In this document: positions 1 through 64,000 of the stretch, one piece after another | Numbering within the stretch: position 1 is the stretch's first letter | Layout of the letters: every line of letters begins with the position of its first letter | From: a virus | Lineage: Duplodnaviria > Caudoviricetes | Length of the DNA stretch: 64,000 bases | IMG/VR virus record: IMGVR_UViG_2706796350_000001 | Coordinates: 1 to 64,000 of that record | Direction: 5' to 3' (one strand) | Notes under the pieces: model-generated | What the model was told of the DNA's origin: nothing | Database searches by the model: none | The model's input: only the letters and a program-made list of their open reading frames with translations | Program-made: the position numbers and the translations under genes

Positions 1-20
1 GAAGAGGCGGGAGAAGGGCA

Positions 21-206
21 ATGAGGCGGCTAAGCGGGTACGCCGTAGCCAACGTGTCACTCATCGGTTTCGGCGGTTGGATGATGGGCTATGGCTCAGC
101 ACAGGACGGCACTCCGTGGTGGTGGATCGCGCTGGCCGTCCTATTGCTCGGCTCTGAAGCATGGCTGCACTTGTTCGATCGCAACGACGCATTGGAGTGG
201 GTATGA
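21..206 (+). CDS. small membrane protein, two hydrophobic segments
   Basis: ATG after GGAGAAGG; two TM-like stretches; stop overlaps the next ATG. Confidence 0.6.
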   Translation: MRRLSGYAVANVSLIGFGGWMMGYGSAQDGTPWWWIALAVLLLGSEAWLHLFDRNDALEWV

Positions 207-373
207 CCACGACACAACAGCAAGCAGGGCATTACGGAACTTGCGATGACTGTGGAGAGCCGTTCGAGCCGACCGACACTGTGGAGATCACAGAGGACCA
301 GCGGATCATCTGCCCGCTGTGTACTGCGGAGAACGAATCCGATAATGGCAAAAGGTGGGGTGACAACGGATGA
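203..373 (+). CDS. small Zn-ribbon protein (CxxC...CxxC)
   Basis: In-frame ATG at 203 within ORF 161..373; CDDC and CPLC motifs; ATGA overlaps on both sides. Confidence 0.65.
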   Translation: MTTTQQQAGHYGTCDDCGEPFEPTDTVEITEDQRIICPLCTAENESDNGKRWGDNG

Positions 374-2850
374 CACTCGAAGTCAATGATGCGATTGCCA
401 GTCGACTGAAGAGACTGACGCCCGCACAACGTGAAGCGTTGCTGAAGAAGGTAACGCCGCGCATCGTCGAGCCGTACATGGCGCATATCCCGCACCCCAA
501 GCAGCAGGTGTTCCTCACACTGAACTGCCGCGAAGCGATGTATGGAGGGGCGGCGGGTGGCGGTAAGTCAGACGCTGTGCTCATGGCCGCATTGCAGTAC
601 GTCGATGTGCCTGGTTACTCCGCGCTGATCCTGCGCCGTACGTGGCCGGACTTGAACGCACCAGGCGCGATCCTCGACCGTGCACGTACGTGGTTGGCGA
701 ACACCGACGCTCAACAGAAAGACGGCGGTCGTCTGTGGGTGTTCCCTTCCGGTGCCAAGCTCTCGTTCGGATACATGCAGCGCGACGCAGACAAGTACAA
801 GTTCCAGTGCTTCCGCAAGGACACCGAACTACTCACGCAGCGTGGGTGGGTGAACGTCGCAGATGTCACGACAGAGGACATGGTTGCTTCGGTGAATCCC
901 AAAACGCGGGCGATGTCGTATGAGCGTGTCAGCAAGACGTTCCAGTACGCGCACAACGACAAGCTCGTGGACATCTACCAGCAGAACGGCGTGAGCATGG
1001 CTGTGACGAAGAATCACACCGTGTGGGCGGGTACGGAGAAGAAACCGGAGTTGAAGCCGTACAGGGCCGATCAGCTACCCGCAACGGCCACCATCCCGCA
1101 AGTCTTCGAGTGGGCAGGTGCACCGGCATCCGGCAAGTCGTTCAAGACCCGCGAGCGCGGCGGTCACGTATTCACGCCGGAACAGTGGTTGAAGTTCCTC
1201 GGTTGGTACATCGCGGAAGGTAACTGCGGTGAGTACGGCGGTCGTTGGGAAGTGAAGATCACGCAGCAGAAGGATGAGGGCTGGGATCAGTTGCGTGCTG
1301 ACCTCGGCGACATCGAAGGTTTGCGGTGGGTCGATCACAAGTTCGTGACGCTGAACAACAAGGCGCTCGTGGAATGGCTTATTCAACACACGAAGACAGG
1401 TGCACATAACAAGCGTCTGCCGAAGGAGGTGTTCGACCTTCAGCCGTCCGATGCAGAGACTCTGCTCAGGGCGATGGTTGCGGGTGATGGATCAGCGATG
1501 AGCGACAAGTGGCTGCGGTATTACACGTACAGCCCCAAGCTCGCAGATGATGTGATGCGCCTGGCAGTCCATGCCGGTTGGAGACCAACTCTCGATGTTC
1601 GGAACGGTGGCAACTACGTCGATGGTTCGATCACGTACATCGTCCATCTCTCGAAGCGTGGGCGGGATACGGGCCTGTTGTCCGCGAAGCAGAACGACAC
1701 CGATACCTCGTTCTGGCGGAACACGCATTACAAGCAGCCCGTGTATTGCGTGGAGACCCCGCGTTTCAACACGCTAGTGATTCGTCACCGTGGGCGTGTG
1801 TCCATGTCCGGCAACTCCGCTGAGTATCAGTTCATCGGCTTCGATGAACTTACGCACTTCGAGGAAGCACCGTACCTGTACCTGTTCTCCCGTCTGCGGC
1901 GTCCAGACCTGGTGTGTCTGAACTGCTCCAACGCGGTGCGCAAGTACGTGTACGAAGGCAAAGCCAAGTGGGCGCACACCTCCCGTAAGGCAGACCGGTG
2001 CAAGCATGTGTTCCCTGACCCCAAGGTGATCGAGCAGTACCCCGAATCGTCGGACGGCATGACCGTGTTCGACATTCCCCTCCGCATGCGTAGTGCCACT
2101 AACCCCGGCGGCATTGGCAACGAGTGGGTGCGTCAGCGTTTCGTGGATGAGGAAACGCGGGTGGAAGACGCAGTGTTCGTTCCCGCCCGACTCCACGACA
2201 ACCCGTCACTGGACCGGGACTCGTACCGCGAATCCCTGTCGCATCTGTCGGTGGTGGACCGTGAGCGATTGGAGAACGGCGACTGGGACGTGACGGAGAG
2301 TGGAGATTTCTTCCAGCGTGGTTGGTGGAAGATCGGCCATTCAGCCAACGACGACAAGGCAGAGCGCGTGCGGTTCTGGGATATGGCTGCGACCGATGGC
2401 GGCGGTGACTACACAGCCTCGTGCTTGCTTGCCCGACTTCCCGATGGCACGTGGGAGATTCAAGACGTGTGGCGTGGGCAGGTGTCCGGTGCCAAGCAGG
2501 AGGCGCTGATCGAACAGTTCGCAAAGGCAGATGGCCGACATGTCCCGATCCGCATGGAGCAAGAGCCGGGATCAGCGGGTAAGAACTTGATCGATCACTA
2601 CGCTCGCAAAGTCCTGTACGGCTACAACTTTGATGGCGTGCGAGCGACGGGCACTAAGGCGGATCGTGCCTACCCGGTTGCCGTGGCAGCAGAGAAGGGG
2701 CACATCAAGATCATGCCCAATCAGTTCACCCGCGAGTTCTTGAACGAACTCGACGCGTTCCCTGGTGGCGCGAACGACGACATGGTGGATGCCCTCAGCG
2801 GTGCCTTCACGTTCCTGTCGTTCGCCAGACGTGGACGACTGCTCGTGTGA
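370..2850 (+). CDS. terL: terminase large subunit containing an intein
   Basis: Walker A-like GGAAGGGKS; Walker B FIGFDELTHF; SATNPGG; C-terminal nuclease motifs RFWDMAAT and DDMVDALS. Confidence 0.95.
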   Translation: MTLEVNDAIASRLKRLTPAQREALLKKVTPRIVEPYMAHIPHPKQQVFLTLNCREAMYGGAAGGGKSDAVLMAALQYVDVPGYSALILRRTWPDLNAPGAILDRARTWLANTDAQQKDGGRLWVFPSGAKLSFGYMQRDADKYKFQCFRKDTELLTQRGWVNVADVTTEDMVASVNPKTRAMSYERVSKTFQYAHNDKLVDIYQQNGVSMAVTKNHTVWAGTEKKPELKPYRADQLPATATIPQVFEWAGAPASGKSFKTRERGGHVFTPEQWLKFLGWYIAEGNCGEYGGRWEVKITQQKDEGWDQLRADLGDIEGLRWVDHKFVTLNNKALVEWLIQHTKTGAHNKRLPKEVFDLQPSDAETLLRAMVAGDGSAMSDKWLRYYTYSPKLADDVMRLAVHAGWRPTLDVRNGGNYVDGSITYIVHLSKRGRDTGLLSAKQNDTDTSFWRNTHYKQPVYCVETPRFNTLVIRHRGRVSMSGNSAEYQFIGFDELTHFEEAPYLYLFSRLRRPDLVCLNCSNAVRKYVYEGKAKWAHTSRKADRCKHVFPDPKVIEQYPESSDGMTVFDIPLRMRSATNPGGIGNEWVRQRFVDEETRVEDAVFVPARLHDNPSLDRDSYRESLSHLSVVDRERLENGDWDVTESGDFFQRGWWKIGHSANDDKAERVRFWDMAATDGGGDYTASCLLARLPDGTWEIQDVWRGQVSGAKQEALIEQFAKADGRHVPIRMEQEPGSAGKNLIDHYARKVLYGYNFDGVRATGTKADRAYPVAVAAEKGHIKIMPNQFTREFLNELDAFPGGANDDMVDALSGAFTFLSFARRGRLLV
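808..1815 (+). mobile_element. intein (336 aa) with LAGLIDADG homing endonuclease, inserted in TerL
   Basis: Starts CFRKDTELLTQRGW after KYKFQ; ends ...RGRVSMSGN followed by Ser; LAGLIDADG-like FLGWYIAEGN and LRAMVAGDGS; removal restores KFQ-SAEYQFIGFDE. Confidence 0.93.
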
Positions 2851-2859
2851 ATGTAGAAA

Positions 2860-2890
2860 GCCCCGGCCCCTGGTGAGAGGGAGCCGGGGC
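2860..2890. terminator. GC-rich hairpin after terL, possible terminator
   Basis: GCCCCGGC...GCCGGGGC stem just after the terL stop; the only A/U run is on the 5' side (AAA). Confidence 0.45.
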
Positions 2891-2941
2891 AATCCGCACC
2901 GAAACAGGAAAAGCAGCATCTGGTCATAGGAGGAACCATAT

Positions 2942-3256
2942 GTGCAACGCAGATTCTACTACAAGAACCAACGGCAGGAGACTCCGGTGAACACGCGGCA
3001 GGCATTGCGAGCCAAGATGGACCGAGACATCCGGTCCCTGAACAAGCGGCGGGTCATCCTGTTCCTTGTTCTGTTTGTGACGATCGCAAACTATCTGATC
3101 CGTCTCTACACGGTGGACTTCCACCCCACGGGAGGCATAGAGGTCTGGATCGCTCACGCGTTTGTCGCTACGATCACTCCACTCGTCGCTGGCATGTTGA
3201 TCGAGCAGAACATGCGGCAGCGCAGGGAAGAGCAGGAGAGCAGGAAACCGAAATGA
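2942..3256 (+). CDS. membrane protein, two TM segments
   Basis: AGGAGGA RBS then GTG; two hydrophobic helices; alternative GTG start at 2987. Confidence 0.65.
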   Translation: MQRRFYYKNQRQETPVNTRQALRAKMDRDIRSLNKRRVILFLVLFVTIANYLIRLYTVDFHPTGGIEVWIAHAFVATITPLVAGMLIEQNMRQRREEQESRKPK

Positions 3257-3274
3257 CAATGCCGTACAAGAAAA

Positions 3275-3460
3275 GTGTTCGTGTACGACAACGGGGCACG
3301 CGTCGTCGAGCAGCCTGTCTTGGAGGCACCGATGTACGACACCCAAACGAATACATGGAGGCTGACGTATCCCGTAACCACCGGATCGAACACGTACCGC
3401 TCCGCAACCAAGCATGTCGGTAACAACCGGCTTATTGAGATCAGGGAAGTAGACGGATGA
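3275..3460 (+). CDS. hypothetical protein; N-terminus possibly displaced by a frameshift (see findings)
   Basis: GTG-start ORF whose stop overlaps the next ATG. Confidence 0.5.
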   Translation: MFVYDNGARVVEQPVLEAPMYDTQTNTWRLTYPVTTGSNTYRSATKHVGNNRLIEIREVDG

Positions 3461-3711
3461 GTCAACCGTTGTCGGGAGTAACCGGCCAGAAACTGAATAT
3501 CCAAAACGAGAAGAGGAAGTACACAGTGAATCGACAGAACAGTAACGGGGAGTCATCCATCTCCGTCCGTCTTGCCATCACCTTGGCTCTTATCCTGGCC
3601 GGTGTCGTGTGCGTCCCTGTGGGCGTCTCGATGGTGGCGGGTGCCGGGGCAGGTGTCGTCGCTTTCGGGGCCGTAGCGTTGGTTCTGGGACTGATTCTCG
3701 GGGTGCTGTGA
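3457..3711 (+). CDS. membrane protein
   Basis: C-terminal double hydrophobic helix; ATGA coupling. Confidence 0.65.
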   Translation: MSQPLSGVTGQKLNIQNEKRKYTVNRQNSNGESSISVRLAITLALILAGVVCVPVGVSMVAGAGAGVVAFGAVALVLGLILGVL

Positions 3712-4031
3712 TGACCAGCCAGCCGCAGGACGGCGAATACGTCTTCGACCTCCAAGTGAACGAACCGCCCACGTCGTCGAACGAGGCTTTGGGCATTCAC
3801 ATCTACTTCATCCCCAGTGGTGAGGAAGAAGGCGAGACACCGGAAGTGGTGGTTTCGTCGAACATGCCTGTGGCCGACATCGAGCGTGGACTCGCCACCT
3901 CGTTAGAAGCACTGGACACCTGGTGGCAGCGAGACGCCCACCAGTTCCCCGAAGAAGTTCTTGGCTTGCGAGACTTGGCATTCGTCAATCGCATATGGAC
4001 GCCGTTCAGCGAACCGGAGGAACAACGATGA
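3711..4031 (+). CDS. hypothetical protein
   Basis: ATG overlapping the previous stop, within ORF 3609..4031. Confidence 0.65.
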   Translation: MTSQPQDGEYVFDLQVNEPPTSSNEALGIHIYFIPSGEEEGETPEVVVSSNMPVADIERGLATSLEALDTWWQRDAHQFPEEVLGLRDLAFVNRIWTPFSEPEEQR

Positions 4032-4612
4032 ACATTCCCAAGCGCAAGAGCAGCCACGGCCATGTCTTCCCTCGTATCGACGGCGGACGAATGCGGTGCG
4101 GTGGACCAGCACTCTGCAAGGTGTGCGCCGCTGAATACCGTGAGGCAATGCTTGCAGGCTATGACGTTAGCCATGTTCCCACACCCAAGAAAGAGAAGCC
4201 GACCATGAGCGCAGTGATGAACTTCGACGACTATCAGAGGGCGACTACCGAGACGGCGATCTACCCGCATGTCGGTGATGGATACGGGCCGGAGCTGGAT
4301 GGTCTGATCGGTGTGCATGTTGCGGCGCTGTCCTACCTTGGCCTCGGACTTAGTGAAGTCGGGGAAGTACAAGGCAAGATCAAGAAGCTCATTCGTGATG
4401 GCGGGTACACCAGCGAAACCGCGCCGTACGTTGAGATCACCGCATCGCAGCGTGAAGAGATTCTGTCGGAGTGTGGCGATGCGCTTTGGTACATCACGCA
4501 GCTTGCCGCGTTCCTGCAATCAGAGCTGTCGCATGTCGCACAGATGAACATCGACAAGCTCCGCAGCCGTAAGGATCGCGGTGTCATCGGTGGATCGGGA
4601 GACAACCGATGA
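4028..4612 (+). CDS. MazG-like nucleotide pyrophosphohydrolase with N-terminal Cys/His-rich extension
   Basis: FDDYQRAT..TAIYP, LGLSEVGEVQGKIKK, ECGDALWY and NIDKLRSRKDRGVIGGSGDNR match the phage MazG-like pattern. Confidence 0.85.
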   Translation: MNIPKRKSSHGHVFPRIDGGRMRCGGPALCKVCAAEYREAMLAGYDVSHVPTPKKEKPTMSAVMNFDDYQRATTETAIYPHVGDGYGPELDGLIGVHVAALSYLGLGLSEVGEVQGKIKKLIRDGGYTSETAPYVEITASQREEILSECGDALWYITQLAAFLQSELSHVAQMNIDKLRSRKDRGVIGGSGDNR

Positions 4613-4851
4613 GCAGTCAACTTCCACGACTCGCCAAAGTTAAGGCGCAGTATCACGCGGGATCAGACACCCACTACGTCCTCGGGTGGTTCTTCCGCGA
4701 CGGTGTTCAGATCGATGACTACCCCGTAGAGCCGGACCTGTCCGTGAAGGTGGAGAAGTCGGGAGCGTATCTGGACGACACCGACACGCGGGAAGAGATC
4801 GCGCTGTTCCTGGTGGATCAGATGTCTGCGAGGTTGATCGATCGTGGGTGA
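4609..4851 (+). CDS. hypothetical protein
   Basis: Coupled ORF in the operon. Confidence 0.65.
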   Translation: MSSQLPRLAKVKAQYHAGSDTHYVLGWFFRDGVQIDDYPVEPDLSVKVEKSGAYLDDTDTREEIALFLVDQMSARLIDRG

Positions 4852-5236
4852 CGTGATCCGGCATGAGAAGCATGCCTACAACTGCGTCTACGCGACCGAG
4901 AACTTGGACCTGGACCTGGAATGCGAACTGTGTCCTGTAGCGCCTGAGCCGAGCGATGAGCGGGTTGTGATGGGCCTCGGGGAGGTAGTGGTGTCCGACG
5001 AACCACGGGTGGCCGACCAGAAGCTCAGCGACTCGATCATGGAAGTCGACAGTCTGTTCACGATCCCGACTCTTGTACAGGCACGCATCCTCACCACGGA
5101 GCAACTGACAGAAGAGTTTCGGGCGTTGGGCAATCGGTTGTTGATCGAGATGCCGGAAGGTCGGAACCGTGATGAAGCGATCCGCGTTCTCTCCACGGCT
5201 CACCTGATCATGGTGCGCGGCATGGCCCTCGATTGA
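4844..5236 (+). CDS. hypothetical protein
   Basis: Coupled ORF in the operon. Confidence 0.65.
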   Translation: MGDVIRHEKHAYNCVYATENLDLDLECELCPVAPEPSDERVVMGLGEVVVSDEPRVADQKLSDSIMEVDSLFTIPTLVQARILTTEQLTEEFRALGNRLLIEMPEGRNRDEAIRVLSTAHLIMVRGMALD

Positions 5237-5323
5237 CATAACCAGGGTCGACGCCGAAGTACCATCAGGAGGTAATCGCGGCGGTGCTGACCGTTCGCGG
5301 GACAACAATCGAAGGAGTATTCC

Positions 5324-7891
5324 GTGGCAGGACGTTTTCTGAACGGTCTGTTCGAGCGCAAAGGCAACTCCCCGAACGAAGCAACGGCACGCGCTGGCGG
5401 TCCAGCTCTTGCTACGTCGGGTATGCCGCTGTCGGGCACCACCGGTCAATGGGACATGGACCAGGCCGTTAATCGCGGCCTCGAACGTGTGGGGATGGTC
5501 TTTCGGTGCGTGGACGCTATCGCACAGACTCAGGCACGTATCCCCATGCAACTCACCCGCATGAACCCCGGCGCTGCCCGTGGTGATGCAGATGTCGTGG
5601 AGGACATCGACATTTGGAAGTTGCTGAACTTCCGAAGCAACCCGTACGAGACCAGTACGCAGTTGCGTTACCGCATCAGCGCCACACTCTTGCTGTCCCG
5701 GCGCGGTGCGTTCATCGAAATGGTGCCGGGTAAAGACGGCAAGGTGGCAGAGCTGCACTTGCTTCTCCCCGGCAGTGTGATGCCGATTCCCGACCCCAAG
5801 CGGTTTGTGAGCGGCTACCAGATCATGCGTGGCGATTCGGTGATCGATGAATTGCCGCCCGAGCGTGTGTGCTGGATCAAGGCGAAGCCGCACCCCACCG
5901 ATCCCTACTCGCAACTGACCCCGCTCATGGCAGCGGGACTCTCGGTAGAGACCGATCTGCTGGCGCGTACGTTCAACCGCAACTTCCTCGCGAACGACGG
6001 TCGCCCCGGCATGCTCGTGACGATCCAGGGTCAGTTGAACCGGGAAGACGCAGACGAGATCAAGTCGCGGTTCAGTGGCGGTTACTCGCAAGCCGGTCGT
6101 ACATCGGTGATTGAGGCGGACGGCATCGACGTTGCCGACTTGGCAGTCAGCCCCCGCGACCTTCAGTGGTCCGAACTCATCAAGGGGTCGAAGGAAGATA
6201 TTCAGCTCGCGTTCGGAGTTCCCGAAAGCGTGATGGGTAACGCAAGCGGGAGGACGTTCGACAATGCCGACGCAGAGCGAGAGAACTTCTACATCGACAC
6301 GATCCAGACCCACTGCGAGCCTATTGCAATGGGCCTCGACGCAATTACGGGAGATCGTAATGATGATGTCGTTGTCACCTACGATTTCAGTGGAGTTGAC
6401 GTTCTTCAGCGCGTCGCTGCACGTAAGCGCGAGGAATACCGTTCGGAGTTCGCCGCCGGTCTCATCACCATCGACGAGTACCGCGAACTCTCGGGTCGAA
6501 CCATCTTCGATGTTGTTGGTTCACGAGTGCTGTTCACCAGCGCAGGACTAGCAATCGCGAAGACCCCCGAGGATCAGGCCGGGATCATGAAGTACCAGCA
6601 AGTAGGTACCTCTCCCGGCGAAGGATTGCAGGGGGCGGCAGCGGCAGAGTCTGGCGCACTGAAGGGTGTCCGCAAGGGCATCCAGGAGGGTGATCGTCAG
6701 CGTGGTAACACACAGGCAGCCACCGCAATTCGGCAACGTGCCATGCAGCTCAGCAAGTCGTTCGGGGATGACCTGGAACGCAAGGACATTGAGACCGTTC
6801 AGAAAACTGGCGAAGCGATCGAGATGGAACACCCCTACTTGATCACCCGCTACAAGATGGAGGGCTTTCTTGAAGGTCAGCTCGTGCAGTGGGACTCTCG
6901 CCAGGAAGATGTTGTTGCCGACCGTCTCAATCACGTGAAGTTCCGCAAGGGCACGCGGCACTGGGAAGAGAAGGGCGGTGACAAGTTCCCGAAGAGCGAG
7001 AAGTGCAAGTACTGCAAGGAACCGGCGACTAAGCGCATCATTCACAGTGAGGGTAGGGCGTACGTCCCTGTATGCGGCGATCACCTGAGCAAGGGCAAGG
7101 AAGCCGCAGCATCGAGCACCCCTCCCGGCTCCGGTCCTGATCCGTCGAACATCGATCGAATCGACGATGTGAAGTCGGGTGCATACGACGACCGCGAGGT
7201 GAAGGCACTCAACCCGTCTTACGCAATCAACGAAGCAAAGTGGACCCAAGACCTCGTTGACGGCCTTGGTGATTTCGTGCGGAAGGCAATGCTCCGTGAA
7301 GCGCGTCGGGTGGCCGGGGAACTGAAGGGTCTCGGCCTGGAAGATGTCACCGACATGGAGCTGTCGGGGCGCGATCCCCTGGTGTCGCTGATCGGTAGCA
7401 AGTCGGCAGTTGAAGCTGCACTCGATCCTGCGTACGGCGAAGTCATGAACATCGTCCGTGGAGCGGCGAAGAACCAGTCGGCACGCCTGAAGAAGTCCAT
7501 CGCAGACATGGACGAGGCGGGTGCATCCATCAAGCAGATCGAGGCCAAGGTTCGGCAGATGACCGGCGGTCGTGCACCGTGGCGCAAGCAACTCGCCATC
7601 AATGTCACGACGGCGGCGGTGGAGTCGGCACGTGCCCTGGTCTACGAACAGGCACCGCGAGGAACGTTCGTCAAGGAGTGGGTGTCGGAACACGACGATC
7701 GTGTGCGGCCCTCCCACGTCAAGGCAGACGGTCAGCGCAAGCCTGCCCACCTCCCGTTCAATGTCGGCGGTTCGCAGTTGCAGTACCCGTGCGACATGAG
7801 CGGTCCGGTTCATGAAGTAGCAAACTGCCGTTGCTATGCCACGTACTCTCTCAGCCCGAAGGCAGAGCAGGCGTTGGAGGCGATTCGATGA
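5324..7891 (+). CDS. portal protein fused to a MuF-like (minor head) domain
   Basis: HK97-type portal motifs (FRCVDAIAQ, PNPYET-like SNPYET, FLANDGRPG, LAFGVP, GRTFDNA); C-terminal KEWVSEHDDRVRPSH...YPCD...EVANCRC typical of Phage_Mu_F; GAAGGAG RBS. Confidence 0.9.
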   Translation: MAGRFLNGLFERKGNSPNEATARAGGPALATSGMPLSGTTGQWDMDQAVNRGLERVGMVFRCVDAIAQTQARIPMQLTRMNPGAARGDADVVEDIDIWKLLNFRSNPYETSTQLRYRISATLLLSRRGAFIEMVPGKDGKVAELHLLLPGSVMPIPDPKRFVSGYQIMRGDSVIDELPPERVCWIKAKPHPTDPYSQLTPLMAAGLSVETDLLARTFNRNFLANDGRPGMLVTIQGQLNREDADEIKSRFSGGYSQAGRTSVIEADGIDVADLAVSPRDLQWSELIKGSKEDIQLAFGVPESVMGNASGRTFDNADAERENFYIDTIQTHCEPIAMGLDAITGDRNDDVVVTYDFSGVDVLQRVAARKREEYRSEFAAGLITIDEYRELSGRTIFDVVGSRVLFTSAGLAIAKTPEDQAGIMKYQQVGTSPGEGLQGAAAAESGALKGVRKGIQEGDRQRGNTQAATAIRQRAMQLSKSFGDDLERKDIETVQKTGEAIEMEHPYLITRYKMEGFLEGQLVQWDSRQEDVVADRLNHVKFRKGTRHWEEKGGDKFPKSEKCKYCKEPATKRIIHSEGRAYVPVCGDHLSKGKEAAASSTPPGSGPDPSNIDRIDDVKSGAYDDREVKALNPSYAINEAKWTQDLVDGLGDFVRKAMLREARRVAGELKGLGLEDVTDMELSGRDPLVSLIGSKSAVEAALDPAYGEVMNIVRGAAKNQSARLKKSIADMDEAGASIKQIEAKVRQMTGGRAPWRKQLAINVTTAAVESARALVYEQAPRGTFVKEWVSEHDDRVRPSHVKADGQRKPAHLPFNVGGSQLQYPCDMSGPVHEVANCRCYATYSLSPKAEQALEAIR

Positions 7892-8862
7892 TCAACCTGA
7901 CACCGGAACAGCACGATGCCCTGTTCGGCGCTCTCGCTGCCGTACAGACGGCATTTCAACCCCGTCGAACCGTGCTCACCGAGGACAACTACGACGGGAC
8001 CGCATGTAAGTCGGTCGCGGAGCTGGCTAGCGCTAATCAGTGCACCGAGCTGAAGGCTGCGGTCTACGCGGTACAGAATCTCGAAGGCGCGGTGTACCAG
8101 GATGCTTGCCAATTCATGAAGGCGTTCTCTGCGTCGGACACGTCGGGGTGGACGAGCACCTGTGTGATGCTGACGTTCGATCGGCCCACCGCCATGCAAC
8201 TCTCGATCGATGGCGGTGACCCGTGGGACCAGATGCACGTCACTCTGGCGTTCTTCGGTGAAGCCGATCAGCTCGACGATGAAGACAAGGCAGCGATCCG
8301 TGACGCATGTGCACTAGTCGCTGCTGAGTACAAGCCGTTCGTGGCAAAGGCAAACGGGATCACGCGGTTCAGTTCGGGCGAGGAAGATAGCGAAGACGCC
8401 AAAGATGCGATTGTCGTGAACATCGACTCGTATCAGGTTTCGCGCATTCGTGAAACTCTCATGGCTCGACTCGCCAAGGTGATGCTCACCCCATCGCTGG
8501 CACACGGGTTCACCCCACACTGCACTCTTGGATGGATCGACGCGGACGACCCCATGCCGCTCGACCGTTGGGCACCGATGGATGCACGCATCGTGAGTAT
8601 CGAGGTTTGGGAGGGATCGAAGCGCGATGCAATCCCTCTCGGCACCCCGTACATTCCGGCAGAAGATGCGCCGGACGAAGAGAGCGAAGTGGCGATCACC
8701 CCGGCCCCTGTTGTTCCGCCCGCTCCTGAAGACGAGAAGGACGTGTACCGGGGTGCAGGCTCTGTGCCCAATCGCGGGACCAGTAAGCGCCGTAAGGAGA
8801 TCATTCGCCGCGCCCGTGGCCTGCTAGCAGACCCGACAGAGGAACGGAAGCACTACCTATGA
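7888..8862 (+). CDS. 2H phosphoesterase (2'-5' RNA ligase / Acb1-like fold) protein
   Basis: Two HxT motifs: MHVTLAFFG (8236) and PHCTLGW (8518). Confidence 0.8.
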   Translation: MINLTPEQHDALFGALAAVQTAFQPRRTVLTEDNYDGTACKSVAELASANQCTELKAAVYAVQNLEGAVYQDACQFMKAFSASDTSGWTSTCVMLTFDRPTAMQLSIDGGDPWDQMHVTLAFFGEADQLDDEDKAAIRDACALVAAEYKPFVAKANGITRFSSGEEDSEDAKDAIVVNIDSYQVSRIRETLMARLAKVMLTPSLAHGFTPHCTLGWIDADDPMPLDRWAPMDARIVSIEVWEGSKRDAIPLGTPYIPAEDAPDEESEVAITPAPVVPPAPEDEKDVYRGAGSVPNRGTSKRRKEIIRRARGLLADPTEERKHYL

Positions 8863-9977
8863 TGTTTCCTGTATCAGTAAAGTCGCGCCTGATGTCTCTC
8901 GACCTCGAAGAGAAGACGTGGTTCATCGATCCCGAGACCAAGGTCAAACACGTTCGGGACGCTGAGTATTGGGGTATGCCGGTCGGTACTCCGATCACGC
9001 CTGGCATGAAGCCACAGAAGCTGAAGCCGGTTGCCGCTCTGCCGACCACCACGCCGAAGAAGCCGAAGACCCCGAAGAGTTCAGCGGCACGTCGTGCATC
9101 GAGCACCGACGACTCTCTGGTGGCGCACAGCCGTACACGGCATCAGCCCAAGTCTCGCGTACACCCGCCGTTCGTCCAGCCGGAGGGTTTGGACGAATAC
9201 CGAACGAACCAGATTCGGAAGACGTACGAGGCACGTACCCGTATCCCTCCCCGCAACATCGATCGCTATGAGGGGTTGACGAGCGCGGAGATGCACGATG
9301 ACTGGGCGGAAGAGAGCAAGCGTTACCGTCTTCCCAAATGGACATCGAGCGACAACAAAGAGCCGGACAAGCGCACGCCGACCGAGAAGAAGGTCGGAGC
9401 GGCGGTCGTCAGCTACACGGGCGATAACTACAGCTACATGAATGGCCTCTTGCGCGGTGATGACGTGGCCGTTGCTGATCTTTCCTCTGACGAAGTTCTG
9501 GAATTGGAAAAAGAGATCAAGTACATGGACAAGGCTATGCGTCCTGTCGGTCGACCTCTGCTGGTTCACCGCACCACGTCCGCGCCTGTCTTTCAGAGCT
9601 TGGAGCCGGGCGACCAGTTCCGCGACAATGGTTACGTGTCCACCACGATTTTCGAGGGTTATCTTTCGGAAGTCGAAGAAGAGCTGTACTACGGCGAGAG
9701 CGACGTGCAGTTGTCCATCCTGGTCCCGCCGGAGGCCGAAGGCGCGTTCGTTACCGCGTTCCAGGATCGAAAGGGCGAGTTCGACATCGGAGAAGGTGAA
9801 GTGGTGCTTGCACGCGGCACCGAGTTCCGCGTCGTCAGCCGCGAGGGCAACAATCTCGTGATCGAGGTAGTGCCGCCGGGTACCGAAGGCTCTACCGATT
9901 ACACCGACAACCTGCGCCTCCTGGCACAGTCGAAGTATGAACAGATGCTGTCCGAGGAAGAAGGAGAAGACTGGTGA
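8859..9977 (+). CDS. ADP-ribosyltransferase (VIP2/Alt-like R-S-E clade) with N-terminal tag
   Basis: YTGDNYSYMNGLLRG, catalytic R in LVHRT (9570), YVSTT (9639), GEGEVVLARGTEFRV ExE (9792-9800). Confidence 0.85.
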   Translation: MMFPVSVKSRLMSLDLEEKTWFIDPETKVKHVRDAEYWGMPVGTPITPGMKPQKLKPVAALPTTTPKKPKTPKSSAARRASSTDDSLVAHSRTRHQPKSRVHPPFVQPEGLDEYRTNQIRKTYEARTRIPPRNIDRYEGLTSAEMHDDWAEESKRYRLPKWTSSDNKEPDKRTPTEKKVGAAVVSYTGDNYSYMNGLLRGDDVAVADLSSDEVLELEKEIKYMDKAMRPVGRPLLVHRTTSAPVFQSLEPGDQFRDNGYVSTTIFEGYLSEVEEELYYGESDVQLSILVPPEAEGAFVTAFQDRKGEFDIGEGEVVLARGTEFRVVSREGNNLVIEVVPPGTEGSTDYTDNLRLLAQSKYEQMLSEEEGEDW

Positions 9978-12900
9978 CTAGCACCGCAGAGCGTTTCGCG
10001 TGGACTGGTGACCAGGGCATCACCGTTACTCGAAGCACCAAACCTGAAGACGACCCCACCGTGTTCGAGGACAAGGCGGGGGTGAAGAAGGTTCGGGACG
10101 CTGACTACTGGGGTGCGCCCGTGGGCACTCCGATCGTGGCTGGGATGCGTGCCGCCCATCGCGAGGGCGGTGCCGCAGGGGTTCGCAAGTTCCTACGGAC
10201 GCAGGGCAAGCCGAAAAAGACCCCTAGCTCGCGTTCTGGCGGTCGAACTGGTGGCACAGGTAAGCGAACAGCGGCCAAACCCACAACGGTCGCCACAGGG
10301 CGCACACAGCGCCCCGCATCCGAGCGCGCCCGTGCCATTCAGGACGCGTGGGGTGATCGTGTCGAACCAGGCTCCCGTGACTTCCGTCGACGTGGTGCCA
10401 GCAACCGTGAGTACACCGAGGCGTATGTATCCAAGGCGGAACTTACAAAAGCACGTGAGACCGCCATCGAACGTGCGCGTACCAAAGCGCCGAAGCCCGA
10501 GAAGCCGACGATCGCACGCAACAAGTGGATCATCAAGGAGTTCGGTGGGCCGGGTACAGGTGCCGGTGACATCCGTGGCAACTCGCATGACCGCAGCCGT
10601 CGATCGTGGGCGGTCTATGTGGCGTTCGGAGGATTCAACGTCAAGACGGGCAAGGACAAGGGGTATGTCCCGTGTCTCGGTTGCGGCGCGAAGATGTCGT
10701 GGCATGACAACGCCTCGTTCTCGAAGTTCCCGAAGTTCGAGCAGGACAAGATCATCACCACTGGTGACGGTGGTTCGTACAACCCACAGAACCTCATGCC
10801 TCTGTGTGCGGCGTGCAACAACAAGCGCGGGAGCAAGAAGTTGTGGGACATTCCGGCGTTCGGCAAACAGTCCAAGCCCTCTTGGTACAACGACAAGTTC
10901 GCAGACATGGTGAAGCGAACACGAGCAAGCGAGAAGGCGAAGGCGATTCGTCCACGTGGTGAGTTCCCCGAAGTAGCTATGCCTGTTCCTCCCGGCCATC
11001 CCGGTCGCGTCCGTGCGGTCAAGGGGGACGCGCTCGACCGTTCCGAACGATTTTGGGACGTTTCCGATACCGAAGGAACTGAGGATCAGGGCCAGCCGTC
11101 AACCGGCGATCGCGTCACGGCGCATCTCTGGAACTACGACGGCAGGCACAACGATGTCGAGGCCGGTGTCTATCCGCCTGATGTCGAAGACGCTGAGAAG
11201 ACCATCGTCGGCACCCTGTATGTCGAAGAGGTCGATTCTCTGTTCGGCAAGTACACCCGGCATGTGATTGTCGGAGACAACGGCGAAGTTCGCCATATCG
11301 AGGAAGAGAGCATCGAGTTGGTTGCCAAGTCTCCCGACTACCGAGATCGCCAACTGTTCACCAAGACGCGTAGCCGCGCACTCGGTGTGGAGCTGGACCT
11401 GGAAGAGAAGCGTGGGCTTCGCCGTGTCCGTACCGCAGAGGGTGTTGAGAAGTACGGCATGCCCATCGGCTCGATCATCGGCAGCGCACCCCGGCCTCCG
11501 AAGGGCCGTGGAAAGGGCAAGAGCACGAAGCCGAAAATCAACGATATGCGAGGCGGCAAGCGACGCATCAGCGGTAAGAACGGCAAGGTCGAGAAGCCAA
11601 CTGCTAGCGAGATTAAGAGTTTCGAGAAGTGGGTACTTGACGATCTTGGTGTTCCGAAGAAGAACCTCGACGACTTCAAGAACGGCGTAAAGGATTCCCG
11701 TGGTGTTGTTGATCTCTACATGCCAAGGGCAGGCGCGACGATCAGCATCGTAGATCGACCTGGCGAGACAATCGGAATCATCAATATCCAAACGGGTAGC
11801 CAAGACCCGCAGACAGTCGAGCTGAGTCTCGGCGGACGCGATCGGGACTTGGCATGGGAGGTCTTGGCCGTAGCCCTGCATCGCATCGAGAAGCGCAACA
11901 ACGGTGAAGGTGACGACTACGACGAGGACGGGTTCTGGCCTGCCAACCGATCACCGCGTGAATATGACGCACTACCTGAGTACTGGGGTGGTGTGCGTGG
12001 TGTCGACTGGTCGGAAGAGGGCGACGACACTCGGCCAACCGATGAGGCGCGTCGTTCCCTGATCGAGAAAGAAGCGGCAGACCTGGGGTTCAAGTGGGAT
12101 ACCACGCCGGGAGGCGCTTATCGTCAGTACCACGCCAACGAAGATGTCGGGCTGTGGGCGAAGGAGACTGCCAACGCCGTGATGCGTTCGCACGAAGAGC
12201 AGTTCCCCGGCTTTGCCAAATTGCACGCTTCGATCATCTCTGGCAAGCACCGTCGCGCTATTGCGTGGAATGGTCTAGGAGTTGGCGATGGCAATGACGT
12301 AAACGGGAAATGGCGCAGAGCCCAGGTCACCATCGTTGGTCTTAACCCCGACTGGTTCGGAGAGGATTACGACAATCCGACAAACAATATGCGTGTCAGT
12401 CGCTCTCGGCAAGCATCGAAGCGTGACGGGAAGCTATACCGCTGGCACTCGATCGATTACGAAGACCTGTCAGGGACGATGGGTGTCGATAAGTACGATG
12501 CGCAGTTGATCGGCACGTTGACGCATGAACTCGGGCACACGGTCGGAAACATCTTGCAAGGCAACATGGTCAGAGATGGTGATTTTGCGAACTACGTAAG
12601 AGGGGTCGATCTGGATAACGACGAGGCGACAGTCAGTACGTTCTTCCGTGGTCAGTTGCTCGATCTGCTTTACGAGTTCGGGATTCTTAAGGAAACCGTG
12701 AGCGCCAAGGAACTCGACAACCCGTTGACTTTCCAAAGCGCAGCCAACAAGGATCTCATGCCGCTTGGTGCCATCGACACAGAGGCACTTGCGTACCATG
12801 TATCGGTTTACGGTTCTACTAATTTCGCCGAGATGTTCGCGGAAACATGGGCGGCATACCAACTGGACTCGAACCCCACACAGTTCGTACGGGAACTTGG

Positions 12901-13003
12901 AGCGTTGATGGAAGACGCCCTGAATATGTACCTGGACGAAGAGACCGGCGCACGTGCACAGTTCAAGACGTTCACCGCGACAGGAGGATTGGAAATCTCA
13001 TGA
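9974..13003 (+). CDS. multidomain head-module protein: tag, HNH-like nuclease, unknown domain, second tag, unknown domain, zincin metallopeptidase
   Basis: CLGC...GGSYNPQNLMPLCAACNNKRG; LTHELGH (12524) with downstream YGSTNFAEMFAE. Confidence 0.8.
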   Translation: MTSTAERFAWTGDQGITVTRSTKPEDDPTVFEDKAGVKKVRDADYWGAPVGTPIVAGMRAAHREGGAAGVRKFLRTQGKPKKTPSSRSGGRTGGTGKRTAAKPTTVATGRTQRPASERARAIQDAWGDRVEPGSRDFRRRGASNREYTEAYVSKAELTKARETAIERARTKAPKPEKPTIARNKWIIKEFGGPGTGAGDIRGNSHDRSRRSWAVYVAFGGFNVKTGKDKGYVPCLGCGAKMSWHDNASFSKFPKFEQDKIITTGDGGSYNPQNLMPLCAACNNKRGSKKLWDIPAFGKQSKPSWYNDKFADMVKRTRASEKAKAIRPRGEFPEVAMPVPPGHPGRVRAVKGDALDRSERFWDVSDTEGTEDQGQPSTGDRVTAHLWNYDGRHNDVEAGVYPPDVEDAEKTIVGTLYVEEVDSLFGKYTRHVIVGDNGEVRHIEEESIELVAKSPDYRDRQLFTKTRSRALGVELDLEEKRGLRRVRTAEGVEKYGMPIGSIIGSAPRPPKGRGKGKSTKPKINDMRGGKRRISGKNGKVEKPTASEIKSFEKWVLDDLGVPKKNLDDFKNGVKDSRGVVDLYMPRAGATISIVDRPGETIGIINIQTGSQDPQTVELSLGGRDRDLAWEVLAVALHRIEKRNNGEGDDYDEDGFWPANRSPREYDALPEYWGGVRGVDWSEEGDDTRPTDEARRSLIEKEAADLGFKWDTTPGGAYRQYHANEDVGLWAKETANAVMRSHEEQFPGFAKLHASIISGKHRRAIAWNGLGVGDGNDVNGKWRRAQVTIVGLNPDWFGEDYDNPTNNMRVSRSRQASKRDGKLYRWHSIDYEDLSGTMGVDKYDAQLIGTLTHELGHTVGNILQGNMVRDGDFANYVRGVDLDNDEATVSTFFRGQLLDLLYEFGILKETVSAKELDNPLTFQSAANKDLMPLGAIDTEALAYHVSVYGSTNFAEMFAETWAAYQLDSNPTQFVRELGALMEDALNMYLDEETGARAQFKTFTATGGLEIS

Positions 13004-13599
13004 TGTACCCACCAGGAGAGTCGCCACTCGAAGGACTCACGACGCAGTTTGTCGACATGATCACTGGATTCGCAATCGATCAGCCACTCGGGCCACAGGC
13101 AGGGCCGGGATACTGGGAAGACAACCCCGAAGAGTACGAGCGAATCGTCGCTATGCGCGAGGCCGCAGGGATCACCGTTGCCGACGACATGCTCGGTCCC
13201 GAGGTTGACGTTGCTGTGTCGGATGGGTCTACCGGAGTCGCCAAGCGGAAGAAGGCAGCGCCGCGCAAACCTGCATCCAAACTCGCCGCACGCAACAACC
13301 GCAGCCGCAGCGCCAAGGCACGCTCATTGGCCCTGGAACTGAAGATGGAGTCCAAATCGGCCCCTGGAGTCTTCCCGGCACAGTTGCGCCGTTACTGGCT
13401 TGGAGAGGGCCTTGCACGGTGGGCCACCACGCCGACCCCGTATCGTTCTCTCGTCTCGGCGCTACGCAGTGAGGGAGTGCCGGGTCGGATGATCAATGGC
13501 CTGGCAGCGCGTCTCTACCATTGGCATTTTGGCAAATGGCCGGGCAAACGTGGTGAGAAGGCATGGAACGCACTCGGGTACTTGGAAGGTGACGACTGA
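13000..13599 (+). CDS. head-module protein with C-terminal LRRYW...HWHFGKWPG domain
   Basis: GGAGG RBS, ATG overlapping the previous stop; the domain resembles small modules I recall from actinophage head genes (unverified). Confidence 0.7.
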   Translation: MMYPPGESPLEGLTTQFVDMITGFAIDQPLGPQAGPGYWEDNPEEYERIVAMREAAGITVADDMLGPEVDVAVSDGSTGVAKRKKAAPRKPASKLAARNNRSRSAKARSLALELKMESKSAPGVFPAQLRRYWLGEGLARWATTPTPYRSLVSALRSEGVPGRMINGLAARLYHWHFGKWPGKRGEKAWNALGYLEGDD

Positions 13600-14291
13600 T
13601 GGCTAAGAGCATTCAGCTTTACGCAGCACGAGGAACTGGGGAGCCGTACGGTGCCAACATGCTTTCCAACGTGACCCGCCTCTTGGATCGCGACGTGTTC
13701 ACTATTCGCGAGATCGTGTATCCCGCAGCGATCAGCGGTGCCGGTGGCTTGGAGTCGTGGCAGGAATCCGCCGCCACTTTCCGCGCCTTCATGGATCGCG
13801 AGCTATCCGCAAAACGACCGTGGATGGGAGTTGGCTATTCACTGGGCGCGCTGTGCCTTGGCGATCTGGTCGGCACTCTGCCACTGTCGCAGTGCAAAGG
13901 GATCGGCCTCTTGGCAGACCCACGTCGTCATCGCACGCAGTACTACGGCAGCCGCAAACCGAGTGGGTGGGGAATTGCGGGTGAACGGTTCGTCGGCAGA
14001 GGTGACTACCCCGTGTGGTCCCTGACGGAACCCGGCGACCCGATCAGTGAACTCCCTGGGGATAACGGGTGGCGCAACGTCGCCATGCTTCTCGGATTCG
14101 GCAAACAGCCACGCCCTGCACGAGACTGGGATATGGCGTACTCGTTCGAGTGGCTGAGTCACTATCCTCCGCTGGGCAACCGGCACACGAACTACCATCG
14201 TGAGGTGTTCCCCGGTACGCGTAAGAAGTACACCGAAGTCATGGCCGACCTACTCAATGAGCAGGGGCGGAAGATCATCAGGGAGATGTGA
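13599..14291 (+). CDS. cutinase-like alpha/beta serine hydrolase (LysB/PE-PPE-like)
   Basis: ARGTGE, GYSLGA nucleophile elbow, LADPRR, GDPIS, HTNYH. Confidence 0.8.
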   Translation: MAKSIQLYAARGTGEPYGANMLSNVTRLLDRDVFTIREIVYPAAISGAGGLESWQESAATFRAFMDRELSAKRPWMGVGYSLGALCLGDLVGTLPLSQCKGIGLLADPRRHRTQYYGSRKPSGWGIAGERFVGRGDYPVWSLTEPGDPISELPGDNGWRNVAMLLGFGKQPRPARDWDMAYSFEWLSHYPPLGNRHTNYHREVFPGTRKKYTEVMADLLNEQGRKIIREM

Positions 14292-14863
14292 TGGCCGAGT
14301 ACATGTTGTTCCGCGTACGTCGTGACACTGCCGATCAGTGGTCCGCCCTCAACCCCGTTTTGCCAGATGGTGAATTGGCGTTCGACAAGACCACGAGCCA
14401 GATGAAGGTGGGCGACGGCGTTCGAGCATGGAACGATCTGCCGTTCATGTCCGGCGGTATCGATCTGACGACTCTGACCATCGCGTCCACGAAGATCAGC
14501 GACTCCACGGCAGTCGGTCGATCAGTGCTAACCGCAGCATCACAGGCAGCGGCTCGTACGGCCATCGGTGCGGGTACCGGCAACGGCACCTCGAACCTGA
14601 CTATCGGCACCACGTCGACGACGGCAGCAGCCGGTAACGATGCCCGCCTCAGCGACATGCGTACGCCGAAGGACGGCAGTGTGAGCACGGTGAAGATCGT
14701 GGATCAATCGGTGACTAATGCGAAGTTGGCTACCGAGGTGCAAAACGCTATTGCCAATGCGGGAAGCAATGCCGTTCAAGGGTCGGGTCTCACCTTGGCG
14801 ACTAGCGCTACTGTCCCGGCAGCCGGTACTCCGAACACCACGATCACGGTGGTGGGTCCGTGA
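14288..14863 (+). CDS. virion fibre-like protein with Mtd/hyaluronidase-type N-terminal module
   Basis: WSALNPVLPDGELAFDKTTSQMKVGDGVRAWNDLPF; Thr/Ala-rich remainder. Confidence 0.7.
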   Translation: MMAEYMLFRVRRDTADQWSALNPVLPDGELAFDKTTSQMKVGDGVRAWNDLPFMSGGIDLTTLTIASTKISDSTAVGRSVLTAASQAAARTAIGAGTGNGTSNLTIGTTSTTAAAGNDARLSDMRTPKDGSVSTVKIVDQSVTNAKLATEVQNAIANAGSNAVQGSGLTLATSATVPAAGTPNTTITVVGP

Positions 14864-15507
14864 GTGGTGTGTATCGCGGCACCACACCGGGCCGGGTCTA
14901 CATCGGTACGCAACTCGCCAAGGCCGTTTACAGGGGTGTCACCGAGATATGGCGGCGTGACCCTACCTACGTGGACGTTAGCGCGTCAGGGACGTACACA
15001 GCGCCCTCTTTCGCCGTCTACGCGGACGTTGGCGTCCTCGGTGCCGGGGGTGGTGGTGCTACGGGGGACAACGGTACGTCAACCGCGAACGGCGAGGGGG
15101 GTAACGCAGCGACGTGGCAGTTCCAAACGATCGCAGTAAATCCCGGTGACGTTCTCAACTTCACAATCGGAAGTGGTGGCACGGGAGCAACTGGCGGCAC
15201 CAAGCGTTCAGGTTCAGCGGGAGGCTCGTCGTCGGTCACCGGCCCCGGCCTTAACCTGACATCGAGCGGTGGTTCACCTGGCGTTGGTACAACAGCAAAC
15301 CGAGACCCCGTAGGCCACGGTGCCGCGTCATACACCGCACCCAACGGAGCGACCTTCCCTGGCAGTTCTGATGTCGGCGCTGACACGAACGGAAACACCC
15401 CTGGCGGTGGAGGTGGCGGTGGGTCTTACCCCGGCTGGTTCGGTGCTGTGAGAGCAGGCCGCAACGGTGGCAACGGAGCGGGAAGAATCCGCTGGCGAAG
15501 CTACTGA
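14860..15507 (+). CDS. glycine-rich structural protein
   Basis: GAGGGG, GSGGTG and PGGGGGGG repeats typical of actinophage minor tail/fibre proteins. Confidence 0.7.
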   Translation: MSGVYRGTTPGRVYIGTQLAKAVYRGVTEIWRRDPTYVDVSASGTYTAPSFAVYADVGVLGAGGGGATGDNGTSTANGEGGNAATWQFQTIAVNPGDVLNFTIGSGGTGATGGTKRSGSAGGSSSVTGPGLNLTSSGGSPGVGTTANRDPVGHGAASYTAPNGATFPGSSDVGADTNGNTPGGGGGGGSYPGWFGAVRAGRNGGNGAGRIRWRSY

Positions 15508-15584
15508 TCATCAAGCTCCCGATACAGTAATGAGACGAACACGCGTCTCGCCCTCGAAATACGGAAACGGAAAGGTGTCCGGCA

Positions 15585-17039
15585 ATGCAGAACCTCAATT
15601 ACAAGGCAGTCCCGATCAGTGATGTGGGGGACGGCGGAACCGGAGTGGTCGAGGCCATCGTTTCGGTCACCGGCCTGAAGGACAACGTGAACGACATCAT
15701 TCTCCCCGGTGCGTTCCAGAAGTCGCTGTCCAAGCGCACTCCCAAGGGTGTGTGGCACCACAACATTCAGGAGTCGGTTGCGAAGACGACCGAAATCAAG
15801 GAACTCGCACCCGGCGATCCTAAGCTCCCCAAGACGCTCCCCAACGGTGAACCGTGGCCGGAGAACGCAGGCGGTCTCTTGGTGAAGATGGCCTTCAACC
15901 TCGGCACCAGCCGTGGCCGTGACGCATACGAAGACGTGAAGTTCTTCGGCACCGACCAGGAGTGGTCGATCGGTTACAGCGTGCCGACCGGTGGGGCCAC
16001 CATCGACAAGAAGACCGGCACCCGGCTCATCAACTCGCTCGACCTGTTCGAGTACAGCCCGGTTCTGTTTGGTGCAATGCCAAACGCTCGAACGGTTTCG
16101 GTGAAGTCGGCACAGGAGGCACACAAGGTCATCGTCGGCCTGAACACCCCCGAGGGGCTGGAACTGAAGTCGTTCCTGGACGAGATCGTTGCAGATGAGG
16201 TCAAGGCCGCGAAGAAGAAGGGTAAGGATGAGGAAGACGATCCTGAGAATGCCGACGACGAGACCCCCGACGAAACCGACGACCCCGAGGTCGAGGACGA
16301 AGAGGAAGTAGTCGAGGACGACGAAGAGGTCGACACCGCGAAAAAGAAGCGCAAGGGCAAGAAGTCCATGCAGATCGACGCCACTGGACTCGACATGCTC
16401 GACCGTGCGGTGAAGTCTCTGTCCTCGCTCTACGATCACCTGGTTTCGGAGGTCAAGGAAGCGGCAGAAGGCGACGAGCCGGAAGAGTCGAAGGAAGAAT
16501 CACTGGCCGGTCTTGTGGAGGCAGCCGGATTGGACGCTCACGACGACGCTGCGGCGTTCGATACCGCCTATGCAGACGGGGACGCCGAAGGCATGGAAGA
16601 GTCGGCCAACGCGGTCCTGGACGCCGTGGAAGTGGCACGGGACTCGGATGACGCCGACACGGCTGCACTGAAGCGTGTGACGTCCTACATCTCGGCGGCG
16701 TTCACCAACGTCGAACCGTCCGATGAGGAACCTGCGGAAGAGAAGCAGTTCCAGACCAAGAAGAAGTTCTCGAAGAACGAGCGGGACAAGGATGCGGCAA
16801 AGGGAGCTGCAATGCCCGATGGTTCGTTCCCCATCGAGAACGAGGCAGACCTGAAGAATGCGATCAAGGCATGCGGTCGGGCCAAGGACAAAGAGGCCGC
16901 GAAGAAGCACATCAAGAAGCGTGCCAAGGCTCTTGGTCTGGAAGACCTGATCCCCGCAGACTGGGACGAGTCGAAGGCCGGGGGCGTGCTTTCCCTGGAT
17001 CGCAAGTCCCTGTTCGCAGAGTTCGGAATTGAGGTCTAG
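15585..17039 (+). CDS. HK97-type prohead protease with acidic scaffold-like linker and extra C-terminal domain
   Basis: DIILPGAFQKSL, VWHHN (His), WSIGY (Ser), LFEYSPVLFGAMPNA; C-terminal PDGSFPI..DLKNAI..GRAK module. Confidence 0.9.
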   Translation: MQNLNYKAVPISDVGDGGTGVVEAIVSVTGLKDNVNDIILPGAFQKSLSKRTPKGVWHHNIQESVAKTTEIKELAPGDPKLPKTLPNGEPWPENAGGLLVKMAFNLGTSRGRDAYEDVKFFGTDQEWSIGYSVPTGGATIDKKTGTRLINSLDLFEYSPVLFGAMPNARTVSVKSAQEAHKVIVGLNTPEGLELKSFLDEIVADEVKAAKKKGKDEEDDPENADDETPDETDDPEVEDEEEVVEDDEEVDTAKKKRKGKKSMQIDATGLDMLDRAVKSLSSLYDHLVSEVKEAAEGDEPEESKEESLAGLVEAAGLDAHDDAAAFDTAYADGDAEGMEESANAVLDAVEVARDSDDADTAALKRVTSYISAAFTNVEPSDEEPAEEKQFQTKKKFSKNERDKDAAKGAAMPDGSFPIENEADLKNAIKACGRAKDKEAAKKHIKKRAKALGLEDLIPADWDESKAGGVLSLDRKSLFAEFGIEV

Positions 17040-17178
17040 TGAGACGATGAACGAGAGGCACCGCCCCTCGGTCGGCTATGGTATTCACCAAGGCCGCTCG
17101 TCGGACGTGGTGCTGACCACGAAGACCTAGCCTGTTTTCACAAAACGCACGTCAACACTCAGAAAGTGAGTACCCGTT

Positions 17179-18546
17179 ATGACCAGCACCCTTTCCGCCG
17201 ATCGGATCAAGGAACTGAGCACCGCGCTCGAAGCCAAGCAGGAGTTCATCAAGGACGGCCTCGCAAACGGCGTCAAGATCGACGGCAACAACGTCGAGAT
17301 CAAGTCGGACGACTACGCCGCGCTTCAGAGCGCAATGGGCGAGGTCAAGCAGATCGAGTCGCTGATCGCGATGGAGCGTCTGCCCGAGCACGTCAAGTCC
17401 GTCATCGATCCTTCGCATGCCGGTGAGTACCAGTCGGCTGCTGTCGCCGCCGCCGCTCAGGCATTCGGTGCCGACGCCGCGAACCAGATGAAGTCCAGCG
17501 GCACCCTCGGCGAGATGTTCATCAAGTCCGACGACTTCCAGGAGTTCAAGAAGTCGGGCAGCTCGACCATGCGTCAGGCATGGGAGATGGAAGCCAAGGA
17601 CATGGCTTCGATGGGCATGGAGCAGAAGGACATCTACAGCGGTCTGCTGACCGGCTCGGTGAATCCCCGTGGCTTCGGCTCCGTCCAGTTCGATCCGGCT
17701 GTCCCCCGTGGTCAGCGCACCGCCCGAGTCCGCAACCTGTTCCCGGTTGCGGCCACCTCGGCGAACCTGATCGACTACTTCCGCGTTCTGGGATTCGCGG
17801 AAAACGGCGGCAACGGCAACGCTCGCACCGTCCGTGATCGCGCCGCCGCCGATGGCATCGCCGCTCCTGCCGGTACCGCGACCGACACGTTCGGTCTGAA
17901 GCCGAAGTCGAACCTTCGCTTCGAGTCGGCACAGGCACCGGTCCGCACCATCGCCCACTGGGAGGCTGCACACCGGAACGTCATCAGCGACGAGCCGCAG
18001 CTTCAGTCGACGATCAACAACGAGCTGCTGTACGGCCTGGCCCTGGCAGAGGATGATCAGATCCTCAACGGCGACGGCCAGACCGAGAACCTGCTCGGCA
18101 TTCTGAACACCCCCGGCATCCAGACCTACACTCAGGTCGCTGCCGACCAGAAGTCCGACGCCCTGCGTCGTTCGGCCACCCTCTCGGTGATCGCGAACTA
18201 CCCCGGTACCGGCTTCGTCCTCCATCCGCACGACTGGGAGGACATCGAGCTTCAGAAGGCCAACGGTGACGGCCAGTACATGCTCGTGACCAACGTCGCG
18301 GTCGGTGCCACCACCTCGGTGTGGCGTCAGCCCGTCGTCGAGACCCCGGCTATCGCAGAGGGTTCGTGGCTGACCGGTGCCTTCGGCATCGGCGCACAGC
18401 TCTACGATCGTCAGGTCGCTTCGATCCGCATCGCGGAGCAGCACGCCGATTTCTTCGTGCGCAACGCCATCGCGATCCTGGCGGAAGAGCGTCTGGCCCT
18501 CGCGGTCAAGCGCCCGGAGTCGTTCGTCAAGGGCACCTTCGTCTAA
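17179..18546 (+). CDS. major capsid protein (HK97 fold) with N-terminal delta domain
   Basis: Coiled-coil N-terminus; RVRNLFPV, VRTIAHW, EDDQILNGDG, GILNTPG, FVRNAIAILAEERLALAVKRPESFV. Confidence 0.95.
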   Translation: MTSTLSADRIKELSTALEAKQEFIKDGLANGVKIDGNNVEIKSDDYAALQSAMGEVKQIESLIAMERLPEHVKSVIDPSHAGEYQSAAVAAAAQAFGADAANQMKSSGTLGEMFIKSDDFQEFKKSGSSTMRQAWEMEAKDMASMGMEQKDIYSGLLTGSVNPRGFGSVQFDPAVPRGQRTARVRNLFPVAATSANLIDYFRVLGFAENGGNGNARTVRDRAAADGIAAPAGTATDTFGLKPKSNLRFESAQAPVRTIAHWEAAHRNVISDEPQLQSTINNELLYGLALAEDDQILNGDGQTENLLGILNTPGIQTYTQVAADQKSDALRRSATLSVIANYPGTGFVLHPHDWEDIELQKANGDGQYMLVTNVAVGATTSVWRQPVVETPAIAEGSWLTGAFGIGAQLYDRQVASIRIAEQHADFFVRNAIAILAEERLALAVKRPESFVKGTFV

Positions 18547-18596
18547 TCACGAGGGCGTGTGACGATTTACTGATCTAACGAAAGGGGCTGGGCATC

Positions 18597-18785
18597 ATGG
18601 GTACTTTTGACTCGATGTCTGGCCCCTTTCGTTTGATCGGGGAAGAGTGGGTCGAACACGGTTACCGAACTTCCCCAACGACGCTCGTTCCCGACGAGTG
18701 CCCTATCTGCGGTTCGCCGAACAACACGTGCACCGCACTCACACATGCGATCGGCATGGAGATGCAGCGACAGGAGGACGACTGA
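18597..18785 (+). CDS. small Cys-containing protein
   Basis: GAAAGGGG RBS; CPICG...C..H motif. Confidence 0.6.
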   Translation: MGTFDSMSGPFRLIGEEWVEHGYRTSPTTLVPDECPICGSPNNTCTALTHAIGMEMQRQEDD

Positions 18786-19093
18786 TGGCTGGTTTCACCG
18801 CGCCCCCTGGCGGCGAGTATGAACCGACGATTCACGGCTACGTCCCCGGCAGCACCAGTGCCTCGAACGACTACGACACCCCTATCGGCTCGCAAGCGAA
18901 CTACGATCCCGTGGAAGACGCGATCACGCCTGCTGAGCCGAACCGTACGGTCTTCGTCAACGACTATGACCCGCTTTATGCGTTTGGCAATTCCCCACTC
19001 GATCCCGATGAGCGCAACGATGTGCAGCTCGAAGACTCGGGGATCGACCAGAATGAAGACTTCGTTGTTGTTCCGGTAGAGACGGATGGCTGA
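18785..19093 (+). CDS. hypothetical acidic protein
   Basis: GGAGG RBS; ATG overlapping the previous stop. Confidence 0.65.
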   Translation: MAGFTAPPGGEYEPTIHGYVPGSTSASNDYDTPIGSQANYDPVEDAITPAEPNRTVFVNDYDPLYAFGNSPLDPDERNDVQLEDSGIDQNEDFVVVPVETDG

Positions 19094-19124
19094 CGCCGAT
19101 GTCCCACCAGAACGCTACGAAGGA

Positions 19125-19152
19125 GCGACCGTCTACGGGCGGTCGTGTTTTT
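19125..19152 (+). terminator. intrinsic terminator ending the capsid operon
   Basis: CGACCGTC-TACG-GGCGGTCG stem with a cUACGg tetraloop, followed by TGTTTTT. Confidence 0.85.
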
Positions 19153-19371
19153 CCTAATAAAGCAAAGCGGCAACCGATTGCCACACTCCGTCTTGTGCGT
19201 GCTGACGTATCGTCGGATGGCTCATCGAAGTCGTTTGCAAAGCGTGACCAGAGCGCCAGTGAGTTCGTTCTACCGGGCGGTTGCCGTGCCGGTTCGATGA
19301 CATGATGGTGCGCGTACAGAACTCACAACTGAATACGGACATCTGCAAACACACTGGAAAGTGAGATCGAA

Positions 19372-19947
19372 ATGGCTACACAGCGACGTACCCGCCCCCG
19401 TCCGGCGAAGAAGACCACTCCCCCGGCACAGCGCGTAGACGCGCCTGTGGAGGTCGATGAGGTCGAACCCGCCACCAACACCCAGGAACCCGCCGACATC
19501 GACGCAGCGGACGAGCTGGGCGGTGTTTTGGACGCCGACAGCACTGTTCCCGACGCCGGTCCCCCGACCGATGACGACGAGAGTGGTGAAGACGACGCAG
19601 ACGATGTGTCGGATGAGGTCGACGACGAGGATCACGAAGACGCCATCTACAACTCGGAGTTCCGCACGTTCTGGAACGAGTACGTAGAGACCAACGGCAT
19701 CAACCTGCCCGAGGGCCACGTTCTGTTCCCCGACGAACCGCTGACGTTCAAGGGCAACACCCTTCGCGGTTCCGTCGTCGAGGTGAGCGAGGACATCTAC
19801 CGCATGGTGATCCCATTCCGCTCGAAGCGCCCGACGTTCGTTCTCGTGGCTCGTGCCGGAACCATCGTGCCCAAGGCCAAGTTCGTCACCGCCGAGGACT
19901 ACCGCACTGCAACGCAGGGTGCCCTCGACGTTCTGCTCGGAGAGTGA
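19372..19947 (+). CDS. hypothetical protein with acidic low-complexity linker
   Basis: GAAAGTGAG RBS; basic N-terminus, D/E-rich middle, globular C-terminus. Confidence 0.75.
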   Translation: MATQRRTRPRPAKKTTPPAQRVDAPVEVDEVEPATNTQEPADIDAADELGGVLDADSTVPDAGPPTDDDESGEDDADDVSDEVDDEDHEDAIYNSEFRTFWNEYVETNGINLPEGHVLFPDEPLTFKGNTLRGSVVEVSEDIYRMVIPFRSKRPTFVLVARAGTIVPKAKFVTAEDYRTATQGALDVLLGE

Positions 19948-19950
19948 CCG

Positions 19951-20526
19951 ATGGGTGTCGTCACAGTTCCCGAGTTGAAGAACTACCTATCTGGCCTGAA
20001 CATCACCGACATTCAGGAGCAGAGTCTTGAAACGATCATCGGTGGTGTCCAGTCGGAACTCGAACGACACCTCAACCGACCGGTCCAGCGTCAGCGCGTC
20101 ATGGAAGAGGCCGATGCCGATCACGCAGGAAACGTCTACCTTGGCGTGACTCCCATCGTGGAGGTCTACGGCATCTATCCGGTGGGCATGGACGGGGGGC
20201 CAGACCTCGTTCATCCTATCGGTAATTCGGCAAATCCTATGGGCAGCATCTTCCGGCGCAACTCGAACTACCTGAAGCTCGGAGGCGTTGTCGGCGGTGC
20301 GGTGTACGTCGACTACCTCGGCGGCATCAACGGCGATCAAAACCCCGGCCTGAAGCTCGCGATCATGCGTGTGGCGGCACGGGAGTACATGCACAACCAC
20401 GGGGACTCGATGTCGTTGTCGAACACCGAATCGCGCCCCGAGTCTGATCCGACGCCGACGCCTAAAGGCTGGACCGCAGATGAGTTGCGGCAGTTCGACC
20501 GTCTCCGTAGGCGGACGGTGCTGTGA
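19951..20526 (+). CDS. head-to-tail adaptor
   Basis: Position after the capsid genes; ELKNYL...ELERHLNRPV and YLGG...LKLAIMRVAARE patterns. Confidence 0.7.
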   Translation: MGVVTVPELKNYLSGLNITDIQEQSLETIIGGVQSELERHLNRPVQRQRVMEEADADHAGNVYLGVTPIVEVYGIYPVGMDGGPDLVHPIGNSANPMGSIFRRNSNYLKLGGVVGGAVYVDYLGGINGDQNPGLKLAIMRVAAREYMHNHGDSMSLSNTESRPESDPTPTPKGWTADELRQFDRLRRRTVL

Positions 20527-20996
20527 GCGTCGACATCGTTGTCTCTGGTGGCACGGGGCGGGCACGAGACAGGCTCAGGACGATCAAGACCCGAGCCGCC
20601 TATCCAGACGCCGCATGGAGGGCCGTGGGCCGTTATCTGGCCCGCGAGGTGGACAAGCAGTTCATCACCCGTGGTGCGAACTTCGGGACGCCCTGGAAGC
20701 CTCTGGCGTCCAGCACGATCATGCAGAAGCGCATGGCCGGTTTCCCCGCTCAGCCATTGGTTCGTACCGGCGGCATGAAGCGAGGGTTTCTCTATCCGGC
20801 AATCGTTAAGAACGCCAGAGGTTCGACGGCATCGTTCGGTAGTGGAGACATCATCGCGACATATCAGCACATGGGTACGAGCTTGAACGGCAAGCCGCAC
20901 ATTCCCGCACGCAAGATTATGAAGGTGACTCCGAAGATGCGTAAAGATGTTCGACGCATTCTCGCTCGCTACCTGATCGATGGAGCAACGACATGA
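20523..20996 (+). CDS. virion morphogenesis / tail completion protein (Mu gpG-like)
   Basis: WKPLASST, PLVRTGGM, YQHMGT...IPARK motifs. Confidence 0.75.
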   Translation: MSVDIVVSGGTGRARDRLRTIKTRAAYPDAAWRAVGRYLAREVDKQFITRGANFGTPWKPLASSTIMQKRMAGFPAQPLVRTGGMKRGFLYPAIVKNARGSTASFGSGDIIATYQHMGTSLNGKPHIPARKIMKVTPKMRKDVRRILARYLIDGATT

Positions 20997-21688
20997 CCAC
21001 ACCGACGCCTCCGCCGGACATGAACCTGGCAGACCCCAACCGGACGTTGCGGGGTGCGAGTGCAGTTCGATACGGAATTGCCAAGTACCTGAAGGACTCG
21101 TACACCGAGACCCGCAACCGCTGTCTCAACGGATGGAAGATGCAGGGTTCCGAACTCCCGCCTATCGCGATCTTCAGTCCGTTCGACAACATTCAGATCA
21201 CCAACAACGATAAGCCGATGCTCGGTGTCGATCCCGTTACGTCCGGTCAGTACAAGACCTCGGACCGCAACGTGTACGGCAGCAACGAGTACCGGCCCAC
21301 GTACAGCATGCGTGTGACAATCTGGCTCTTCAGCCCGGACGACGAGTCGGGGAATCCACTCGATGCAGCACGCACACAGGTGATCCGGCAGCGTGACGAT
21401 CAGCTCGCCGTCCTGAAGACCGCCATCCTTGCGCGACCTTCTCTGGCTACCGAAACGCTTTACGTTCCTGCGGAAACCATTCAGGAAACGTACCTCGCAC
21501 CGACAGCGGCCCCGAACAACTCGAAGCGTTGGTTGATCGCAGGCCAACTATCATTCGATGTGCAGGCCGACGAGTGGGTCACATTCGATGCCGTTGGTCG
21601 AGTAGTCGGATCGAAGATCGGTGTGGATACGGAGGTGTTACTCAATCACGATCGGCCCCCGTTCAATAACGTCAACTTGCTCCCGTGA
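20993..21688 (+). CDS. tail terminator-like protein
   Basis: Synteny just before the sheath gene; size. Confidence 0.5.
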   Translation: MTTPTPPPDMNLADPNRTLRGASAVRYGIAKYLKDSYTETRNRCLNGWKMQGSELPPIAIFSPFDNIQITNNDKPMLGVDPVTSGQYKTSDRNVYGSNEYRPTYSMRVTIWLFSPDDESGNPLDAARTQVIRQRDDQLAVLKTAILARPSLATETLYVPAETIQETYLAPTAAPNNSKRWLIAGQLSFDVQADEWVTFDAVGRVVGSKIGVDTEVLLNHDRPPFNNVNLLP

Positions 21689-21702
21689 AGGAGGGACAAC
21701 AA

Positions 21703-22032
21703 ATGAAGCTCGTATTCAATCCGAGCCAGACGGATTCGGTTGTCTACAGTGACGACGGCTTGATGGTCGCTCCCGGTGAGTGGGCCTATCTCGACGACGA
21801 CACCTACCGCCGTATCGACAACTTGCTCAACACTCGAAAGCTGGTGGAGGTGGAAGTTCCGGCAACCATGCCGAGCAACATCGCTCCCGGTGCAGCCGCA
21901 GCCATGAAGCGTGCGATCGAGGATCGACAGGCTCCGAACGTTGCGGAATCGACCGACGAGGACGACACCCCGTCGCCGGTACGCAATACTGGTCGCAGCC
22001 GCAACACCACCACCAAGAAGAAGGAGGCATAG
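21703..22032 (+). CDS. hypothetical protein
   Basis: GAAGGAGG RBS; ATG at 21703. Confidence 0.7.
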   Translation: MKLVFNPSQTDSVVYSDDGLMVAPGEWAYLDDDTYRRIDNLLNTRKLVEVEVPATMPSNIAPGAAAAMKRAIEDRQAPNVAESTDEDDTPSPVRNTGRSRNTTTKKKEA

Positions 22033-22035
22033 CAA

Positions 22036-23484
22036 ATGCCCGGTGTGAACGTAACTACCTCCGTCAAGAACGGGCCGTCGACCCCACTGCGCTCGGCGTC
22101 CGGCCAGGCGTTCTTCAGCGGTCTGGCAGAGCGGGGTCCGAGTGACGCCGCGATCCTGATCCGTGGTCTGGCCGACTACGAGTCGGTCTTCGGCAAGCGC
22201 CCCGCCTACGGGTATCTCTACGACACTGTGAAGACGTTCTTCGATGAGGGCGGCGAGCAGGCGTACGTGACCCGAGTCGTCGGCCCTGACGCCACCAAGG
22301 GCACCATCGTGCTCGTGGACCGCGCCACCCCGACCCCAGCCAATACTCTGACGTTCGATGCAGCGTCGGCGGGTGCATGGTCGGGCGACCTGAAGATCGC
22401 AGTGGAGGACGGATCGATTGCCGATTCGGTGAAGGTCACGGTTCTCCTTCGCGGCGAGCCGGTCGAGGTTCAGAACAACCTCCGCACTCCCGCACAGATC
22501 GCACAGCGTTTCTCGACTTCCGTGTTCGTCGATGTCACCAACATGGGCAGCACGTCGGTCGGCGTTCTCGCCCTTCCGGCGGTCGGTGTTTACACAGTGA
22601 CGGCGGGAGACGACAAGCGCAGCGTCGTCCAGTCGGAGAACTACATCGCTTCGTTGGAGAACTTCACTGAAGGTCTCGGTGACGGTGCGGTTGCGATCCC
22701 CGGCGTCGGTCCGTCCGTTCACGACGGTCTCGTGGCGCACGCCAAGAAGAACCGCCGTATCGCCCTCCTGTCGCACAACGACGGCGCAACGAAGACCGAG
22801 CTTGCTCAGACGGTCACCGCCGTGGACGACGACTCTGCGGGCCTGTTCGCTCCGTGGATTCAGGTCAACGACGGTGCAGGCGGCATCCGCAACTCGCCGC
22901 CCGAGGGATTCGTCGCAGCGTGTCGCGCTCGTGCACACGACACCGTGGGCGCATGGCGAGCACCGGCAGGTGGCATTGCCATCGCACGTAACGTCCTCGG
23001 CGTTGCAACGGAATACACCAAGCAGGAAACGGAGTCCCTGGACGCCGCCCGTGTGTCGGTGATCCGCCGTGTGTCGCAGAGCCTCCGCCTGTACGGTTGG
23101 CGGTCGCTGTCGTCGGACGAGCAGAACTACGGCTTCCTGTCGGCCCGTGACGTTCTGAACCGTCTGGTCGTGGAGTCGGAGAAGCGGCTCGAAGATTACG
23201 TCTTCGCTCCCATCGACTCGAAGAACCAGCTCCTGTCCGCGATCAACGCCGAACTGGTGGGCATCGTGGAGCCGATGCGTCAGGCCGGTGGTCTGTACGA
23301 GCAGATCGACGCCAACGGTCAGCAGATCGACCCCGGCTACATGATCGAGACCGGCAACACCGTGAACAGCGCACAGTCCCTCGCGAACAACGAGGTCCGT
23401 GCCCGTCTCTCGGTCCGACTGTCCCCGACCGGCGCACTCGTGTCGCTCGACATCGTGAAGGTCTCCTTGCTCTCCGGTCTCTGA
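22036..23484 (+). CDS. tail sheath protein
   Basis: MPGVNV, FFSGLAERGP, PPEGFVAACRAR, LYGWRSL, RDVLNRL, EDYVFAPID sheath motifs. Confidence 0.93.
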   Translation: MPGVNVTTSVKNGPSTPLRSASGQAFFSGLAERGPSDAAILIRGLADYESVFGKRPAYGYLYDTVKTFFDEGGEQAYVTRVVGPDATKGTIVLVDRATPTPANTLTFDAASAGAWSGDLKIAVEDGSIADSVKVTVLLRGEPVEVQNNLRTPAQIAQRFSTSVFVDVTNMGSTSVGVLALPAVGVYTVTAGDDKRSVVQSENYIASLENFTEGLGDGAVAIPGVGPSVHDGLVAHAKKNRRIALLSHNDGATKTELAQTVTAVDDDSAGLFAPWIQVNDGAGGIRNSPPEGFVAACRARAHDTVGAWRAPAGGIAIARNVLGVATEYTKQETESLDAARVSVIRRVSQSLRLYGWRSLSSDEQNYGFLSARDVLNRLVVESEKRLEDYVFAPIDSKNQLLSAINAELVGIVEPMRQAGGLYEQIDANGQQIDPGYMIETGNTVNSAQSLANNEVRARLSVRLSPTGALVSLDIVKVSLLSGL

Positions 23485-23526
23485 TCGGTTGCAGGAACTT
23501 CCAAACTCAAGTAAGGAGATACCAAA

Positions 23527-23934
23527 ATGGCAAAGAGCGCACAGCGGCAATTCCTCATCAAGGTTGCCGGAATCGATGGGTACTTCGCAGCCAAGTCGGG
23601 CGGCGACATCTCGTCGGACACGAACAAGGTCTACGACGGCGGCAGCGACACTCCCGACGTGCTCGCAGGACCGGCAGAGGCGGACAACATCACCGTCTCC
23701 CGCTCGTACGACTACCAGCGCGACGGGGCGGTTCTGAAGCGCCTCCGTAAGCAGGTGGGTCGTTGGTCGACCACCGTGTCGATCACCGCCACTGACCGCG
23801 ACCTCGTGGCTATCGCGGAGCCGCAGGTCTACCCCGATGCTCTTCTCGTCGGCCTGACCGAACCGGAGACCGACGCGTCGTCCGGTGACGCAGCCGAATA
23901 CGAGTTGGAGTTCGCGATCGGATCGTTCGTCTAG
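23527..23934 (+). CDS. tail tube protein
   Basis: Directly after the sheath; FAAKSGG, DNITVSRSY and LVGLTEPETDASS pattern. Confidence 0.85.
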   Translation: MAKSAQRQFLIKVAGIDGYFAAKSGGDISSDTNKVYDGGSDTPDVLAGPAEADNITVSRSYDYQRDGAVLKRLRKQVGRWSTTVSITATDRDLVAIAEPQVYPDALLVGLTEPETDASSGDAAEYELEFAIGSFV

Positions 23935-23949
23935 GCGATCCCCATGATT

Positions 23950-23990
23950 GTGACGGAGGGCGTTTCGCAGATGGGCGTCCTCCGTCACTC
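23950..23990 (+). terminator. hairpin after the tube gene (terminator or attenuator)
   Basis: GTGACGGAGGGCG / CGTCCTCCGTCAC 13-bp stem followed by TCTT. Confidence 0.6.
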
Positions 23991-24034
23991 TTACATCTGC
24001 ACTACATCTGCAAATGTTTTAGGAGACAACCAAA

Positions 24035-24604
24035 ATGGCTGACGCCAACTACACCCCACAGATCAACACCGGCGGCGGAGTGGACGACACGTTCACCGAA
24101 CCGACCAGCAACGTCGTACTCGGTTCCGGCCTCGACATCCTTCAGGAAGCTCTGAAAGAGAATGTCCGGCTGGACACGTACAGCTACTCGGTTCCGGCAC
24201 GCAAGACCCTTCGCCTGATCCTCGATCCCAACATCGACGGTGAACAGTTCCAGCGTTGGCAGCGCAGCTCGATCATCGGCAAGGCACGCGGCAACGATTC
24301 GCAGGTCGATTCGGTCAAGCTCGCAGCCGTCGTCATCGCGAACTGCACGGCGGGTGTGGAGGTTCGGCATCCCAGTGGTGAGTACACCGAAGTCCGCGAC
24401 TCCAACGGTGGTGCTCTGGACTTCCGCAACCCCGAGTTCCGAAAGATGCTCGTGGGCGATGACCCCGTGTCGTCGGCATCGCAGCTCGTCCGCAAGTTGT
24501 TCGGCAACGACGGGCACATGCTCGAATGCTCCCGTGACCTGATGACACAGGCCGGTTACGGGGATGAGGACGAAGAAGGCGGTTACGGCGACCCTTTGGA
24601 GTGA
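24035..24604 (+). CDS. tail assembly chaperone
   Basis: Between tube and tape measure genes; AGGAG RBS. Confidence 0.85.
   Translation: MADANYTPQINTGGGVDDTFTEPTSNVVLGSGLDILQEALKENVRLDTYSYSVPARKTLRLILDPNIDGEQFQRWQRSSIIGKARGNDSQVDSVKLAAVVIANCTAGVEVRHPSGEYTEVRDSNGGALDFRNPEFRKMLVGDDPVSSASQLVRKLFGNDGHMLECSRDLMTQAGYGDEDEEGGYGDPLE
24592..24598 (+). other. -1 programmed ribosomal frameshift slippery site C-CCT-TTG
   Basis: X XXY YYZ heptamer in the correct frame, ending one codon before the stop; -1 frame open from 24568 to 24801. Confidence 0.8.
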
Positions 24605-24801
24605 CGTTCCTGAAGGGCCAGTCGACGTTGCGGCTTGGTGCACAGATCGCGTCGGAGTTTCGCTTGGACCCGATCACGGTGCTCAACTCCACATCGCTCG
24701 AATGGCAAGTCAGGCTCGCTGCCTTTGAGTACATCCGCGAAGAGAAGAAGAAAGAAGCGGACAAGATGAAGGCAGAGTCCAAACGAGGTAGACGGAAGTA
24801 A
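24601..24801 (+). CDS. tail assembly chaperone frameshift extension (gpT-like)
   Basis: -1 frame relative to 24035..24604; precedes the tape measure gene. Confidence 0.75.
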   Translation: MTFLKGQSTLRLGAQIASEFRLDPITVLNSTSLEWQVRLAAFEYIREEKKKEADKMKAESKRGRRK

Positions 24802-24841
24802 TTGGGGCTGACTCGGACAGCTCGACACGAGAGGAAACACA

Positions 24842-27800
24842 ATGCCAGGATCAGATGACGAAACAATCATCGTTAGGGCGATCCTCCGTGACGAGTTGTC
24901 CGATCAGGCCAACCGTGTAGACGAGAGTCTTACCAATTTGCGTAGCAGCATGGATGAGACCGCGAGTTCCACGGACAACTTGACGGATGCTGAACGTCGC
25001 AATCAGCAACAGTCCGAGCGCACTGCACGACAGATCGCATCGGAGAACCGCGCCCGTGATGAGCGCGGTCGATTCATCCGTACGGAAACGACGGAAGTCA
25101 ACAACAACAGCTCGTCGTTGCGACGCAACACCCGTGAGCGTTCCGCCTCGAACAAGATCGCGGCCAAATCCACGAAGTCGTTCGGCAAGCTCTTGGGACT
25201 TTTTGGGCAGTTCGCAAAGGTCGGGACGATGCTCGATGCAGTCGTCACGGCAGCCCCCGGCGTCATGGCCCTCGGTGCAGCAGGTGTTGCGGCTGGTGCC
25301 GGTCTTTCGCAGCTCTCCGGCGCAGCACTGCCGTTGCCCGCCCTCATGCTTGGTGTTGGTCAAGCAATGGGAGTGATGAAGATGGCGACGGCGGGCATGG
25401 GCGATGCAGTCAAGGCGCTCTCTAGTGGCGAGTTTGATAAGTTTGCCGAAGCCACAAAGGATATGAGCCCAGCAGCTATCGCCACTGCTAAGTCTCTCGG
25501 TGAGATGGGTCAGCAGTTCTCTGAGATGAAGAAGGAAATCCAGGGAAAGGTATTTGAAGGACTCAGCGCCAGGTTTGACACATTGGGCAAAAACATCATG
25601 CCCGCAGTCAAAGCCTCGTTCATGGGTACCGCCGAAGGTATCAACACAGGCGTCAAGGCTCTTCTGGACTTCACCAATTCGGCACAGGGACTCCGACAGG
25701 TCAAGACGATCCTCGCCGGTACGTCCACCATCTCGAAGGACTTCGCAATCGGAATGGGTGATGCGGGTCGAGCAGCGATCGGCATGCTCTCTGCCACCAT
25801 GCCGGTAGCCAAACAGATGTCTGAACAGCTCCGTGCTGGCATGAACGGCCTCGCCAACTCCATTCAGGCCAACCAGGGCAAGATCACCGCATTCGCGCAA
25901 CGAGGCTATGACTTGTTCCGTCGAATCGTCGGTGTGCTTGTTGACCTCGGCAAGGGCATTTTCAATATCGGCAAACAGTCGCTGGGTCTCGCCGGGTTCA
26001 TGGGCAAGGGTATCGAGGACATGGCTCGTAAGTTTGAGCAGTGGACTAGCTCTGTCGAAGGCCAGAACAAGATCGGCCAGGTGTTTGCGCAAGCTAAGCC
26101 TGTACTCGAAGCGGTTGGTCGCCTGATCGGTGTCGTTGCTACCGAGTTTGGAAAGTTGGCAACTAACGCAGGCAACAACCAGAATCTCGTCAACCTGATC
26201 GACAAGTTGGCGGAGATGGTTCCGATCATGGCCGACATCGCGCAACAGGCGGGTGGCAACTTCCTGCCGAGTCTTATGAAGATTGCGGATGCGGTTCTCC
26301 GCATTGTCGAGGGCATGGACACGATGGGTCCGATGGCGATCCTGATGTCTGCCGTCGCAGAGCCGACCGCGATCCTAGCCGACGCGTTCACTGCGCTCCC
26401 CGGACCGATCCAACAGACGATCGGTTATCTCGTCATGTTCGGCCTTGCCGTGAAGACCGCAGCAGCGTCGGCACTCGGGCAGTACATCCTTCAGACTCAG
26501 TTCGCTACGGCATGGACCAACTACTTCAAGCTGGCTCTGTCTAGCGCCATGACTCGCATGAAGGCGTTTGCAGCGGCGAAGATGGCTACCGCACTCACCG
26601 CGATCAAGACCGGATTCATGGCAGCGGCAACGGCAGTGCGTGCATTTAGCATGTCTCTGCTTTCGTTCCTGTTCACGAACCCTATTGGCTGGATCATCCT
26701 CGCTGTGATCGCACTCGTCGCGGTCTTCGTGATCCTGTGGAAGAAATGCGAGGGCTTCCGCAACGTCGTCAAGGCAATCGGACAATGGTTTGTCGATGTC
26801 TGGAACAACACACTCTTTCCCATCATCATGAAGGTGTGGGAGTGGATGAAGATGGCATGGGACAAGGTGTATGCCGTCGTGAGCACCGTGGTCATGGCGA
26901 TCGTGAACTGGTTCCGCTCGAACTGGGACACCATCAAGGCGATCGCGATGGGAGTCTTCAACGCACTAAAGCTGTACGTGACGATCATGTTCAACATCTA
27001 CAAGGCGATCTTCCTCGCCATCGTTGCGGTTGTGAAGTTCGTTTTCAATCTCATCAAAACGATTGTCACCACCGCGTTCAATGTGATCAAGGCCGTCGTA
27101 CTCTTCTTCGCCCCAGTCTTCATCGGAGCGTTCAAGCTGTTCGTGTCTGTCGTGCGCCTCGTGTTCACGGTCATCAAGGCGATCATCACGGTGGCATTCG
27201 CGGTCATCAAGCTCATCGTACTGGTTGTCATTTACGCAATCATCCAAGCGTGGAAGGGACTCGTTGCCGTCTGGCGATTCATTTGGAGCATCGTGATGGC
27301 AGTTGTTCGACCTATCTGGGCAGCGATCAAGATAGGCTGGACGTTCCTCTGGAACACCATCAAGACTGTCTTTATGGCGGTGTGGAACGCGATCCTCGCA
27401 GTCATCCGGTTCCTCGCCCCGATCGTCCAGGGTGTGATGAACTTTGTCTCGATGATCTTCACTACCGCGTGGAACATCATCAAGATGGTTGCCTCGGTAG
27501 TCTTCAACGCCATCGCCGCAGTCATCCGCACCATCATTGGAGTGGTTATGACAGTTGGCGGCGCGATCCGCAGTGGGTTCTCGTCTGCATGGAACTTTGT
27601 TTCAGGGATTGTGAGTTCCGTAGTTGGAACAATCCGAGGGATCATCGATACGATCTCTGGCGTCGTTACCCGTGTTGCTGGTTCTGTTCGTAGTGGTTTC
27701 GAGGGTGCGTTTAACGCGGTCAAGAACGTGGTCGGTGGGGTCATCGACACCATCAAGGGATGGATCGACAGCATCACCAGCAAGATCAACTCGATGAAGG

Positions 27801-28261
27801 ATGGCATCGTCGGAGTGCTGGACACGATCAACCCATTCAACTTTGCTGGTGGTCCGATCACCGCAGGTACAACTTCGTATGTCGGCGAGCTTGGCCCCGA
27901 GGCGTTCGTTACGCACACCGGCAAGGTGGAGATGATTGGTGAGCGCGGTATGGAGCTTCGTACCTTCAACCGCCCCGGCTACATCGTCCCGAACCACGTG
28001 CTCAACGGCGTTGCTGACTCTTCGGTTCCGAAGGGCGTGATGAACAAGCTCGCCAAGGCGAACGCACCGCAGCCGACGATGGGCACTCAGACCAGCGCAG
28101 CCGGTCACAGCCGCTTGTCCTCGAACGACTACATGAAGGGTCAGCAGGGAGGCGGCAACAACTACACGATCAATATCCACGGCAGCGGCAGCAACGAGAT
28201 TCGTACCGCCGTCGTGGCCGCAGTCCGAGACATCGAGCGCAGCAACAAGGAGCGTGACTGA
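24842..28261 (+). CDS. tape measure protein
   Basis: 1139 aa, Ala-rich helical sequence with W/F-periodic repeats; C-terminal AGGPI..G..VGELGPEAF motif. Confidence 0.93.
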   Translation: MPGSDDETIIVRAILRDELSDQANRVDESLTNLRSSMDETASSTDNLTDAERRNQQQSERTARQIASENRARDERGRFIRTETTEVNNNSSSLRRNTRERSASNKIAAKSTKSFGKLLGLFGQFAKVGTMLDAVVTAAPGVMALGAAGVAAGAGLSQLSGAALPLPALMLGVGQAMGVMKMATAGMGDAVKALSSGEFDKFAEATKDMSPAAIATAKSLGEMGQQFSEMKKEIQGKVFEGLSARFDTLGKNIMPAVKASFMGTAEGINTGVKALLDFTNSAQGLRQVKTILAGTSTISKDFAIGMGDAGRAAIGMLSATMPVAKQMSEQLRAGMNGLANSIQANQGKITAFAQRGYDLFRRIVGVLVDLGKGIFNIGKQSLGLAGFMGKGIEDMARKFEQWTSSVEGQNKIGQVFAQAKPVLEAVGRLIGVVATEFGKLATNAGNNQNLVNLIDKLAEMVPIMADIAQQAGGNFLPSLMKIADAVLRIVEGMDTMGPMAILMSAVAEPTAILADAFTALPGPIQQTIGYLVMFGLAVKTAAASALGQYILQTQFATAWTNYFKLALSSAMTRMKAFAAAKMATALTAIKTGFMAAATAVRAFSMSLLSFLFTNPIGWIILAVIALVAVFVILWKKCEGFRNVVKAIGQWFVDVWNNTLFPIIMKVWEWMKMAWDKVYAVVSTVVMAIVNWFRSNWDTIKAIAMGVFNALKLYVTIMFNIYKAIFLAIVAVVKFVFNLIKTIVTTAFNVIKAVVLFFAPVFIGAFKLFVSVVRLVFTVIKAIITVAFAVIKLIVLVVIYAIIQAWKGLVAVWRFIWSIVMAVVRPIWAAIKIGWTFLWNTIKTVFMAVWNAILAVIRFLAPIVQGVMNFVSMIFTTAWNIIKMVASVVFNAIAAVIRTIIGVVMTVGGAIRSGFSSAWNFVSGIVSSVVGTIRGIIDTISGVVTRVAGSVRSGFEGAFNAVKNVVGGVIDTIKGWIDSITSKINSMKDGIVGVLDTINPFNFAGGPITAGTTSYVGELGPEAFVTHTGKVEMIGERGMELRTFNRPGYIVPNHVLNGVADSSVPKGVMNKLAKANAPQPTMGTQTSAAGHSRLSSNDYMKGQQGGGNNYTINIHGSGSNEIRTAVVAAVRDIERSNKERD

Positions 28262-28263
28262 GT

Positions 28264-29061
28264 ATGCCGTCTGTACAGATCATCGTCCCCAAGTACGACT
28301 CCAAGTCGGGGCGTCCCAAGATGATTCTCATGGGATCGAACGGCGATATGTTCTCGGTCCCGTGGGCACCACGTTCGGTCCAGCACTCGAACCTCGGAGA
28401 AGAGGTAGTCGAAGTCGAGCGCGCCGGTCGGTATCCCGAACTCATGGTGAAGAATCCGCAACTTCACAAAATGTCCTTCGGCCTCACCCTTGGCAAGGAC
28501 ATCAACGTATCGATCGAGCCTGAGCTGAAGCGCCTGGAAGCCATCATCAAGGCCGGTGGATGGATTCAGATTCTCTACGGTCAGCGGGAAACCGGTTTGT
28601 GGAAAAACGTAGGGTTCTCGTACGAGTCTGTGGAACGCGAGCCGATCCAGAACCAGATCAGCCGTGCCACGGTCTCGCTGGACTTCACCGAGGTACCTGA
28701 TGCGCGAGTGACAGTTGCCAAGTTCTCAAACGACTTCAACTTCCGAGATGATGCGGTGACTGCGTCCATCTCTCAGTCCCTCGTCGAACTCGCCAAGACC
28801 ACCAGAGCCATTTCTACGGGGTCGAACACCAATACGGGCACAAGTACTAGCGGGCCTGCCAATAGCGGCACAGGGGGCAACACAGGGGCCGGAGGAAGCA
28901 CCACCACGACGCCGCCACACATCGTTCAGTCGGGGGAGACCCTGTTGTCGATCGCGCAGAAGTACTACGGCCAGTACGGCGAGCAGTTCTGGCGGCTCAT
29001 CGGTGACTACAACAAGGTCATCGGTTCACTCAACATCGGGCAGATTCTGAGAATCCCGTGA
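28264..29061 (+). CDS. LysM-domain baseplate / tube-initiator protein
   Basis: C-terminal HIVQSGETLLSIAQKYYG...W..I...N..IGQILRIP LysM motif. Confidence 0.85.
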   Translation: MPSVQIIVPKYDSKSGRPKMILMGSNGDMFSVPWAPRSVQHSNLGEEVVEVERAGRYPELMVKNPQLHKMSFGLTLGKDINVSIEPELKRLEAIIKAGGWIQILYGQRETGLWKNVGFSYESVEREPIQNQISRATVSLDFTEVPDARVTVAKFSNDFNFRDDAVTASISQSLVELAKTTRAISTGSNTNTGTSTSGPANSGTGGNTGAGGSTTTTPPHIVQSGETLLSIAQKYYGQYGEQFWRLIGDYNKVIGSLNIGQILRIP

Positions 29062-29516
29062 GCTATTCTACTATGGTACTTATGTCTAAGACTCGCGGTA
29101 AGCAAATTAAGCCAACCAAGTTGCAAGCAGTCATACAAGCCGGATTGCCAAAAGACGAATGCTGGCTCTACCCTGGTGCACTCGACAAAGATGGCTATGC
29201 CTACGCATATGACCAGACGACAGGCAAGAGCGGACGCGGTGCACGAATTGCCTATCGACTCACATTTGGTGATGTGCCAGACGACATGGTGGTAGATCAC
29301 GTGTCGGCTCGAAATTGTGTAAGCCGAGCTTGCGTAAACCCCTACCATCTTGAAGCTGTATCACAGGCCACGAATGTCCAGCGATCAAAGAGTTCAACGA
29401 AACGATCCTGCAAGCATGGGCATGTGTACACCAAAGCAAACACCTATTACACCAAAGAGGGATGGCGGCAGTGTCGCGTTTGTCAACGACGACGTAGTAA
29501 GCGTAGGGAGCCGTAA
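29058..29516 (+). CDS. free-standing HNH endonuclease
   Basis: CWLYPG..GY, VVDH..C...CVNPYHLEAVSQATN; C-terminal CKHGH...CRVC; visibly lower GC. Confidence 0.88.
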   Translation: MSYSTMVLMSKTRGKQIKPTKLQAVIQAGLPKDECWLYPGALDKDGYAYAYDQTTGKSGRGARIAYRLTFGDVPDDMVVDHVSARNCVSRACVNPYHLEAVSQATNVQRSKSSTKRSCKHGHVYTKANTYYTKEGWRQCRVCQRRRSKRREP

Positions 29517-29517
29517 C

Positions 29518-30879
29518 ATGGTCGGCTTTAGCCCGTTCTTCAACGAGTTGGTGATCGAGGGCGGTAAGCCGCTGGGTGCAACTACCGCTCAGATGTTGCT
29601 GTCTGCCAGCTACTCGTTTGGCATCGACAGTAACTCCGACATGACCTTCGAGATGCTTGACCCGAACTACGCCTACCTCACGTCGTTCTCTGGCGATCGT
29701 GGACCTATCGGCAAAGGGGCCAAGTATGACAACATCTCGTACACGGTCAGCGGGTTCAGTGCTACCGGAGGACCGGCAGGCAACGGTGCAGTCACATACA
29801 AACTGCAACCTCTTGCGATTGAGAAGCTGCGTAAGATCACCGGACCACTGAATCGCAAGAACATCAGCGCCTCCCAGTACGTCATCGACGCGGCCAAGCG
29901 ACAGAAACTCAACGTCGTCGCGCAACCGTCGTCCAAGAAACCGTCGATCGAGCGCGATACGAAAGACGGCCTCGGTAGCGGCGACGAGCGCAACGAATGG
30001 ACCACCATCCTCGGTTTGGCCGGGGAAGAAGGCTATATCGCGTACGAGTGCCTGAACACCCTGTACTTCGCGTCCCCTAAGTGGCTCTTCGAGAACCGCC
30101 CGAACGTGAACGTCTATTGGGCCGGTGCACTCAACACGATTGGTAGTTCGCGCAAGCATGCAATGCTCAAAGCACCTGACGTTGGGTTCGGTAGCCAGAA
30201 CACCGAAGACGAGATCGGCTTCAGTCTTCCGATCGAAGCGGCGGGAAGTATCCTCCCAGGCCACACGATCACCGTTCATGGTGTACCAAAGATCGCCAAG
30301 AAGCTCTTGGTTACAGAAGTCACGTATCCCGTTGCAGGGCAGGGAGACTTCACGGTCAAAGCCAAAATGCCATGGACGGTCGAGAAGTCCGAGCGTCGGA
30401 AGCCACAACCACCTATGGACATCGGCACGATCGGTGGAGGTGGACGCGGCGGTGTCGGTATGGGCGGTAGCGGTAAGGGAAAGAGGTTCTACGCTACTGA
30501 GATTTGCAATGCCGCAAAGGAACGCAACCTCGGTCGCGATGGTGCGCGTAACGGGATCGCTACGGCACTTGTCGAGACCAACCTAACGATGTATGCCAAC
30601 TACGCAGTTCCCGAATCTCTGAAGTACCCGCACGACGCGGTTGGTAGTGACCACGACTCCGTGGGACTGTTCCAGCAGCGACAGGCCGGTTGGGGAACAC
30701 TCGCTCAGCGCATGAATCCACGTGCCTCGGCTGGTCTGTTCTTCAACAAGATGATGACGTTCAACTGGCGAGCAATGGACCCTGGTGCCGCGTGCCAGCG
30801 AGTCCAGGTGTCCGCCTACCCCGGTCGGTATTCGCAGCGCATGGGCGAGGCGAATCAGTGGGTCGCACAGGTTTACTGA
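29518..30879 (+). CDS. baseplate hub-like protein 1 with C-terminal lysozyme/transglycosylase-like domain
   Basis: N-terminus paralogous to 30895..32241; IATALVETNL...DSVGLFQQR..WG...RMNP...CQRVQVSAYP. Confidence 0.75.
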   Translation: MVGFSPFFNELVIEGGKPLGATTAQMLLSASYSFGIDSNSDMTFEMLDPNYAYLTSFSGDRGPIGKGAKYDNISYTVSGFSATGGPAGNGAVTYKLQPLAIEKLRKITGPLNRKNISASQYVIDAAKRQKLNVVAQPSSKKPSIERDTKDGLGSGDERNEWTTILGLAGEEGYIAYECLNTLYFASPKWLFENRPNVNVYWAGALNTIGSSRKHAMLKAPDVGFGSQNTEDEIGFSLPIEAAGSILPGHTITVHGVPKIAKKLLVTEVTYPVAGQGDFTVKAKMPWTVEKSERRKPQPPMDIGTIGGGGRGGVGMGGSGKGKRFYATEICNAAKERNLGRDGARNGIATALVETNLTMYANYAVPESLKYPHDAVGSDHDSVGLFQQRQAGWGTLAQRMNPRASAGLFFNKMMTFNWRAMDPGAACQRVQVSAYPGRYSQRMGEANQWVAQVY

Positions 30880-30894
30880 TAAAGGGCAAATGAA

Positions 30895-32241
30895 ATGACT
30901 AACACCAATCTCTTCCAGCGTCTCACCGTCGAAGGTGGCGGTTACCGCAAGGACACAGAGCGCATGCTCTTGTCTGCCGATCTGTCGCTAACGACCGACC
31001 AGGCGTCCGAGATGAGCTTCGCCCTCAACGATCCGAACTGGGCGTTCATCGAGTCGTTCAAGGGTGATCGCGGTCCGATCGGCAAGAAAGCCATGTACGG
31101 CACCTCGATGCCGTTGTTCGTGTCCAGTTTCTCTCTCGACGGCGGTCCGTCCGGCTTGGGCGGCACCACTCTGAAGCTGCAACCAGGCGGTATCGGTCGC
31201 GCACGCAACATCAAGGGTGCACTCAACCGACAGAACATCAGTGCTACGCAATATGCGAAAGACGCCGCCGCTCACTGTGGCATGAAGTTCATCGGACAGG
31301 ACACCAAGAAACGACCATCGATCGCTCGTGACGTGGCAAGCAAGGAAGACAAGAACGCGGAAGCGAATGAGTGGACCACGCTGAAGCGACTTGCGGGTGA
31401 AGAGGGTTATCTGCTTTACGAATCCCTGAACACGTTGTACTTCGCCACCCCGCAGTGGCTCTTCGACAAGCAGCCGACCATTACCGTTGGCTGGGGCACC
31501 TCAGTCAGTAACGACATCTTCCGGCTGATGGATTTGCCAGACATCGAGATGTCGACTTCGCAAAAGACAGACGATACGATCTCGTTCACGCTGCCGATTG
31601 AAGCTGCGGGAAAGATCATGCCTGGTAATGGGATTCTCGTAAAGGGAATCTTCAAGGCCATGTCGGACAAGAAGATGCTCGTTACCGAAGTCAGCTATCC
31701 GCTGGCTGGTCTCGGTGATGTTCAGGTCAAGGCGCGGTACCCGTGGAAGGTCGAGAAACAGGAGGCCGGGTCGACAGGGGCTAAGAGGCCGGGTGGCGGT
31801 ACTGGTGCCGGTTCTGGTCTGGCAGGCAACACGGATGGCGAGCGGGCGTGCAACGCATGTCTGAAGTGGGTCGGTAAGGCTCCGTATGCGTGGGGTGGCG
31901 GCGGGTACAACGGTCCGACTCGGGGCATCCGCGATGGCGGATACGCCGATCAGATGGGCGATTACAACAAGGTTGGGTTCGACTGCTCTGGTCTGATGCA
32001 GTACGGCTGGTACCAAGGCTCCCGTGGTCGCGTGAAGCTACCGCGTGTTACGTACGCTCAGAAAAACGCTGGACCTCAGATTCCCGCAGGCAATGCGCGC
32101 CCAGGCGATCTGCTCTTGTCGAACGGTGATGGGCACGTGGGTATGTATATCGGCGGTGGGAAGATGGTGGAAGCTCAGATGTCAGGAACGATGGTCATGG
32201 TCTCTAAGATGAGAGCTTCATACGCAGTACGAATCACTTAG
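30895..32241 (+). CDS. baseplate hub-like protein 2 with C-terminal NlpC/P60 peptidase
   Basis: PYAWGGG, FDCSGLMQY, PGDLL, GHVGMY, MVEA. Confidence 0.85.
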   Translation: MTNTNLFQRLTVEGGGYRKDTERMLLSADLSLTTDQASEMSFALNDPNWAFIESFKGDRGPIGKKAMYGTSMPLFVSSFSLDGGPSGLGGTTLKLQPGGIGRARNIKGALNRQNISATQYAKDAAAHCGMKFIGQDTKKRPSIARDVASKEDKNAEANEWTTLKRLAGEEGYLLYESLNTLYFATPQWLFDKQPTITVGWGTSVSNDIFRLMDLPDIEMSTSQKTDDTISFTLPIEAAGKIMPGNGILVKGIFKAMSDKKMLVTEVSYPLAGLGDVQVKARYPWKVEKQEAGSTGAKRPGGGTGAGSGLAGNTDGERACNACLKWVGKAPYAWGGGGYNGPTRGIRDGGYADQMGDYNKVGFDCSGLMQYGWYQGSRGRVKLPRVTYAQKNAGPQIPAGNARPGDLLLSNGDGHVGMYIGGGKMVEAQMSGTMVMVSKMRASYAVRIT

Positions 32242-32253
32242 GAGAGTGGCGAA

Positions 32254-32694
32254 ATGGCAGGCGCGTTCTACGGCGGTGGTCACAGCACCAAGTCGGCCCT
32301 CGATGTCGCATTCTGGTGTCAGCAGAACGTGGCGACCTACTACAGCGAGGGTGACGTGTTCGTACCGCCGTCTGCGCCCGTCGTCGACATGACCCTCGCC
32401 TATCAGTCACTGGCATATGCCGTCGAACAGGCCGGAGCGTTCATCCCCACTGACTACTTCGACCTGATGGCCCTCCTACAGTCCACGAACTCGATCGTGG
32501 CCCCAGATGTCGCCGCAAGCACGCGGGGCGCTCTCCTGATCAACAAGGGGGTCGTTTGCCTGTCCCTCGGGGACCGCCGCCGGATCATCGTGGAAGAGAA
32601 CTACCGACTCGCTCAGAAGTACATGGACCCCGGTATCGACTTCCTCACCACGTTCGAGAACGGCGCACTCATTCCGGGGGTGGCGTACCTGTGA
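32254..32694 (+). CDS. hypothetical baseplate-region protein
   Basis: GGAGAG RBS; position in the operon. Confidence 0.65.
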   Translation: MAGAFYGGGHSTKSALDVAFWCQQNVATYYSEGDVFVPPSAPVVDMTLAYQSLAYAVEQAGAFIPTDYFDLMALLQSTNSIVAPDVAASTRGALLINKGVVCLSLGDRRRIIVEENYRLAQKYMDPGIDFLTTFENGALIPGVAYL

Positions 32695-33092
32695 GGACTT
32701 TCTTCGTCGCTACTGTCGTTGGCAAATCGGATAACGACTCTGGCTACATGGTGGAAGTGTTCACCGGAGGCCAGGTCGTGACGTATGGACCCATGCACTT
32801 CATCGCCGGTACCGACCGCATGTACGCATCGGAGTTCGACGGCGGCAACGCGGCCACGCTCCCACCGGCTCCATCGGACATCCGCAACCCCGTGGCTCCC
32901 GACCCATACAAGTCCGGCGACAAGGTTTTGATTGCCAATTACCTATACCGAGACCAATTCATCATCGTCGGGCGGTACGTGGACATGCACCCCGAACCGT
33001 ACGAGCTGATCCAAGTGGATACAGACGGGGACGGCGTTACTGACCTTATTGAACGCAGTTACGAAGACGAGATCGAGGAACCGACACCATGA
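32691..33092 (+). CDS. baseplate spike-like protein (candidate)
   Basis: GTG overlapping the previous stop; OB-like pattern (YKSGDKVLIA); synteny before gp25. Confidence 0.5.
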   Translation: MRTFFVATVVGKSDNDSGYMVEVFTGGQVVTYGPMHFIAGTDRMYASEFDGGNAATLPPAPSDIRNPVAPDPYKSGDKVLIANYLYRDQFIIVGRYVDMHPEPYELIQVDTDGDGVTDLIERSYEDEIEEPTP

Positions 33093-33412
33093 GCACGCAA
33101 CTACTTTCCTTCCCATTCCGCCTGGACAAGCAGGGATACGCCGTCACGAACGACGACGAGTCCGATGTCTATTGCGCCGAGCGACTGTCCGTTCTCTTGG
33201 GAACCAGGCCGGGTGAACGACAGATGGCACCAGCCTTCGGAGTCAACGATCCGGCGTTCGAGGGCTTCACCGCTTCGGCACTCTCCGTGCAGGTGGCCCA
33301 GTATGGTCTACCCGTAGAGATCACACGCATTCGCCGGTCTTACTTGAACGATGCACAGGAAAACGTGGTCGTCGAGTTCAACATGGCGCAGGGCGCGGTA
33401 AGGAGCAATTGA
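33089..33412 (+). CDS. baseplate wedge protein, gp25-like
   Basis: LSFPFRLD, LLGTRPGERQMAPAFG. Confidence 0.85.
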   Translation: MSTQLLSFPFRLDKQGYAVTNDDESDVYCAERLSVLLGTRPGERQMAPAFGVNDPAFEGFTASALSVQVAQYGLPVEITRIRRSYLNDAQENVVVEFNMAQGAVRSN

Positions 33413-33413
33413 T

Positions 33414-34571
33414 ATGACGACCGGTGGAAGCACGCCCGACCTCTCGCAGTATGTCGAACTGCGGCTGTACGACAAAGACCCCAACGACATCCTCCGTACC
33501 GCGATCACGGAGTTGCAATCCCGCATGCCGGGGTGGAACCCCCGCGAGGACAACACCGAAGTGATGCTTATGGAGGCACTGGCGGTGGCAGTCAGTGAAT
33601 CGGTGTATGCGATCAACCGACTCCCGAACGCGATCATGACCGCCCTGATGCGTCTGTACGGCATCGAGCGGGATGCAGGTGCGTTTGCCACCACCACAGT
33701 CGAGTTCCAGGTCGTCAATACGATGGGCTACACCATTCCGGCACGCACTCGTCTGTTGCTTCCGCCGGAACAGGGATACGGCAGCACGGTCTTCGAGACC
33801 ACTGCCGCTCTGACGATCCCATACGGCATGACCTCGGGAACGATCCCCGTGACGGCTACTGAGGTTACTGATGTCGTAAACGGTGTCCCGCCAGCCACTC
33901 GGTTTCAGGTGCTCGATCAGCTTCAGTACGTGAATGGTGTGGTCAACACAGAGATCGTGCTGGGTGGCCGCGTCCCCGAGAGTGACAAGGCGTGGTTCAA
34001 CCGTGGTGTGCAGCGATTCGGGCGTCTCACCGACACCCTGGTCACCCCGAACCACTTCGAGCTTGCGGCGCTGGAAGACCCGACCGTTCGGCGTGCTCGT
34101 GCCCTCGACAACTTCGATTCGACCCTCGGCACCGGAGTACCGGGCGATCATCCCGGCCACCTGACTCTCGCTCTGTACGGCGACGGCGGCATCATGCCTG
34201 CGGTAGAGAAACAAGCCGTCATCGACAGCTTCACGACCCGCAAGTTCGCGCCTCTGATCCTTCACACGGTCGATCCGGTGATCACCACCGTGAACGTGAA
34301 CGTGCGAGTAAAGCCGAATCGTGGATACCCGAACGAGCGCGTTGTAGATGCAGTGTCGACGGCGGTCCGCAACTGGCTCAACACAGACGTGTGGCCGTGG
34401 AAAGCGACGGTCTACTACAACGAGCTGATGGGCGTTGTTGCCGAACTTCCAGAAGTCGACTACGTGACGCAGTTGATCGAGCCAGCGAGCGATGTCTACC
34501 TGGCTGGTTCCGCTCCCCTCGCCAATCTCGGGACGATCAACGTATCGATCGCGAGTGAAGCCAATGTCTAA
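33414..34571 (+). CDS. baseplate J-like protein
   Basis: GGRVPESDKAW, VRRARALDN, PGHLTLALY, VVAELPEVDYV. Confidence 0.88.
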   Translation: MTTGGSTPDLSQYVELRLYDKDPNDILRTAITELQSRMPGWNPREDNTEVMLMEALAVAVSESVYAINRLPNAIMTALMRLYGIERDAGAFATTTVEFQVVNTMGYTIPARTRLLLPPEQGYGSTVFETTAALTIPYGMTSGTIPVTATEVTDVVNGVPPATRFQVLDQLQYVNGVVNTEIVLGGRVPESDKAWFNRGVQRFGRLTDTLVTPNHFELAALEDPTVRRARALDNFDSTLGTGVPGDHPGHLTLALYGDGGIMPAVEKQAVIDSFTTRKFAPLILHTVDPVITTVNVNVRVKPNRGYPNERVVDAVSTAVRNWLNTDVWPWKATVYYNELMGVVAELPEVDYVTQLIEPASDVYLAGSAPLANLGTINVSIASEANV

Positions 34572-35736
34572 CGAACCGATCTACAGCGTCACTACGGAGC
34601 GTATCTACGACAAGTTGCCGGACGTGTACCGGGAGACCGATGCACAGCAGGACTACGCGTTCAAGCGGTACATCTCATCGTTGGGTGACATCTTGGGTGA
34701 TGTCGACTTGCTCATCGAGCGATTTCGGTACCGTTCACAGATCGAGCTGGAATACCGAAAGCGTTACGCACAGCGGCATACCCGTTACGAGCATCCGAAC
34801 CGGATTGCCAACGCCCCGGTACTCGGGTCTACGTCTGATCTGGTCGACCCGCGTTCAGCCGACAAGGAATGGTTGATGTGGCTCGGTCAGCTTGTCGGCG
34901 TTCAGGTCGGAGTGAACGACACCGACTACGACACTCGCGACTCGATCTACTACGCGTCCGCCGGTTATCGTGCGGGGTCCAAAGACGCTCTCGAAAAAGC
35001 CGCTCGCAGTGTACTGAGTGGTTCTCGGTATGCGGTGGCGCTGCCGCACACCAAGGTCGTCAGCGGACAGCTCGTGCCGGGTACAGTCTGGGACTTGACG
35101 ATGCTCACTCGACAGGATGAATCCCCGTCGTCGTTCATCCTCTTGCAGGCGGTGAACAAGCCGAACTTGAAGCCTGCGGGTGTGCGCCTCTATCACCGCA
35201 CCTACACGGCGTCTTGGGATGCTCTGGAAGCGGCACTGCCCTACTGGAACGACTGGAACACCTCGACATGGGGCCAGATCGAAATGGCGGGTATCTCGTA
35301 CACCGGTATCGCAGGGAACGTCATCACCAACCCGTCGTTCGAGGAAAACATCGACGGATGGACCGCAAGCGGTGCCATCACTCTCACTCGAAGCGGTGGT
35401 GGTGTGGACGGCACCGGATACCTCCGTGGCGACATGTCCGGCACTGGTGCCAAGGCGATCACTTCGCCGACGTTTGCCATGACGGCTAACGAGGCGTGGG
35501 TGTACGGGTTCACATACCGATGCACTGTCCCGAGCCGCGTCGAACTCATGCTGGCCGACACCGTTGTGGTGACGACTCCACTTGATGCGACAGGCCCGAA
35601 CGAGTGGAAGCGACTCAACACGGGAATCATCCCGACAGATGCGGGAAATTACAAACTGAGAATCGCCAGCGATAATGGTGACGTGAACACGTCGATCAGT
35701 CTCGATGCGTTCCTCGTTCGCAAAGCAGCAAGCTAA
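34564..35736 (+). CDS. baseplate wedge (gpI-like) protein with C-terminal CBM-like domain
   Basis: LPDVYRETD, WLGQLVG, KPAGVRLYH; NVITNPSFEENIDGW pattern typical of CBM4/9-like domains. Confidence 0.75.
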   Translation: MSNEPIYSVTTERIYDKLPDVYRETDAQQDYAFKRYISSLGDILGDVDLLIERFRYRSQIELEYRKRYAQRHTRYEHPNRIANAPVLGSTSDLVDPRSADKEWLMWLGQLVGVQVGVNDTDYDTRDSIYYASAGYRAGSKDALEKAARSVLSGSRYAVALPHTKVVSGQLVPGTVWDLTMLTRQDESPSSFILLQAVNKPNLKPAGVRLYHRTYTASWDALEAALPYWNDWNTSTWGQIEMAGISYTGIAGNVITNPSFEENIDGWTASGAITLTRSGGGVDGTGYLRGDMSGTGAKAITSPTFAMTANEAWVYGFTYRCTVPSRVELMLADTVVVTTPLDATGPNEWKRLNTGIIPTDAGNYKLRIASDNGDVNTSISLDAFLVRKAAS

Positions 35737-35753
35737 CTAAGGGAGATTGAGAG

Positions 35754-37736
35754 ATGACTGAAACACGCACCCCACGGATGCGACTCCCGCAGTGGTCGTC
35801 GGGTACTACCGATTCGCCGTCGCGGGAAGACTTCAACGAGGCGTTCTTCAACCTGGAAAAGTGGGCAGGCCGTTTCGAGTATGGCCCGCTCGATGATCGC
35901 CCGTCGCCGGAAGTCGAGGGGCGGTACTACGTTGACACTGATGGTGTGATCTACCGCGACACCGGCACTCAGTGGGCACAGGTCGGGTTCCCCAAGAACG
36001 CGGTGAAGATCACCAAGACCGAGGGCAACGATCCGGCATTGTGGATCGACCTCCCCGCAGGCACGACCGCCGATGCGATCCGAACGACTCACGACAACAA
36101 GAATCGTTTCCGCGTACAGGCAAACGGTGATGTCGTGGCGTCGTCCACTCGGCTGTACCAGTCGGATGCAGCGGCCCCCGCGAACAACCTCCCTCACACG
36201 GTCGGCGTCACGTCGAAGTCGGCCAATGCGTCGGGAGTGACGGTCTACGGTGCGATGGCGCAGTCCGGCAACCTCATCGAGACGAAGACCTCGACAAGCG
36301 CGGACCTAACGCAGATCACGGCCAGCGGTGATGTGAACACCCTCGGTCGTCTGATGGCCGGTTCGCTCACCCCGCAGGACGCTCAGCTCTACATTCAGAA
36401 CTCGGGCACCACACGCCCCGCACTGTTGGCGCGAACCAACACCACTCTGCCGAATGCGAACACGGCAGTCGCAGTCGAGAACCAGTCCGGTGCTACTCAG
36501 CTTCTGAAGTTGGATAACAGCGGTCGACTTGCCGTTGGTAATCGAGACAACAAGGCGATCAATGCAGCGGACAACGTTGCGGTCAACTCGAACTACACCG
36601 CGACCAACTCGGGCACCAGTTCGCTGATTCAGGCACAGCTCGTCTTCCGCAACACGGCAAGCGGGTTCGGTGTCGGCGGTCTCGTGGTCCGCCAGCAGCC
36701 CGGTGATACGTCGGCGGGATCGAGTCTTGGTGTCGTGGCCGGTACGGCGGGTGCCGATGGTCTGGCCCCCGAGCGTGTTCGTTTCGGTGTGAACGACGCC
36801 AAGCACGGCGCACGGTTCGTCGCCAACGAGCCTGATTGGGCACCTGTCGTCGTTCGTGGTGCGGTGAGTCAGGCCGCAGACCTTCTCCTGGCCCAGGACA
36901 GCGACGAGAACAAGGTGGCCGGTATCAACTACCGGGGTGACGGTGTTCTTCGCTCTCTGGCGACTACAGGCACCGGTTTGAACGCCTTCAGTGGACCGAT
37001 CACGTCGGCGGGAGAGATTCAGGGCACGAACCTGCGAGTTATCCAGGGATCGGGCAACAACGCGGGGGTTCTCTCCCAGATCAAAACGACGGCCACCACC
37101 GGACAGCACTTTCTCGCTCAGGACGAGAACGGTGCGGCGAAAGCACGTCTGAACCGAGACGGAACTCTCGAAATCGGTATGGACACCAACGCAGTTGCCG
37201 CCGGTGCCGTCCTCTTGACGATGCGCGGCCAGCAGTACCGCCAGAACGGGCGCAAGTTGCAGAGTTACGACCAGGCAGCACAGCGGTGGTCGACGTTCGA
37301 GTCTGCGTTCGCCGCCGAGTACTACACGCAGACTTCGCAGAGCGTGAAGAACGCATGGGTGGCGATCAACTGGTTCGGTGAGACCAACGACACCGAGAAC
37401 GCATTCGGATTCACCAGCGGGAGTTCCAAGATCACGGTGCCGTTCACCGGTTGGTACGACGTGCGTGCTCTGGCCCACTGCTCGATGAACTTCACAGGAG
37501 CCGGTTCTGCCACTTTCCGAATCAACAACAACCTCGAACTGAAGTACCGCCGTGACTACGCGAAAGCAGTCGGCTTCGATGTCGTCACTCTCTCGCTGAA
37601 CGACCTGGTTTACCTGAATGCCAATGACACATTGGAGTTCATGATCCAGATCGACTCGTTCTTCTTCACGGCCAATACCCTGAACTCGGGGGACTACCGA
37701 TCGCGCTGTGCGATTCGCTTTGCCGGATACGCCTGA
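35754..37736 (+). CDS. tail fibre / minor tail protein
   Basis: TPRMRLPQW N-terminal anchor; repeated beta-rich modules; C-terminal C1q-like pattern (KITVPFTGWYDV). Confidence 0.75.
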   Translation: MTETRTPRMRLPQWSSGTTDSPSREDFNEAFFNLEKWAGRFEYGPLDDRPSPEVEGRYYVDTDGVIYRDTGTQWAQVGFPKNAVKITKTEGNDPALWIDLPAGTTADAIRTTHDNKNRFRVQANGDVVASSTRLYQSDAAAPANNLPHTVGVTSKSANASGVTVYGAMAQSGNLIETKTSTSADLTQITASGDVNTLGRLMAGSLTPQDAQLYIQNSGTTRPALLARTNTTLPNANTAVAVENQSGATQLLKLDNSGRLAVGNRDNKAINAADNVAVNSNYTATNSGTSSLIQAQLVFRNTASGFGVGGLVVRQQPGDTSAGSSLGVVAGTAGADGLAPERVRFGVNDAKHGARFVANEPDWAPVVVRGAVSQAADLLLAQDSDENKVAGINYRGDGVLRSLATTGTGLNAFSGPITSAGEIQGTNLRVIQGSGNNAGVLSQIKTTATTGQHFLAQDENGAAKARLNRDGTLEIGMDTNAVAAGAVLLTMRGQQYRQNGRKLQSYDQAAQRWSTFESAFAAEYYTQTSQSVKNAWVAINWFGETNDTENAFGFTSGSSKITVPFTGWYDVRALAHCSMNFTGAGSATFRINNNLELKYRRDYAKAVGFDVVTLSLNDLVYLNANDTLEFMIQIDSFFFTANTLNSGDYRSRCAIRFAGYA

Positions 37737-38137
37737 TGAGCTGGAACATCAAACAGGAAAGAGAAGAAATGGACATCGTGGATAACCGATCGATTAGCAA
37801 AGACTCCACCCTCATCGACAGCGAAGTCGTCGATGGTGCAGACGTGAAGGAGTGGGGGCCGGAAGACGGCAACGAGACCCCGAACCCCGAACCGTCGCTG
37901 AGCTTCGGCACCAAGGCGGTCTTGTCTGGTGAAGAGACGCGGCAGATCATCCTCGACCGGATCAAGGAGCACGAGTCGACGATCGCCGCTGAAGAGTGCT
38001 TGCTGTTCGAGTGCCAGCACGGGCAGTCGGAGTCGGCCAAAGAGGAACTGACGGCCCGAATCGCAGCACGATACGACCTCGTGCAGGCGTACGTGAACGA
38101 GTACAACCGTATTTACGGAGGTTCTGAAAATGGCTGA
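37736..38137 (+). CDS. hypothetical protein (possible fibre chaperone)
   Basis: Coupled to the fibre gene; helical C-terminus. Confidence 0.55.
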   Translation: MSWNIKQEREEMDIVDNRSISKDSTLIDSEVVDGADVKEWGPEDGNETPNPEPSLSFGTKAVLSGEETRQIILDRIKEHESTIAAEECLLFECQHGQSESAKEELTARIAARYDLVQAYVNEYNRIYGGSENG

Positions 38138-41100
38138 TCGCGTAGGTATCGACTTCTCCGCCAACGAGATCGATCCTGCCGCCATCAAGGCAGCGGGAGT
38201 CGAAGCCGTCATCAACTACATCTCGGAAGCGCGCCCGTCTGCTCCGTGGATGAAGGCTGTGAAGCCGATGAAGGCGGAGTACGCAAAGCGACTTCGAGAC
38301 GCGGGCATTCAGATCGTCTCGAATTACCAGTACGGGAAAACCGGGGATGCCACTCCGTCTGACTGGCGTGGTGGATACGAAGCGGGGAAGCGCCACGGTG
38401 CAATCGCCCTCTCGAACCACTGGAAGGCCGGGGGCACTCCGTGGCGTCCCTGCTACGCGCCATGTGACGACAACCCGACGATGGATGAGGTGACGAAGTA
38501 CGTCCTGCCGTTCATCAAGGGCTGGGCAGAGGTCTGGGGCAAGGAATACACCGGCATCTACTGCAACGCTCAGACATGGGATTGGCTGAAGTCTCTCGGT
38601 GCCCCCGTTACCTGGTTCTGGCAACACAACTGGGATGGCAAGGCCGAGCACCCCCACCACCCCGACGCCCACATGCACCAAGTTCGGATCGACAAAGACC
38701 GAGTGGGCGGAACCGGCGTCGACTGGAACATTCTCTTGAAGGCTGACTATGGACAATGGTCGCTTTCCAAGAACCCCAATCCAATCGAGAAGTTCCCGAT
38801 CGTCGACATGATTAAGACATCGGGAGTCGGATACAACGCTGGCAACAGTGGCCGTCTTCGCGTTTACCTGCACTCGTCGGAGGGCAAGGATTGGGTGTCG
38901 ACTGCCCGAGGCACGATGCAGTATCAGGCGACCAGTCAGACTGGCTCGTATCACTACCTGATCGACGACAATGAGATCATCCAGACCATCGCGCTGAACA
39001 ACAGCGCGTGGGCGGTTCTCTCGGACAACGACGTGTCGATCAACATCTGCCTCGTCCTGTCGTCCGGCGCAACTGGATACGGCATCACAGCACGCGAGAA
39101 CCAGCCGAAATCGCGAGCACAGTGGCTGGAACACGAGAAGATGTTGAAGATGCTCCGGTTCCTGATCGATCACGTGTGTAGGGAAACGGGAATCCCCAAG
39201 ACTCGTGTTGACATCAAGGGTGTCGGCCAAAACAAGCGCGGGGTCTCGTCGCACAACAACTACACCTACGGCTCGGTGGTACTGAAGGGGTTCAAGGACG
39301 GTACGCATTGGGATATTCCCGATACGTTCCCGTACTCGTACGTCCTGGAAGGTTCCGTGGAGCCGACGAAGCCGATCGATCCCAACGCTTGGCCGTTGCC
39401 GGTCGGTTACTACTACGGCCCTCTCGACGGTCCAGAGCAGTCGATCAGCGGCCAGTTCTCGGGCGACCTACCGGAGTGGAAAGACGGTCTCGGTCGCTGG
39501 CAGACCAAGGTCGGCATCACCGCCTCGAAGAAGTGGGACGCGCAGACCGCAGATGCAGTTGCCAAGCTCCAAAAGGCGAAGGGTTGGTTCACTGACTCGA
39601 ACAAGATGAAGGGCCTGCTCGCCAAGGGGGAGTGGGATTCCGTCATCACGGGTGGTTGGAAGATCACCGACGCCAAGCCTGAGGCTCCTGATCCGACGAA
39701 GCCGTTCGTGCCCACTCCGAAGCCGACTGGTCGATTCATGCCGCTGGTCGAGGGCACGTACAAGATCGGGTCGGGATATGGCCCGCGAGATGGTGGCTTC
39801 CATCGTGGCCTGGACTTCGAGGCCAAGGACGGGACGCCGTTTTATGCCATGCAGGCCGGAACCGTGCTCTACATCGGCCCCGCAGACGGTTACGGGCAGT
39901 GGATCGTGGTCGACTCTGACAACGCGCAGGGTGCCGGGTGTGTCGAGTACGGGCACATGTGGAACGCGTTTGCCACAGGACTAAAGATTGGGTCTCGTGT
40001 CCAGGCAGGGCAGTTGCTGGGATACGTCGGTTCCAACGGTGAGTCGACCGGCCCTCACTTGCATGTCGCGGTTCATCCGTACGAGTACAACCCAAAGGTC
40101 TACGTCAATCCCGCAGACTGGTTGAGGAACGCCAAGAAACACGTCGCGCCATCCGGTAGCGACGACAACAAGGAGGTACCCCCTGTGACGAATCCTGAAC
40201 AGCCAGCATCGGAGCGCGCCGTCAAGGTGTCCGATCTGACCGGCGATGGACTCTCCGACCGTTTCGGAATGCGAGCAACCGATCTCGGTGCAATGATCGA
40301 AGCGCCGAACGGCAAGCTCGTCGCCGTCTTCGGAGATACCTGGAAGGATCGAGTGGGCGGCATCGATTGGCGCGCACCCGTCATCCTCATCGGCAGCAAG
40401 GGCGCGAACGGCGTCATTCAGTGGGAGCGTGCCGGTGGCAGCGACCCCAACTACGCACGGCAGTTGTGGGCCTACACCCACGACTCTCCGCCGTGGACCA
40501 AGGGCGGTATCTCGACCGTTCTCCCATCCGATCTTTTGCGAATCGGCAACACCCTCTACCTGCACGTGATGGTTAACAAGGGTTTCCCGACTGTCGCGTG
40601 GACCGAGATTTGGAAGTCCGAAGACAGCGGTATCTCGTGGACCCACCTCGGTGAGAACAGCAAGCTCTCCGGCACAGCAGGCAACGGTCTGTTGCAGTGC
40701 CTCTCGTGGGACTACAACGCGGACGACGACTATGTGTACGCGGTCTCGACCGGATTCCAGCGTGACAAGGGTATTGTTCTCCGTCGCTTCCGCCCGACGC
40801 AGATCAACAACCAGTCTCTCTGGCAGGTATGGAACTACAACGGCACATGGGGGTGGCGCACTAACGTCAACCCCTCGGTGATCACCCCATCCGGCGAGAA
40901 GTGGGGAGAGCTGACTCTTCGCAAGTTGGCAAACGGTTGGGTTCTCGGCGGACTCTCGATGCACAGCCTCGGGCTGTCCTACCGAGTGCTCTCGTCCCCG
41001 ACCGCGAATCTGTACACGACACCGGCAAAGCGACTCATCTGGGGTTGCGAATGGCCGGAAGAGGATCACACGGTCGGCAAGGTCGCGCAGACCTACGGCG

Positions 41101-41393
41101 GCTACATCGTCCCCGGCTCGAAGTTGGGTGTCGATGGCGGCGTCGACATCGTGGTCTCGCAGTGGAACACCACAGTGGGATGGCCCTACAAGGTCATGCA
41201 GTTCCGTGGCACCCTCCCCGCCGTATGGCCGGACGTGGTTCGCCCCGACGCCTCTGCTGTTCTGGACGCGGCAGACAATCTCACGACGGCGATGGACACC
41301 TACAAGGGCGGCGTTGCAGCGACCGGCCCAGAGGCCCGCCAGATCGCCGTTGTGAACGCAGAACTCGACAAGCTGGAAGGAATCATCCGATGA
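38130..41393 (+). CDS. lysA: endolysin (lysin A): GH25-like DUF1906, Zn amidase, PG-binding, M23 peptidase, DUF4185
   Basis: GIDFS..AVINYIS; YLHSSEG..SYHYLID..SHN..HWD; HRGLDF..STGPHLH; GMRATDLG..VFGDTW..RAPVIL. Confidence 0.88.
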   Translation: MADRVGIDFSANEIDPAAIKAAGVEAVINYISEARPSAPWMKAVKPMKAEYAKRLRDAGIQIVSNYQYGKTGDATPSDWRGGYEAGKRHGAIALSNHWKAGGTPWRPCYAPCDDNPTMDEVTKYVLPFIKGWAEVWGKEYTGIYCNAQTWDWLKSLGAPVTWFWQHNWDGKAEHPHHPDAHMHQVRIDKDRVGGTGVDWNILLKADYGQWSLSKNPNPIEKFPIVDMIKTSGVGYNAGNSGRLRVYLHSSEGKDWVSTARGTMQYQATSQTGSYHYLIDDNEIIQTIALNNSAWAVLSDNDVSINICLVLSSGATGYGITARENQPKSRAQWLEHEKMLKMLRFLIDHVCRETGIPKTRVDIKGVGQNKRGVSSHNNYTYGSVVLKGFKDGTHWDIPDTFPYSYVLEGSVEPTKPIDPNAWPLPVGYYYGPLDGPEQSISGQFSGDLPEWKDGLGRWQTKVGITASKKWDAQTADAVAKLQKAKGWFTDSNKMKGLLAKGEWDSVITGGWKITDAKPEAPDPTKPFVPTPKPTGRFMPLVEGTYKIGSGYGPRDGGFHRGLDFEAKDGTPFYAMQAGTVLYIGPADGYGQWIVVDSDNAQGAGCVEYGHMWNAFATGLKIGSRVQAGQLLGYVGSNGESTGPHLHVAVHPYEYNPKVYVNPADWLRNAKKHVAPSGSDDNKEVPPVTNPEQPASERAVKVSDLTGDGLSDRFGMRATDLGAMIEAPNGKLVAVFGDTWKDRVGGIDWRAPVILIGSKGANGVIQWERAGGSDPNYARQLWAYTHDSPPWTKGGISTVLPSDLLRIGNTLYLHVMVNKGFPTVAWTEIWKSEDSGISWTHLGENSKLSGTAGNGLLQCLSWDYNADDDYVYAVSTGFQRDKGIVLRRFRPTQINNQSLWQVWNYNGTWGWRTNVNPSVITPSGEKWGELTLRKLANGWVLGGLSMHSLGLSYRVLSSPTANLYTTPAKRLIWGCEWPEEDHTVGKVAQTYGGYIVPGSKLGVDGGVDIVVSQWNTTVGWPYKVMQFRGTLPAVWPDVVRPDASAVLDAADNLTTAMDTYKGGVAATGPEARQIAVVNAELDKLEGIIR

Positions 41394-41899
41394 CCGAAAA
41401 CAACGCTTACAACGGCACACAGCTGCCCGAGACATTCAAGGGATATGTGCCGCCGGTTCCCGGTGTCACTCCCGGTCCCGCTGACATTCAGAACGCACTC
41501 GCAGGGTGGGCGCAGCGGGAGTTGGCTAAGCAGTCCTGGTACCGGAAGTCGGCAAACACTGTCAACGCAGCAATCGGAGGTCTCACTACTCTTGCCGCGT
41601 CGATGGCGACCTTCTATGTGACTCAGGGAACCGAAGTCCCTCAGTGGCTCACCATCGTCATCGCGGTGGTCGGCTTCGTGGGAACCATCATCGGAGTCAA
41701 GAACACCAAGAACGGTTTCACGTACCAGGGAGCGGCACAGGTCCAGCAGGCCATTCTCGACCCCGCCGTCCTCGGAACCGTTCAGCGTGTTCTGGCTTCC
41801 GAGCCGTTCCCCGAGCATGTTGCGGAACCGGCGATCGACAAGGCGGCAGAGGCATCGCGCATGTGGATCGAGAACACTGCAAATGGATCGCGGCCATGA
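41390..41899 (+). CDS. holin-like membrane protein
   Basis: Directly after the lysin; WYRKSANTV followed by two TM helices. Confidence 0.7.
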   Translation: MTENNAYNGTQLPETFKGYVPPVPGVTPGPADIQNALAGWAQRELAKQSWYRKSANTVNAAIGGLTTLAASMATFYVTQGTEVPQWLTIVIAVVGFVGTIIGVKNTKNGFTYQGAAQVQQAILDPAVLGTVQRVLASEPFPEHVAEPAIDKAAEASRMWIENTANGSRP

Positions 41900-42207
41900 G
41901 CACTGAAGAGATCGCACGGGTTGTCGCCGCAGCCCTGAACGAGTTCGACGGTTCGCCAGATTGGGAATCGTTGGATGAGCGTTCTCAGCAAATCATCATG
42001 CACGGCGTCCGCGTCATCCAAGAGGGCAATGATGAATCGGAACTGTATCGGCAGACAGCCGCCGCCGAGATTGGTGATGCATCGATCGACACCAGTCGGG
42101 AGTGGGCGAAGTTGGCACCACTTGATCGCCGTCGTTGGTTTCTGTTCGCCGCTGTGGTGCGCTCACTCAGCACAGAACAGGAGCTATTCGATGTCGAGCC
42201 GCGATAA
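41896..42207 (+). CDS. hypothetical protein
   Basis: ATG overlapping the previous stop. Confidence 0.65.
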   Translation: MSTEEIARVVAAALNEFDGSPDWESLDERSQQIIMHGVRVIQEGNDESELYRQTAAAEIGDASIDTSREWAKLAPLDRRRWFLFAAVVRSLSTEQELFDVEPR

Positions 42208-42718
42208 CGACGACCAGGCAACGGGAGAGGAAAGCGTGCCATACATGGCAGGTCGCAAACGTGATCGAATCCGGCATCTAATGTCGGTGACGCTCGGTGC
42301 ACTTTTCCTGATTCTGGGAACTGCCTATCTCAATCCTGATCAGTTGGTCCGCAATCCCAACCCAGGAAAGAGATCGGCTCAGAACAGCGTCGTCATCTAC
42401 ATAGAGAACCTGACAGCCGTCCCTGTTTGGGGAGTCGCGTTCTTCGCTACAGGAGTGCTTCTGCTTTTGGCAGTTGCGCATTGGCGGAGGTACCTGCCGT
42501 CAGCACATCTTGTCGGTGGCTGTGTGATGGTTGGCTACTCTGTAGCGTCCTATACAACCGCGATCATCAATGAGGGGACGTACATCGTCTCTGCGACCCT
42601 TGCCGCCAGCATCGCGTTGCTCAACCTTCTAATGATGCTGTCGTACACATCTCCACAGACAGAATCGAAGGGGGTCAACCAGAACACTGAGTCGCAGCAC
42701 GATGAGGAGATCGAGTAA
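42191..42718 (+). CDS. four-TM membrane protein (lysis cassette)
   Basis: Four hydrophobic helices. Confidence 0.7.
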   Translation: MSSRDNDDQATGEESVPYMAGRKRDRIRHLMSVTLGALFLILGTAYLNPDQLVRNPNPGKRSAQNSVVIYIENLTAVPVWGVAFFATGVLLLLAVAHWRRYLPSAHLVGGCVMVGYSVASYTTAIINEGTYIVSATLAASIALLNLLMMLSYTSPQTESKGVNQNTESQHDEEIE

Positions 42719-43102
42719 ATGAATGAACTTATTGCATCTATCTTCTCAGGACTCAGTGTTCTGATCACCGCCATTGGTGGTGTTGTAGTTCTCCGACGCC
42801 GGAAAGTGGAAGAGGACGAGCGGCAAGACAATATGGAGCTTCGGTATCTCCGTCGTGACAATGCCGCGCTGAAGCAATACAACCTCTCGGCCACCATGCA
42901 CATGTATCGGTTGGAGCTTCGACTCGCACGGTTGGGTGAAGAACCACCAGCCAGGCCATCGGAGCTTGCGGAAGACCCCGATCTTCCCGACCGTCCTGTT
43001 CGCCACACTTTCGAGTTGGGCGAAGGGTTCGGACCGATCCCACCTTCAGGCTCTTCAGGAAGGATCACTGTCGAGGGGTCAGTGGTCGATTCAGACGAGT
43101 AG
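42719..43102 (+). CDS. membrane-anchored coiled-coil protein (lysis cassette)
   Basis: N-terminal TM, coiled coil, Pro-rich tail. Confidence 0.7.
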   Translation: MNELIASIFSGLSVLITAIGGVVVLRRRKVEEDERQDNMELRYLRRDNAALKQYNLSATMHMYRLELRLARLGEEPPARPSELAEDPDLPDRPVRHTFELGEGFGPIPPSGSSGRITVEGSVVDSDE

Positions 43103-43110
43103 GAGAATGC

Positions 43111-43167
43111 GAAACGCCCCGCCGTTCTCACCGGGACAAGGTGACTCAGGAACAGGCGGGGCGTTTC
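43111..43167. terminator. bidirectional terminator between convergent operons
   Basis: GAAACGCCCCGCC...GGCGGGGCGTTTC inverted repeat with inner TCACC/GGTGA stem. Confidence 0.75.
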
Positions 43168-43214
43168 TTCCAATGCACGTGTTATGGGCGCGACTCCAAC
43201 ACACGCTGTAGATA

Positions 43215-43670
43215 CTACACAGACCTTTCCAGGTATTCAATCGCTCTCTGCATACGTTTCGGGTCGTCGGCAAAGAACCCCAGCCCTCGGTTGCAACTGA
43301 TGCACAGTAGACCTCGAACCTTCCCTGTCTCGTGGCAGTGGTCCACGCACAAGGTGTACGGCATTTTTCGACGGCAGATAGCGCATCGACCACGCTGCCT
43401 CTTCAGGCGCTGACTGAACCAAGTTACCGTGACGCCGTATCTGCTCAGGCGGTCTTTACGCAGGTCTAGCGCAGTTCTGACGCGTTTAGTGTGCGCCTTT
43501 CTAGCATGCGCTTTACGCAACTCACGGTGCTCTTCGTTGTCGGCGTATCGCTTGCGCGCTTTACTGTTGTAGCAAGCACGACAACTCGGCAGGTGGCCGC
43601 TCTTGTACCTGTCGCTAGGTGGAAACTCTTCGGCACCTTTGCTTGCGTTGCAAGTCTTACAGGTGTTCAT
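43215..43670 (-). CDS. endonuclease VII-family nuclease
   Basis: CAICRR, LCVDHCHETGKVRGLLCISCNRGLG; N-terminal CxxC...CxxC. Confidence 0.9.
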   Translation of the reverse strand: MNTCKTCNASKGAEEFPPSDRYKSGHLPSCRACYNSKARKRYADNEEHRELRKAHARKAHTKRVRTALDLRKDRLSRYGVTVTWFSQRLKRQRGRCAICRRKMPYTLCVDHCHETGKVRGLLCISCNRGLGFFADDPKRMQRAIEYLERSV

Positions 43671-44614
43671 CGGATTACCTTAGCCTCCGCCAACATCTTT
43701 TGAATGGTCGACTGGCTCAGATCGTTCGCGTCTTTCGCTTTACGCGGCGCGGTAGTCCAATCCACCGTCGATACCTCGAACCATCGCCGCAGGTCTGTAC
43801 TGCGTTTGCGAATCCACTTGCCAGTGTTCTCGTCACGTTTCCAGCCAAGGCAGCGTTGCGAAACCTCTTGCCCCGCTCGATCGTTGTCGAAGAACATCGT
43901 GATCTTGCGAACTCCCAACATGCGAAGTTGCTTGATCTGATCGGACGACACCGAACTCCCGTAGATCGCCATCGCCGGGACGCCGGACTGCCACACCGTC
44001 ATGGCATCGATAGCACCCTCTGTAAGGGCCACAGACGGCACGTCGGGCATATCTGCGACCAACCAGCTACCGAACAGATGCTCGCGCTTGTGGAAGCCTT
44101 TGGGGTACCGGTAGCGGTTCCTCATGTCAGGGTCCAGGTAACGGCGACACAGACCGATCAACTCACCGTTCATGTCGCGGATGGGAATAGTCATCGCATC
44201 TCGGATCACGTCGTACCCAAGATCAAACTTGTCGACGGTCGCTTGCTCGAATCCCCGATCGGACCAGTGCCGGGACGGCAACGAGAACTGAGCGAGCTGA
44301 TCTTCGCTCATACGCGTTTCGGAACATACAGGACGCTCTAGGTCACCAATCGCCCGGTAGAGGACATCGAGTCCGACACCCATTGATCGATAACTGACTC
44401 CAAAGCGAGACTCAAGCCCCCGTATCGAGCCGGACGCTCCGCAACTGAAACAGACGTAGAGTCCTTTGTCGAGGTTGAACTGGAAGCTGGGGGAGTGGTC
44501 TTCGTGGAACGGGCAAAGCGCCAGGGCCTCCGAACCAGTGATCGTGTGGACATTCAAATACCTCTCTGCGAAGTTGCCGTACTTGTGTTGACTGAGATTC
44601 ATCGCCGTAGTCAC
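43667..44614 (-). CDS. dnaG: DNA primase (CHC2 zinc finger + TOPRIM)
   Basis: LCPFHEDHSPSF...CFSCG; LTEGAIDA; FFDNDRAG. Confidence 0.92.
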   Translation of the reverse strand: MTTAMNLSQHKYGNFAERYLNVHTITGSEALALCPFHEDHSPSFQFNLDKGLYVCFSCGASGSIRGLESRFGVSYRSMGVGLDVLYRAIGDLERPVCSETRMSEDQLAQFSLPSRHWSDRGFEQATVDKFDLGYDVIRDAMTIPIRDMNGELIGLCRRYLDPDMRNRYRYPKGFHKREHLFGSWLVADMPDVPSVALTEGAIDAMTVWQSGVPAMAIYGSSVSSDQIKQLRMLGVRKITMFFDNDRAGQEVSQRCLGWKRDENTGKWIRKRSTDLRRWFEVSTVDWTTAPRKAKDANDLSQSTIQKMLAEAKVIR

Positions 44615-46011
44615 TTGATCCGCCTACGCAACTTGCGACCCGACGCACCGGCCAAAGTCTCTTGCTGTGTGGATTTGATCTTGCTCGTGGAAACCGGCTC
44701 ACTGCGCTTGCGTGCCTTCGGTCCCTTGCCCATCTCTTCCATCAGTTTGTCGCGACGGTCGGCATCCTGATCCATGATGTCCTCGGCGCGGTTCTTGCTG
44801 ACTTCTTCGATGAGTCCGTTGTCCAGGTCCACGTGCATGTACCAGCAGTAACCCGAGCGACCGTGGCGGTACTTTGCCATCTTTGCCATCGTGACACGAT
44901 CACTCCGCTTCTTCAGCGTGATCACGGCGTCGGCGTCCTGCCCGATAGCGTCAGCCTGTGCGATGGTCTCAGCGCCAGGCGGTTCCTTCGACGGCTCCGA
45001 ACCACTGCGGTTCAACTGTGCTGCGGCGACCATGCCAACGCCGTATTGTCCGGCGAGTTGCTTCAGGTCTTTACTGAAATGCCCGATGTCCTGCCACCCT
45101 CCGTCACCTCTGGTCTTTGCCAAGGTGAGGTAATCGAGGTAGTAGACATCGGGCTTGTTGCGTTCCAGATGTGCGGCGATCTCCATCGCGCCGATATTGC
45201 GTGTGTCTGTGACGGTGATCGAGCCTTTGATCTGGTTCGGAAGGTCTTCGAGGAAACGTCGGTAGCTCTTCAGGTCGTATCCCTTGCCCTGAGACAGTTG
45301 GACTGACTGGAAGACTGCACGACCATAAGACGACGAAAGCAGGTTGTGAAGCCTCATCGTCACTTCGGTCTTGGACATCTCCAAAGCGGCGAAGTGCGCC
45401 TTGTAACCTCCGGTGATCGCACCGCATGCCATCGCGGCCAGCATCCACGACTTGCCTTCACCGAGGCGTGCACCCACGACCCAAAGCTGACCGGGGCCGA
45501 CACCGCCCGTGAACTCGTCCAGGGTGCTCATACCGGTGGGAACACCAGACTGCCCAAACTGCTCTGCCCGTAGCTTGCGGGCTTTCACCTCGTTGTAGGT
45601 GGACTTCCAGTCGGCCAGCACGTCGACTTCATCGCTACCGCCCATGTCCCCGGCGATCTTCACGATGCCAGACTGCGCTAGCTCACAAGCCTCCTGAACC
45701 TTGCCCTGCGAAAGCAGGTCGGCTTGGTCACGAAGGTGCTCAGTCAGGCGTGCACGTGTGTGCTCGATCTTGACCTCGGATACGAAGTGCTTGATGTCGT
45801 CCACATCTCGAATGCGGAACTTAGGAAACGCTCGGGTGAATGCGAGCTTCGATGGTGCCTTGCGGTACTTGCTAAAGAACCGGGCGATCCATTCCCACTC
45901 GTCGTTGTGAACATGAAACATGTCCTCGACTGCGCCCTCGGCGAGAGCGGTCTTGACATCCTGTGTCTTGATGACGCTGCTGATAAGCAGAGCCTCTGGC
46001 GAAACTGCCAT
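44611..46011 (-). CDS. dnaB: DnaB-like replicative helicase
   Basis: GARLGEGKSW, LEMS, YYLDYL, AAAQLNR, IGQDADAVI, KYRHG. Confidence 0.92.
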   Translation of the reverse strand: MAVSPEALLISSVIKTQDVKTALAEGAVEDMFHVHNDEWEWIARFFSKYRKAPSKLAFTRAFPKFRIRDVDDIKHFVSEVKIEHTRARLTEHLRDQADLLSQGKVQEACELAQSGIVKIAGDMGGSDEVDVLADWKSTYNEVKARKLRAEQFGQSGVPTGMSTLDEFTGGVGPGQLWVVGARLGEGKSWMLAAMACGAITGGYKAHFAALEMSKTEVTMRLHNLLSSSYGRAVFQSVQLSQGKGYDLKSYRRFLEDLPNQIKGSITVTDTRNIGAMEIAAHLERNKPDVYYLDYLTLAKTRGDGGWQDIGHFSKDLKQLAGQYGVGMVAAAQLNRSGSEPSKEPPGAETIAQADAIGQDADAVITLKKRSDRVTMAKMAKYRHGRSGYCWYMHVDLDNGLIEEVSKNRAEDIMDQDADRRDKLMEEMGKGPKARKRSEPVSTSKIKSTQQETLAGASGRKLRRRIK

Positions 46012-46242
46012 AAGGTTTTGTCCCTTCAATGTGTGTTACGTCGCGCAACGTTGTACGTGCATTGATTCTCGTTATTCAATTTTGGAAACCGGGCGGACGC
46101 CAGTTACTCAGGTAGACCTGGGCGACAGGTTCCAAGGGCAGAGTCTTGGCTTATGCCTTCGCACCGGTACCCGCCCGGTAACGAACAACAATACACCCGC
46201 ACGATATGCCGCCTGTATGCCCTTGTAAGCGCCGGTAACCGT

Positions 46243-46431
46243 TCATCCCGGTACTTGTTCCCCCGTGCCGTATTCGTCCTTCAGAACCAACATCCCAGCC
46301 GATGCGAGAGCGGCTGCTAGTCGGAACACTGCACCGGCAGTGAGCTTCTGCGGTGGCACGTTCACGAACACGACGCCCTCACGGATTGAGATTTCACCGA
46401 TGAACTCAGAACCAGGTTCAGTAGGTTGCAT
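46243..46431 (-). CDS. hypothetical protein
   Basis: CAGGAG RBS then ATG. Confidence 0.6.
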   Translation of the reverse strand: MQPTEPGSEFIGEISIREGVVFVNVPPQKLTAGAVFRLAAALASAGMLVLKDEYGTGEQVPG

Positions 46432-46510
46432 AATTGTCTCCTGATACAGAACACCGGCCCCGCCGTTATCAGCAGAGCCGGTGTTTGTGAAGCCGGTAAA
46501 CCGGAGTCAT

Positions 46511-46978
46511 TCACTTCTTCTTGCGACCGCGAGTCTTCTTCTCGACCTTCACGAGCTGCCACGAAGCCTGAACCTCGTACTCACCCGTTGCCAGCATGCG
46601 GGAAAGAATCGACGAGACCATCGAAGGCGTGTACTTGTCCTTGCCGGTACGAGTGGTCAGCCCGTTGACCTTCTTGATTTCCTTCTCGGCCAGTGCGTTG
46701 ATTTCCGCACGGTCCGAAGCGCCGGTCACGAGGGTGGTGGCGATGATGGCCGAATCGGTGCCGACCTGGAAGCCCTCATCGGTGTACTCGATGGGATGCG
46801 GTTCGTAGGTCTGAGCCGTCTTCTTGGCGGCGGGCTTCCGAGTGGTCGCCTTGGTGGTCGTGGCCTTCTTGTTGGCCGGTGCTCGCTTTGCCGGGGTGGC
46901 CTTCCGAGCAGTGGTGGTCTTCTTGGTGGCAGGAGCCGAACGCTTACGGGGTGTCGGCTTCTTCTTCGCTGCGGCCAT
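46511..46978 (-). CDS. histone H1-like basic protein with C-terminal globular domain
   Basis: N-terminal ~55 aa rich in K/A/T/P (PAKR, PAAKK); GTGAGGA RBS. Confidence 0.75.
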   Translation of the reverse strand: MAAAKKKPTPRKRSAPATKKTTTARKATPAKRAPANKKATTTKATTRKPAAKKTAQTYEPHPIEYTDEGFQVGTDSAIIATTLVTGASDRAEINALAEKEIKKVNGLTTRTGKDKYTPSMVSSILSRMLATGEYEVQASWQLVKVEKKTRGRKKK

Positions 46979-47047
46979 GTTGTCCTCACTAGGTTTGGTG
47001 GGTTAGCAGTTCCTCGGTGTTGACGAACTGATGAACTAACGACACAG

Positions 47048-47077
47048 ACACTACACCTAAGTTGTCCACAGTGGCAA
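47048..47077 (-). promoter_or_regulatory. leftward sigma-A-like promoter for the replication operon
   Basis: TTGCCA-N18-TAGTGT on the minus strand, ~70 bp upstream of the 46978 start. Confidence 0.6.
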
Positions 47078-47089
47078 ACATGCAGCTAG

Positions 47090-47385
47090 AACCGATATTG
47101 CAAACTTACTCAACCAAGTTTTAAACCTGCATGGACTCTCTACTTATATATCTATCTTTATCTCTATAGGGGGTAAGTACTTTATTAACTTACTCGATCT
47201 ATGTAAGTACTTCTGTAATTACTCATCTACCAAAACTATAACTTATAGAACTAACGTATCTGGACTCTAAACCAGCCCTATGCAAGTCTAAACCAGTACT
47301 TTTAGGGTTGTAGCAAAGTGCTTGCAATTGCAAATAAGCCTTTGACCAGGGGTTTTAGTAACTTCAGGATCACATATAAGGGAAC
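47090..47385. other. AT-rich repeat/palindrome block, candidate replication origin or operator region
   Basis: Markedly AT-rich; GTAAGTACTT x2, TCTAAACCAG x2, palindromes CTATAACTTATAG and TTGCAATTGCAA; lies at the strand-switch point. Confidence 0.5.
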
Positions 47386-47387
47386 AG

Positions 47388-47416
47388 TTGACATCACTAT
47401 CCACATAGGGCATAAT
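47388..47416 (+). promoter_or_regulatory. rightward sigma-A promoter
   Basis: TTGACA-N17-CATAAT. Confidence 0.85.
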
Positions 47417-47421
47417 AGATC

Positions 47422-47990
47422 ATGCAAGACGTTGAAAACTAAAGCAGCGGACAGAGTAAGCGGCAACGCCCCTTCGGAAGATACGGGCCGGGCCGCAACG
47501 CGAGAGCCACTGAATATCGAAAATGGATCTAGCTGGTGAACCCAACGAGGTCTGTGCATGTACTGCGATCACCCGATACGGGGTGGCACGCGAGCTTCTG
47601 GACATAGGTAGACAGAACGCATGCATGGGCCTGCGGGGATAGATACGAGTGACAGACGTATCGACACTGCCAAAATCGCCAAGTGATGCGCGTGAGAACA
47701 GCAGTCATCCGTTTCGGAGTGGAAGTTAAAGCCTGTAGGGGCGAAGTACAACCGGAGCGACGATGACCCTTGCGGGTGTGCATGTGATGCGAGAAGTAGC
47801 GGAATCAGAAATCACGGTGCTGGTGTAGCGACAGACAGCTACCCCTCAGATCGACCGAGTGCGCAATCGTTTAGCCGAGGTTGCGGCGCATTCGGGGATA
47901 CCTAAACCATCGGCCCTACCTTATGGGTAGACCGTCCGACACTTGGCAACAACTGCCGCTGTAGTGAGCCAAGTGTCGAGGCGGTGTTCC
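47422..47990 (+). ncRNA. candidate large structured RNA or structured early leader
   Basis: Starts at the predicted TSS; no credible ORF; more than ten hairpins identified by eye. Confidence 0.5.
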
Positions 47991-48032
47991 ATGAGTCAGG
48001 AAAACCACCAACAGCAACATTAAGGAGTCACC

Positions 48033-48371
48033 ATGACTACACGTACCGCAACATTTGCACGCCGCCGCTTCACCGTCGAGAACATCGCAGGGCAGGACGT
48101 GCGCTTGCATCAGGGGTCGCCGTTCTGCGACCCGACCGGCGAAGCACCGATCGAGCTTCCGTTCGTCACTGAAAAGATCAGCGAGCGTCGATCGCACGGA
48201 ACGTGCATCGTGGACGGGTACTACTACGAGGTCAACTACTACCCGCACAACTACGCTTCCACTGGCGAGAACTGGTACGTGCTGGGCGTGGAAGACGAGC
48301 ACGGAACCGAGATTCACTACTCGGAGCACCGCACCATAGAAGACGCTAAGGCGTACGCAGCACTGATCTAG
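48033..48371 (+). CDS. hypothetical early protein
   Basis: TAAGGAG RBS. Confidence 0.75.
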   Translation: MTTRTATFARRRFTVENIAGQDVRLHQGSPFCDPTGEAPIELPFVTEKISERRSHGTCIVDGYYYEVNYYPHNYASTGENWYVLGVEDEHGTEIHYSEHRTIEDAKAYAALI

Positions 48372-48381
48372 AAAGCTCCGG

Positions 48382-48603
48382 GTGCCCAAGATGATGTCAC
48401 GAGCTGATTTTGTCAACGTCGCTAGCGTCCTGAACAAAGAGAAGCTATCCGTGAAGGCGGTAACTGCGATCGCAAACGAACTCGATCGTATCTACCCGGC
48501 GTTCGACAGAGAACGGTTTCTGGAACAAGCAATCAATCCAGAGTGTTCCCTACCCATCAAGAAACAACGATCCACGAAAGTGAGCGGTACTAAAAATGCG
48601 TAA
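48382..48603 (+). CDS. hypothetical protein
   Basis: ORF overlapping the next start; FDRERFLEQA helical motif. Confidence 0.6.
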   Translation: MPKMMSRADFVNVASVLNKEKLSVKAVTAIANELDRIYPAFDRERFLEQAINPECSLPIKKQRSTKVSGTKNA

Positions 48604-48976
48604 GTTCATCGGAGCAACGATCATCTTCGCGGGAGCGGTTACTGCCGGACTCACCGCGTGCACGCCGGATTCGACCACAGTCCAGAGCACCTACGACCCC
48701 AGCAGGGCGATCGTTTCTCCGGCACCGAACGTCGATCCCCGAACTCCCGAGCAGCGGTACCTCGACAAGCTGAGGGATGCGGGGTTGTCGATCGCAGACA
48801 ACGACCGCGCCGTCCTCCTTGGTCGCATGATCTGCCAGATGTACTCCAACGGCAACGATGACGTGACGGTACAGAACGCAATCGCCCTCATCGTCCAGAA
48901 CAGCCGGACCGCAGCAGGTCGCGGTTCCGAGATCGTCGCAATTTCCCGCAATGCATTCTGCCCGGAGGTTTACTGA
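48596..48976 (+). CDS. lipoprotein with DUF732-like domain
   Basis: Signal peptide with lipobox LTAC; EQRYLDKLRDAG...AVLLGRMIC...FCP. Confidence 0.75.
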   Translation: MRKFIGATIIFAGAVTAGLTACTPDSTTVQSTYDPSRAIVSPAPNVDPRTPEQRYLDKLRDAGLSIADNDRAVLLGRMICQMYSNGNDDVTVQNAIALIVQNSRTAAGRGSEIVAISRNAFCPEVY

Positions 48977-48978
48977 AC

Positions 48979-49254
48979 ATGGCACAGCAGCGTAACCAGA
49001 GCCAGGCGACCCGCGAAGGAACGGTGCTCGTCTATCAGGGCGACTTGTTCCGATTCTGCAACCGGGAGTGGATGTGCCTGGACAATCCGATCGGTAATTC
49101 GCTCCGGGTGCCGGGGATGAGCCGCAAACGCCGTCGCTACCGAGGCGATGACGGATCGGCCCCGCTGGACTACCAGAGCGGTTGCGTGATCGTTGCGCCG
49201 ACGATGGAGTTGTGGCGCTGGAACATCGAACGTCATGAATGGGAGAACATCTAA
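48979..49254 (+). CDS. hypothetical protein
   Basis: GGAGG RBS. Confidence 0.65.
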   Translation: MAQQRNQSQATREGTVLVYQGDLFRFCNREWMCLDNPIGNSLRVPGMSRKRRRYRGDDGSAPLDYQSGCVIVAPTMELWRWNIERHEWENI

Positions 49255-49418
49255 TGGAGCATGTTTGCCGAGACTTCCGGTTCTCACCACCGGGAAGTTT
49301 CGAGTTCGTTTACCGCTGCGTCGAATGCAACAAGGTGAAGGACTCCGATCCGTGGCCGTGCGTCGGCAACGGCAACCGGGAGGACAGCGCCGCAGGAATC
49401 CCGATTGGTCGCATGTAA
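49254..49418 (+). CDS. small Cys-containing protein (54 aa, not in the ORF track)
   Basis: ATG overlapping the previous TAA; MEHVCRDF...CVECNK...TAA at 49416. Confidence 0.5.
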   Translation: MEHVCRDFRFSPPGSFEFVYRCVECNKVKDSDPWPCVGNGNREDSAAGIPIGRM

Positions 49419-49468
49419 CCGATCATCACCAACTCACCAACAAACACCAATCAATTAGGAGAATCACA

Positions 49469-49927
49469 ATGAGCGTTCACACCACCATCGCAATGTCCAG
49501 CTTCCCGAGCACCCTGCCGGTCGGTTCGGTTCCCGAGTCCGACTGGTCGCTGCGTCGTCGCAAGGGCAACCGAGTTCGGTACCAGAACAACGTCACCGCA
49601 GTGTGGGACAGCAAGTTCTCCCTCGAACCGGGCGACGTTCTGTACCGCGAGATCGATCCCGAGCTGTACGGCGAGGTTCAGGAGGCCCCGAACAGCCGCC
49701 TGACGGACACGCTGAAGCCCGAGGTGACGGTCAAGGCGTCCAACACCGCACCGGGCGACTTCGAGGCCGACAAGGTCACCGTGGAGGTGTCCACGACGGT
49801 GCCGCTCGAAGAGCACACCCGCGACGACCTCCGCGCACTCTGCAAGCAGTTCAAGTTGACCGGCTACGGCAAGCTCAACAAGGCCGGTTTGATCGCCTTG
49901 CTGAACGAGAACGGCGTCTTGTCGTAG
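49469..49927 (+). CDS. protein with C-terminal Rho-N/HeH-like domain
   Basis: AGGAGA RBS; TRDDLRALCKQFKLTGYGKLNKAGLIALL. Confidence 0.7.
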   Translation: MSVHTTIAMSSFPSTLPVGSVPESDWSLRRRKGNRVRYQNNVTAVWDSKFSLEPGDVLYREIDPELYGEVQEAPNSRLTDTLKPEVTVKASNTAPGDFEADKVTVEVSTTVPLEEHTRDDLRALCKQFKLTGYGKLNKAGLIALLNENGVLS

Positions 49928-49978
49928 GTCGCTGATACAAACACAAACCAACCCCGCAACGAAACAGGAGAGTAAGAC

Positions 49979-51178
49979 ATGACCGCAGCACGCACCCGAG
50001 TTCGCAAGCCCGCCGTGAAGAAAGAGGTCGCAGCACCGCGCCAGGCAATCATCCCCGAGAAGTCGTTCTACGATTCGTACGTCAGTCGAGTGGTCATCGC
50101 GGGCGACAAGGCGCGGGGTAGCAAAGACCTCACCGACTTCGACATCTTCGAGCGCGCTTTCGCACGTAACGAAAACGTTCTGCTCGAAGGCCCGACCGGT
50201 TGCGCGAAGACCTCAGCGATTCTGGCTTACGCAGCCTACAAAGAGGTGCCGTTCTACGCGATCCCGTCGAACATCGGCATCGAGCCTTCGCAGTTGTTCG
50301 GCAAGTTCGTGCCCATGCCGAACGGATCGATCGAGTGGGTGGACGGCCCGGTCACGTCGATCGTTCGCAACGGAGGTGTCTTGCTGATCAATGAAGTCAA
50401 CTTCATGCCGGACCGAGTGGCAACGGTTCTGTTCGGTCTGCTGGACAAGCGTCGACAGATCACTCTGCTGGATCACAACGCCGAAGTGATCGACGCCAAC
50501 GAGGACTTGCTGATCGTCGCGGACATGAACCCCGAATACGAGGGCACGCGTCCACTGAACAAGGCGTTTCGCAACCGGTTCTCCGTCCAGATTCCGTGGG
50601 GGTACGACAACGAGGTCGAGAAGAAGTTGCTGAAGTCCAAGTCTCTGATCGACATGGCCGAAAAGCTCCGGGTCGACGCCGACAACGGCGGCTTGGAGAC
50701 GCCGTGCAGCACGAACATGCTGATGGAGTTCGAGAGCAACTACAACGACATGGGGTATGACTACGCCGCGTTCATGTTCATCTCGCACTACCAGGCCGAA
50801 GAGCGTGGAGCGGTTCGCCTGATCATGGACACCTACCGCGACAACCTGGACCGCGAGCTTGACGAGAAGGCTCGTAAGGCCGAAGAGCGTGCACGTAAGG
50901 CCGAGGAACGGAAGTTGGCAAAGCTGCGCAAGGAGCTTGAAAGCCTGATCGATCCGGTTCGCGAGGACAAGCAGCGCGTCGTGGAAGCCGACGATCCCGA
51001 GAACGAGGGGCACAAGACCTACGTTCTGGTCGACGATGAGTGGGGCATCGAGGGTCTGGACTGGGAATGGACCGACGAGGACGACGACTCCGACGACGAT
51101 GATTCGGAAGAAGAGTCGGACGACGATGTTGCGTTCGATGACGACGACGAAGACGACGAGCTGGACAACGCTTTCTGA
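49979..51178 (+). CDS. MoxR/CobS-like AAA+ ATPase
   Basis: LLEGPTGCAKT, LLINEVN, MNPEYEGTRPLNKAFRNRF; acidic tail. Confidence 0.9.
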   Translation: MTAARTRVRKPAVKKEVAAPRQAIIPEKSFYDSYVSRVVIAGDKARGSKDLTDFDIFERAFARNENVLLEGPTGCAKTSAILAYAAYKEVPFYAIPSNIGIEPSQLFGKFVPMPNGSIEWVDGPVTSIVRNGGVLLINEVNFMPDRVATVLFGLLDKRRQITLLDHNAEVIDANEDLLIVADMNPEYEGTRPLNKAFRNRFSVQIPWGYDNEVEKKLLKSKSLIDMAEKLRVDADNGGLETPCSTNMLMEFESNYNDMGYDYAAFMFISHYQAEERGAVRLIMDTYRDNLDRELDEKARKAEERARKAEERKLAKLRKELESLIDPVREDKQRVVEADDPENEGHKTYVLVDDEWGIEGLDWEWTDEDDDSDDDDSEEESDDDVAFDDDDEDDELDNAF

Positions 51179-51220
51179 GTCTTAGCCAGCATCGCAAACC
51201 AAACCTGAAAGGAGCGTGAC

Positions 51221-53134
51221 ATGAAGATCACCAAACGATCGATGATGCTGACGAAAGAAGAGGAGAACACGGTTCGCCTTACCCAACTCGGGCAGGTCTT
51301 CGCCACCGCAGACTCCGCACTTGCCGGACGACGCGTGTCAGTGAAGATCGTCCCCGAGGCGGATCAGACGTACGGCGACGGCACTCCGGCGTACACGGTC
51401 AACGGCACGCATGTGACGATCAACGAGCTTCCCGGTCATCCCGACTTTCTGAGCACGTCGGGTCTGGTGGTGGCAAACGGTCTGAACTATCACGAGCTTT
51501 GCCATGTTCTGTACACGCCGGGGCACAAGACCCAACTCGCGCAGAAGGTCGTTCAGACCGGAGGCATGGCGGCAGCCCAGGCGTACAACCTCCTGGAAGA
51601 TCAGCGCATCGAAGGGATCATGACGACTCGGTTCACCACCACCAAGCACTACCTCACGGCGACGGTGGCCGAGTATTTCCTGAACGTCAACTGGCAAGCA
51701 CGCGGTCGCAATAACCTGGAAGAGTGCTTGGCGGAATCGTGGCCGATCGTTTACGGTCGCCGCTACCTCCCCCAGCACATGCGCGATCACTTCCGCACGG
51801 TAGCGAACGATCCGGCTTATCGTAACTGGACAGTCGCGAACCTCCGTCGCATGGAAGCAATCATCGACGAGTACGTCAAGATTCGCTTCGGCAAGATCAT
51901 GAACGTGATGACGCTCAACCACGCGCACAGCTTGATCGTGGAGTTCACAGACCTGCTGTCCAAGGGCAAGCGCAAGAACGATCCCGACTCGACCAGCAAC
52001 GGTCTGCCTAACCCTTTCGCTCATCCCAAGGCAGTCGACGGCGGAAGCTCCGGGTGTGCAGACGCCGGAATGGCCGGTGCCGAGGGCCAGAGCAAGAAGG
52101 GCGATACCCCGGCCAAGAGTGATGGCGGCGGTAAGGGCGTCGATGACGGATCGGATACCGGCTCGGGTGATGGTTCGGATTCGCCGGATGAGGGAGCGGG
52201 CAACGGTTCTAGCGCTGGTGATGGCAGCAGTGGACCGGGAGGGCCGGACACGATCGGCGCTTTGCGTAAGGCACTGAACGGTGCCATGCAGGACGCCGAG
52301 GTTGTGGCGAACACCGCGCAGCAGAACCGAACCCTCAACAGCAAGGGTGACAAGTTCAATGGTGTGTTGGCGAGCACGAACTACACCAATCACAAGTCGT
52401 ACCCCGAGTACTCGCAGCAGGCTGGTGCATTCCGCAAGCAGCTTTCCCGTATCTCGGAAGACGCTGATCCCGGTTTCGACCGAGGTCACGATTCGGGTCG
52501 ACTGAACATCATGCGAGCTGTTCGTGGTGATTCGATCGATACCGTTTTCGACTTGTGGAAAGAGGGAAAGCAGGACGCGTCAAGCATCGAGCTGGTCGTG
52601 TTGTTGGATCGTTCGTATTCGATGTCGCAACTGATGGCTCAGGCGTGTCAGGCCGCATGGTCGATCAAGTACGGCATCGACGGTCTGGGAGGTGACGCCC
52701 GTTGTTCGGTGATCACCTTCGGGAGCCAGGCGTCATACCTGTACCGGCCTAATGATGTGGCAACCTCACAGCCGCGTCACGTGTCGTCCAACGGTGGCAC
52801 CACGGTCGAACCGGCAGCGATGGAGGCGTTGCGGATCATGGCCCGAAGCGAGCGGAAGAAGAAGATTCTGATTTCCGTATCGGACGGAGGGTGGGATGAC
52901 CGGGAAGAAGCAACCGAGGTCATCAAGCGAATGCGAGCGGGTGGAGTCACCACTGCGGCGTTGTTCTTGCAGGACGACACCACTGCTCGATTCATCAAGG
53001 GTATGGACAGCGGGAGCCGGAAGGACTACCTCGACGTGATGCGCAACGAACACGAGATGTTCGTCCTTGGTGATTCGCCGAACTCCATCACCATGCTTGG
53101 CAAGAGCCTGGTGAAGGCAGCAATGCGTCGGTGA
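51221..53134 (+). CDS. vWA-domain protein with N-terminal HExxH metallopeptidase-like domain (CobT-like)
   Basis: YHELCHVL, LLEDQRIE; MIDAS motif LLDRSYSM..GGT..SDG. Confidence 0.85.
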   Translation: MKITKRSMMLTKEEENTVRLTQLGQVFATADSALAGRRVSVKIVPEADQTYGDGTPAYTVNGTHVTINELPGHPDFLSTSGLVVANGLNYHELCHVLYTPGHKTQLAQKVVQTGGMAAAQAYNLLEDQRIEGIMTTRFTTTKHYLTATVAEYFLNVNWQARGRNNLEECLAESWPIVYGRRYLPQHMRDHFRTVANDPAYRNWTVANLRRMEAIIDEYVKIRFGKIMNVMTLNHAHSLIVEFTDLLSKGKRKNDPDSTSNGLPNPFAHPKAVDGGSSGCADAGMAGAEGQSKKGDTPAKSDGGGKGVDDGSDTGSGDGSDSPDEGAGNGSSAGDGSSGPGGPDTIGALRKALNGAMQDAEVVANTAQQNRTLNSKGDKFNGVLASTNYTNHKSYPEYSQQAGAFRKQLSRISEDADPGFDRGHDSGRLNIMRAVRGDSIDTVFDLWKEGKQDASSIELVVLLDRSYSMSQLMAQACQAAWSIKYGIDGLGGDARCSVITFGSQASYLYRPNDVATSQPRHVSSNGGTTVEPAAMEALRIMARSERKKKILISVSDGGWDDREEATEVIKRMRAGGVTTAALFLQDDTTARFIKGMDSGSRKDYLDVMRNEHEMFVLGDSPNSITMLGKSLVKAAMRR

Positions 53135-53273
53135 CCCCGGCGCTCCGGGTGGTCGTACTTGCGGTAACGACCTGAGATTGCGCGCTAAGCAGGTATTGGG
53201 CGCGAACGTATCCGCTCAGTCTCAGGTGACCACCATTACCGGAACTACGAAACAGAGAAAGGTAGCGCCCGTC

Positions 53274-53819
53274 ATGGGTATGGAAAACAACAGACTCGCA
53301 GCCGACATCAGCGACTTGATCGACAAGGGTGAGTTCAACAGTCGTCAGTTGTCGCTGATCGAAGTTGCGTGCCGTAAGGAGCGTTCTCGTATCGGTCCGC
53401 ATGGGCGATTCGGGACGGAGCCGGAAGGTCGCAAGCACAAGCGTTTGCGGCGTCGCACACCGGAAGACGTTTCGGCGGAGTTGGCTGAACGCTTTGGTAA
53501 AGCGGCACCGGACGAGAAGCTGGACGTCAATGTCCCGGCGCAGGCAAGCTCAGGTTACTGCCTGACGACGTTGGACAGAAGGCCGAACGTGGCGAACATC
53601 GAGCACAACGGCAAGTACTACTACACGCACGAACTGAAACGTGAGTTCGTAAACAAGATATTCGTCACCACGATGATTCCCCGGCTGAGTCGTCTTCAGT
53701 GCCGAGTTTCCAAAGTCAACCGCACTCGTGCGGTGATTGAGGTCGAGGGCCATGCCCGCGATTACACCATCCCTCTGCGAATCATCATCGCTATCTACTT
53801 GAATGGAGAGTTCCTGTGA
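53274..53819 (+). CDS. hypothetical protein
   Basis: GAAAGG RBS; in-frame ATG within ORF 53178..53819. Confidence 0.65.
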   Translation: MGMENNRLAADISDLIDKGEFNSRQLSLIEVACRKERSRIGPHGRFGTEPEGRKHKRLRRRTPEDVSAELAERFGKAAPDEKLDVNVPAQASSGYCLTTLDRRPNVANIEHNGKYYYTHELKREFVNKIFVTTMIPRLSRLQCRVSKVNRTRAVIEVEGHARDYTIPLRIIIAIYLNGEFL

Positions 53820-54250
53820 GCACCGCACCCGAGAAGAAGACGAAGAAGGTCACCATGCGGAAGCGCCGCAGCGATTCGCCGGAGGAAAACCTTCGCCGTA
53901 TTGCCGCGTTGCGTAAGCGGCAGGACGAGATCGGCGCACAGATCAAAGAGCGCCAGGACGAGTTGCTGAAGCAATTGGAGACCAGCGAACTCGACAAGCT
54001 CATCTTCAAGGACGAAGAGGATGGTGTCACGATCACGGGAACTGTCGTGCGGTCGGAGACAGTCAGCATGGACGAAGAAGCGCTGAAGAAGAAGGTCGGC
54101 GCGAGCACGTGGAAGAAGATCACGTCGCTGGTTCTGGACAAGAAGAAGCTCGACATCGCCATGTCGTCCGGCGACGTGTCACTGACCGATGTCGCGGCGG
54201 TGAGCACGACTACGCCGCGTTCACCGTACATCCGAGTCACGGTTAAGTGA
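53816..54250 (+). CDS. coiled-coil hypothetical protein
   Basis: Coupled GTG start; heptad-like N-terminal half. Confidence 0.7.
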   Translation: MSTAPEKKTKKVTMRKRRSDSPEENLRRIAALRKRQDEIGAQIKERQDELLKQLETSELDKLIFKDEEDGVTITGTVVRSETVSMDEEALKKKVGASTWKKITSLVLDKKKLDIAMSSGDVSLTDVAAVSTTTPRSPYIRVTVK

Positions 54251-54262
54251 AGGGTTTGAGAG

Positions 54263-54556
54263 ATGCCTGAAGACATTATCGACCAGATCGACGTTCGCTT
54301 CGAGCATTGCCGTATCTACGGTCACATGTGGGACTCGATGACGATCACGTTCTTGGAAGGTCGCCAGTACCTCGATCACCTTCGTTGCGAACGGTGCGGG
54401 ACTGAACGGCGAGACAAGGTGAACTTGTTGAACGGGTTGACTGTGAGTCGGGCGTACACCTACACGGTCGGCTACAAACTCAAGAACGGCGGGTGGGACG
54501 CGGCAGCGCGTGGCCGTCTGCGGATGCGAGCGTACGAGAAGAGGACGGCGCTATGA
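54263..54556 (+). CDS. Zn-binding hypothetical protein
   Basis: CRIYGH...CERC. Confidence 0.7.
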   Translation: MPEDIIDQIDVRFEHCRIYGHMWDSMTITFLEGRQYLDHLRCERCGTERRDKVNLLNGLTVSRAYTYTVGYKLKNGGWDAAARGRLRMRAYEKRTAL

Positions 54557-54771
54557 CCGACACGATGCACACCGTACGGATGGGGACTCTGAATCGGTTC
54601 AACGGACCGTGCCTTTACAGTTTCCCCACGCGGAAGGCAGCAGTGAGGTTCGCAACGACGCATGCACAAATCGCTCCGGGTCGCGTCGTCATCGTGAAAG
54701 ACCCGAGCGGAAGAATCATCAAGCGATTCGGCAAACGCCGGTCACTCGCACCGAAGGGAAAGGTCGCGTGA
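54553..54771 (+). CDS. hypothetical protein
   Basis: GAGGA RBS; coupled start. Confidence 0.6.
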   Translation: MTDTMHTVRMGTLNRFNGPCLYSFPTRKAAVRFATTHAQIAPGRVVIVKDPSGRIIKRFGKRRSLAPKGKVA

Positions 54772-54878
54772 ATGCAGTAGGAGCAGTTCTTGGGCTAGTG
54801 ATTGTCCTGTGCCTCGTTGCACTCGCAGTTACCGGCACAGTGTGGTGCATTGCCAAGATCATCAAGAGCTTACGATGA
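54768..54878 (+). CDS. small single-TM protein
   Basis: Coupled GTG; hydrophobic 36 aa. Confidence 0.55.
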   Translation: MNAVGAVLGLVIVLCLVALAVTGTVWCIAKIIKSLR

Positions 54879-55099
54879 TTCTGCTGTACCTGATTCTGAG
54901 GGACATGCTGAAGCTGTCCCTGTACGTGTTGGAAGGATTGGTCAAACTCTTCATGTGGGTTTGCCTAGTTCTCTATCGCGGTATAGAACTCGCCGTTACA
55001 GCATATGTCGAACGAAAGGATGCGAACGATGGCACTCACGAAGAAGGCACCTATCAAGAAGGTGCGGCGCAGCAAGCCCGTTACTCAGATCGACGATAA
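54875..55099 (+). CDS. small membrane protein
   Basis: Coupled ATG; hydrophobic N-terminal half. Confidence 0.5.
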   Translation: MILLYLILRDMLKLSLYVLEGLVKLFMWVCLVLYRGIELAVTAYVERKDANDGTHEEGTYQEGAAQQARYSDRR

Positions 55100-55838
55100 G
55101 CCCAAGGGCGAACCGAAGTCCGAGGGTGTGGTGGTCGTGGACAAGGCGATGGAGCCGTATGACGGTGACCTTCCCGATTCGATGGAGCACTACCGCGACG
55201 ACCTCCACCTGATACCGGTGGCCGATCGTCCTAGTGATCCGGCGTTCCCGAAACTCGCAAAGGGTTGCTACCCGCCGGAGACGTACTACGTGTTCGATGT
55301 TGAGACCCGGCGGTGCACGCACATGTACTCGATCGACGCGCAGGGTGTGGGGATCGCTTGGGACGTGGACTACGGAGGCCGGTACTTCACCCGCATCACG
55401 AAGCCGCTCCGGTGCCCTCGGTTTGTGGAGTACTGCTACGACTCGTCGGTGGCACTGTCGAACCGGGAGGACTGGAACCGGGCGCACAAGAACTACCTCG
55501 GGTCTCTCAGCTCGAACGTAGGCGGATCAGACGCACAACCGGACCACCGACAGGCACCACGGGCCAAACGACCGCTACAGGGCAAGCCAGCGGCCAAAAC
55601 GGCGGTATCCGGTGGACGTACCAACGTCGCGCCGACCACAGCACCGAAGAAGAGCCTTGGGCAGCGCAAGTCACTGAAGCGTGCGCCGGTCGAGAGGTCT
55701 ACGTTGCTGACGGACAAGGGGTTGGATACTCGGGCGCTGGATGACGCGGCCAAGAGCATGTCTGAGCGGTTGACGGGCAAGCTGGGCGGTAGCGAGAAGC
55801 GCCCGCTGAAGAAGAAGACCCTACGCAAGAGAGGCTGA
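55029..55838 (+). CDS. hypothetical protein with basic termini
   Basis: Long ORF; K-rich ends; start uncertain (55005 or 55029). Confidence 0.7.
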   Translation: MALTKKAPIKKVRRSKPVTQIDDKPKGEPKSEGVVVVDKAMEPYDGDLPDSMEHYRDDLHLIPVADRPSDPAFPKLAKGCYPPETYYVFDVETRRCTHMYSIDAQGVGIAWDVDYGGRYFTRITKPLRCPRFVEYCYDSSVALSNREDWNRAHKNYLGSLSSNVGGSDAQPDHRQAPRAKRPLQGKPAAKTAVSGGRTNVAPTTAPKKSLGQRKSLKRAPVERSTLLTDKGLDTRALDDAAKSMSERLTGKLGGSEKRPLKKKTLRKRG

Positions 55839-55842
55839 AACG

Positions 55843-56382
55843 ATGGACTTCAACCCGCTGAACGGATCGAACGGAACGGGACGCGGCGGTGAGGAATACA
55901 TCGTCCGCTCGTATGCAGAGATTCTGGAAAGCAACGGCCTGAGCACGTGTCCGTTCAACATTACCGCGTGCCGACTGTCCGTCATGGCTTGCGAACATCT
56001 GGATGCGAGTCTTGGCAATGACTTCAACTTCCAGGTCTTGTACTCGGAAACGATCGACGCGCCTGTGTTGTACGTCGGCGTTCACGACAGCGAAGGTGGG
56101 TTCTCGCCGATGCTGATGGTGATGACTTCCGAGTTCATCGGGCGGCTGCGTCTGTACTGCGGTGGTCCCGATTGCAATCACGAGGCGTGTGAAGCAATGC
56201 CCGAAGCACTAAAGGAGCAGGTGCATAAGCAGACGGTGAAAGCACTACGGGACGAAGAGCCGGAGGTGGACACGACAGACTTTGCGCCTATAGTGGATAG
56301 CATCGCCGACGAGTTGCCCTCGTTCGAGGACTTGGCAAAGTACTATCAACTCGGGGATGAAGGCGAAACGAAAGGAGGTTAG
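55843..56382 (+). CDS. hypothetical protein
   Basis: GAGG RBS; Cys-containing. Confidence 0.7.
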   Translation: MDFNPLNGSNGTGRGGEEYIVRSYAEILESNGLSTCPFNITACRLSVMACEHLDASLGNDFNFQVLYSETIDAPVLYVGVHDSEGGFSPMLMVMTSEFIGRLRLYCGGPDCNHEACEAMPEALKEQVHKQTVKALRDEEPEVDTTDFAPIVDSIADELPSFEDLAKYYQLGDEGETKGG

Positions 56383-56627
56383 TGATGGAAGCGACAGGGT
56401 TCATGTCGCAGATACCGGAAGGATGGTTCACCCGTTCACAGGTAGCAGCGAGGATCGGCAAGTCGGTAGACACGATTCGTCGTTGGCATGCGAGTGGCAT
56501 CTATAAGTCCACCCGGCAAGAGCAGTTCGGTTCGGTAAATGTCTGGTTGTATTCCGAGGAGGATGTCGCGGCCATGAAGCACATAGCCCGAACGATTCGA
56601 CCAGGACGAGTAGCGAAGGAGGACTGA
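56382..56627 (+). CDS. MerR-like HTH DNA-binding protein
   Basis: FTRSQVAARIGKSVDTIRRWH...WLYSEEDV. Confidence 0.85.
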   Translation: MMEATGFMSQIPEGWFTRSQVAARIGKSVDTIRRWHASGIYKSTRQEQFGSVNVWLYSEEDVAAMKHIARTIRPGRVAKED

Positions 56628-56978
56628 ATGCTGATCTATTGCTCACGTGGCTGTGGGTATCCGATCGAGGTGACACAAGAAGTCATCGATGAGGCGACAT
56701 CACACGGTGTGCCGGTCCAGGTGTCTCATGAAGCGGGTAAGTGCCCTGGCGACTCCGGGTTGCCGGATCACCGGTACCGCATGACGGTGACTGTGGAACG
56801 AGAGCCGAACCCCGAAACGGGTGAAGGAGGTGAAACGTATCTGCTCACGAAGGTGGGAGGGTTCACCGATGCCAACACACTGTCTGACGCGTTCGATAAG
56901 TTGACCGAGATGCTTGGCGAACAGTGGCAGAAGGTCAGTGAAATGAAGTACCTTGCCGAGCAGAACTTGGGCGGGTAA
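56628..56978 (+). CDS. hypothetical Cys/His protein
   Basis: GGAGG RBS; CSRGC...H...C. Confidence 0.65.
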   Translation: MLIYCSRGCGYPIEVTQEVIDEATSHGVPVQVSHEAGKCPGDSGLPDHRYRMTVTVEREPNPETGEGGETYLLTKVGGFTDANTLSDAFDKLTEMLGEQWQKVSEMKYLAEQNLGG

Positions 56979-57068
56979 CCAGGAAAGATTGCGCCCTATG
57001 TATTAACGACGTAGAATCGACAGCGCACGACAGCGCGACTACCAACACACGGAAGCGAGAAACAACTC

Positions 57069-57743
57069 ATGGTTTTGGTGAAAGCCAGCAAGGCCGGTTC
57101 GATCAAAAAGCTCAAGTCGAGCCTGAAGAAGGGCGGCGGTGGAGCATTCATCCGCAACGTCCCCAAGGATGGATCACTCACTGTTCGGTTCCTCACGGAA
57201 CCGGAAGAGTGGGTGGAGTACCAGGAGTACTACGTCGAGGGCATGGAACCGGCGTTCTTCCCCGCGTTCGAGGGTCTGGACCCCGACGTGGTGGCAGAAG
57301 CACGTAAACCCTCCAAGCGGTACCTGGCGTGTGTCGTCGACCGCGACTCCAACGAAGTTGTTCCGGTCAAGATGCCGAAGTCTCTGGTCGAGTCCCTGAT
57401 GAAGAAGTACGACAAGTACGAGACCATCATGGACCGCGACTATGAACTGGTTCGCGACGGTGAGGGTTTCGACACCACCTACGAAGCGATCCCCGAAGCT
57501 CCGAAGAAGATGAACGTCAGTCAGTATGACGTTCTGGACCTGATGGACGTTCTGAACAAGCAGGTTCCGAGCAGCCTGACCGGAGAAGACGATGACGACG
57601 AGGACGAGGACGACACGCCCCCGTGGAAGGACGACGACAAGCCGGTCGCGTCCAAGCGTCGGGGCAAGCTGGGCAGCAAGACTTCCACCCCGGCGAAGAA
57701 GACCCGAGGCACGGCAGCACGACGCCGCCGTCTCAGCAAGTAA
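57069..57743 (+). CDS. single-stranded DNA-binding protein (gp32-like)
   Basis: TVRFLTEPEEWVEYQEYY, RYLACVVDR, DRDYELVRDGEGFDTTYE; acidic then basic tail. Confidence 0.7.
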   Translation: MVLVKASKAGSIKKLKSSLKKGGGGAFIRNVPKDGSLTVRFLTEPEEWVEYQEYYVEGMEPAFFPAFEGLDPDVVAEARKPSKRYLACVVDRDSNEVVPVKMPKSLVESLMKKYDKYETIMDRDYELVRDGEGFDTTYEAIPEAPKKMNVSQYDVLDLMDVLNKQVPSSLTGEDDDDEDEDDTPPWKDDDKPVASKRRGKLGSKTSTPAKKTRGTAARRRRLSK

Positions 57744-57806
57744 TTGCCAACCCCGGTAATTACTCAACGTTCGACAACACCAAACACCGAAAGAGGTAAA
57801 TCCAAC

Positions 57807-58559
57807 ATGGCTGCAAAGAGCAACACCACCGCTGACTTCACCGAGTTCGTTCGTTCGCTGCGCGATCTGTGCGACCAGTTCCTCGGGGACGACACCAAGG
57901 CCCCGAAGTCGAAGAAGGCGGACGCCGACGACGAGGATGACGCCACCGAGGCCCCCGGCCCGAAGTGGTCGGAGGCGGCACTGAAGACGATGCCGCTCGC
58001 GAAGTTGCGGGAACTCGCAATCGCAGAGGGCTACGAAGAGGATGAGGTGTCCGAAGCCAAGAAGCCGGAGTTGATCGAGGCCCTGCTCGACGATGACGAG
58101 TCGGAAGAGCCGGAAGACGAAGACGCCGAAGACGACGAGTCGGAGGACGAGGACGAAGGCGACGAGGAAGACGAGGATGAAGAGGGGGAGGTCGACGAGG
58201 ACGAGGAACTGGAAGCCGAGCGCGAAGAGCTGATGGGCCTCTCGCTTGCCAAGCTGCGTAAGACGGCACGCGATGACTACAACGCAACTCCCGCCGAGCT
58301 GAAGGGCCTCGACAAGGAGGGCATCGTCGACCTGATCCTCGGGGCCGAAGAAGAAGACGACTCGGATGTGGGCATCGACGAAGAGAGCGATGAGGACGAG
58401 GACGGCTACACCGAAGACGAGCTGGACGGCATGGAACTCGCAGAACTGCGTGAGGTTCTGGACGAGTGGGAGGTCGACTACAGCCCGAAGGCACGCAAGG
58501 CGACGCTCATCAAGCTGATCCTGGAAGCCCAGGACGAGGAAGAGTACGAAGACGAGTGA
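57807..58559 (+). CDS. highly acidic protein with three HeH/Rho-N-like repeats
   Basis: Three L..M.LA.LR..A.........K..LI..IL repeats separated by D/E tracts; GAAAGAGG RBS. Confidence 0.75.
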   Translation: MAAKSNTTADFTEFVRSLRDLCDQFLGDDTKAPKSKKADADDEDDATEAPGPKWSEAALKTMPLAKLRELAIAEGYEEDEVSEAKKPELIEALLDDDESEEPEDEDAEDDESEDEDEGDEEDEDEEGEVDEDEELEAEREELMGLSLAKLRKTARDDYNATPAELKGLDKEGIVDLILGAEEEDDSDVGIDEESDEDEDGYTEDELDGMELAELREVLDEWEVDYSPKARKATLIKLILEAQDEEEYEDE

Positions 58560-58966
58560 CCGCCGAATGGAACCTCACCAGTGAACAGGTTCGTGAAGCA
58601 GTTCGTGATCACGGGCATGTCATTGGTGAGGGTCTATTCGACACAAGCGGGTTGAGTGATTTACTTGATGCGCTAAACCAATCGGCGGAAACGCCAACGA
58701 GAGAAAGTAAGCATATGGCAGGCAAGCTCAACAAGTCGCAGGTCTACTCGATCCTCTGGCAGTGGAAGGCCGAGGTGGACGAGGGAACGCAGACCGTCCA
58801 ACTGTCCGAACAGCAGGCAACCAATGCCGAGCGAGCGATCAGCAAGCTGCGCCGGGAACTGGCCGAAGAGTACGACGACATCGGCAAGGCAGACGTGGTG
58901 GTCTTCGAGGTGTCGCGTGGTGCCTCGGACATCGACGTGCTGCGGGAGAACGACGCCGAAGAGTGA
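58556..58966 (+). CDS. hypothetical protein (alternative start 58715)
   Basis: Coupled GTG; internal GAGAAAG RBS plus ATG. Confidence 0.6.
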   Translation: MTAEWNLTSEQVREAVRDHGHVIGEGLFDTSGLSDLLDALNQSAETPTRESKHMAGKLNKSQVYSILWQWKAEVDEGTQTVQLSEQQATNAERAISKLRRELAEEYDDIGKADVVVFEVSRGASDIDVLRENDAEE

Positions 58967-58977
58967 TCGGCGGCGGT

Positions 58978-59034
58978 TGAGTAAAGCCGGGGTAGGTGCG
59001 CGTGGGGATGCGTAATCTACTCCGGCTTTACTCA
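58978..59034. terminator. long inverted repeat, probable terminator
   Basis: TGAGTAAAGCCGG(GGTAG)...(CTACT)CCGGCTTTACTCA followed by TTTC. Confidence 0.75.
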
Positions 59035-59154
59035 TTTCAGTGAACCGGATTTCGCTCCGGGTGGTCATGGGTACCGGAAGTCCTCGGCTAAGTGCAGCAA
59101 CCGTCACACGTAAGCCCACACCACAAACAGATACAACCGAAACAGGAGAAGGCA

Positions 59155-59451
59155 ATGGGAAGCGCACCGAACCACAACTACGACCGGATCATCCTCCCTG
59201 GCAACCAGGGCATGTACGTCCTCATGTATTCCGATATTTCACAGATCAAGATCGCCAGCAAGCAGCACATTCTCTTGCCGTTGTCGATGCACGGGCAGAC
59301 ACAGGCAGCTCCGGCACAGGGCACCGATGTGTTCTTGCGTGCCGACCGCTATCGTCTCGACGACCCTTACCCGTTTCGCGAATCGCCAGACGACTATGTG
59401 TGCATCCGGCGCTCCGAGTACGACGCGCTGAAGGCGACACTCGGAGAGTGA
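59155..59451 (+). CDS. hypothetical protein
   Basis: AGGAGAAGG RBS. Confidence 0.7.
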   Translation: MGSAPNHNYDRIILPGNQGMYVLMYSDISQIKIASKQHILLPLSMHGQTQAAPAQGTDVFLRADRYRLDDPYPFRESPDDYVCIRRSEYDALKATLGE

Positions 59452-59452
59452 C

Positions 59453-59935
59453 ATGGAAACAACACATCGTGTGATCGCAGAGACCGACACTGGCACGTTC
59501 GTTCTGCTGTTTCGTGGGAGTGAAGACGATTGCCTGAAGTACCACAGAGAGATCGCCAACCGGGAAGTCAAAGAACAGCCGACCAGTCGCCACGACCTCG
59601 ACAACATGATCCCTCCTGGCACGACTGTCTACGTCGCGACCATTGACCTCCGAACCGTGCTTACAGGCCGCGAGCGTGCCTATGAGGTGGTCGGAAAGCC
59701 CCTTGCAGCAGTGACGGAAGTCGACGTGAGGATCGAGATACTGCGGTCGGTCGATACCGGCAGCGAACTGACTCACCGCTACGCACGTCGTCACGGGGTA
59801 GGCAACGTCAAGGCGGTTCGAGACATTCGCGCAGAGTTGTGGCGTCTCTGGTACGACACGCACGTCGAGACAGTTGCCGAAGGTCTAAAAGTTATCAGCG
59901 ACAAGTTGAAGGAGCAGCCACATGGGCAAGGATGA
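59453..59935 (+). CDS. hypothetical protein
   Basis: GGAGAG RBS. Confidence 0.7.
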   Translation: METTHRVIAETDTGTFVLLFRGSEDDCLKYHREIANREVKEQPTSRHDLDNMIPPGTTVYVATIDLRTVLTGRERAYEVVGKPLAAVTEVDVRIEILRSVDTGSELTHRYARRHGVGNVKAVRDIRAELWRLWYDTHVETVAEGLKVISDKLKEQPHGQG

Positions 59936-60326
59936 CGTACCGGAGCACTACACCATGGAAGACATGGAATACGTGCGTGACCAAGCACTGAAAGATTTAT
60001 TCACAGAGGACATCTACCGTGCGGACCAGCTAAAGGGCGGGAGCATTGGTCTCTTCCAGCAACAGACGCCTGGTTTCAATCAGTCGCCGTCACCATCGCT
60101 CGTTCATCACACTAGTGCAGGCACCAGCACGAACAACATGACGGTGGCGAGCAAGGATGAGATCGTCAGTGACGCGCTCAATGCACACCGTACTCAGATC
60201 GACAAAGCACAAGAGCGTATTGCCGATCTGGAAAAAGAGGTGGCGGAACTGAAGCAATACGTTCGTGAGCTTTCCGCAGCCGTCAACCGTCGGCCGGTGC
60301 TGAAGAAGCGGGGCGAGACGCAATGA
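59922..60326 (+). CDS. coiled-coil hypothetical protein
   Basis: AAGGAG RBS; C-terminal heptads. Confidence 0.65.
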   Translation: MGKDDVPEHYTMEDMEYVRDQALKDLFTEDIYRADQLKGGSIGLFQQQTPGFNQSPSPSLVHHTSAGTSTNNMTVASKDEIVSDALNAHRTQIDKAQERIADLEKEVAELKQYVRELSAAVNRRPVLKKRGETQ

Positions 60327-60514
60327 CGGGACACGAAAAGCAACTAGCAAGCGCACTCCTGCAAGGTTGGGACATCGCGGAAGAGCCAGTCAAGTCTGTG
60401 AAGGTCAAGCCGAACACCACCTACTACCTCTTGGTGCACGGGTGGTCGTGCAGTCAGTGCGCGGCACGAGTCACGGTTGGTGACTTCAGTAAGCATGCAA
60501 GGAGACACAAATGA
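60323..60514 (+). CDS. small C2H2-like Zn protein
   Basis: CSQC...F..H...H. Confidence 0.6.
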   Translation: MTGHEKQLASALLQGWDIAEEPVKSVKVKPNTTYYLLVHGWSCSQCAARVTVGDFSKHARRHK

Positions 60515-60807
60515 GGCAAGAAGACTGGAACCCCGCCGCTCACCCCATGCTGATCGAGGCAAACATTGGGCCGATGCAGATACAAGCACCTGTCCCGAGG
60601 GTTATTGAGAACGGCAAAAACGGGCCGAACAAAGTTGGCGTTGCTGCCGAGGCATGGCAGTCGCTAGATGCAAAAGTACGATTGCATGCTTGTATTTTGT
60701 GCGGAGCGGTTGTCACCCAGAACACGTGGACGATGCACAACAACTGGCACGACGAGAACAAGCGACCTGTCAAGCGTGTCAGGTCGACACAACAGAAGGG
60801 AGAGTAG
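60511..60807 (+). CDS. hypothetical protein with C2H2-like motif
   Basis: CILCGAVV...HNNWH. Confidence 0.65.
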   Translation: MRQEDWNPAAHPMLIEANIGPMQIQAPVPRVIENGKNGPNKVGVAAEAWQSLDAKVRLHACILCGAVVTQNTWTMHNNWHDENKRPVKRVRSTQQKGE

Positions 60808-60810
60808 GTA

Positions 60811-61245
60811 ATGGCTACGCGATGGGACAAGCTCAGCACTTGGGACCGTTTGCTGAGCAACGTAAACAAGTGTGGGCCACGTAAATCTCATATGCCGACT
60901 CGTTGCTGGGTATGGACTGGCGCTGTTCGCGGTCGGTACGGCCAGATGAAGGTAAGAGGGCGCACCTTGCGCGTTCACCGAGTTGCTTACGCAGAATGTA
61001 AAGACGGCATACCAAACGGCCTCCACGTAGACCACCTATGCCGTACTACTTTGTGCGTACGCCCTTCGCACTTGGAGGCAGTTACTCAAAAAGAGAATAA
61101 CGAAAGAACGTATGAGCGCGAGTGCCAGAAGGGGCACCAGTGGACCGATGACTCGACATATGTACGCAGTGATGGCACGAGAGAGTGCCGTATCTGTCGA
61201 CGCGAAACAGAACGGAGGCGCTATGCCCGGCGCAGTACCACGTAG
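60811..61245 (+). CDS. free-standing HNH endonuclease
   Basis: CWVWTG..YG...VHRVAY...HVDHLC...CVRPSHLEAVTQKEN; CQKGH...CRIC. Confidence 0.9.
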   Translation: MATRWDKLSTWDRLLSNVNKCGPRKSHMPTRCWVWTGAVRGRYGQMKVRGRTLRVHRVAYAECKDGIPNGLHVDHLCRTTLCVRPSHLEAVTQKENNERTYERECQKGHQWTDDSTYVRSDGTRECRICRRETERRRYARRSTT

Positions 61246-64000
61246 TGACACGAAGTTTTTCCATGTGCATTGCCATTCTCAGTTCAGTCCATTGGATGGA
61301 ACCGCAGCGGTTGATCTCATGGTTAAGAAGGCGGTCGAGCTTGGACAGCCAGCATTGGCACTTACTGATCATGGCAATATGGCAGGCGCGGTCAAGTTGT
61401 ACCTCAATGCCAAGCAAGCAGGCATACAGCCGTGGATCGGAGTGGAGGGATACCTAATCGACCCGACGCGTGACGATTGGGAAGCTCCCGAACGAAAGGC
61501 ACCGCCGGTCAAGAGGTTCCACTACTGCGTCCTGGCATTGAATGAGCGCGGATACATGGGGTTGGTGAAGTTCAACTCGATGACGCACACCCGACCACGA
61601 TTCAATCGGTTCCCGCGCAACACACTCTCGGACCTGATCACACTCGGCAAGGAGTACGGGGATGACCTCGTGTTGACAACCGGGTGCTACTTCGGCCTCA
61701 TCCAGCAGTTGATCGCACGCGGGCAGAAAGACCTCGCAGAGCGGTATATCGGCATGCTGTCGGCAGTGTTTCCGCACATGTTTGTGGAGTTGCAGAACCA
61801 CAACATCTGTCACGACGATCAGCCGGAAGACGAAGAGCTGATCGGGATGGACGACGACGACATGGTGCAAGCATTGGTCGAGATCGCAGCACACCATGCC
61901 TTGCCTGTCATCGCCACGCAGGACTCGCACTACCTGAAGCAGAACCAGAAGGGCGCACACAGCCTGATGAAGCGGATGGTTTACTCATCTGCGGAAGACG
62001 GTTTTCCTGGGGACTCGTTCCATCTGGCGTCGGCGGAATGGGTGGCCGAGCACTACGACCAGGATGTCTGGGACCAGGTTGAGGACGGGTTCTACGAACT
62101 GTTCCATCTGCACGACCTGAGCATCGAGCCGTTGGACAACTACCGTCCACGTGTCCCTACGGAGTCGAAGACACCGAACAAGGACATTCGACGGGCGGCA
62201 CTGAAGCAATTGCGAGCACTCGGGTTTGATCAGGTGCAGACATACATGGACCGCATGAACCACGAACTCAGCGTGATCAAGACACTGGGCATGGCGAACT
62301 ACTTTGTCATCGTCGGAGACGGTGTGAAGTGGTGCCAATCCAACGGCATCATGGTTGAGTCACGTGGTTCGGCAAACGGGTCGTTGGTCTGTTATCTGCT
62401 CGGTATCACGCAGGTCGATCCGATCAAGTGGGGTGGACTGTTCGAGCGATTCCTGTCGACGGACCGGACGAAGCCGCCAGACATCGATATCGACATCGAG
62501 GACGAGGGTCGCGGTCGTCTGCTCGAATACTGGCTCAGCAAGTACGGCGCGGTGCAGATCGGCACATGGGGTCTGCTCGGTACAACGGTCGACCCCGAAA
62601 CCGGGGAAGAGAAGGGTTCGGTTCTTCAGACGTGGATCACGTCGAAGCGTCGTGAGTGCGAGCAGATCGCGAAGGAGTGGGCAGACCGTAAGGAGATGTT
62701 CGGTAAGAAGCGACCGAACGGCGGGGAGATCACTGCATACGGTCGTGGCATCTTCAACAAGACCTATGCAGACGTTCAGAGCTTGGAAGACGTGCGTCGG
62801 GTAGCGCCGGATGACTACAAGCATTTGCGTGAGTTGTCCACGATGGGTTCGGTCTACAAGTCGTACGGAGTGCATGCCGGTGGTGTGCTGTTGTCTGGCG
62901 ACGACATCAAGATCGAGGACTACATACCGACCATGTTGGTTGCATCATCCAACACTCGTGTGTCGCAGTATGCGATGGATGACGTGGAGGCGTTCGGTTT
63001 GCTGAAGATGGACGTTCTCGGGCAGTCGTCGTTGCGGATGATGAAGCTCTGCCAGGAACTCATCGGTGTGGACGATCCCACGGACTTCTCGTGGATTCCC
63101 GAAGACGAACCAGAGGCGACCAAGCTACTGCGTGATGGCCGCACCAAGACCGGCGTGTTCCACTTTGAGGGATACACAAAGGCAAAGGGTGGCCGCGAGA
63201 TGAAGGTCAGGTCCACCGAGGATGCAGTCATGGTCCAGGCGCTCTACATGCCGGGTGCCATGAACTCGGGACAGACCGCCGACTACATCAAACGTCGGTT
63301 CTCTGCTGCCGAGCGTCGGAAGATCACGTACATATCGCCGGAGTTTGAGAGTGCGCTATCGCGAACGTACGGAACGGTGATCTTTCAGGAGAGTATTATT
63401 GAGATCATGCGCAACTTCGGTCTCGACATAGCTACGATCAACGTGTTCTTCAAAGTGGTGAAGGACTCAGGTCGCGGTGCCGTCGAGCGCAACCGAGAGC
63501 GCATGGCACAGGTGCGAGGCAAGTTCGACAAGGCAGTGTCGGCGCGAGGCGTCGATCCCGACGAAGCTTGGGAGATGCTTGCTGGTTTTGCAAGTTACGG
63601 GTTCAACCGTGCACACGCGTCGGGGTACGGGATCAGGAGTTACCGAACTGCGTATCTTAAGGCGCACTACAAGGTCGAGTTTATGACCGCGTTGCTTCAG
63701 ACGTGGGCAGGTCGAGACAAGGAGAAGGATTACATCAGGGAGGCCCGGAGGATCGGCCTGCGCCTACTTCCACCGGACGTGAACGTGAGTGGGCCGTCTT
63801 GGACCCTAGATCGAACCAGGAAAGACGTTATCCGCAAGGGACTGGTTTCTATATCAGGCGTTGGTATGAGGGCAGCAGAGGCGATTTCTGCCGAAGCGCC
63901 GTTCACGAGCATCGAAGACCTGATCGAGCGAGTTCCGGCGCGATCAATGACAGGAGGTAAGCGATGGCTAGAGACAGGGGAGTGGTCCGGCATCCTCGAA
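61223..64000 (+). CDS. dnaE: DNA polymerase III alpha subunit (3' end beyond the window)
   Basis: GGAGG then ATG at 61223; PHP motifs HVHCHSQFS and TDHGN; RGSANGS, FERF, PPDIDID, GVHAGG, LKMDVLG, YGFNRAH; absent from the ORF track because no stop lies in the window. Confidence 0.93.
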   Translation, partial: MPGAVPRSDTKFFHVHCHSQFSPLDGTAAVDLMVKKAVELGQPALALTDHGNMAGAVKLYLNAKQAGIQPWIGVEGYLIDPTRDDWEAPERKAPPVKRFHYCVLALNERGYMGLVKFNSMTHTRPRFNRFPRNTLSDLITLGKEYGDDLVLTTGCYFGLIQQLIARGQKDLAERYIGMLSAVFPHMFVELQNHNICHDDQPEDEELIGMDDDDMVQALVEIAAHHALPVIATQDSHYLKQNQKGAHSLMKRMVYSSAEDGFPGDSFHLASAEWVAEHYDQDVWDQVEDGFYELFHLHDLSIEPLDNYRPRVPTESKTPNKDIRRAALKQLRALGFDQVQTYMDRMNHELSVIKTLGMANYFVIVGDGVKWCQSNGIMVESRGSANGSLVCYLLGITQVDPIKWGGLFERFLSTDRTKPPDIDIDIEDEGRGRLLEYWLSKYGAVQIGTWGLLGTTVDPETGEEKGSVLQTWITSKRRECEQIAKEWADRKEMFGKKRPNGGEITAYGRGIFNKTYADVQSLEDVRRVAPDDYKHLRELSTMGSVYKSYGVHAGGVLLSGDDIKIEDYIPTMLVASSNTRVSQYAMDDVEAFGLLKMDVLGQSSLRMMKLCQELIGVDDPTDFSWIPEDEPEATKLLRDGRTKTGVFHFEGYTKAKGGREMKVRSTEDAVMVQALYMPGAMNSGQTADYIKRRFSAAERRKITYISPEFESALSRTYGTVIFQESIIEIMRNFGLDIATINVFFKVVKDSGRGAVERNRERMAQVRGKFDKAVSARGVDPDEAWEMLAGFASYGFNRAHASGYGIRSYRTAYLKAHYKVEFMTALLQTWAGRDKEKDYIREARRIGLRLLPPDVNVSGPSWTLDRTRKDVIRKGLVSISGVGMRAAEAISAEAPFTSIEDLIERVPARSMTGGKRWLETGEWSGILE

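Follow-up and report, generated by a model that had tools for sequence, protein, structure and literature searches.

Head-gene block of the window

The window analyzed here (64,000 nucleotides) contains a block of head genes from a soil phage of 83 kb that is related to the cluster DQ Gordonia phages. Domain matches reproduced the gene content given in a preliminary description of this DNA, namely a portal-MuF protein, a 2H phosphoesterase, an ADP-ribosyltransferase, a 1009-amino-acid (aa) protein, a small protein, a cutinase-like protein, a protease, and a capsid protein, all on the + strand; two tail-fibre-like genes had been omitted from that list. The latter (14288–15507; an Mtd_N domain and a Gly-rich domain, PF18454 and PF21722; minor tail protein PHROGs) sit within the head gene block.

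The portal-MuF fusion protein (855 aa, 5324–7891; PF04860, 1.3e−45; phrog_2662, 3e−163) has its portal domain at residues 59–390 and a MuF-like domain at residues 731–838 (7514–7837), for which the PF04233 match (6e−06) was below its cut-off. Between the two domains lies a candidate cleavage site, L-ERK↓D (6776–6784), which is kept, and doubled, in the orthologue of Gordonia phage Chidiebere. The neighboring 2H/LigT-like phosphoesterase (324 aa from the ATG at 7888; 7888–8862; PF13563, 9.5e−12; PF02834, 5e−08) has a C-terminal tail terminating in EERK-HYL. The small head-module protein (approximately 200 aa, 13000–13599; phrog_18402, phrog_29860, and phrog_6439) carries the paired candidate cuts L-ELK and M-ESK (13336–13356) followed by a phrog_6439 domain (13375–13560), and both sites are kept in Chidiebere despite low flanking identity. 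The S78 (HK97-type) prohead protease with its acidic scaffold-like region (484 aa, 15585–17039; PF04586, 7.8e−10; phrog_80, 2e−79; TIGR01543, 2.6e−13, below its cut-off) has a protease domain at approximately 15639–16112, followed by the candidate release cuts L-ELK (16161–16169) and D-EVK (16197–16205), which are also kept in Chidiebere. The block is completed by an HK97-type major capsid protein (17179–18546; PF05065, 1.6e−39) whose delta domain is 150 residues long.

A conserved tag on two proteins of the block

Two of these proteins share a short tag. The ADP-ribosyltransferase protein begins with a leader (8859–8942) containing two candidate cuts, LDLEEK (8898–8915) and PETK (8934–8942), of which ETK is kept and LDLEEK is not kept in the Chidiebere orthologue; the tandem form ExK-(T/S)-aromatic-Y-I/L-D-P-E-x-K was seen again in other tag clusters. 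The leader is followed by N-terminal tag copy 1, VKHVRDAEYWGMPVGTPITPGMKP (8943–9014; profile E = 2.8e−23), by a basic, Pro-rich linker of low pLDDT (9015–9188; K+R 0.18, P 0.15, and D+E 0.08 over 60 residues), and by a VIP2/exoenzyme-type ADP-ribosyltransferase domain (9354–9842; PF03496, 2.1e−11; phrog_3895, 8e−84).

The 1009-aa protein (9974–13003), matched over its full length by phrog_960, consists of two modules. In the first, the candidate cut F-EDK (10067–10075) and tag copy 2 (10082–10150; feature 10067–10150, profile E = 8.9e−20) precede an HNH nuclease motif region (10673–10834; PF01844, 5.3e−05, 23.7 bits against a cut-off of 21.4). In the second, the candidate cut LDLEEK (11393–11410) is followed by tag copy 3 and PRPP (feature 11393–11500, profile E = 1.4e−14) and by a C-terminal module (11609–13000) with an HExxH motif, read directly as HELGH at 12524–12538 (residue 851). 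The two candidate cuts are conserved in Chidiebere, as AEIK and LETK, respectively. Copy 3 (11420–11479) is a divergent VRTxEGxxxYGxPIGSxI variant, and the same variant occurs in many clusters. The halves of the protein recombine separately at the internal tag in other proteins (P0102, P0020, and P0045). The C-terminal module is probably a zincin-like metallopeptidase, as judged from its motif; ESM Atlas feature matches to zincin-like, M90, and ATLF clusters (score approximately 0.9) are a lead in the same direction, and searches of Pfam, NCBIfam, and PDB gave no sequence match for it. The ESM Atlas lead also ties a DUF7211-bearing peptidase cluster to this module. The identification of the tag itself with DUF7211 was rejected: scanning the tag segments against Pfam at E ≤ 10 returned nothing, and the motif differs.

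Translation at 8946–8996, 10085–10135, and 11420–11479 gave exactly the three peptides quoted in the preliminary description, and likewise LDLEEK at both of its positions. A profile search found exactly three tag copies in the genome, so that the proposed tagging of head-module enzymes holds for two of the five proteins listed there, but not for the 2H phosphoesterase, the small protein, or the cutinase. The 2H domain is fused to the tag in other phages (P0078 and P0116) or to a phrog_6439 domain (L004). The cutinase (230 aa, 13599–14291; GYSLG motif; phrog_102, endolysin) is LysB-like, its Chidiebere orthologue is annotated as lysin B, and the LysB of cluster DQ has been described (PMC9671378). 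Its homology thus suggests that it is probably a lysis enzyme; the gene is present as described, but nothing places its product in the head as cargo.

The module consensus is Phi-E-x-K / x-R-H-V-R-D-A-x-(Y/F)-W-G-x-P-V-G-T-P-I-x-P-G-M-K-P, with a tag of approximately 27 residues and a core of approximately 20, in which G, P, and G were invariant among 133 copies. Between the two close copies in the window, 10 of 51 bases are different, and of the 14 identical residues 5 are encoded by different codons. A profile search (E ≤ 1e−3) of a 1.84-billion-protein library returned 221 protein clusters with the tag. Because of the synonymous codon differences and this recurrence, the tag is not a recent DNA repeat; nor is it a chance match, but a real module. 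It matched nothing in Pfam or PDB, and no name for it appears in the portions of PMC5512222 and PMC7302621 covered here; it is a conserved, undescribed 27-residue element. In an AlphaFold control, residues 31–50 (tag copy 1) had a pLDDT of 95, with a strand, a one-turn helix, and a strand, and on this prediction the tag is an autonomous mini-fold. High AlphaFold confidence in a natural protease-tag fusion was therefore rejected as a sign of docking, because the tag folds confidently on its own. The Lys/Arg/Pro-rich linker noted after the tag is strong in the window (K+R 18–28% and D+E 3–13% over 60 residues) but only modest across the family (K+R 17.9% versus 13.6%).

Searching with the tag profile also bore out the expectation that the tag would occur in head modules and on varied enzymes. 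Proteins contain one to five tags, spaced approximately 330–450 residues apart, and the fused domains are many and unrelated effector types: zeta toxin, GNAT, ADP-ribosyltransferase, topoisomerase IB, HNH, DUF7178, DUF3626, and kinase-like. In most contexts sampled, the tag genes lay between the portal-MuF and capsid genes, that is, in head modules, and one head module can hold several. In 28 clusters of giant polyproteins, the tag follows an S78 prohead protease domain within 10–40 residues. The exact tag DNA pattern gave eight true loci in IMG/VR and one true match in 185,579 bacterial genomes. An autonomous mini-fold might also be expected of a structural spacer that was spread by the shuffling of modules and serves neither targeting nor processing, the tagged enzymes then being ordinary cytoplasmic late proteins. 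We regard this as highly improbable: synonymous changes have left the core residues invariant; the tag is confined to head modules wherever there was enough gene context and is almost missing from bacterial genomes; and it keeps a fixed association with both ExK and the protease domain.

The phrog_6439 domain recurs next to or within tag proteins, and the two co-occur in the window, Chidiebere, Mycobacterium phage Argie, and the contexts L004, L005, and L009. Moreover, in most contexts examined a MuF domain is encoded beside or within the tagged proteins, and in other actinophages an ADP-ribosyltransferase is fused directly to MuF, according to the part of PMC7302621 covered here. These observations would fit a tag that binds the portal-MuF protein or the phrog_6439 protein as an adaptor, as a non-covalent substitute for the covalent MuF-toxin fusions. 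However, MuF is common in actinophages anyway, and phrog_6439 is absent from the complete, tag-bearing Stormageddon genome; this role is improbable.

ExK as a candidate cleavage site

The occurrence of ExK before each tag, as pointed out in the preliminary description, generalizes: E-x-[KR] was found within nine residues upstream of the tag in 161 of 202 copies (80%), against approximately 8% expected, and 130 share one ExK-tag register. ExK is nearly invariant in the protease-tag group, and in the AlphaFold models it falls in a low-confidence segment directly before the confidently folded tag. Modules recombine at the ExK/tag border, and stand-alone tag genes begin precisely where cleavage is predicted to create a new N-terminus (MT↓RHVRD and MGV↓RHVRD).

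Within the window, ExK was enriched only in the head-module proteins. In local shuffles, seven such proteins had 35 ExK motifs against 18.9 expected (z = 3.9) and 13 [LMIVF]ExK motifs against 4.1 expected (z = 4.7), six control motifs were flat, and the fifteen other long proteins had 25 against 24.2 expected. The preliminary description had named an ExK frequency no higher here than in replication genes as an outcome that would refute its reading; the comparison with the other genes of the window did not refute it. In whole-protein shuffles, the excess was found in the capsid protein (6 versus 1.1 expected), the portal-MuF protein (8 versus 3.3), and the 2H phosphoesterase; the protease and the 1009-aa protein showed none. 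Across the wider family, plain ExK had no enrichment outside the tags (ratio, 0.97), and Phi-ExK only a modest one (ratio, 1.23; z = 2.6). The ExK sites at domain borders are conserved in Chidiebere.

The capsid protein offers the closest comparison with a known cut. It shares 37% identity with HK97 gp5 (E = 5e−54; G178 aligned to HK97 G128), and its predicted cut, GMEQK↓DIY, after position 17628, falls within three residues of HK97 K103↓S104 in the alignment, in agreement with the correspondence to the delta-domain cut proposed earlier by eye. The HK97 cut itself has F-N-K rather than E-x-K. Capsid proteins of 46–80% identity all keep residues E148, K150, and D151. Edman sequencing of Omega gp15 placed the N-terminus of the mature capsid protein (DLDRN...) directly after G-E-E-Y-R (PMC3706429), and the window's G-M-E-Q-K↓D shares the pattern G-Phi-E-x-[KR]↓D with this sequenced cut of Omega and LittleE (E-x-R↓D), although P1 is Arg there and not Lys as predicted here, and no tagged cargo was reported. 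Because the alignment between the capsid proteins of Omega and the window is weak (E = 0.61), this precedent is by analogy. Taken from the sequences, cleavage at ExK is fairly probable.

If ExK is cleaved, the tag could be a cassette for cleavage, a folded primed-side element that presents ExK to the prohead protease and takes no part in loading or retention, the proteins reaching the head by other means. ExK does stand at a fixed register just before the tag, and the tag occurs where protease and polyprotein join, as a release site would, as well as at inter-module borders. Nevertheless, at least eight clusters begin right at the tag and so have no upstream part that cutting could remove; the ExK sites of the capsid, protease, portal, and small proteins have no adjoining tag, indicating that the tag is not needed for cutting; and approximately 20 conserved, folded residues far exceed known prohead-protease sites. 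We therefore consider a cassette function unlikely.

A putative head-cargo system

We propose that the portable module consists of an optional amphipathic leader, a Phi-E-x-K site, the tag, and the basic, Pro-rich linker. A single operon with translational coupling would yield the tagged proteins along with the head proteins; the tagged proteins would then enter the procapsid, where the S78 prohead protease would cleave them on the C-terminal side of the ExK lysine. By the same rule, the capsid delta domain would be removed and the protease freed from its scaffold part. The enzyme modules so released would bear the tag at their new N-terminus, and the tag would be what causes a protein to be incorporated or retained in the head. 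Gene context suggests such a head-loading role, which we hold to be a real possibility, at slightly less than an even chance; the explanation as a whole, in which the ADP-ribosyltransferase and the two-module protein are virion-internal cargo, tag-loaded and ExK-cut, stands at about even chances. Delivery of the tagged enzymes into the host with the DNA is suggested by analogy only. The earlier reading of these genes as cargo gains partial, comparative support from the enzyme fusions, the head modules, the protease junction, the ExK register, the match of the capsid ExK to known cuts, and the ExK enrichment in head-module proteins; two of the five proteins it lists carry the tag. The tag would not be the sole route into the head, because the window's protease, 2H phosphoesterase, small protein, and LysB lack it. 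Its high conservation in phages with three capsid-protein families (phrog_10, phrog_777, and phrog_2522) argues against direct binding of the tag to the variable capsid surface.

Conservation over unrelated capsid proteins would also fit a partner that is universal, for instance DNA or some conserved factor of the host, and the tag might act after assembly by tying the cargo to DNA together with the basic linker, by serving as an ejection handle, or by binding a conserved host protein. The tag and linker are net basic, every released module would have a tag of its own, and the cultured tag carriers all infect Mycobacteriales. However, no DNA-binding or host-binding family in Pfam or PDB matches the tag, and its position directly after the protease domain points to assembly rather than to action in the host; a post-assembly role is rather unlikely, although less so than the cassette function.

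The proposed loading of tagged cargo resembles several known systems. In HK97, the protease belongs to the same family (PF04586), and the homologous capsid protein carries a delta domain at its N-terminus; HK97 is not known to have cargo enzymes or a tag of this kind, and its P3 residue is Phe rather than Glu. HK97 gp4 reportedly has a C-terminal capsid-targeting part after the catalytic domain; the tag occupies this position in the 28 polyprotein clusters, whereas the window's protease has its acidic scaffold region there. Encapsulin cargo-loading peptides, which lie at the C-terminus in extended form and dock into a defined pocket of the shell, likewise direct varied enzymes into an HK97-fold shell as short portable peptides, but the tag is N-terminal to its module, predicted to be folded, and without sequence similarity to them.

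The MuF polymorphic toxins and phage polyvalent proteins (Iyer et al. 2017, PMC5512222; MuF-VIP2 in Microbacterium phages, PMC7302621) are, in the parts of these sources covered here, also encoded in head modules and have the same effector repertoire (ADP-ribosyltransferase, zeta toxin, GNAT, HNH, zincin peptidase, and ParB-like; PMC5512222), and their packaging and injection are predicted (PMC5512222). As described there, they are joined to the head by covalent MuF or portal fusion, whereas here MuF is on the portal protein and the effectors have a separate short tag. In T4, according to the portion of PMC5512222 covered here, the unrelated proteins IPI–III and Alt, including an ADP-ribosyltransferase, similarly share a short peptide and are encoded with head genes; the prohead takes them up, its protease cleaves them at a short motif, and they are injected with the DNA. 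The capsid targeting sequence (CTS) of T4, an N-terminal leader approximately 10 residues long, is removed after Glu (L/I-x-E) by the S77 protease gp21, whereas the window's protease is of the S78 family and its putative cut is after Lys (E-x-K). The tag has no sequence similarity to the CTS and also occurs internally, with up to five per chain. It lies downstream of the putative cut; if ExK is indeed where the protease cuts, the tag would not be removed like the T4 leader but would stay on the mature, released enzyme.

Gene block of the head module and its relatives

The 83,324-bp IMG/VR record, of which the window forms the first 64 kb, was rated complete by CheckV. At the DNA level, its likeness to known phages was confined to the protease gene, which shared ~78% identity with the Gordonia rubripertincta phages Chidiebere, Gray, ChisanaKitsune, and DalanDe; the last two belong to cluster DQ (PMC9671378). 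The gene order of Chidiebere was the same as that of the window: portal, RNA ligase (2H), VIP2-like ADP-ribosyltransferase, a 971-aa protein, a small protein, minor tail proteins, lysin B, protease, and major capsid protein. In the window, the portal-MuF gene (5324–7891) is followed by genes for a 2H phosphoesterase (7888–8862), an ADP-ribosyltransferase (8859–9977), a 1009-aa protein bearing an HNH motif and, at residue 851, HELGH (9974–13003), a ~200-aa protein with a phrog_6439 domain (13000–13599), and a LysB-like esterase with the motif GYSLG (13599–14291), then by two tail-fibre-like genes, one with an Mtd_N domain and one with a Gly-rich domain (14288–15507), an S78 protease fused to an acidic scaffold-like region (15585–17039), and an HK97-type capsid protein (17179–18546). 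All junctions from the portal-MuF gene to the Gly-rich gene (eight consecutive genes, to 15507) were 1- or 4-base overlaps (ATGA, GTGA, or TGATG). Because these overlaps join every gene, the stretch appears to be one translationally coupled block, suggesting that the candidate cargo, LysB, and fibre-like genes are tightly coupled in translation to the portal gene. A LysB-like lysis gene and two tail-fibre-like genes (13599–15507) separate the candidate cargo genes from those for the protease and capsid protein, which is an unusual place for lysis and tail genes; Chidiebere shares this layout.

The 1009-aa protein combines two effector-type domains, an HNH domain and an HExxH module, in one chain encoded within the head module, as is characteristic of polyvalent proteins. 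By ESM features alone (score ~0.9), the HExxH module (11609–13000) resembled zincin-like, M90, and ATLF clusters, and also a cluster of viral peptidases with Pfam DUF7211 in 98% of its members. No close relatives of the ADP-ribosyltransferase protein were found in IMG/VR. The MuF-like domain lies on the portal protein (residues 731–838), and neither the ADP-ribosyltransferase protein nor the 1009-aa protein had a MuF match.

Distribution and gene context of the tag

The ADP-ribosyltransferase protein carries one copy, and the 1009-aa protein two copies, of a tag of ~27 residues, and the three tag peptides and both LDLEEK strings were recovered exactly where the preliminary description had placed them. 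A tag profile run over the whole 83,324-bp genome returned these three copies and no others. The two close copies differed at 10 of 51 bases and used different codons at 5 of 14 identical residues, which rules out a recent DNA duplication as their source and, because identical residues are encoded differently, indicates that selection acts on the tag peptide.

A degenerate DNA pattern for YWGxPVGTPI matched nine times at eight IMG/VR loci, and the extended motif was complete and in frame in all of them. A word-based homologue search with the tag returned only three proteins, whereas an HMMER search of 1.84 billion representative proteins with a profile of 40 columns, built from 11 copies, matched 221 clusters at E ≤ 1e−3 and 77 at E ≤ 1e−10. 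Among 155 scanned proteins with a significant tag, a count that takes in the two window proteins and near-identical homologues, 105 had one tag, 37 had two, nine had three, three had four, and one had five, with tags in the same chain spaced ~330–450 residues apart. The logo of 133 anchored copies began with a hydrophobic residue (Phi), E (52%), x, K (56%, with R at 11%), V, R (87%), H, V (84%), R, and D (79%), and continued with A, x, Y/F, W (84%), G (100%), x, P (100%), V, G (100%), T (90%), P, I/L, x, P, G, M, K, and P. The third window copy belongs to a second variant, VRTxEGxxxYGxPIGSxI. Nine tag segments or tag-only mini-proteins gave no Pfam match even at E ≤ 10, no PDB chain matched the tag profile at E ≤ 10, and the only PHROGs covering the tag were 21406 and 960, both unnamed. 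Among cultured phages, each of two single-tag-peptide tblastn queries found the tag in 24 of 50,697 records, the carriers being Chidiebere-like Gordonia phages, Gordonia phage Stormageddon, and cluster-W-type Mycobacterium phages such as Argie. The exact tag DNA pattern gave one true match, in Dactylosporangium roseum, and one chance match across 185,579 bacterial and archaeal species (one genome each). Judged by these searches, the tag module appears to be essentially phage-specific. At the D. roseum locus (NZ_CP073721.1), the reading frame begins with V-A-V-R-R-V-R-D immediately downstream of a stop codon, and the gene may therefore start at the tag; it possibly belongs to a prophage.

The proteins that carry the tag were diverse. 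In 28 representative clusters, an N-terminal S78 prohead protease domain was followed after 10–40 residues by the tag and then by 400–3300 more residues; one such chain contained a ParB-like segment and, at its C-terminus, a zeta toxin. Relatives reached 3500 aa and had ParB-like and zeta-toxin domains, and Argie gp8 was ordered as MuF, protease, tag, linker, phrog_6439 domain, and coiled-coil region. A Pfam census of 79 shorter tag proteins identified zeta toxin (7), GNAT (4), DUF7178 (3), ADP-ribosyltransferase (3), topoisomerase IB (2), DUF3626 (2), S78 (2), and Tudor-like (2) domains, together with single kinase-like and other domains. This repertoire matches that of the phage “polyvalent proteins,” whose packaging and injection Iyer et al. 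predicted (PMC5512222).

Where flanking DNA sufficed, the tag genes were located in head modules. One locus (L004) had portal-MuF, a 2H + phrog_6439 protein, a protease-tag polyprotein, and the capsid gene in this order; others had terminase, portal-MuF, and a tag protein (L006), a polyprotein and the capsid gene (L018), or portal-MuF, a tagged 319-aa protein, a five-tag protein, an S78 protease, and the capsid gene (L029), and in L030 the MuF gene overlapped the start of the tagged gene. A further locus (L031) contained successive large genes, of which three were tagged, together with ADP-ribosyltransferase, topoisomerase IB, and DUF7178 genes, and no head genes were visible within the stretch examined. 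A profile search of the kind proposed in the preliminary description thus found the tag fused to varied enzymes and, where flanks sufficed, located in head modules. Of the five proteins listed in that description, two carry the tag and three lack it; the “cutinase” among the latter is a LysB homologue, and nothing places LysB in the head.

The 2H and phrog_6439 domains recur in head polyproteins of other phages and may be cargo by another route. The phrog_6439 domain (motif RRYWL...MINGLAxxLH) was found at 13375–13560 in the window, at L004:9573–11264 (minus strand), L005:850–2082, and L009:1068–2114, and in Argie gp8 (L002, residues ~1214–1279), and it has no Pfam family. It occurred beside or inside tag proteins, being fused to 2H or to the N-half of the 1009-aa protein (cluster P0102), or standing directly before the tag, and it could represent a second domain for head cargo or an adaptor. 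It was considered as an obligatory partner of the tag, and the complete, tag-bearing Stormageddon genome lacks it.

Putative E-x-K/R cut site

The capsid gene is adjoined by an S78 prohead protease (PF04586, 7.8e−10, above cut-off; phrog_80, 2e−79; TIGR01543, 2.6e−13, below its curated cut-off). In HK97-type systems, the capsid protein loses an N-terminal delta domain at a cut ahead of the N-arm; in HK97 itself, this cut is K103/S104 (the slash here marks a cut or putative cut). The window capsid protein shared 37% identity with HK97 gp5 (E 5e−54), with G178 aligned to G128; its putative cut, K150/D151, lies 27 residues before the G178 anchor, and that of HK97 lies 24 residues before. At this site, G-M-E-Q-K/D-I-Y, E, K, and D were invariant among capsid proteins of 46–80% identity. 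Mycobacteriophages offer an experimental precedent: the LittleE capsid protein, when subjected to Edman sequencing, read DLDRNNGTGGYAVP (PMC3706429), and in Omega gp15, the corresponding DLDRNGG is preceded by G-E-E-Y-R. The Omega/LittleE cut therefore has the form G-Phi-E-x-basic/D, the same pattern as the window site G-M-E-Q-K/D; since the capsid proteins of Omega and the window showed no significant homology in this region (E 0.61), it serves as a pattern analogy only. By analogy with HK97 K103/S104 and the E-x-R/D of Omega/LittleE, the putative cut in the window would follow a basic P1 residue.

The preliminary description had noted ExK before each window tag, and this generalized to the family: of 202 tags, 161 (80%) had E-x-[KR] among the nine residues preceding them, compared with ~8% predicted from motif density in the same proteins. 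A single register was common to 130 of these sites, and in 32 aligned protease-tag sequences, E and K were nearly invariant. Three further features mark the ExK/tag point as a module border: AlphaFold confidence was low up to ExK and high from the next residues; stand-alone genes started exactly at this point (MT/RHVRD, MGV/RHVRD, and METK/V); and the two halves of the 1009-aa protein, which are joined there, were separate in other architectures. Other tag genes had only a ~20-residue amphipathic leader and ExK in front of the tag.

The preliminary description had set, as a test against itself, that ExK be no more frequent here than in replication genes, and the outcome went in its favour. Against expectations from 30-residue local shuffles, the seven head-module proteins of the window contained 35 ExK sites where 18.9 were expected (z 3.9) and 13 Phi-ExK sites where 4.1 were expected (z 4.7), whereas fifteen other long window proteins contained 25 against 24.2 expected; the control motifs K.E, E.R, D.K, EK, E..K, and E...K were flat. 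By protein, the excess lay in the capsid protein, portal-MuF, and 2H, and not in the protease or the 1009-aa protein. Outside the tags in the wider tag family, plain ExK was not enriched (ratio 0.97), and Phi-ExK showed a modest excess (1.23, z 2.6). Border sites were kept in Chidiebere orthologues even where their flanks diverged, namely those before the three tags, both before the phrog_6439 domain, two after the protease domain, and one at the portal/MuF border.

The portal/MuF linker contains L-ERK/D at 6776–6784, and the Chidiebere portal has two LETK sites there. Judging from these motifs, cutting may separate the fusion protein into its portal and MuF parts. The S78 proteases of the group have a conserved G-L-E-x-K just before the first protease-domain strand (L005:3110–3400; N-termini in L004 and L010), which may either serve as an additional self-processing site or belong to the fold; its window counterpart is NLNYK (15585–15610).

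Possible role of the tag and comparison with known systems

In the AlphaFold model of a natural protease-tag fusion, the tag followed a disordered linker with a pLDDT of 89–97. Foldseek with this model matched the assemblin (herpesvirus) and T4 gp21 protease fold and found no match for the tag part. Docking of the tag on the protease was considered from this pLDDT and dropped, because the tag was likewise confident in a control, the ADP-ribosyltransferase protein, which has no protease domain (pLDDT 95 for residues 31–50 in an otherwise poor model, from an alignment with many sequences at the tag). The tag is thus predicted to be an autonomous mini-fold of a strand, a one-turn helix, and a strand, and no partner can therefore be derived from model confidence.

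The tag could be purely a cleavage cassette, but some proteins begin with the tag and so offer no upstream part for removal, which argues against this. That each module would be released with one tag points to a function following the cut, for instance in retention, DNA association, or ejection. Furthermore, the tag is strongly conserved across phages with three unrelated capsid-protein families, suggesting that its partner is a conserved one rather than the variable capsid surface; the protease, MuF, DNA, and a host factor are candidates. The linkers after the window tags are strongly basic and the protease-scaffold has long acidic runs, so that charge pairing between them may contribute to co-assembly. 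An extremely acidic, D/E-rich run of ~45 residues (16200–16350; protease-scaffold residues ~207–255) directly follows the protease domain and two ExK sites.

Our tentative reading, which we regard as possible rather than probable, is that the tag is a portable, self-contained address: its carriers would be loaded into the procapsids of these Mycobacteriales phages, where the S78 protease would trim them at ExK, and would leave for the host with the ejected DNA; phages would swap tagged effector cassettes freely. The tag would then be an HK97-lineage counterpart of the T4 CTS, of independent origin, acting from the mature N-terminus and not as a removed leader. The logic of such a system is already known from T4 CTS cargo and from polyvalent and MuF-linked effectors. 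The T4 CTS is a ~10-residue N-terminal leader ending in L/I-x-E that is removed by the gp21-type (S77) protease; here, in contrast, the protease is S78, the motif is E-x-K, and the conserved element follows the putative cut and can also be internal. In MuF-fused polymorphic toxins, the toxin domain is covalently C-terminal to the MuF domain, whereas here MuF is on the portal protein and the effectors have none. The encapsulin cargo-loading peptide is C-terminal and binds the inner surface of the shell protein, whereas the window tag lies on the N-terminal side of its module and does not resemble that peptide. Polyvalent proteins are alike in having two or more effector-type domains per chain and in being encoded among virion genes. 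What appears to be new is an unnamed tag family, predicted to be folded, in phages with S78 proteases and with cultured members infecting Mycobacteriales, as well as the location of the tag downstream of a putative cut, its modular repetition within chains, and a specific putative E-x-K/R cut rule.

To our knowledge, detailed accounts of phage proteins that are loaded into the capsid and injected exist only for T4-like and a few giant phages, and we know of no effector route into the head of HK97-type actinobacterial phages besides MuF fusion. Cultured carriers grow in the laboratory, those of cluster W on M. smegmatis and those of cluster DQ on G. rubripertincta, which makes the idea directly testable. 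If true, it would provide a handle for loading chosen proteins into the capsids of mycobacteriophages and Gordonia phages, and would define the specificity of one S78 protease lineage. The tag and its adjacent cut site would then make packaged effectors, including ADP-ribosyltransferases, zeta toxins, acetyltransferases, nucleases, and peptidases, predictable from sequence alone in hundreds of phages.

Follow-up and report, generated by a model that had tools for sequence, protein, structure and literature searches.

A conserved structured RNA behind the strongest promoter of a putative Gordonia-type phage and its possible role as an operon leader

A gene-free gap behind a single near-consensus promoter

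Why does a phage genome carry about 600 bases without a credible gene directly behind its best promoter? The question was raised by a viral genome of which the first 64,000 nucleotides were analyzed (positions 1 to 64,000 of IMG/VR record IMGVR_UViG_2706796350_000001, in the following "the window"). A promoter of the sigma-A/sigma-70 type is located on the plus strand (TTGACA at 47388-93, a 17-nt spacer, CATAAT at 47411-16), exactly as claimed in the original prediction. A scan of both strands of the 83,324-bp genome revealed that 47388-47416 is the sole 11/12 match to sigma-70, and the runner-up was a single 10/12 match at 56267. The transcription start would lie near 47422-24. The ORF-free stretch extends over about 610 bases, from about 47422 to the Shine-Dalgarno sequence and the ATG at 48022/48033, and no ORF of more than 73 aa was found on the plus strand between 47318 and 48032, which bears out the predicted gap in front of the gene at 48033. 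The features that define the locus are the following:

46511-46978, minus strand: gene for a small lysine-rich protein, divergent from the RNA, used as synteny anchor (alignment A3)
47284-47351, strand not given: conserved block 5' of the promoter, with words at 47284-91, 47301-09, 47320-27 and 47343-51
47422-47995, plus strand: structured RNA body of about 575 nt, ORF-free, z = -3.15, homologues in about ten lineages
48022-27 and 48033-48371, plus strand: Shine-Dalgarno sequence AAGGAG and first rightward ORF (112 aa, no family)

The minus-strand genes upstream of the RNA encode a primase, a DnaB-like helicase and the small lysine-rich protein, and nearly all genes of the genome are co-directional and located downstream of the promoter. 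The GC content is 35-40% at 47000-47400 and then 55% through the candidate RNA, in which the GC skew is +0.14 to +0.25 over positions 47500-47900. The words of the block 5' of the promoter are common to the window and the related lineage L002, and they occur again in Chidiebere and L063. One of them, TGACCAGGG (47343-51), belongs to a near-palindrome in relatives, and it is possible that the block is an operator.

The DnaB protein is 64% identical to that of nine phages of Gordonia rubripertincta (Chidiebere, Kabocha, Schomber, Gray, Hanem, ChisanaKitsune, UBSmoodge, FlyingTortilla and ScarletRaider), 56% identical to that of DalanDe and 49% identical to that of the Brevibacterium phage Cantare; judged from its sequence, the genome appears to be that of a Gordonia-type phage. 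FlyingTortilla and ScarletRaider belong to cluster DQ and have circularly permuted genomes (PMC12160450), and UBSmoodge is a myovirus, also with a circularly permuted genome (PMC11984182). The announcement of the UBSmoodge genome describes a gap of 1,178 bp, states that a gap of 1000+ bp is characteristic of the closest relatives, and gives no explanation for it (PMC11984182). In the Gordonia phage records the basic-protein gene is separated from the first rightward gene by an unannotated gap of about 1.17 kb.

Relatives were fetched from Logan, ENA, JGI and IMG/VR with the small lysine-rich protein as anchor, which yielded 21 homologues. A gene-free gap of 0.9-1.8 kb was present at the same place in all fetched relatives except the DalanDe type. 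In the latter (DalanDe and L058) the gap is 0.4 kb long, it is followed by a gene for a DUF6011 protein as the first gene, and the RNA is absent. A homologous, collinear, yet diverged RNA of 0.6-0.8 kb was found in nine cultured phages, i.e., the Chidiebere and UBSmoodge groups, and in about six metagenomic lineages. In total there are about ten RNA-bearing lineages, and the GenBank phages with the RNA comprise nine isolates in eleven records. The length varies from 615 nt in the window to about 830 nt in the UBSmoodge group. One further relative, L060, has a gap of 1.8 kb at the same place, in which the two covariance models described below (R1 and R2) had no match.

Blastn revealed almost no similarity across the RNA; nonetheless, short words recur collinearly, namely UACUGCGA, GGCACGCGAGCU, GUGACAG, AGUGGAA, AAGUACAACC, GUGAUGCGA, GAUCGACC, ACCGU, AACAAC..GUGAG and UCCAUSA. 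The sequences between the words diverge and yet stay self-complementary in the different lineages. The promoter is conserved as well: the -35 box, the spacer and the extended -10 (CATAGGGCATAAT) are kept in L002, L052, L063, L050 and L047, so that TTGAC-N17 with the extended -10 occurs in six lineages, and the Chidiebere group has a related form. DNA searches of a phage collection with the stretch itself, in near and distant modes, had no matches, and a protein-anchored scan of JGI metagenome contigs yielded no relatives. In viral contigs, the word pattern AAGTACAACC..GTGATGCGA and the word of the -10 box matched L002/L008 and otherwise only by chance.

Folding and covariation

The predicted minimum free energy of the plus strand from 47422 to 48032 is -222.7 kcal/mol (z = -3.15), and none of 221 dinucleotide-shuffled sequences folded as low. 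For the minus strand the z-score was -1.28, and 15 of 160 shuffles were as low. The comparison with shuffled sequences that the original prediction had proposed as a check was thus passed. The parts of the RNA, from the 5' end to the 3' end, are:

47440-47520, plus strand: 5' domain with the helices 47460-63/47493-96 and 47468-71/47485-88
47526-30 with 47848-52, plus strand: long-range helix P_LR, predicted by RNAalifold, closing about 320 nt
47550-47630, plus strand: three-way-junction module, R2 score 78.4 bits, one copy in the window genome
47556-60/47620-24, plus strand: module helix Pa, extendable to 47550/47630
47561-68, plus strand: module junction J1 (UACUGCGA)
47569-74/47581-86, plus strand: module helix Pb
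47587-96, plus strand: module junction J2 (CACGCGAGCU)
47597-600/47613-16, plus strand: module helix Pc with a 12-nt loop; ACG at 47617-19
47642-47662, plus strand: hairpin with the invariant loop GUGACAG (47649-55), covariation in nine lineages
47718-47792, plus strand: central conserved words AGUGGAA (47718-24), AAGUACAACC (47744-53) and GUGAUGCGA (47784-92)
47825-47842, plus strand: hairpin GUAGC/GCUAC, compensatory change at 47828/47839 (G-C to A-U versus L063)
47855-64/47886-95, plus strand: 10-bp helix Pd, covariation in four lineages
47916-47930, plus strand: hairpin Pe, CUACC/GGUAG, immediately followed by the conserved ACCGU (47931-35)
47930-47986, plus strand: universal 3' domain with Pf (47937-47/47968-78) and Pg (47953-56/47961-64, loop CGCU)
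47988-47995, plus strand: tail word UCCAUSA, in six lineages, with a pairing partner that varies by lineage

The 3' domain was analyzed with the model R1, which was built from five lineages with the window left out. R1 detected the domain in every other RNA-bearing lineage, with 57.6 bits in L052, 46.6 in Chidiebere, 34.6 in the window (47930-47986, E = 1e-5), 22.5 in L066 and 22.3 in L063. In the alignment A9, 97.8% of 179 cells were paired, and double changes were observed in 13 of 20 pairs (38 cells). The covariation score was 0.48 versus 0.16 in shuffles, none of 500 shuffles reached 0.48, and the pairing fell to 21-46% when the partner was slid by 1-3 columns. Pf encloses an internal loop, AACAA (47948-52)/UGA (47965-67), and Pg has the form C-NN-C/G-NN-G, in which the two middle pairs vary by lineage. 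Irrespective of which ORF comes first, the domain ends 10-60 nt before its Shine-Dalgarno sequence.

The model R2 of the three-way-junction module had a seed of six lineages. Outside of the seed it found one more copy in each of L050, L052 and L047, and a pair of copies in each of Chidiebere, UBSmoodge and L055. Invariant junction words are thus combined with covarying helices Pa, Pb and Pc. In the alignment A12, 98.6% of the cells were paired, double changes were seen in 10 of 11 pairs, and the covariation score was 1.00 versus 0.24, a value that was not reached by any of 500 shuffles. The copy number is one in the window and L063, two in L050, L052, L047, L041, L042, L055 and also L002, and two to three in the Chidiebere and UBSmoodge groups; the Chidiebere group has a third CACGCKAGC word in addition to its two R2 copies. 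The L066 type has no junction module, while its 3' domain is kept.

The alignments A9 and A12 lean towards structure, because they were fitted to R1 and R2. No structure was used in making the alignments of the GUGACAG hairpin and of Pd (A15 and A16). For the hairpin (ungapped MAFFT, nine lineages) 82.5% were paired, all five pairs had double changes, and the score of 0.79 versus 0.24 was not reached in 500 shuffles. For Pd (plain MAFFT, four lineages) 92.5% were paired, double changes were present in 7 of 10 pairs, and again none of 500 shuffles was as good; in other lineages the arms of Pd are wholly different and still complementary. A global MAFFT alignment of all lineages misaligns the domains. 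Between the window and its nearest relative, L063, 23 of the 136 consensus pairs have compensatory double changes. A near-identical strain from wastewater contigs has two pairs of compensatory changes in the extension of Pa: G>A at 47550 is matched by C>U at 47630, and G>C at 47554 by U>G at 47626. The Logan contigs from wastewater also span the coding flanks, and the respective runs, which are labelled RNA-Seq, are probably DNA.

In the modelled pairs, 19 G.U cells were counted versus 3 A.C cells, which indicates that the plus strand, the one behind the promoter, is the folding strand.

Besides the window, the 5' domain occurs only in L063, L052 and, partly, in L050. It has one compensatory pair (47461/47495), and the copy of L052 is identical nearly letter for letter, which suggests a mosaic exchange. 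Inspection by eye of P_LR in different lineages yielded GAUCU/AGAUC, GAUCG/CGAUC, AAUCG/CGAUU, GAUG/CAUC and GAUGA/UCAUC. Its 3' strand (47848-52) is located inside the conserved word GAUCGACC (47848-47856, plus strand). Another closing helix, AUGGA 47523-27/UCCAU 47989-93, was considered and rejected, because a G>A change in L050 breaks its pairing and is compensated in P_LR instead. The central words are separated by variable hairpins, and L066 has a related unit, GAGUACAU-hairpin-UGAUACG, twice. A candidate pseudoknot would be formed by the Pd loop GCCGA (47875-79) and UCGGC (47910-14); in it, by eye, A-U turns to U-A in L052 and L050. The arms of Pe were, also by eye, UCACC/GGUGA, CGCUUG/CAAGCG, CCAAU/AUUGG and CGCUG/CAGCG in other lineages. 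Three compensatory changes between the window and L063 support an alternative pairing of 47920-27 with 47988-95. A CA-rich unstructured tail extends from the RNA body to 48032 and is followed by the ATG. By eye, a possible pairing partner of the tail word in L052, L050, L002 and L047 is AUGGA, located between the Shine-Dalgarno sequence and the start codon; in L047 this pairing contains the compensatory UCUAU/AUAGA.

The covariation among relatives that had been proposed as a check was therefore found, and helices are kept by compensatory change in independent lineages. Of the twelve helices named in the original prediction, seven gained compensatory support from the relatives (47570-85, 47596-617, 47642-62, 47825-42, 47855-95, 47916-30 and the terminal stem, 47937-78), and the others did not. 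GCCC/GGGC (47468-88) is present and invariant, and thus uninformative, and the hairpins 47708-18 and 47766-77 are merely retained in the relatives. The proposed GNRA hairpin at 47460-69 competes with the helix 47460-63/47493-96, which holds a compensatory pair. The hairpin 47491-508 had to be given up: L063 has CAC instead of CGC, and the change is compensated in 47460-63/47493-96 instead.

Could the stretch nevertheless be coding sequence that has decayed or escaped annotation, or a spacer whose fold is accidental, rather than a functional RNA? In ScarletRaider and FlyingTortilla the homologous stretch contains an annotated 41-aa ORF, and gene callers put short ORFs in some of the gaps, which would fit such a view. 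However, all of these ORFs lack conservation, substitutions are paired across helices, and all shuffled and slid controls fail. No conserved ORF was found in the stretch, and the indels versus L063 are 1, 2 and 29 nt long, which together show that it is not coding; the annotated 41-aa ORF is probably spurious. A non-functional stretch is hardly credible, and 47422-47995 is almost certainly a real, conserved, structured RNA element.

Relation to known RNAs

The original prediction had found no match to the consensus sequences of tmRNA, RNase P or introns, and had named an Infernal/Rfam search as a check. Rfam 15, which covers GOLLD, ROOL, HEARO, OLE, raiA, 6S, Ms1 and tmRNA as well as RNase P, group I/II introns, riboswitches and small ribozymes, had no match in the whole window at the gathering thresholds, none on 47000-48200 even at E<=10, and none on six related loci at E<=0.1. 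ARAGORN, applied to the window and to ten related loci, detected neither a tRNA nor a tmRNA, which is in line with that part of the prediction. Its main claim of a large structured RNA behind a strong promoter was likewise upheld by the strong covariation and the lack of Rfam, tRNA and tmRNA matches. The resemblance of the conserved words to hammerhead, k-turn and sarcin-ricin motifs is no more than loose, without an Rfam match.

The module and the 3' domain were also looked for in other sequences. The exact junction pattern TACTGCGA..GGCACGCGAGCT..ACG matched 15 times among genome contigs and 35 times among metagenome contigs, whereas viral contigs had no match. These matches are due to chance: all are located in protein-coding genes, with frames of the YCDG..EAREL type, and R2 gave them only 17-22 bits. 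The junction motif was thus not found in the bacterial genomes or JGI metagenomes searched. R2 had no match in two actinobacterial genomes, and R1 had none in a sample of 151 genomes from a single actinobacterial class. No description of such an RNA was found in the literature searched.

GOLLD and ROOL are large ornate RNAs of phages and prophages, the function of which was unknown when they were found. The RNA of the window resembles them in its 0.6-0.8 kb size class, its location in phages, its covarying helices and its pseudoknot candidates. In contrast to them, it does not match their Rfam models even at E<=10, it is not located beside tRNAs, it appears to be the leader of an operon and not a separate gene, and it is restricted to one clade of Gordonia-type phages. 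It is new at the family level, as it has no Rfam relative and no homology to GOLLD, ROOL, put or EAR was found. Very few bacterial or phage non-coding RNAs of more than 500 nt with complex conserved folds have been described (OLE, GOLLD, ROOL, HEARO and raiA). Each of these five opened new biology. The novelty in the present case concerns the RNA family and not the kind of function, and what sets the RNA apart is an unusually clean covariation together with a repeated junction module that resembles a specific binding site.

A leader of the rightward operon and its alternatives

In none of the lineages is the fold separated from the first ORF by a terminator-like site or a second promoter. Therefore, it is quite likely, as far as the sequences can tell, that the RNA is at least made as the 5' leader of the rightward operon. 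Hence the prediction of a non-coding RNA was correct with regard to a structured RNA, but the transcript does not seem to be free-standing.

The explanation that we prefer, tentatively and at somewhat less than an even chance, is a leader that acts in cis on the level of the whole operon and recruits a factor. Host RNA polymerase would start the RNA at the single consensus sigma-A promoter of the phage, and the factor recruited by the conserved junctions and loops would be RNA polymerase itself or else a protein of the host or the phage. Being compact, G-rich and C-poor, the fold would deny entry to Rho and to nucleases that act from the 5' end, transcription of the very long co-directional unit would be kept elongating in the manner of put or EAR, and the 3' end of the fold would set the access to the first ribosome-binding site. 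This explanation is based on the position of the promoter, the lack of a terminator, the 3' domain that abuts the Shine-Dalgarno sequence of varying ORFs, and the variable number of modules. The promoter is unique in 83 kb as an 11/12 match; apart from the lack of a terminator-like site before the ORF, such sites on the plus strand are rarer than expected by chance over the next 17 kb; and the fold always abuts the first Shine-Dalgarno sequence, although the first ORFs are non-homologous from lineage to lineage and no relatives of that of the window were found by search. A role as a leader is also favored by the tail word that can pair beside the Shine-Dalgarno sequence in L052, L050, L002 and L047, by the GC skew of +0.14 to +0.25 across 47500-47900, by the co-directional arrangement of nearly all genes downstream in a circularly permuted genome (PMC11984182), and by the DalanDe-type relatives, in which the RNA is absent and the gene for the DUF6011 protein is the first gene at this place.

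Processive antitermination in cis is known for put of HK022 (about 70 nt, two stem-loops) and for EAR of Bacillus (about 120 nt). Like these elements, the RNA has no protein-coding role and heads a long transcription unit, directly behind a putative early promoter; being directly downstream of the promoter, it would be part of the transcript of the co-directional genes. In contrast to put and EAR, the RNAs of the window type are 600-830 nt long and have no similarity to them in sequence or structure; in place of two stem-loops within about 70 nt, a multi-domain RNA of at least 600 nt was found. Furthermore, no downstream terminators were identified that would need overriding, and 600-800 nt with pseudoknot candidates far exceed the known needs of antitermination or of a 5' stabilizer. 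The number of modules (one, two, three or, in the L066 type, none) also fits a titrating sponge better than an element that rides on RNA polymerase.

The main alternative, possible albeit doubtful, is that the RNA acts in trans, as a sponge, decoy or scaffold, and that the leader or a stable piece processed from it accumulates early. The repeated modules and conserved loops would act on a protein of the host or the phage (e.g., RNA polymerase, an RNase or a defence protein), which they would titrate or assemble, or, alternatively, the RNA would self-assemble like GOLLD and ROOL, which its size and its location in phages recall. The module copy number differs between close lineages, as it does in sponges of the CsrB type; invariant junction words in the presence of variation in all three helices are typical of a specific binding site; and the RNA is situated behind the strongest promoter of the genome. 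The repeated, binding-site-like modules of varying number and the strong promoter are shared with CsrB/RsmZ and 6S/Ms1, and several copies of one module, in differing numbers among relatives, were indeed found. Unlike in CsrB/RsmZ, the modules are three-way junctions of 70-100 nt and not GGA hairpins, and in contrast to 6S/Ms1 there is neither a mimic of an open promoter nor an Rfam match. What speaks against an action in trans is that neither a terminator nor a processing signal is present to set a separate RNA free, and that the L066 type is devoid of the module and yet keeps the 3' domain.

A sensor of a metabolite or signalling nucleotide is unlikely. The modules would be tandem aptamers in the leader, and early genes would be gated by the alternative pairings at the 3' end, which would serve as the expression platform. 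Tandem riboswitches, e.g., for glycine, also have conserved junctions, variable helices and tandem copies in a 5' leader, and a conserved core with variable helices was likewise found here. Mutually exclusive pairings exist around 47916-30 and 47988-95, each with compensatory support, and the tail can pair beside the Shine-Dalgarno sequence in four lineages. However, the modules are located about 350 nt upstream of the Shine-Dalgarno sequence, buried inside P_LR, and do not adjoin a platform. No riboswitch model had a match, and none of the bacterial genomes searched yielded the exact motif. The gene downstream differs between lineages, and therefore an association with a gene class is lacking. 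In contrast to tandem riboswitches, the RNA thus has neither an adjacent expression platform nor a conserved downstream gene class that would tie it to one pathway, and its motif was not found in the cellular genomes searched.

A role in replication is very unlikely. The transcript would prime or activate an origin that adjoins the AT-rich block and the genes for DnaB and the primase, in the manner of RNA II of ColE1 or the origin transcripts of T4/T7, or the folded strand would act as single-stranded DNA. The RNA adjoins the block with 35-40% GC (47000-47400) and the genes for the primase, DnaB and the basic protein, and its G-rich non-template strand favors R-loops. But junction modules, a long-range helix over 320 nt and a 3' domain that abuts the Shine-Dalgarno sequence are not needed for priming, the promoter is directed away from the AT-rich block, and phages of the DalanDe type keep the replication genes without the RNA.

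A more far-reaching version of the recruiting leader or sponge can be put forward as a conjecture, namely that the RNA represents a new class of ornate phage RNAs whose modules, in one to three copies, might be specific receptors for host RNA polymerase, for a protein of defence or RNA decay, or for a signalling nucleotide. If this were true, the first RNA made upon infection would reprogram or disarm the host, and it would be either a put-like modifier of RNA polymerase that exceeds all known ones tenfold in size, or a sponge RNA for counter-defence.

The RNA accounts for the gap of 1,000+ bp in UBSmoodge and its closest relatives of cluster DQ (PMC11984182). It is experimentally accessible, because it is carried by nine cultured, lytic SEA-PHAGES isolates that grow on the BSL-1 host G. 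rubripertincta NRRL B-16540.

The divergent neighbour gene and the upstream block

The gene next to the RNA is divergently oriented and encodes a basic protein, and the promoter of the RNA is preceded by a block that is shared with related loci.

Window 46511-46978, minus strand: divergent neighbour protein gene, with homologues in the protein alignment A3
Window 47284-47351: conserved upstream block, also found upstream of the promoters in L041 (Chidiebere group), L063 and L002

In the window and in the A3 homologues the N-terminal half of the neighbour protein is rich in lysine, alanine and threonine and resembles a histone tail, the C-terminal part contains a conserved domain of about 80 aa, and the gene adjoins the gene-free gap in every case. 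The protein belongs to no Pfam or PHROG family. The conserved block is located 40-100 bp 5' of the -35 element in the window, L041, L063 and L002. It contains TGACCAGGG, which in Chidiebere is part of the near-palindrome CCCCTGACCAGGGG, and a regulator that controls the early promoter may use the block as its operator.

Variation within the RNA

Contigs 90-100% identical to the window phage (compared over window 44000-52000) were present in wastewater metagenomes of at least two studies, and in one wastewater strain variant compensatory changes were seen in helix Pa of the three-way-junction module. The 5' domain of the Logan contig L052 is nearly identical to window 47443-47530, while the remainder of both RNAs has strongly diverged, a pattern that resembles the outcome of recombination within the RNA gene.

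L119 (ScarletRaider) 872-997: 41-aa hypothetical protein, gene 68; the same in FlyingTortilla
L066 437-1221 and L061 1-817: RNA locus of the L066/L061 lineage

The annotated 41-aa ORF of ScarletRaider and FlyingTortilla falls within the RNA, across the junction-module region, and this ORF call is probably spurious. In the L066/L061 lineage the 3' domain is present and the module is absent. In its place a GAGUACAU-hairpin-UGAUACG unit occurs twice, which is related to AAGUACAACC...GUGAUGCGA of the window. An HNH endonuclease gene is inserted beside the basic-protein gene in this lineage.

Relatives with a different gap

L043 (DalanDe) 2687-3699 and L058 2466-3501: DalanDe-type loci without the RNA
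L060 1685-3501: gap of 1.8 kb without genes, in the position that the RNA has elsewhere, in a more distant relative (JGI 3300039411 contig)

The DalanDe-type relatives have retained the basic-protein, DnaB and primase genes, the RNA is absent, and the gap is about 0.4 kb. The product of their first rightward gene is about 205 aa long and has a DUF6011 domain at its end, and this may be a positional replacement. The L060 gap gave no match to the covariance models of the 3' domain (R1) and the junction module (R2) or to Rfam, and no tRNA call. Its sole family resemblance is a GACC..CAACAAC-like word, and the gap may encode a different large RNA.
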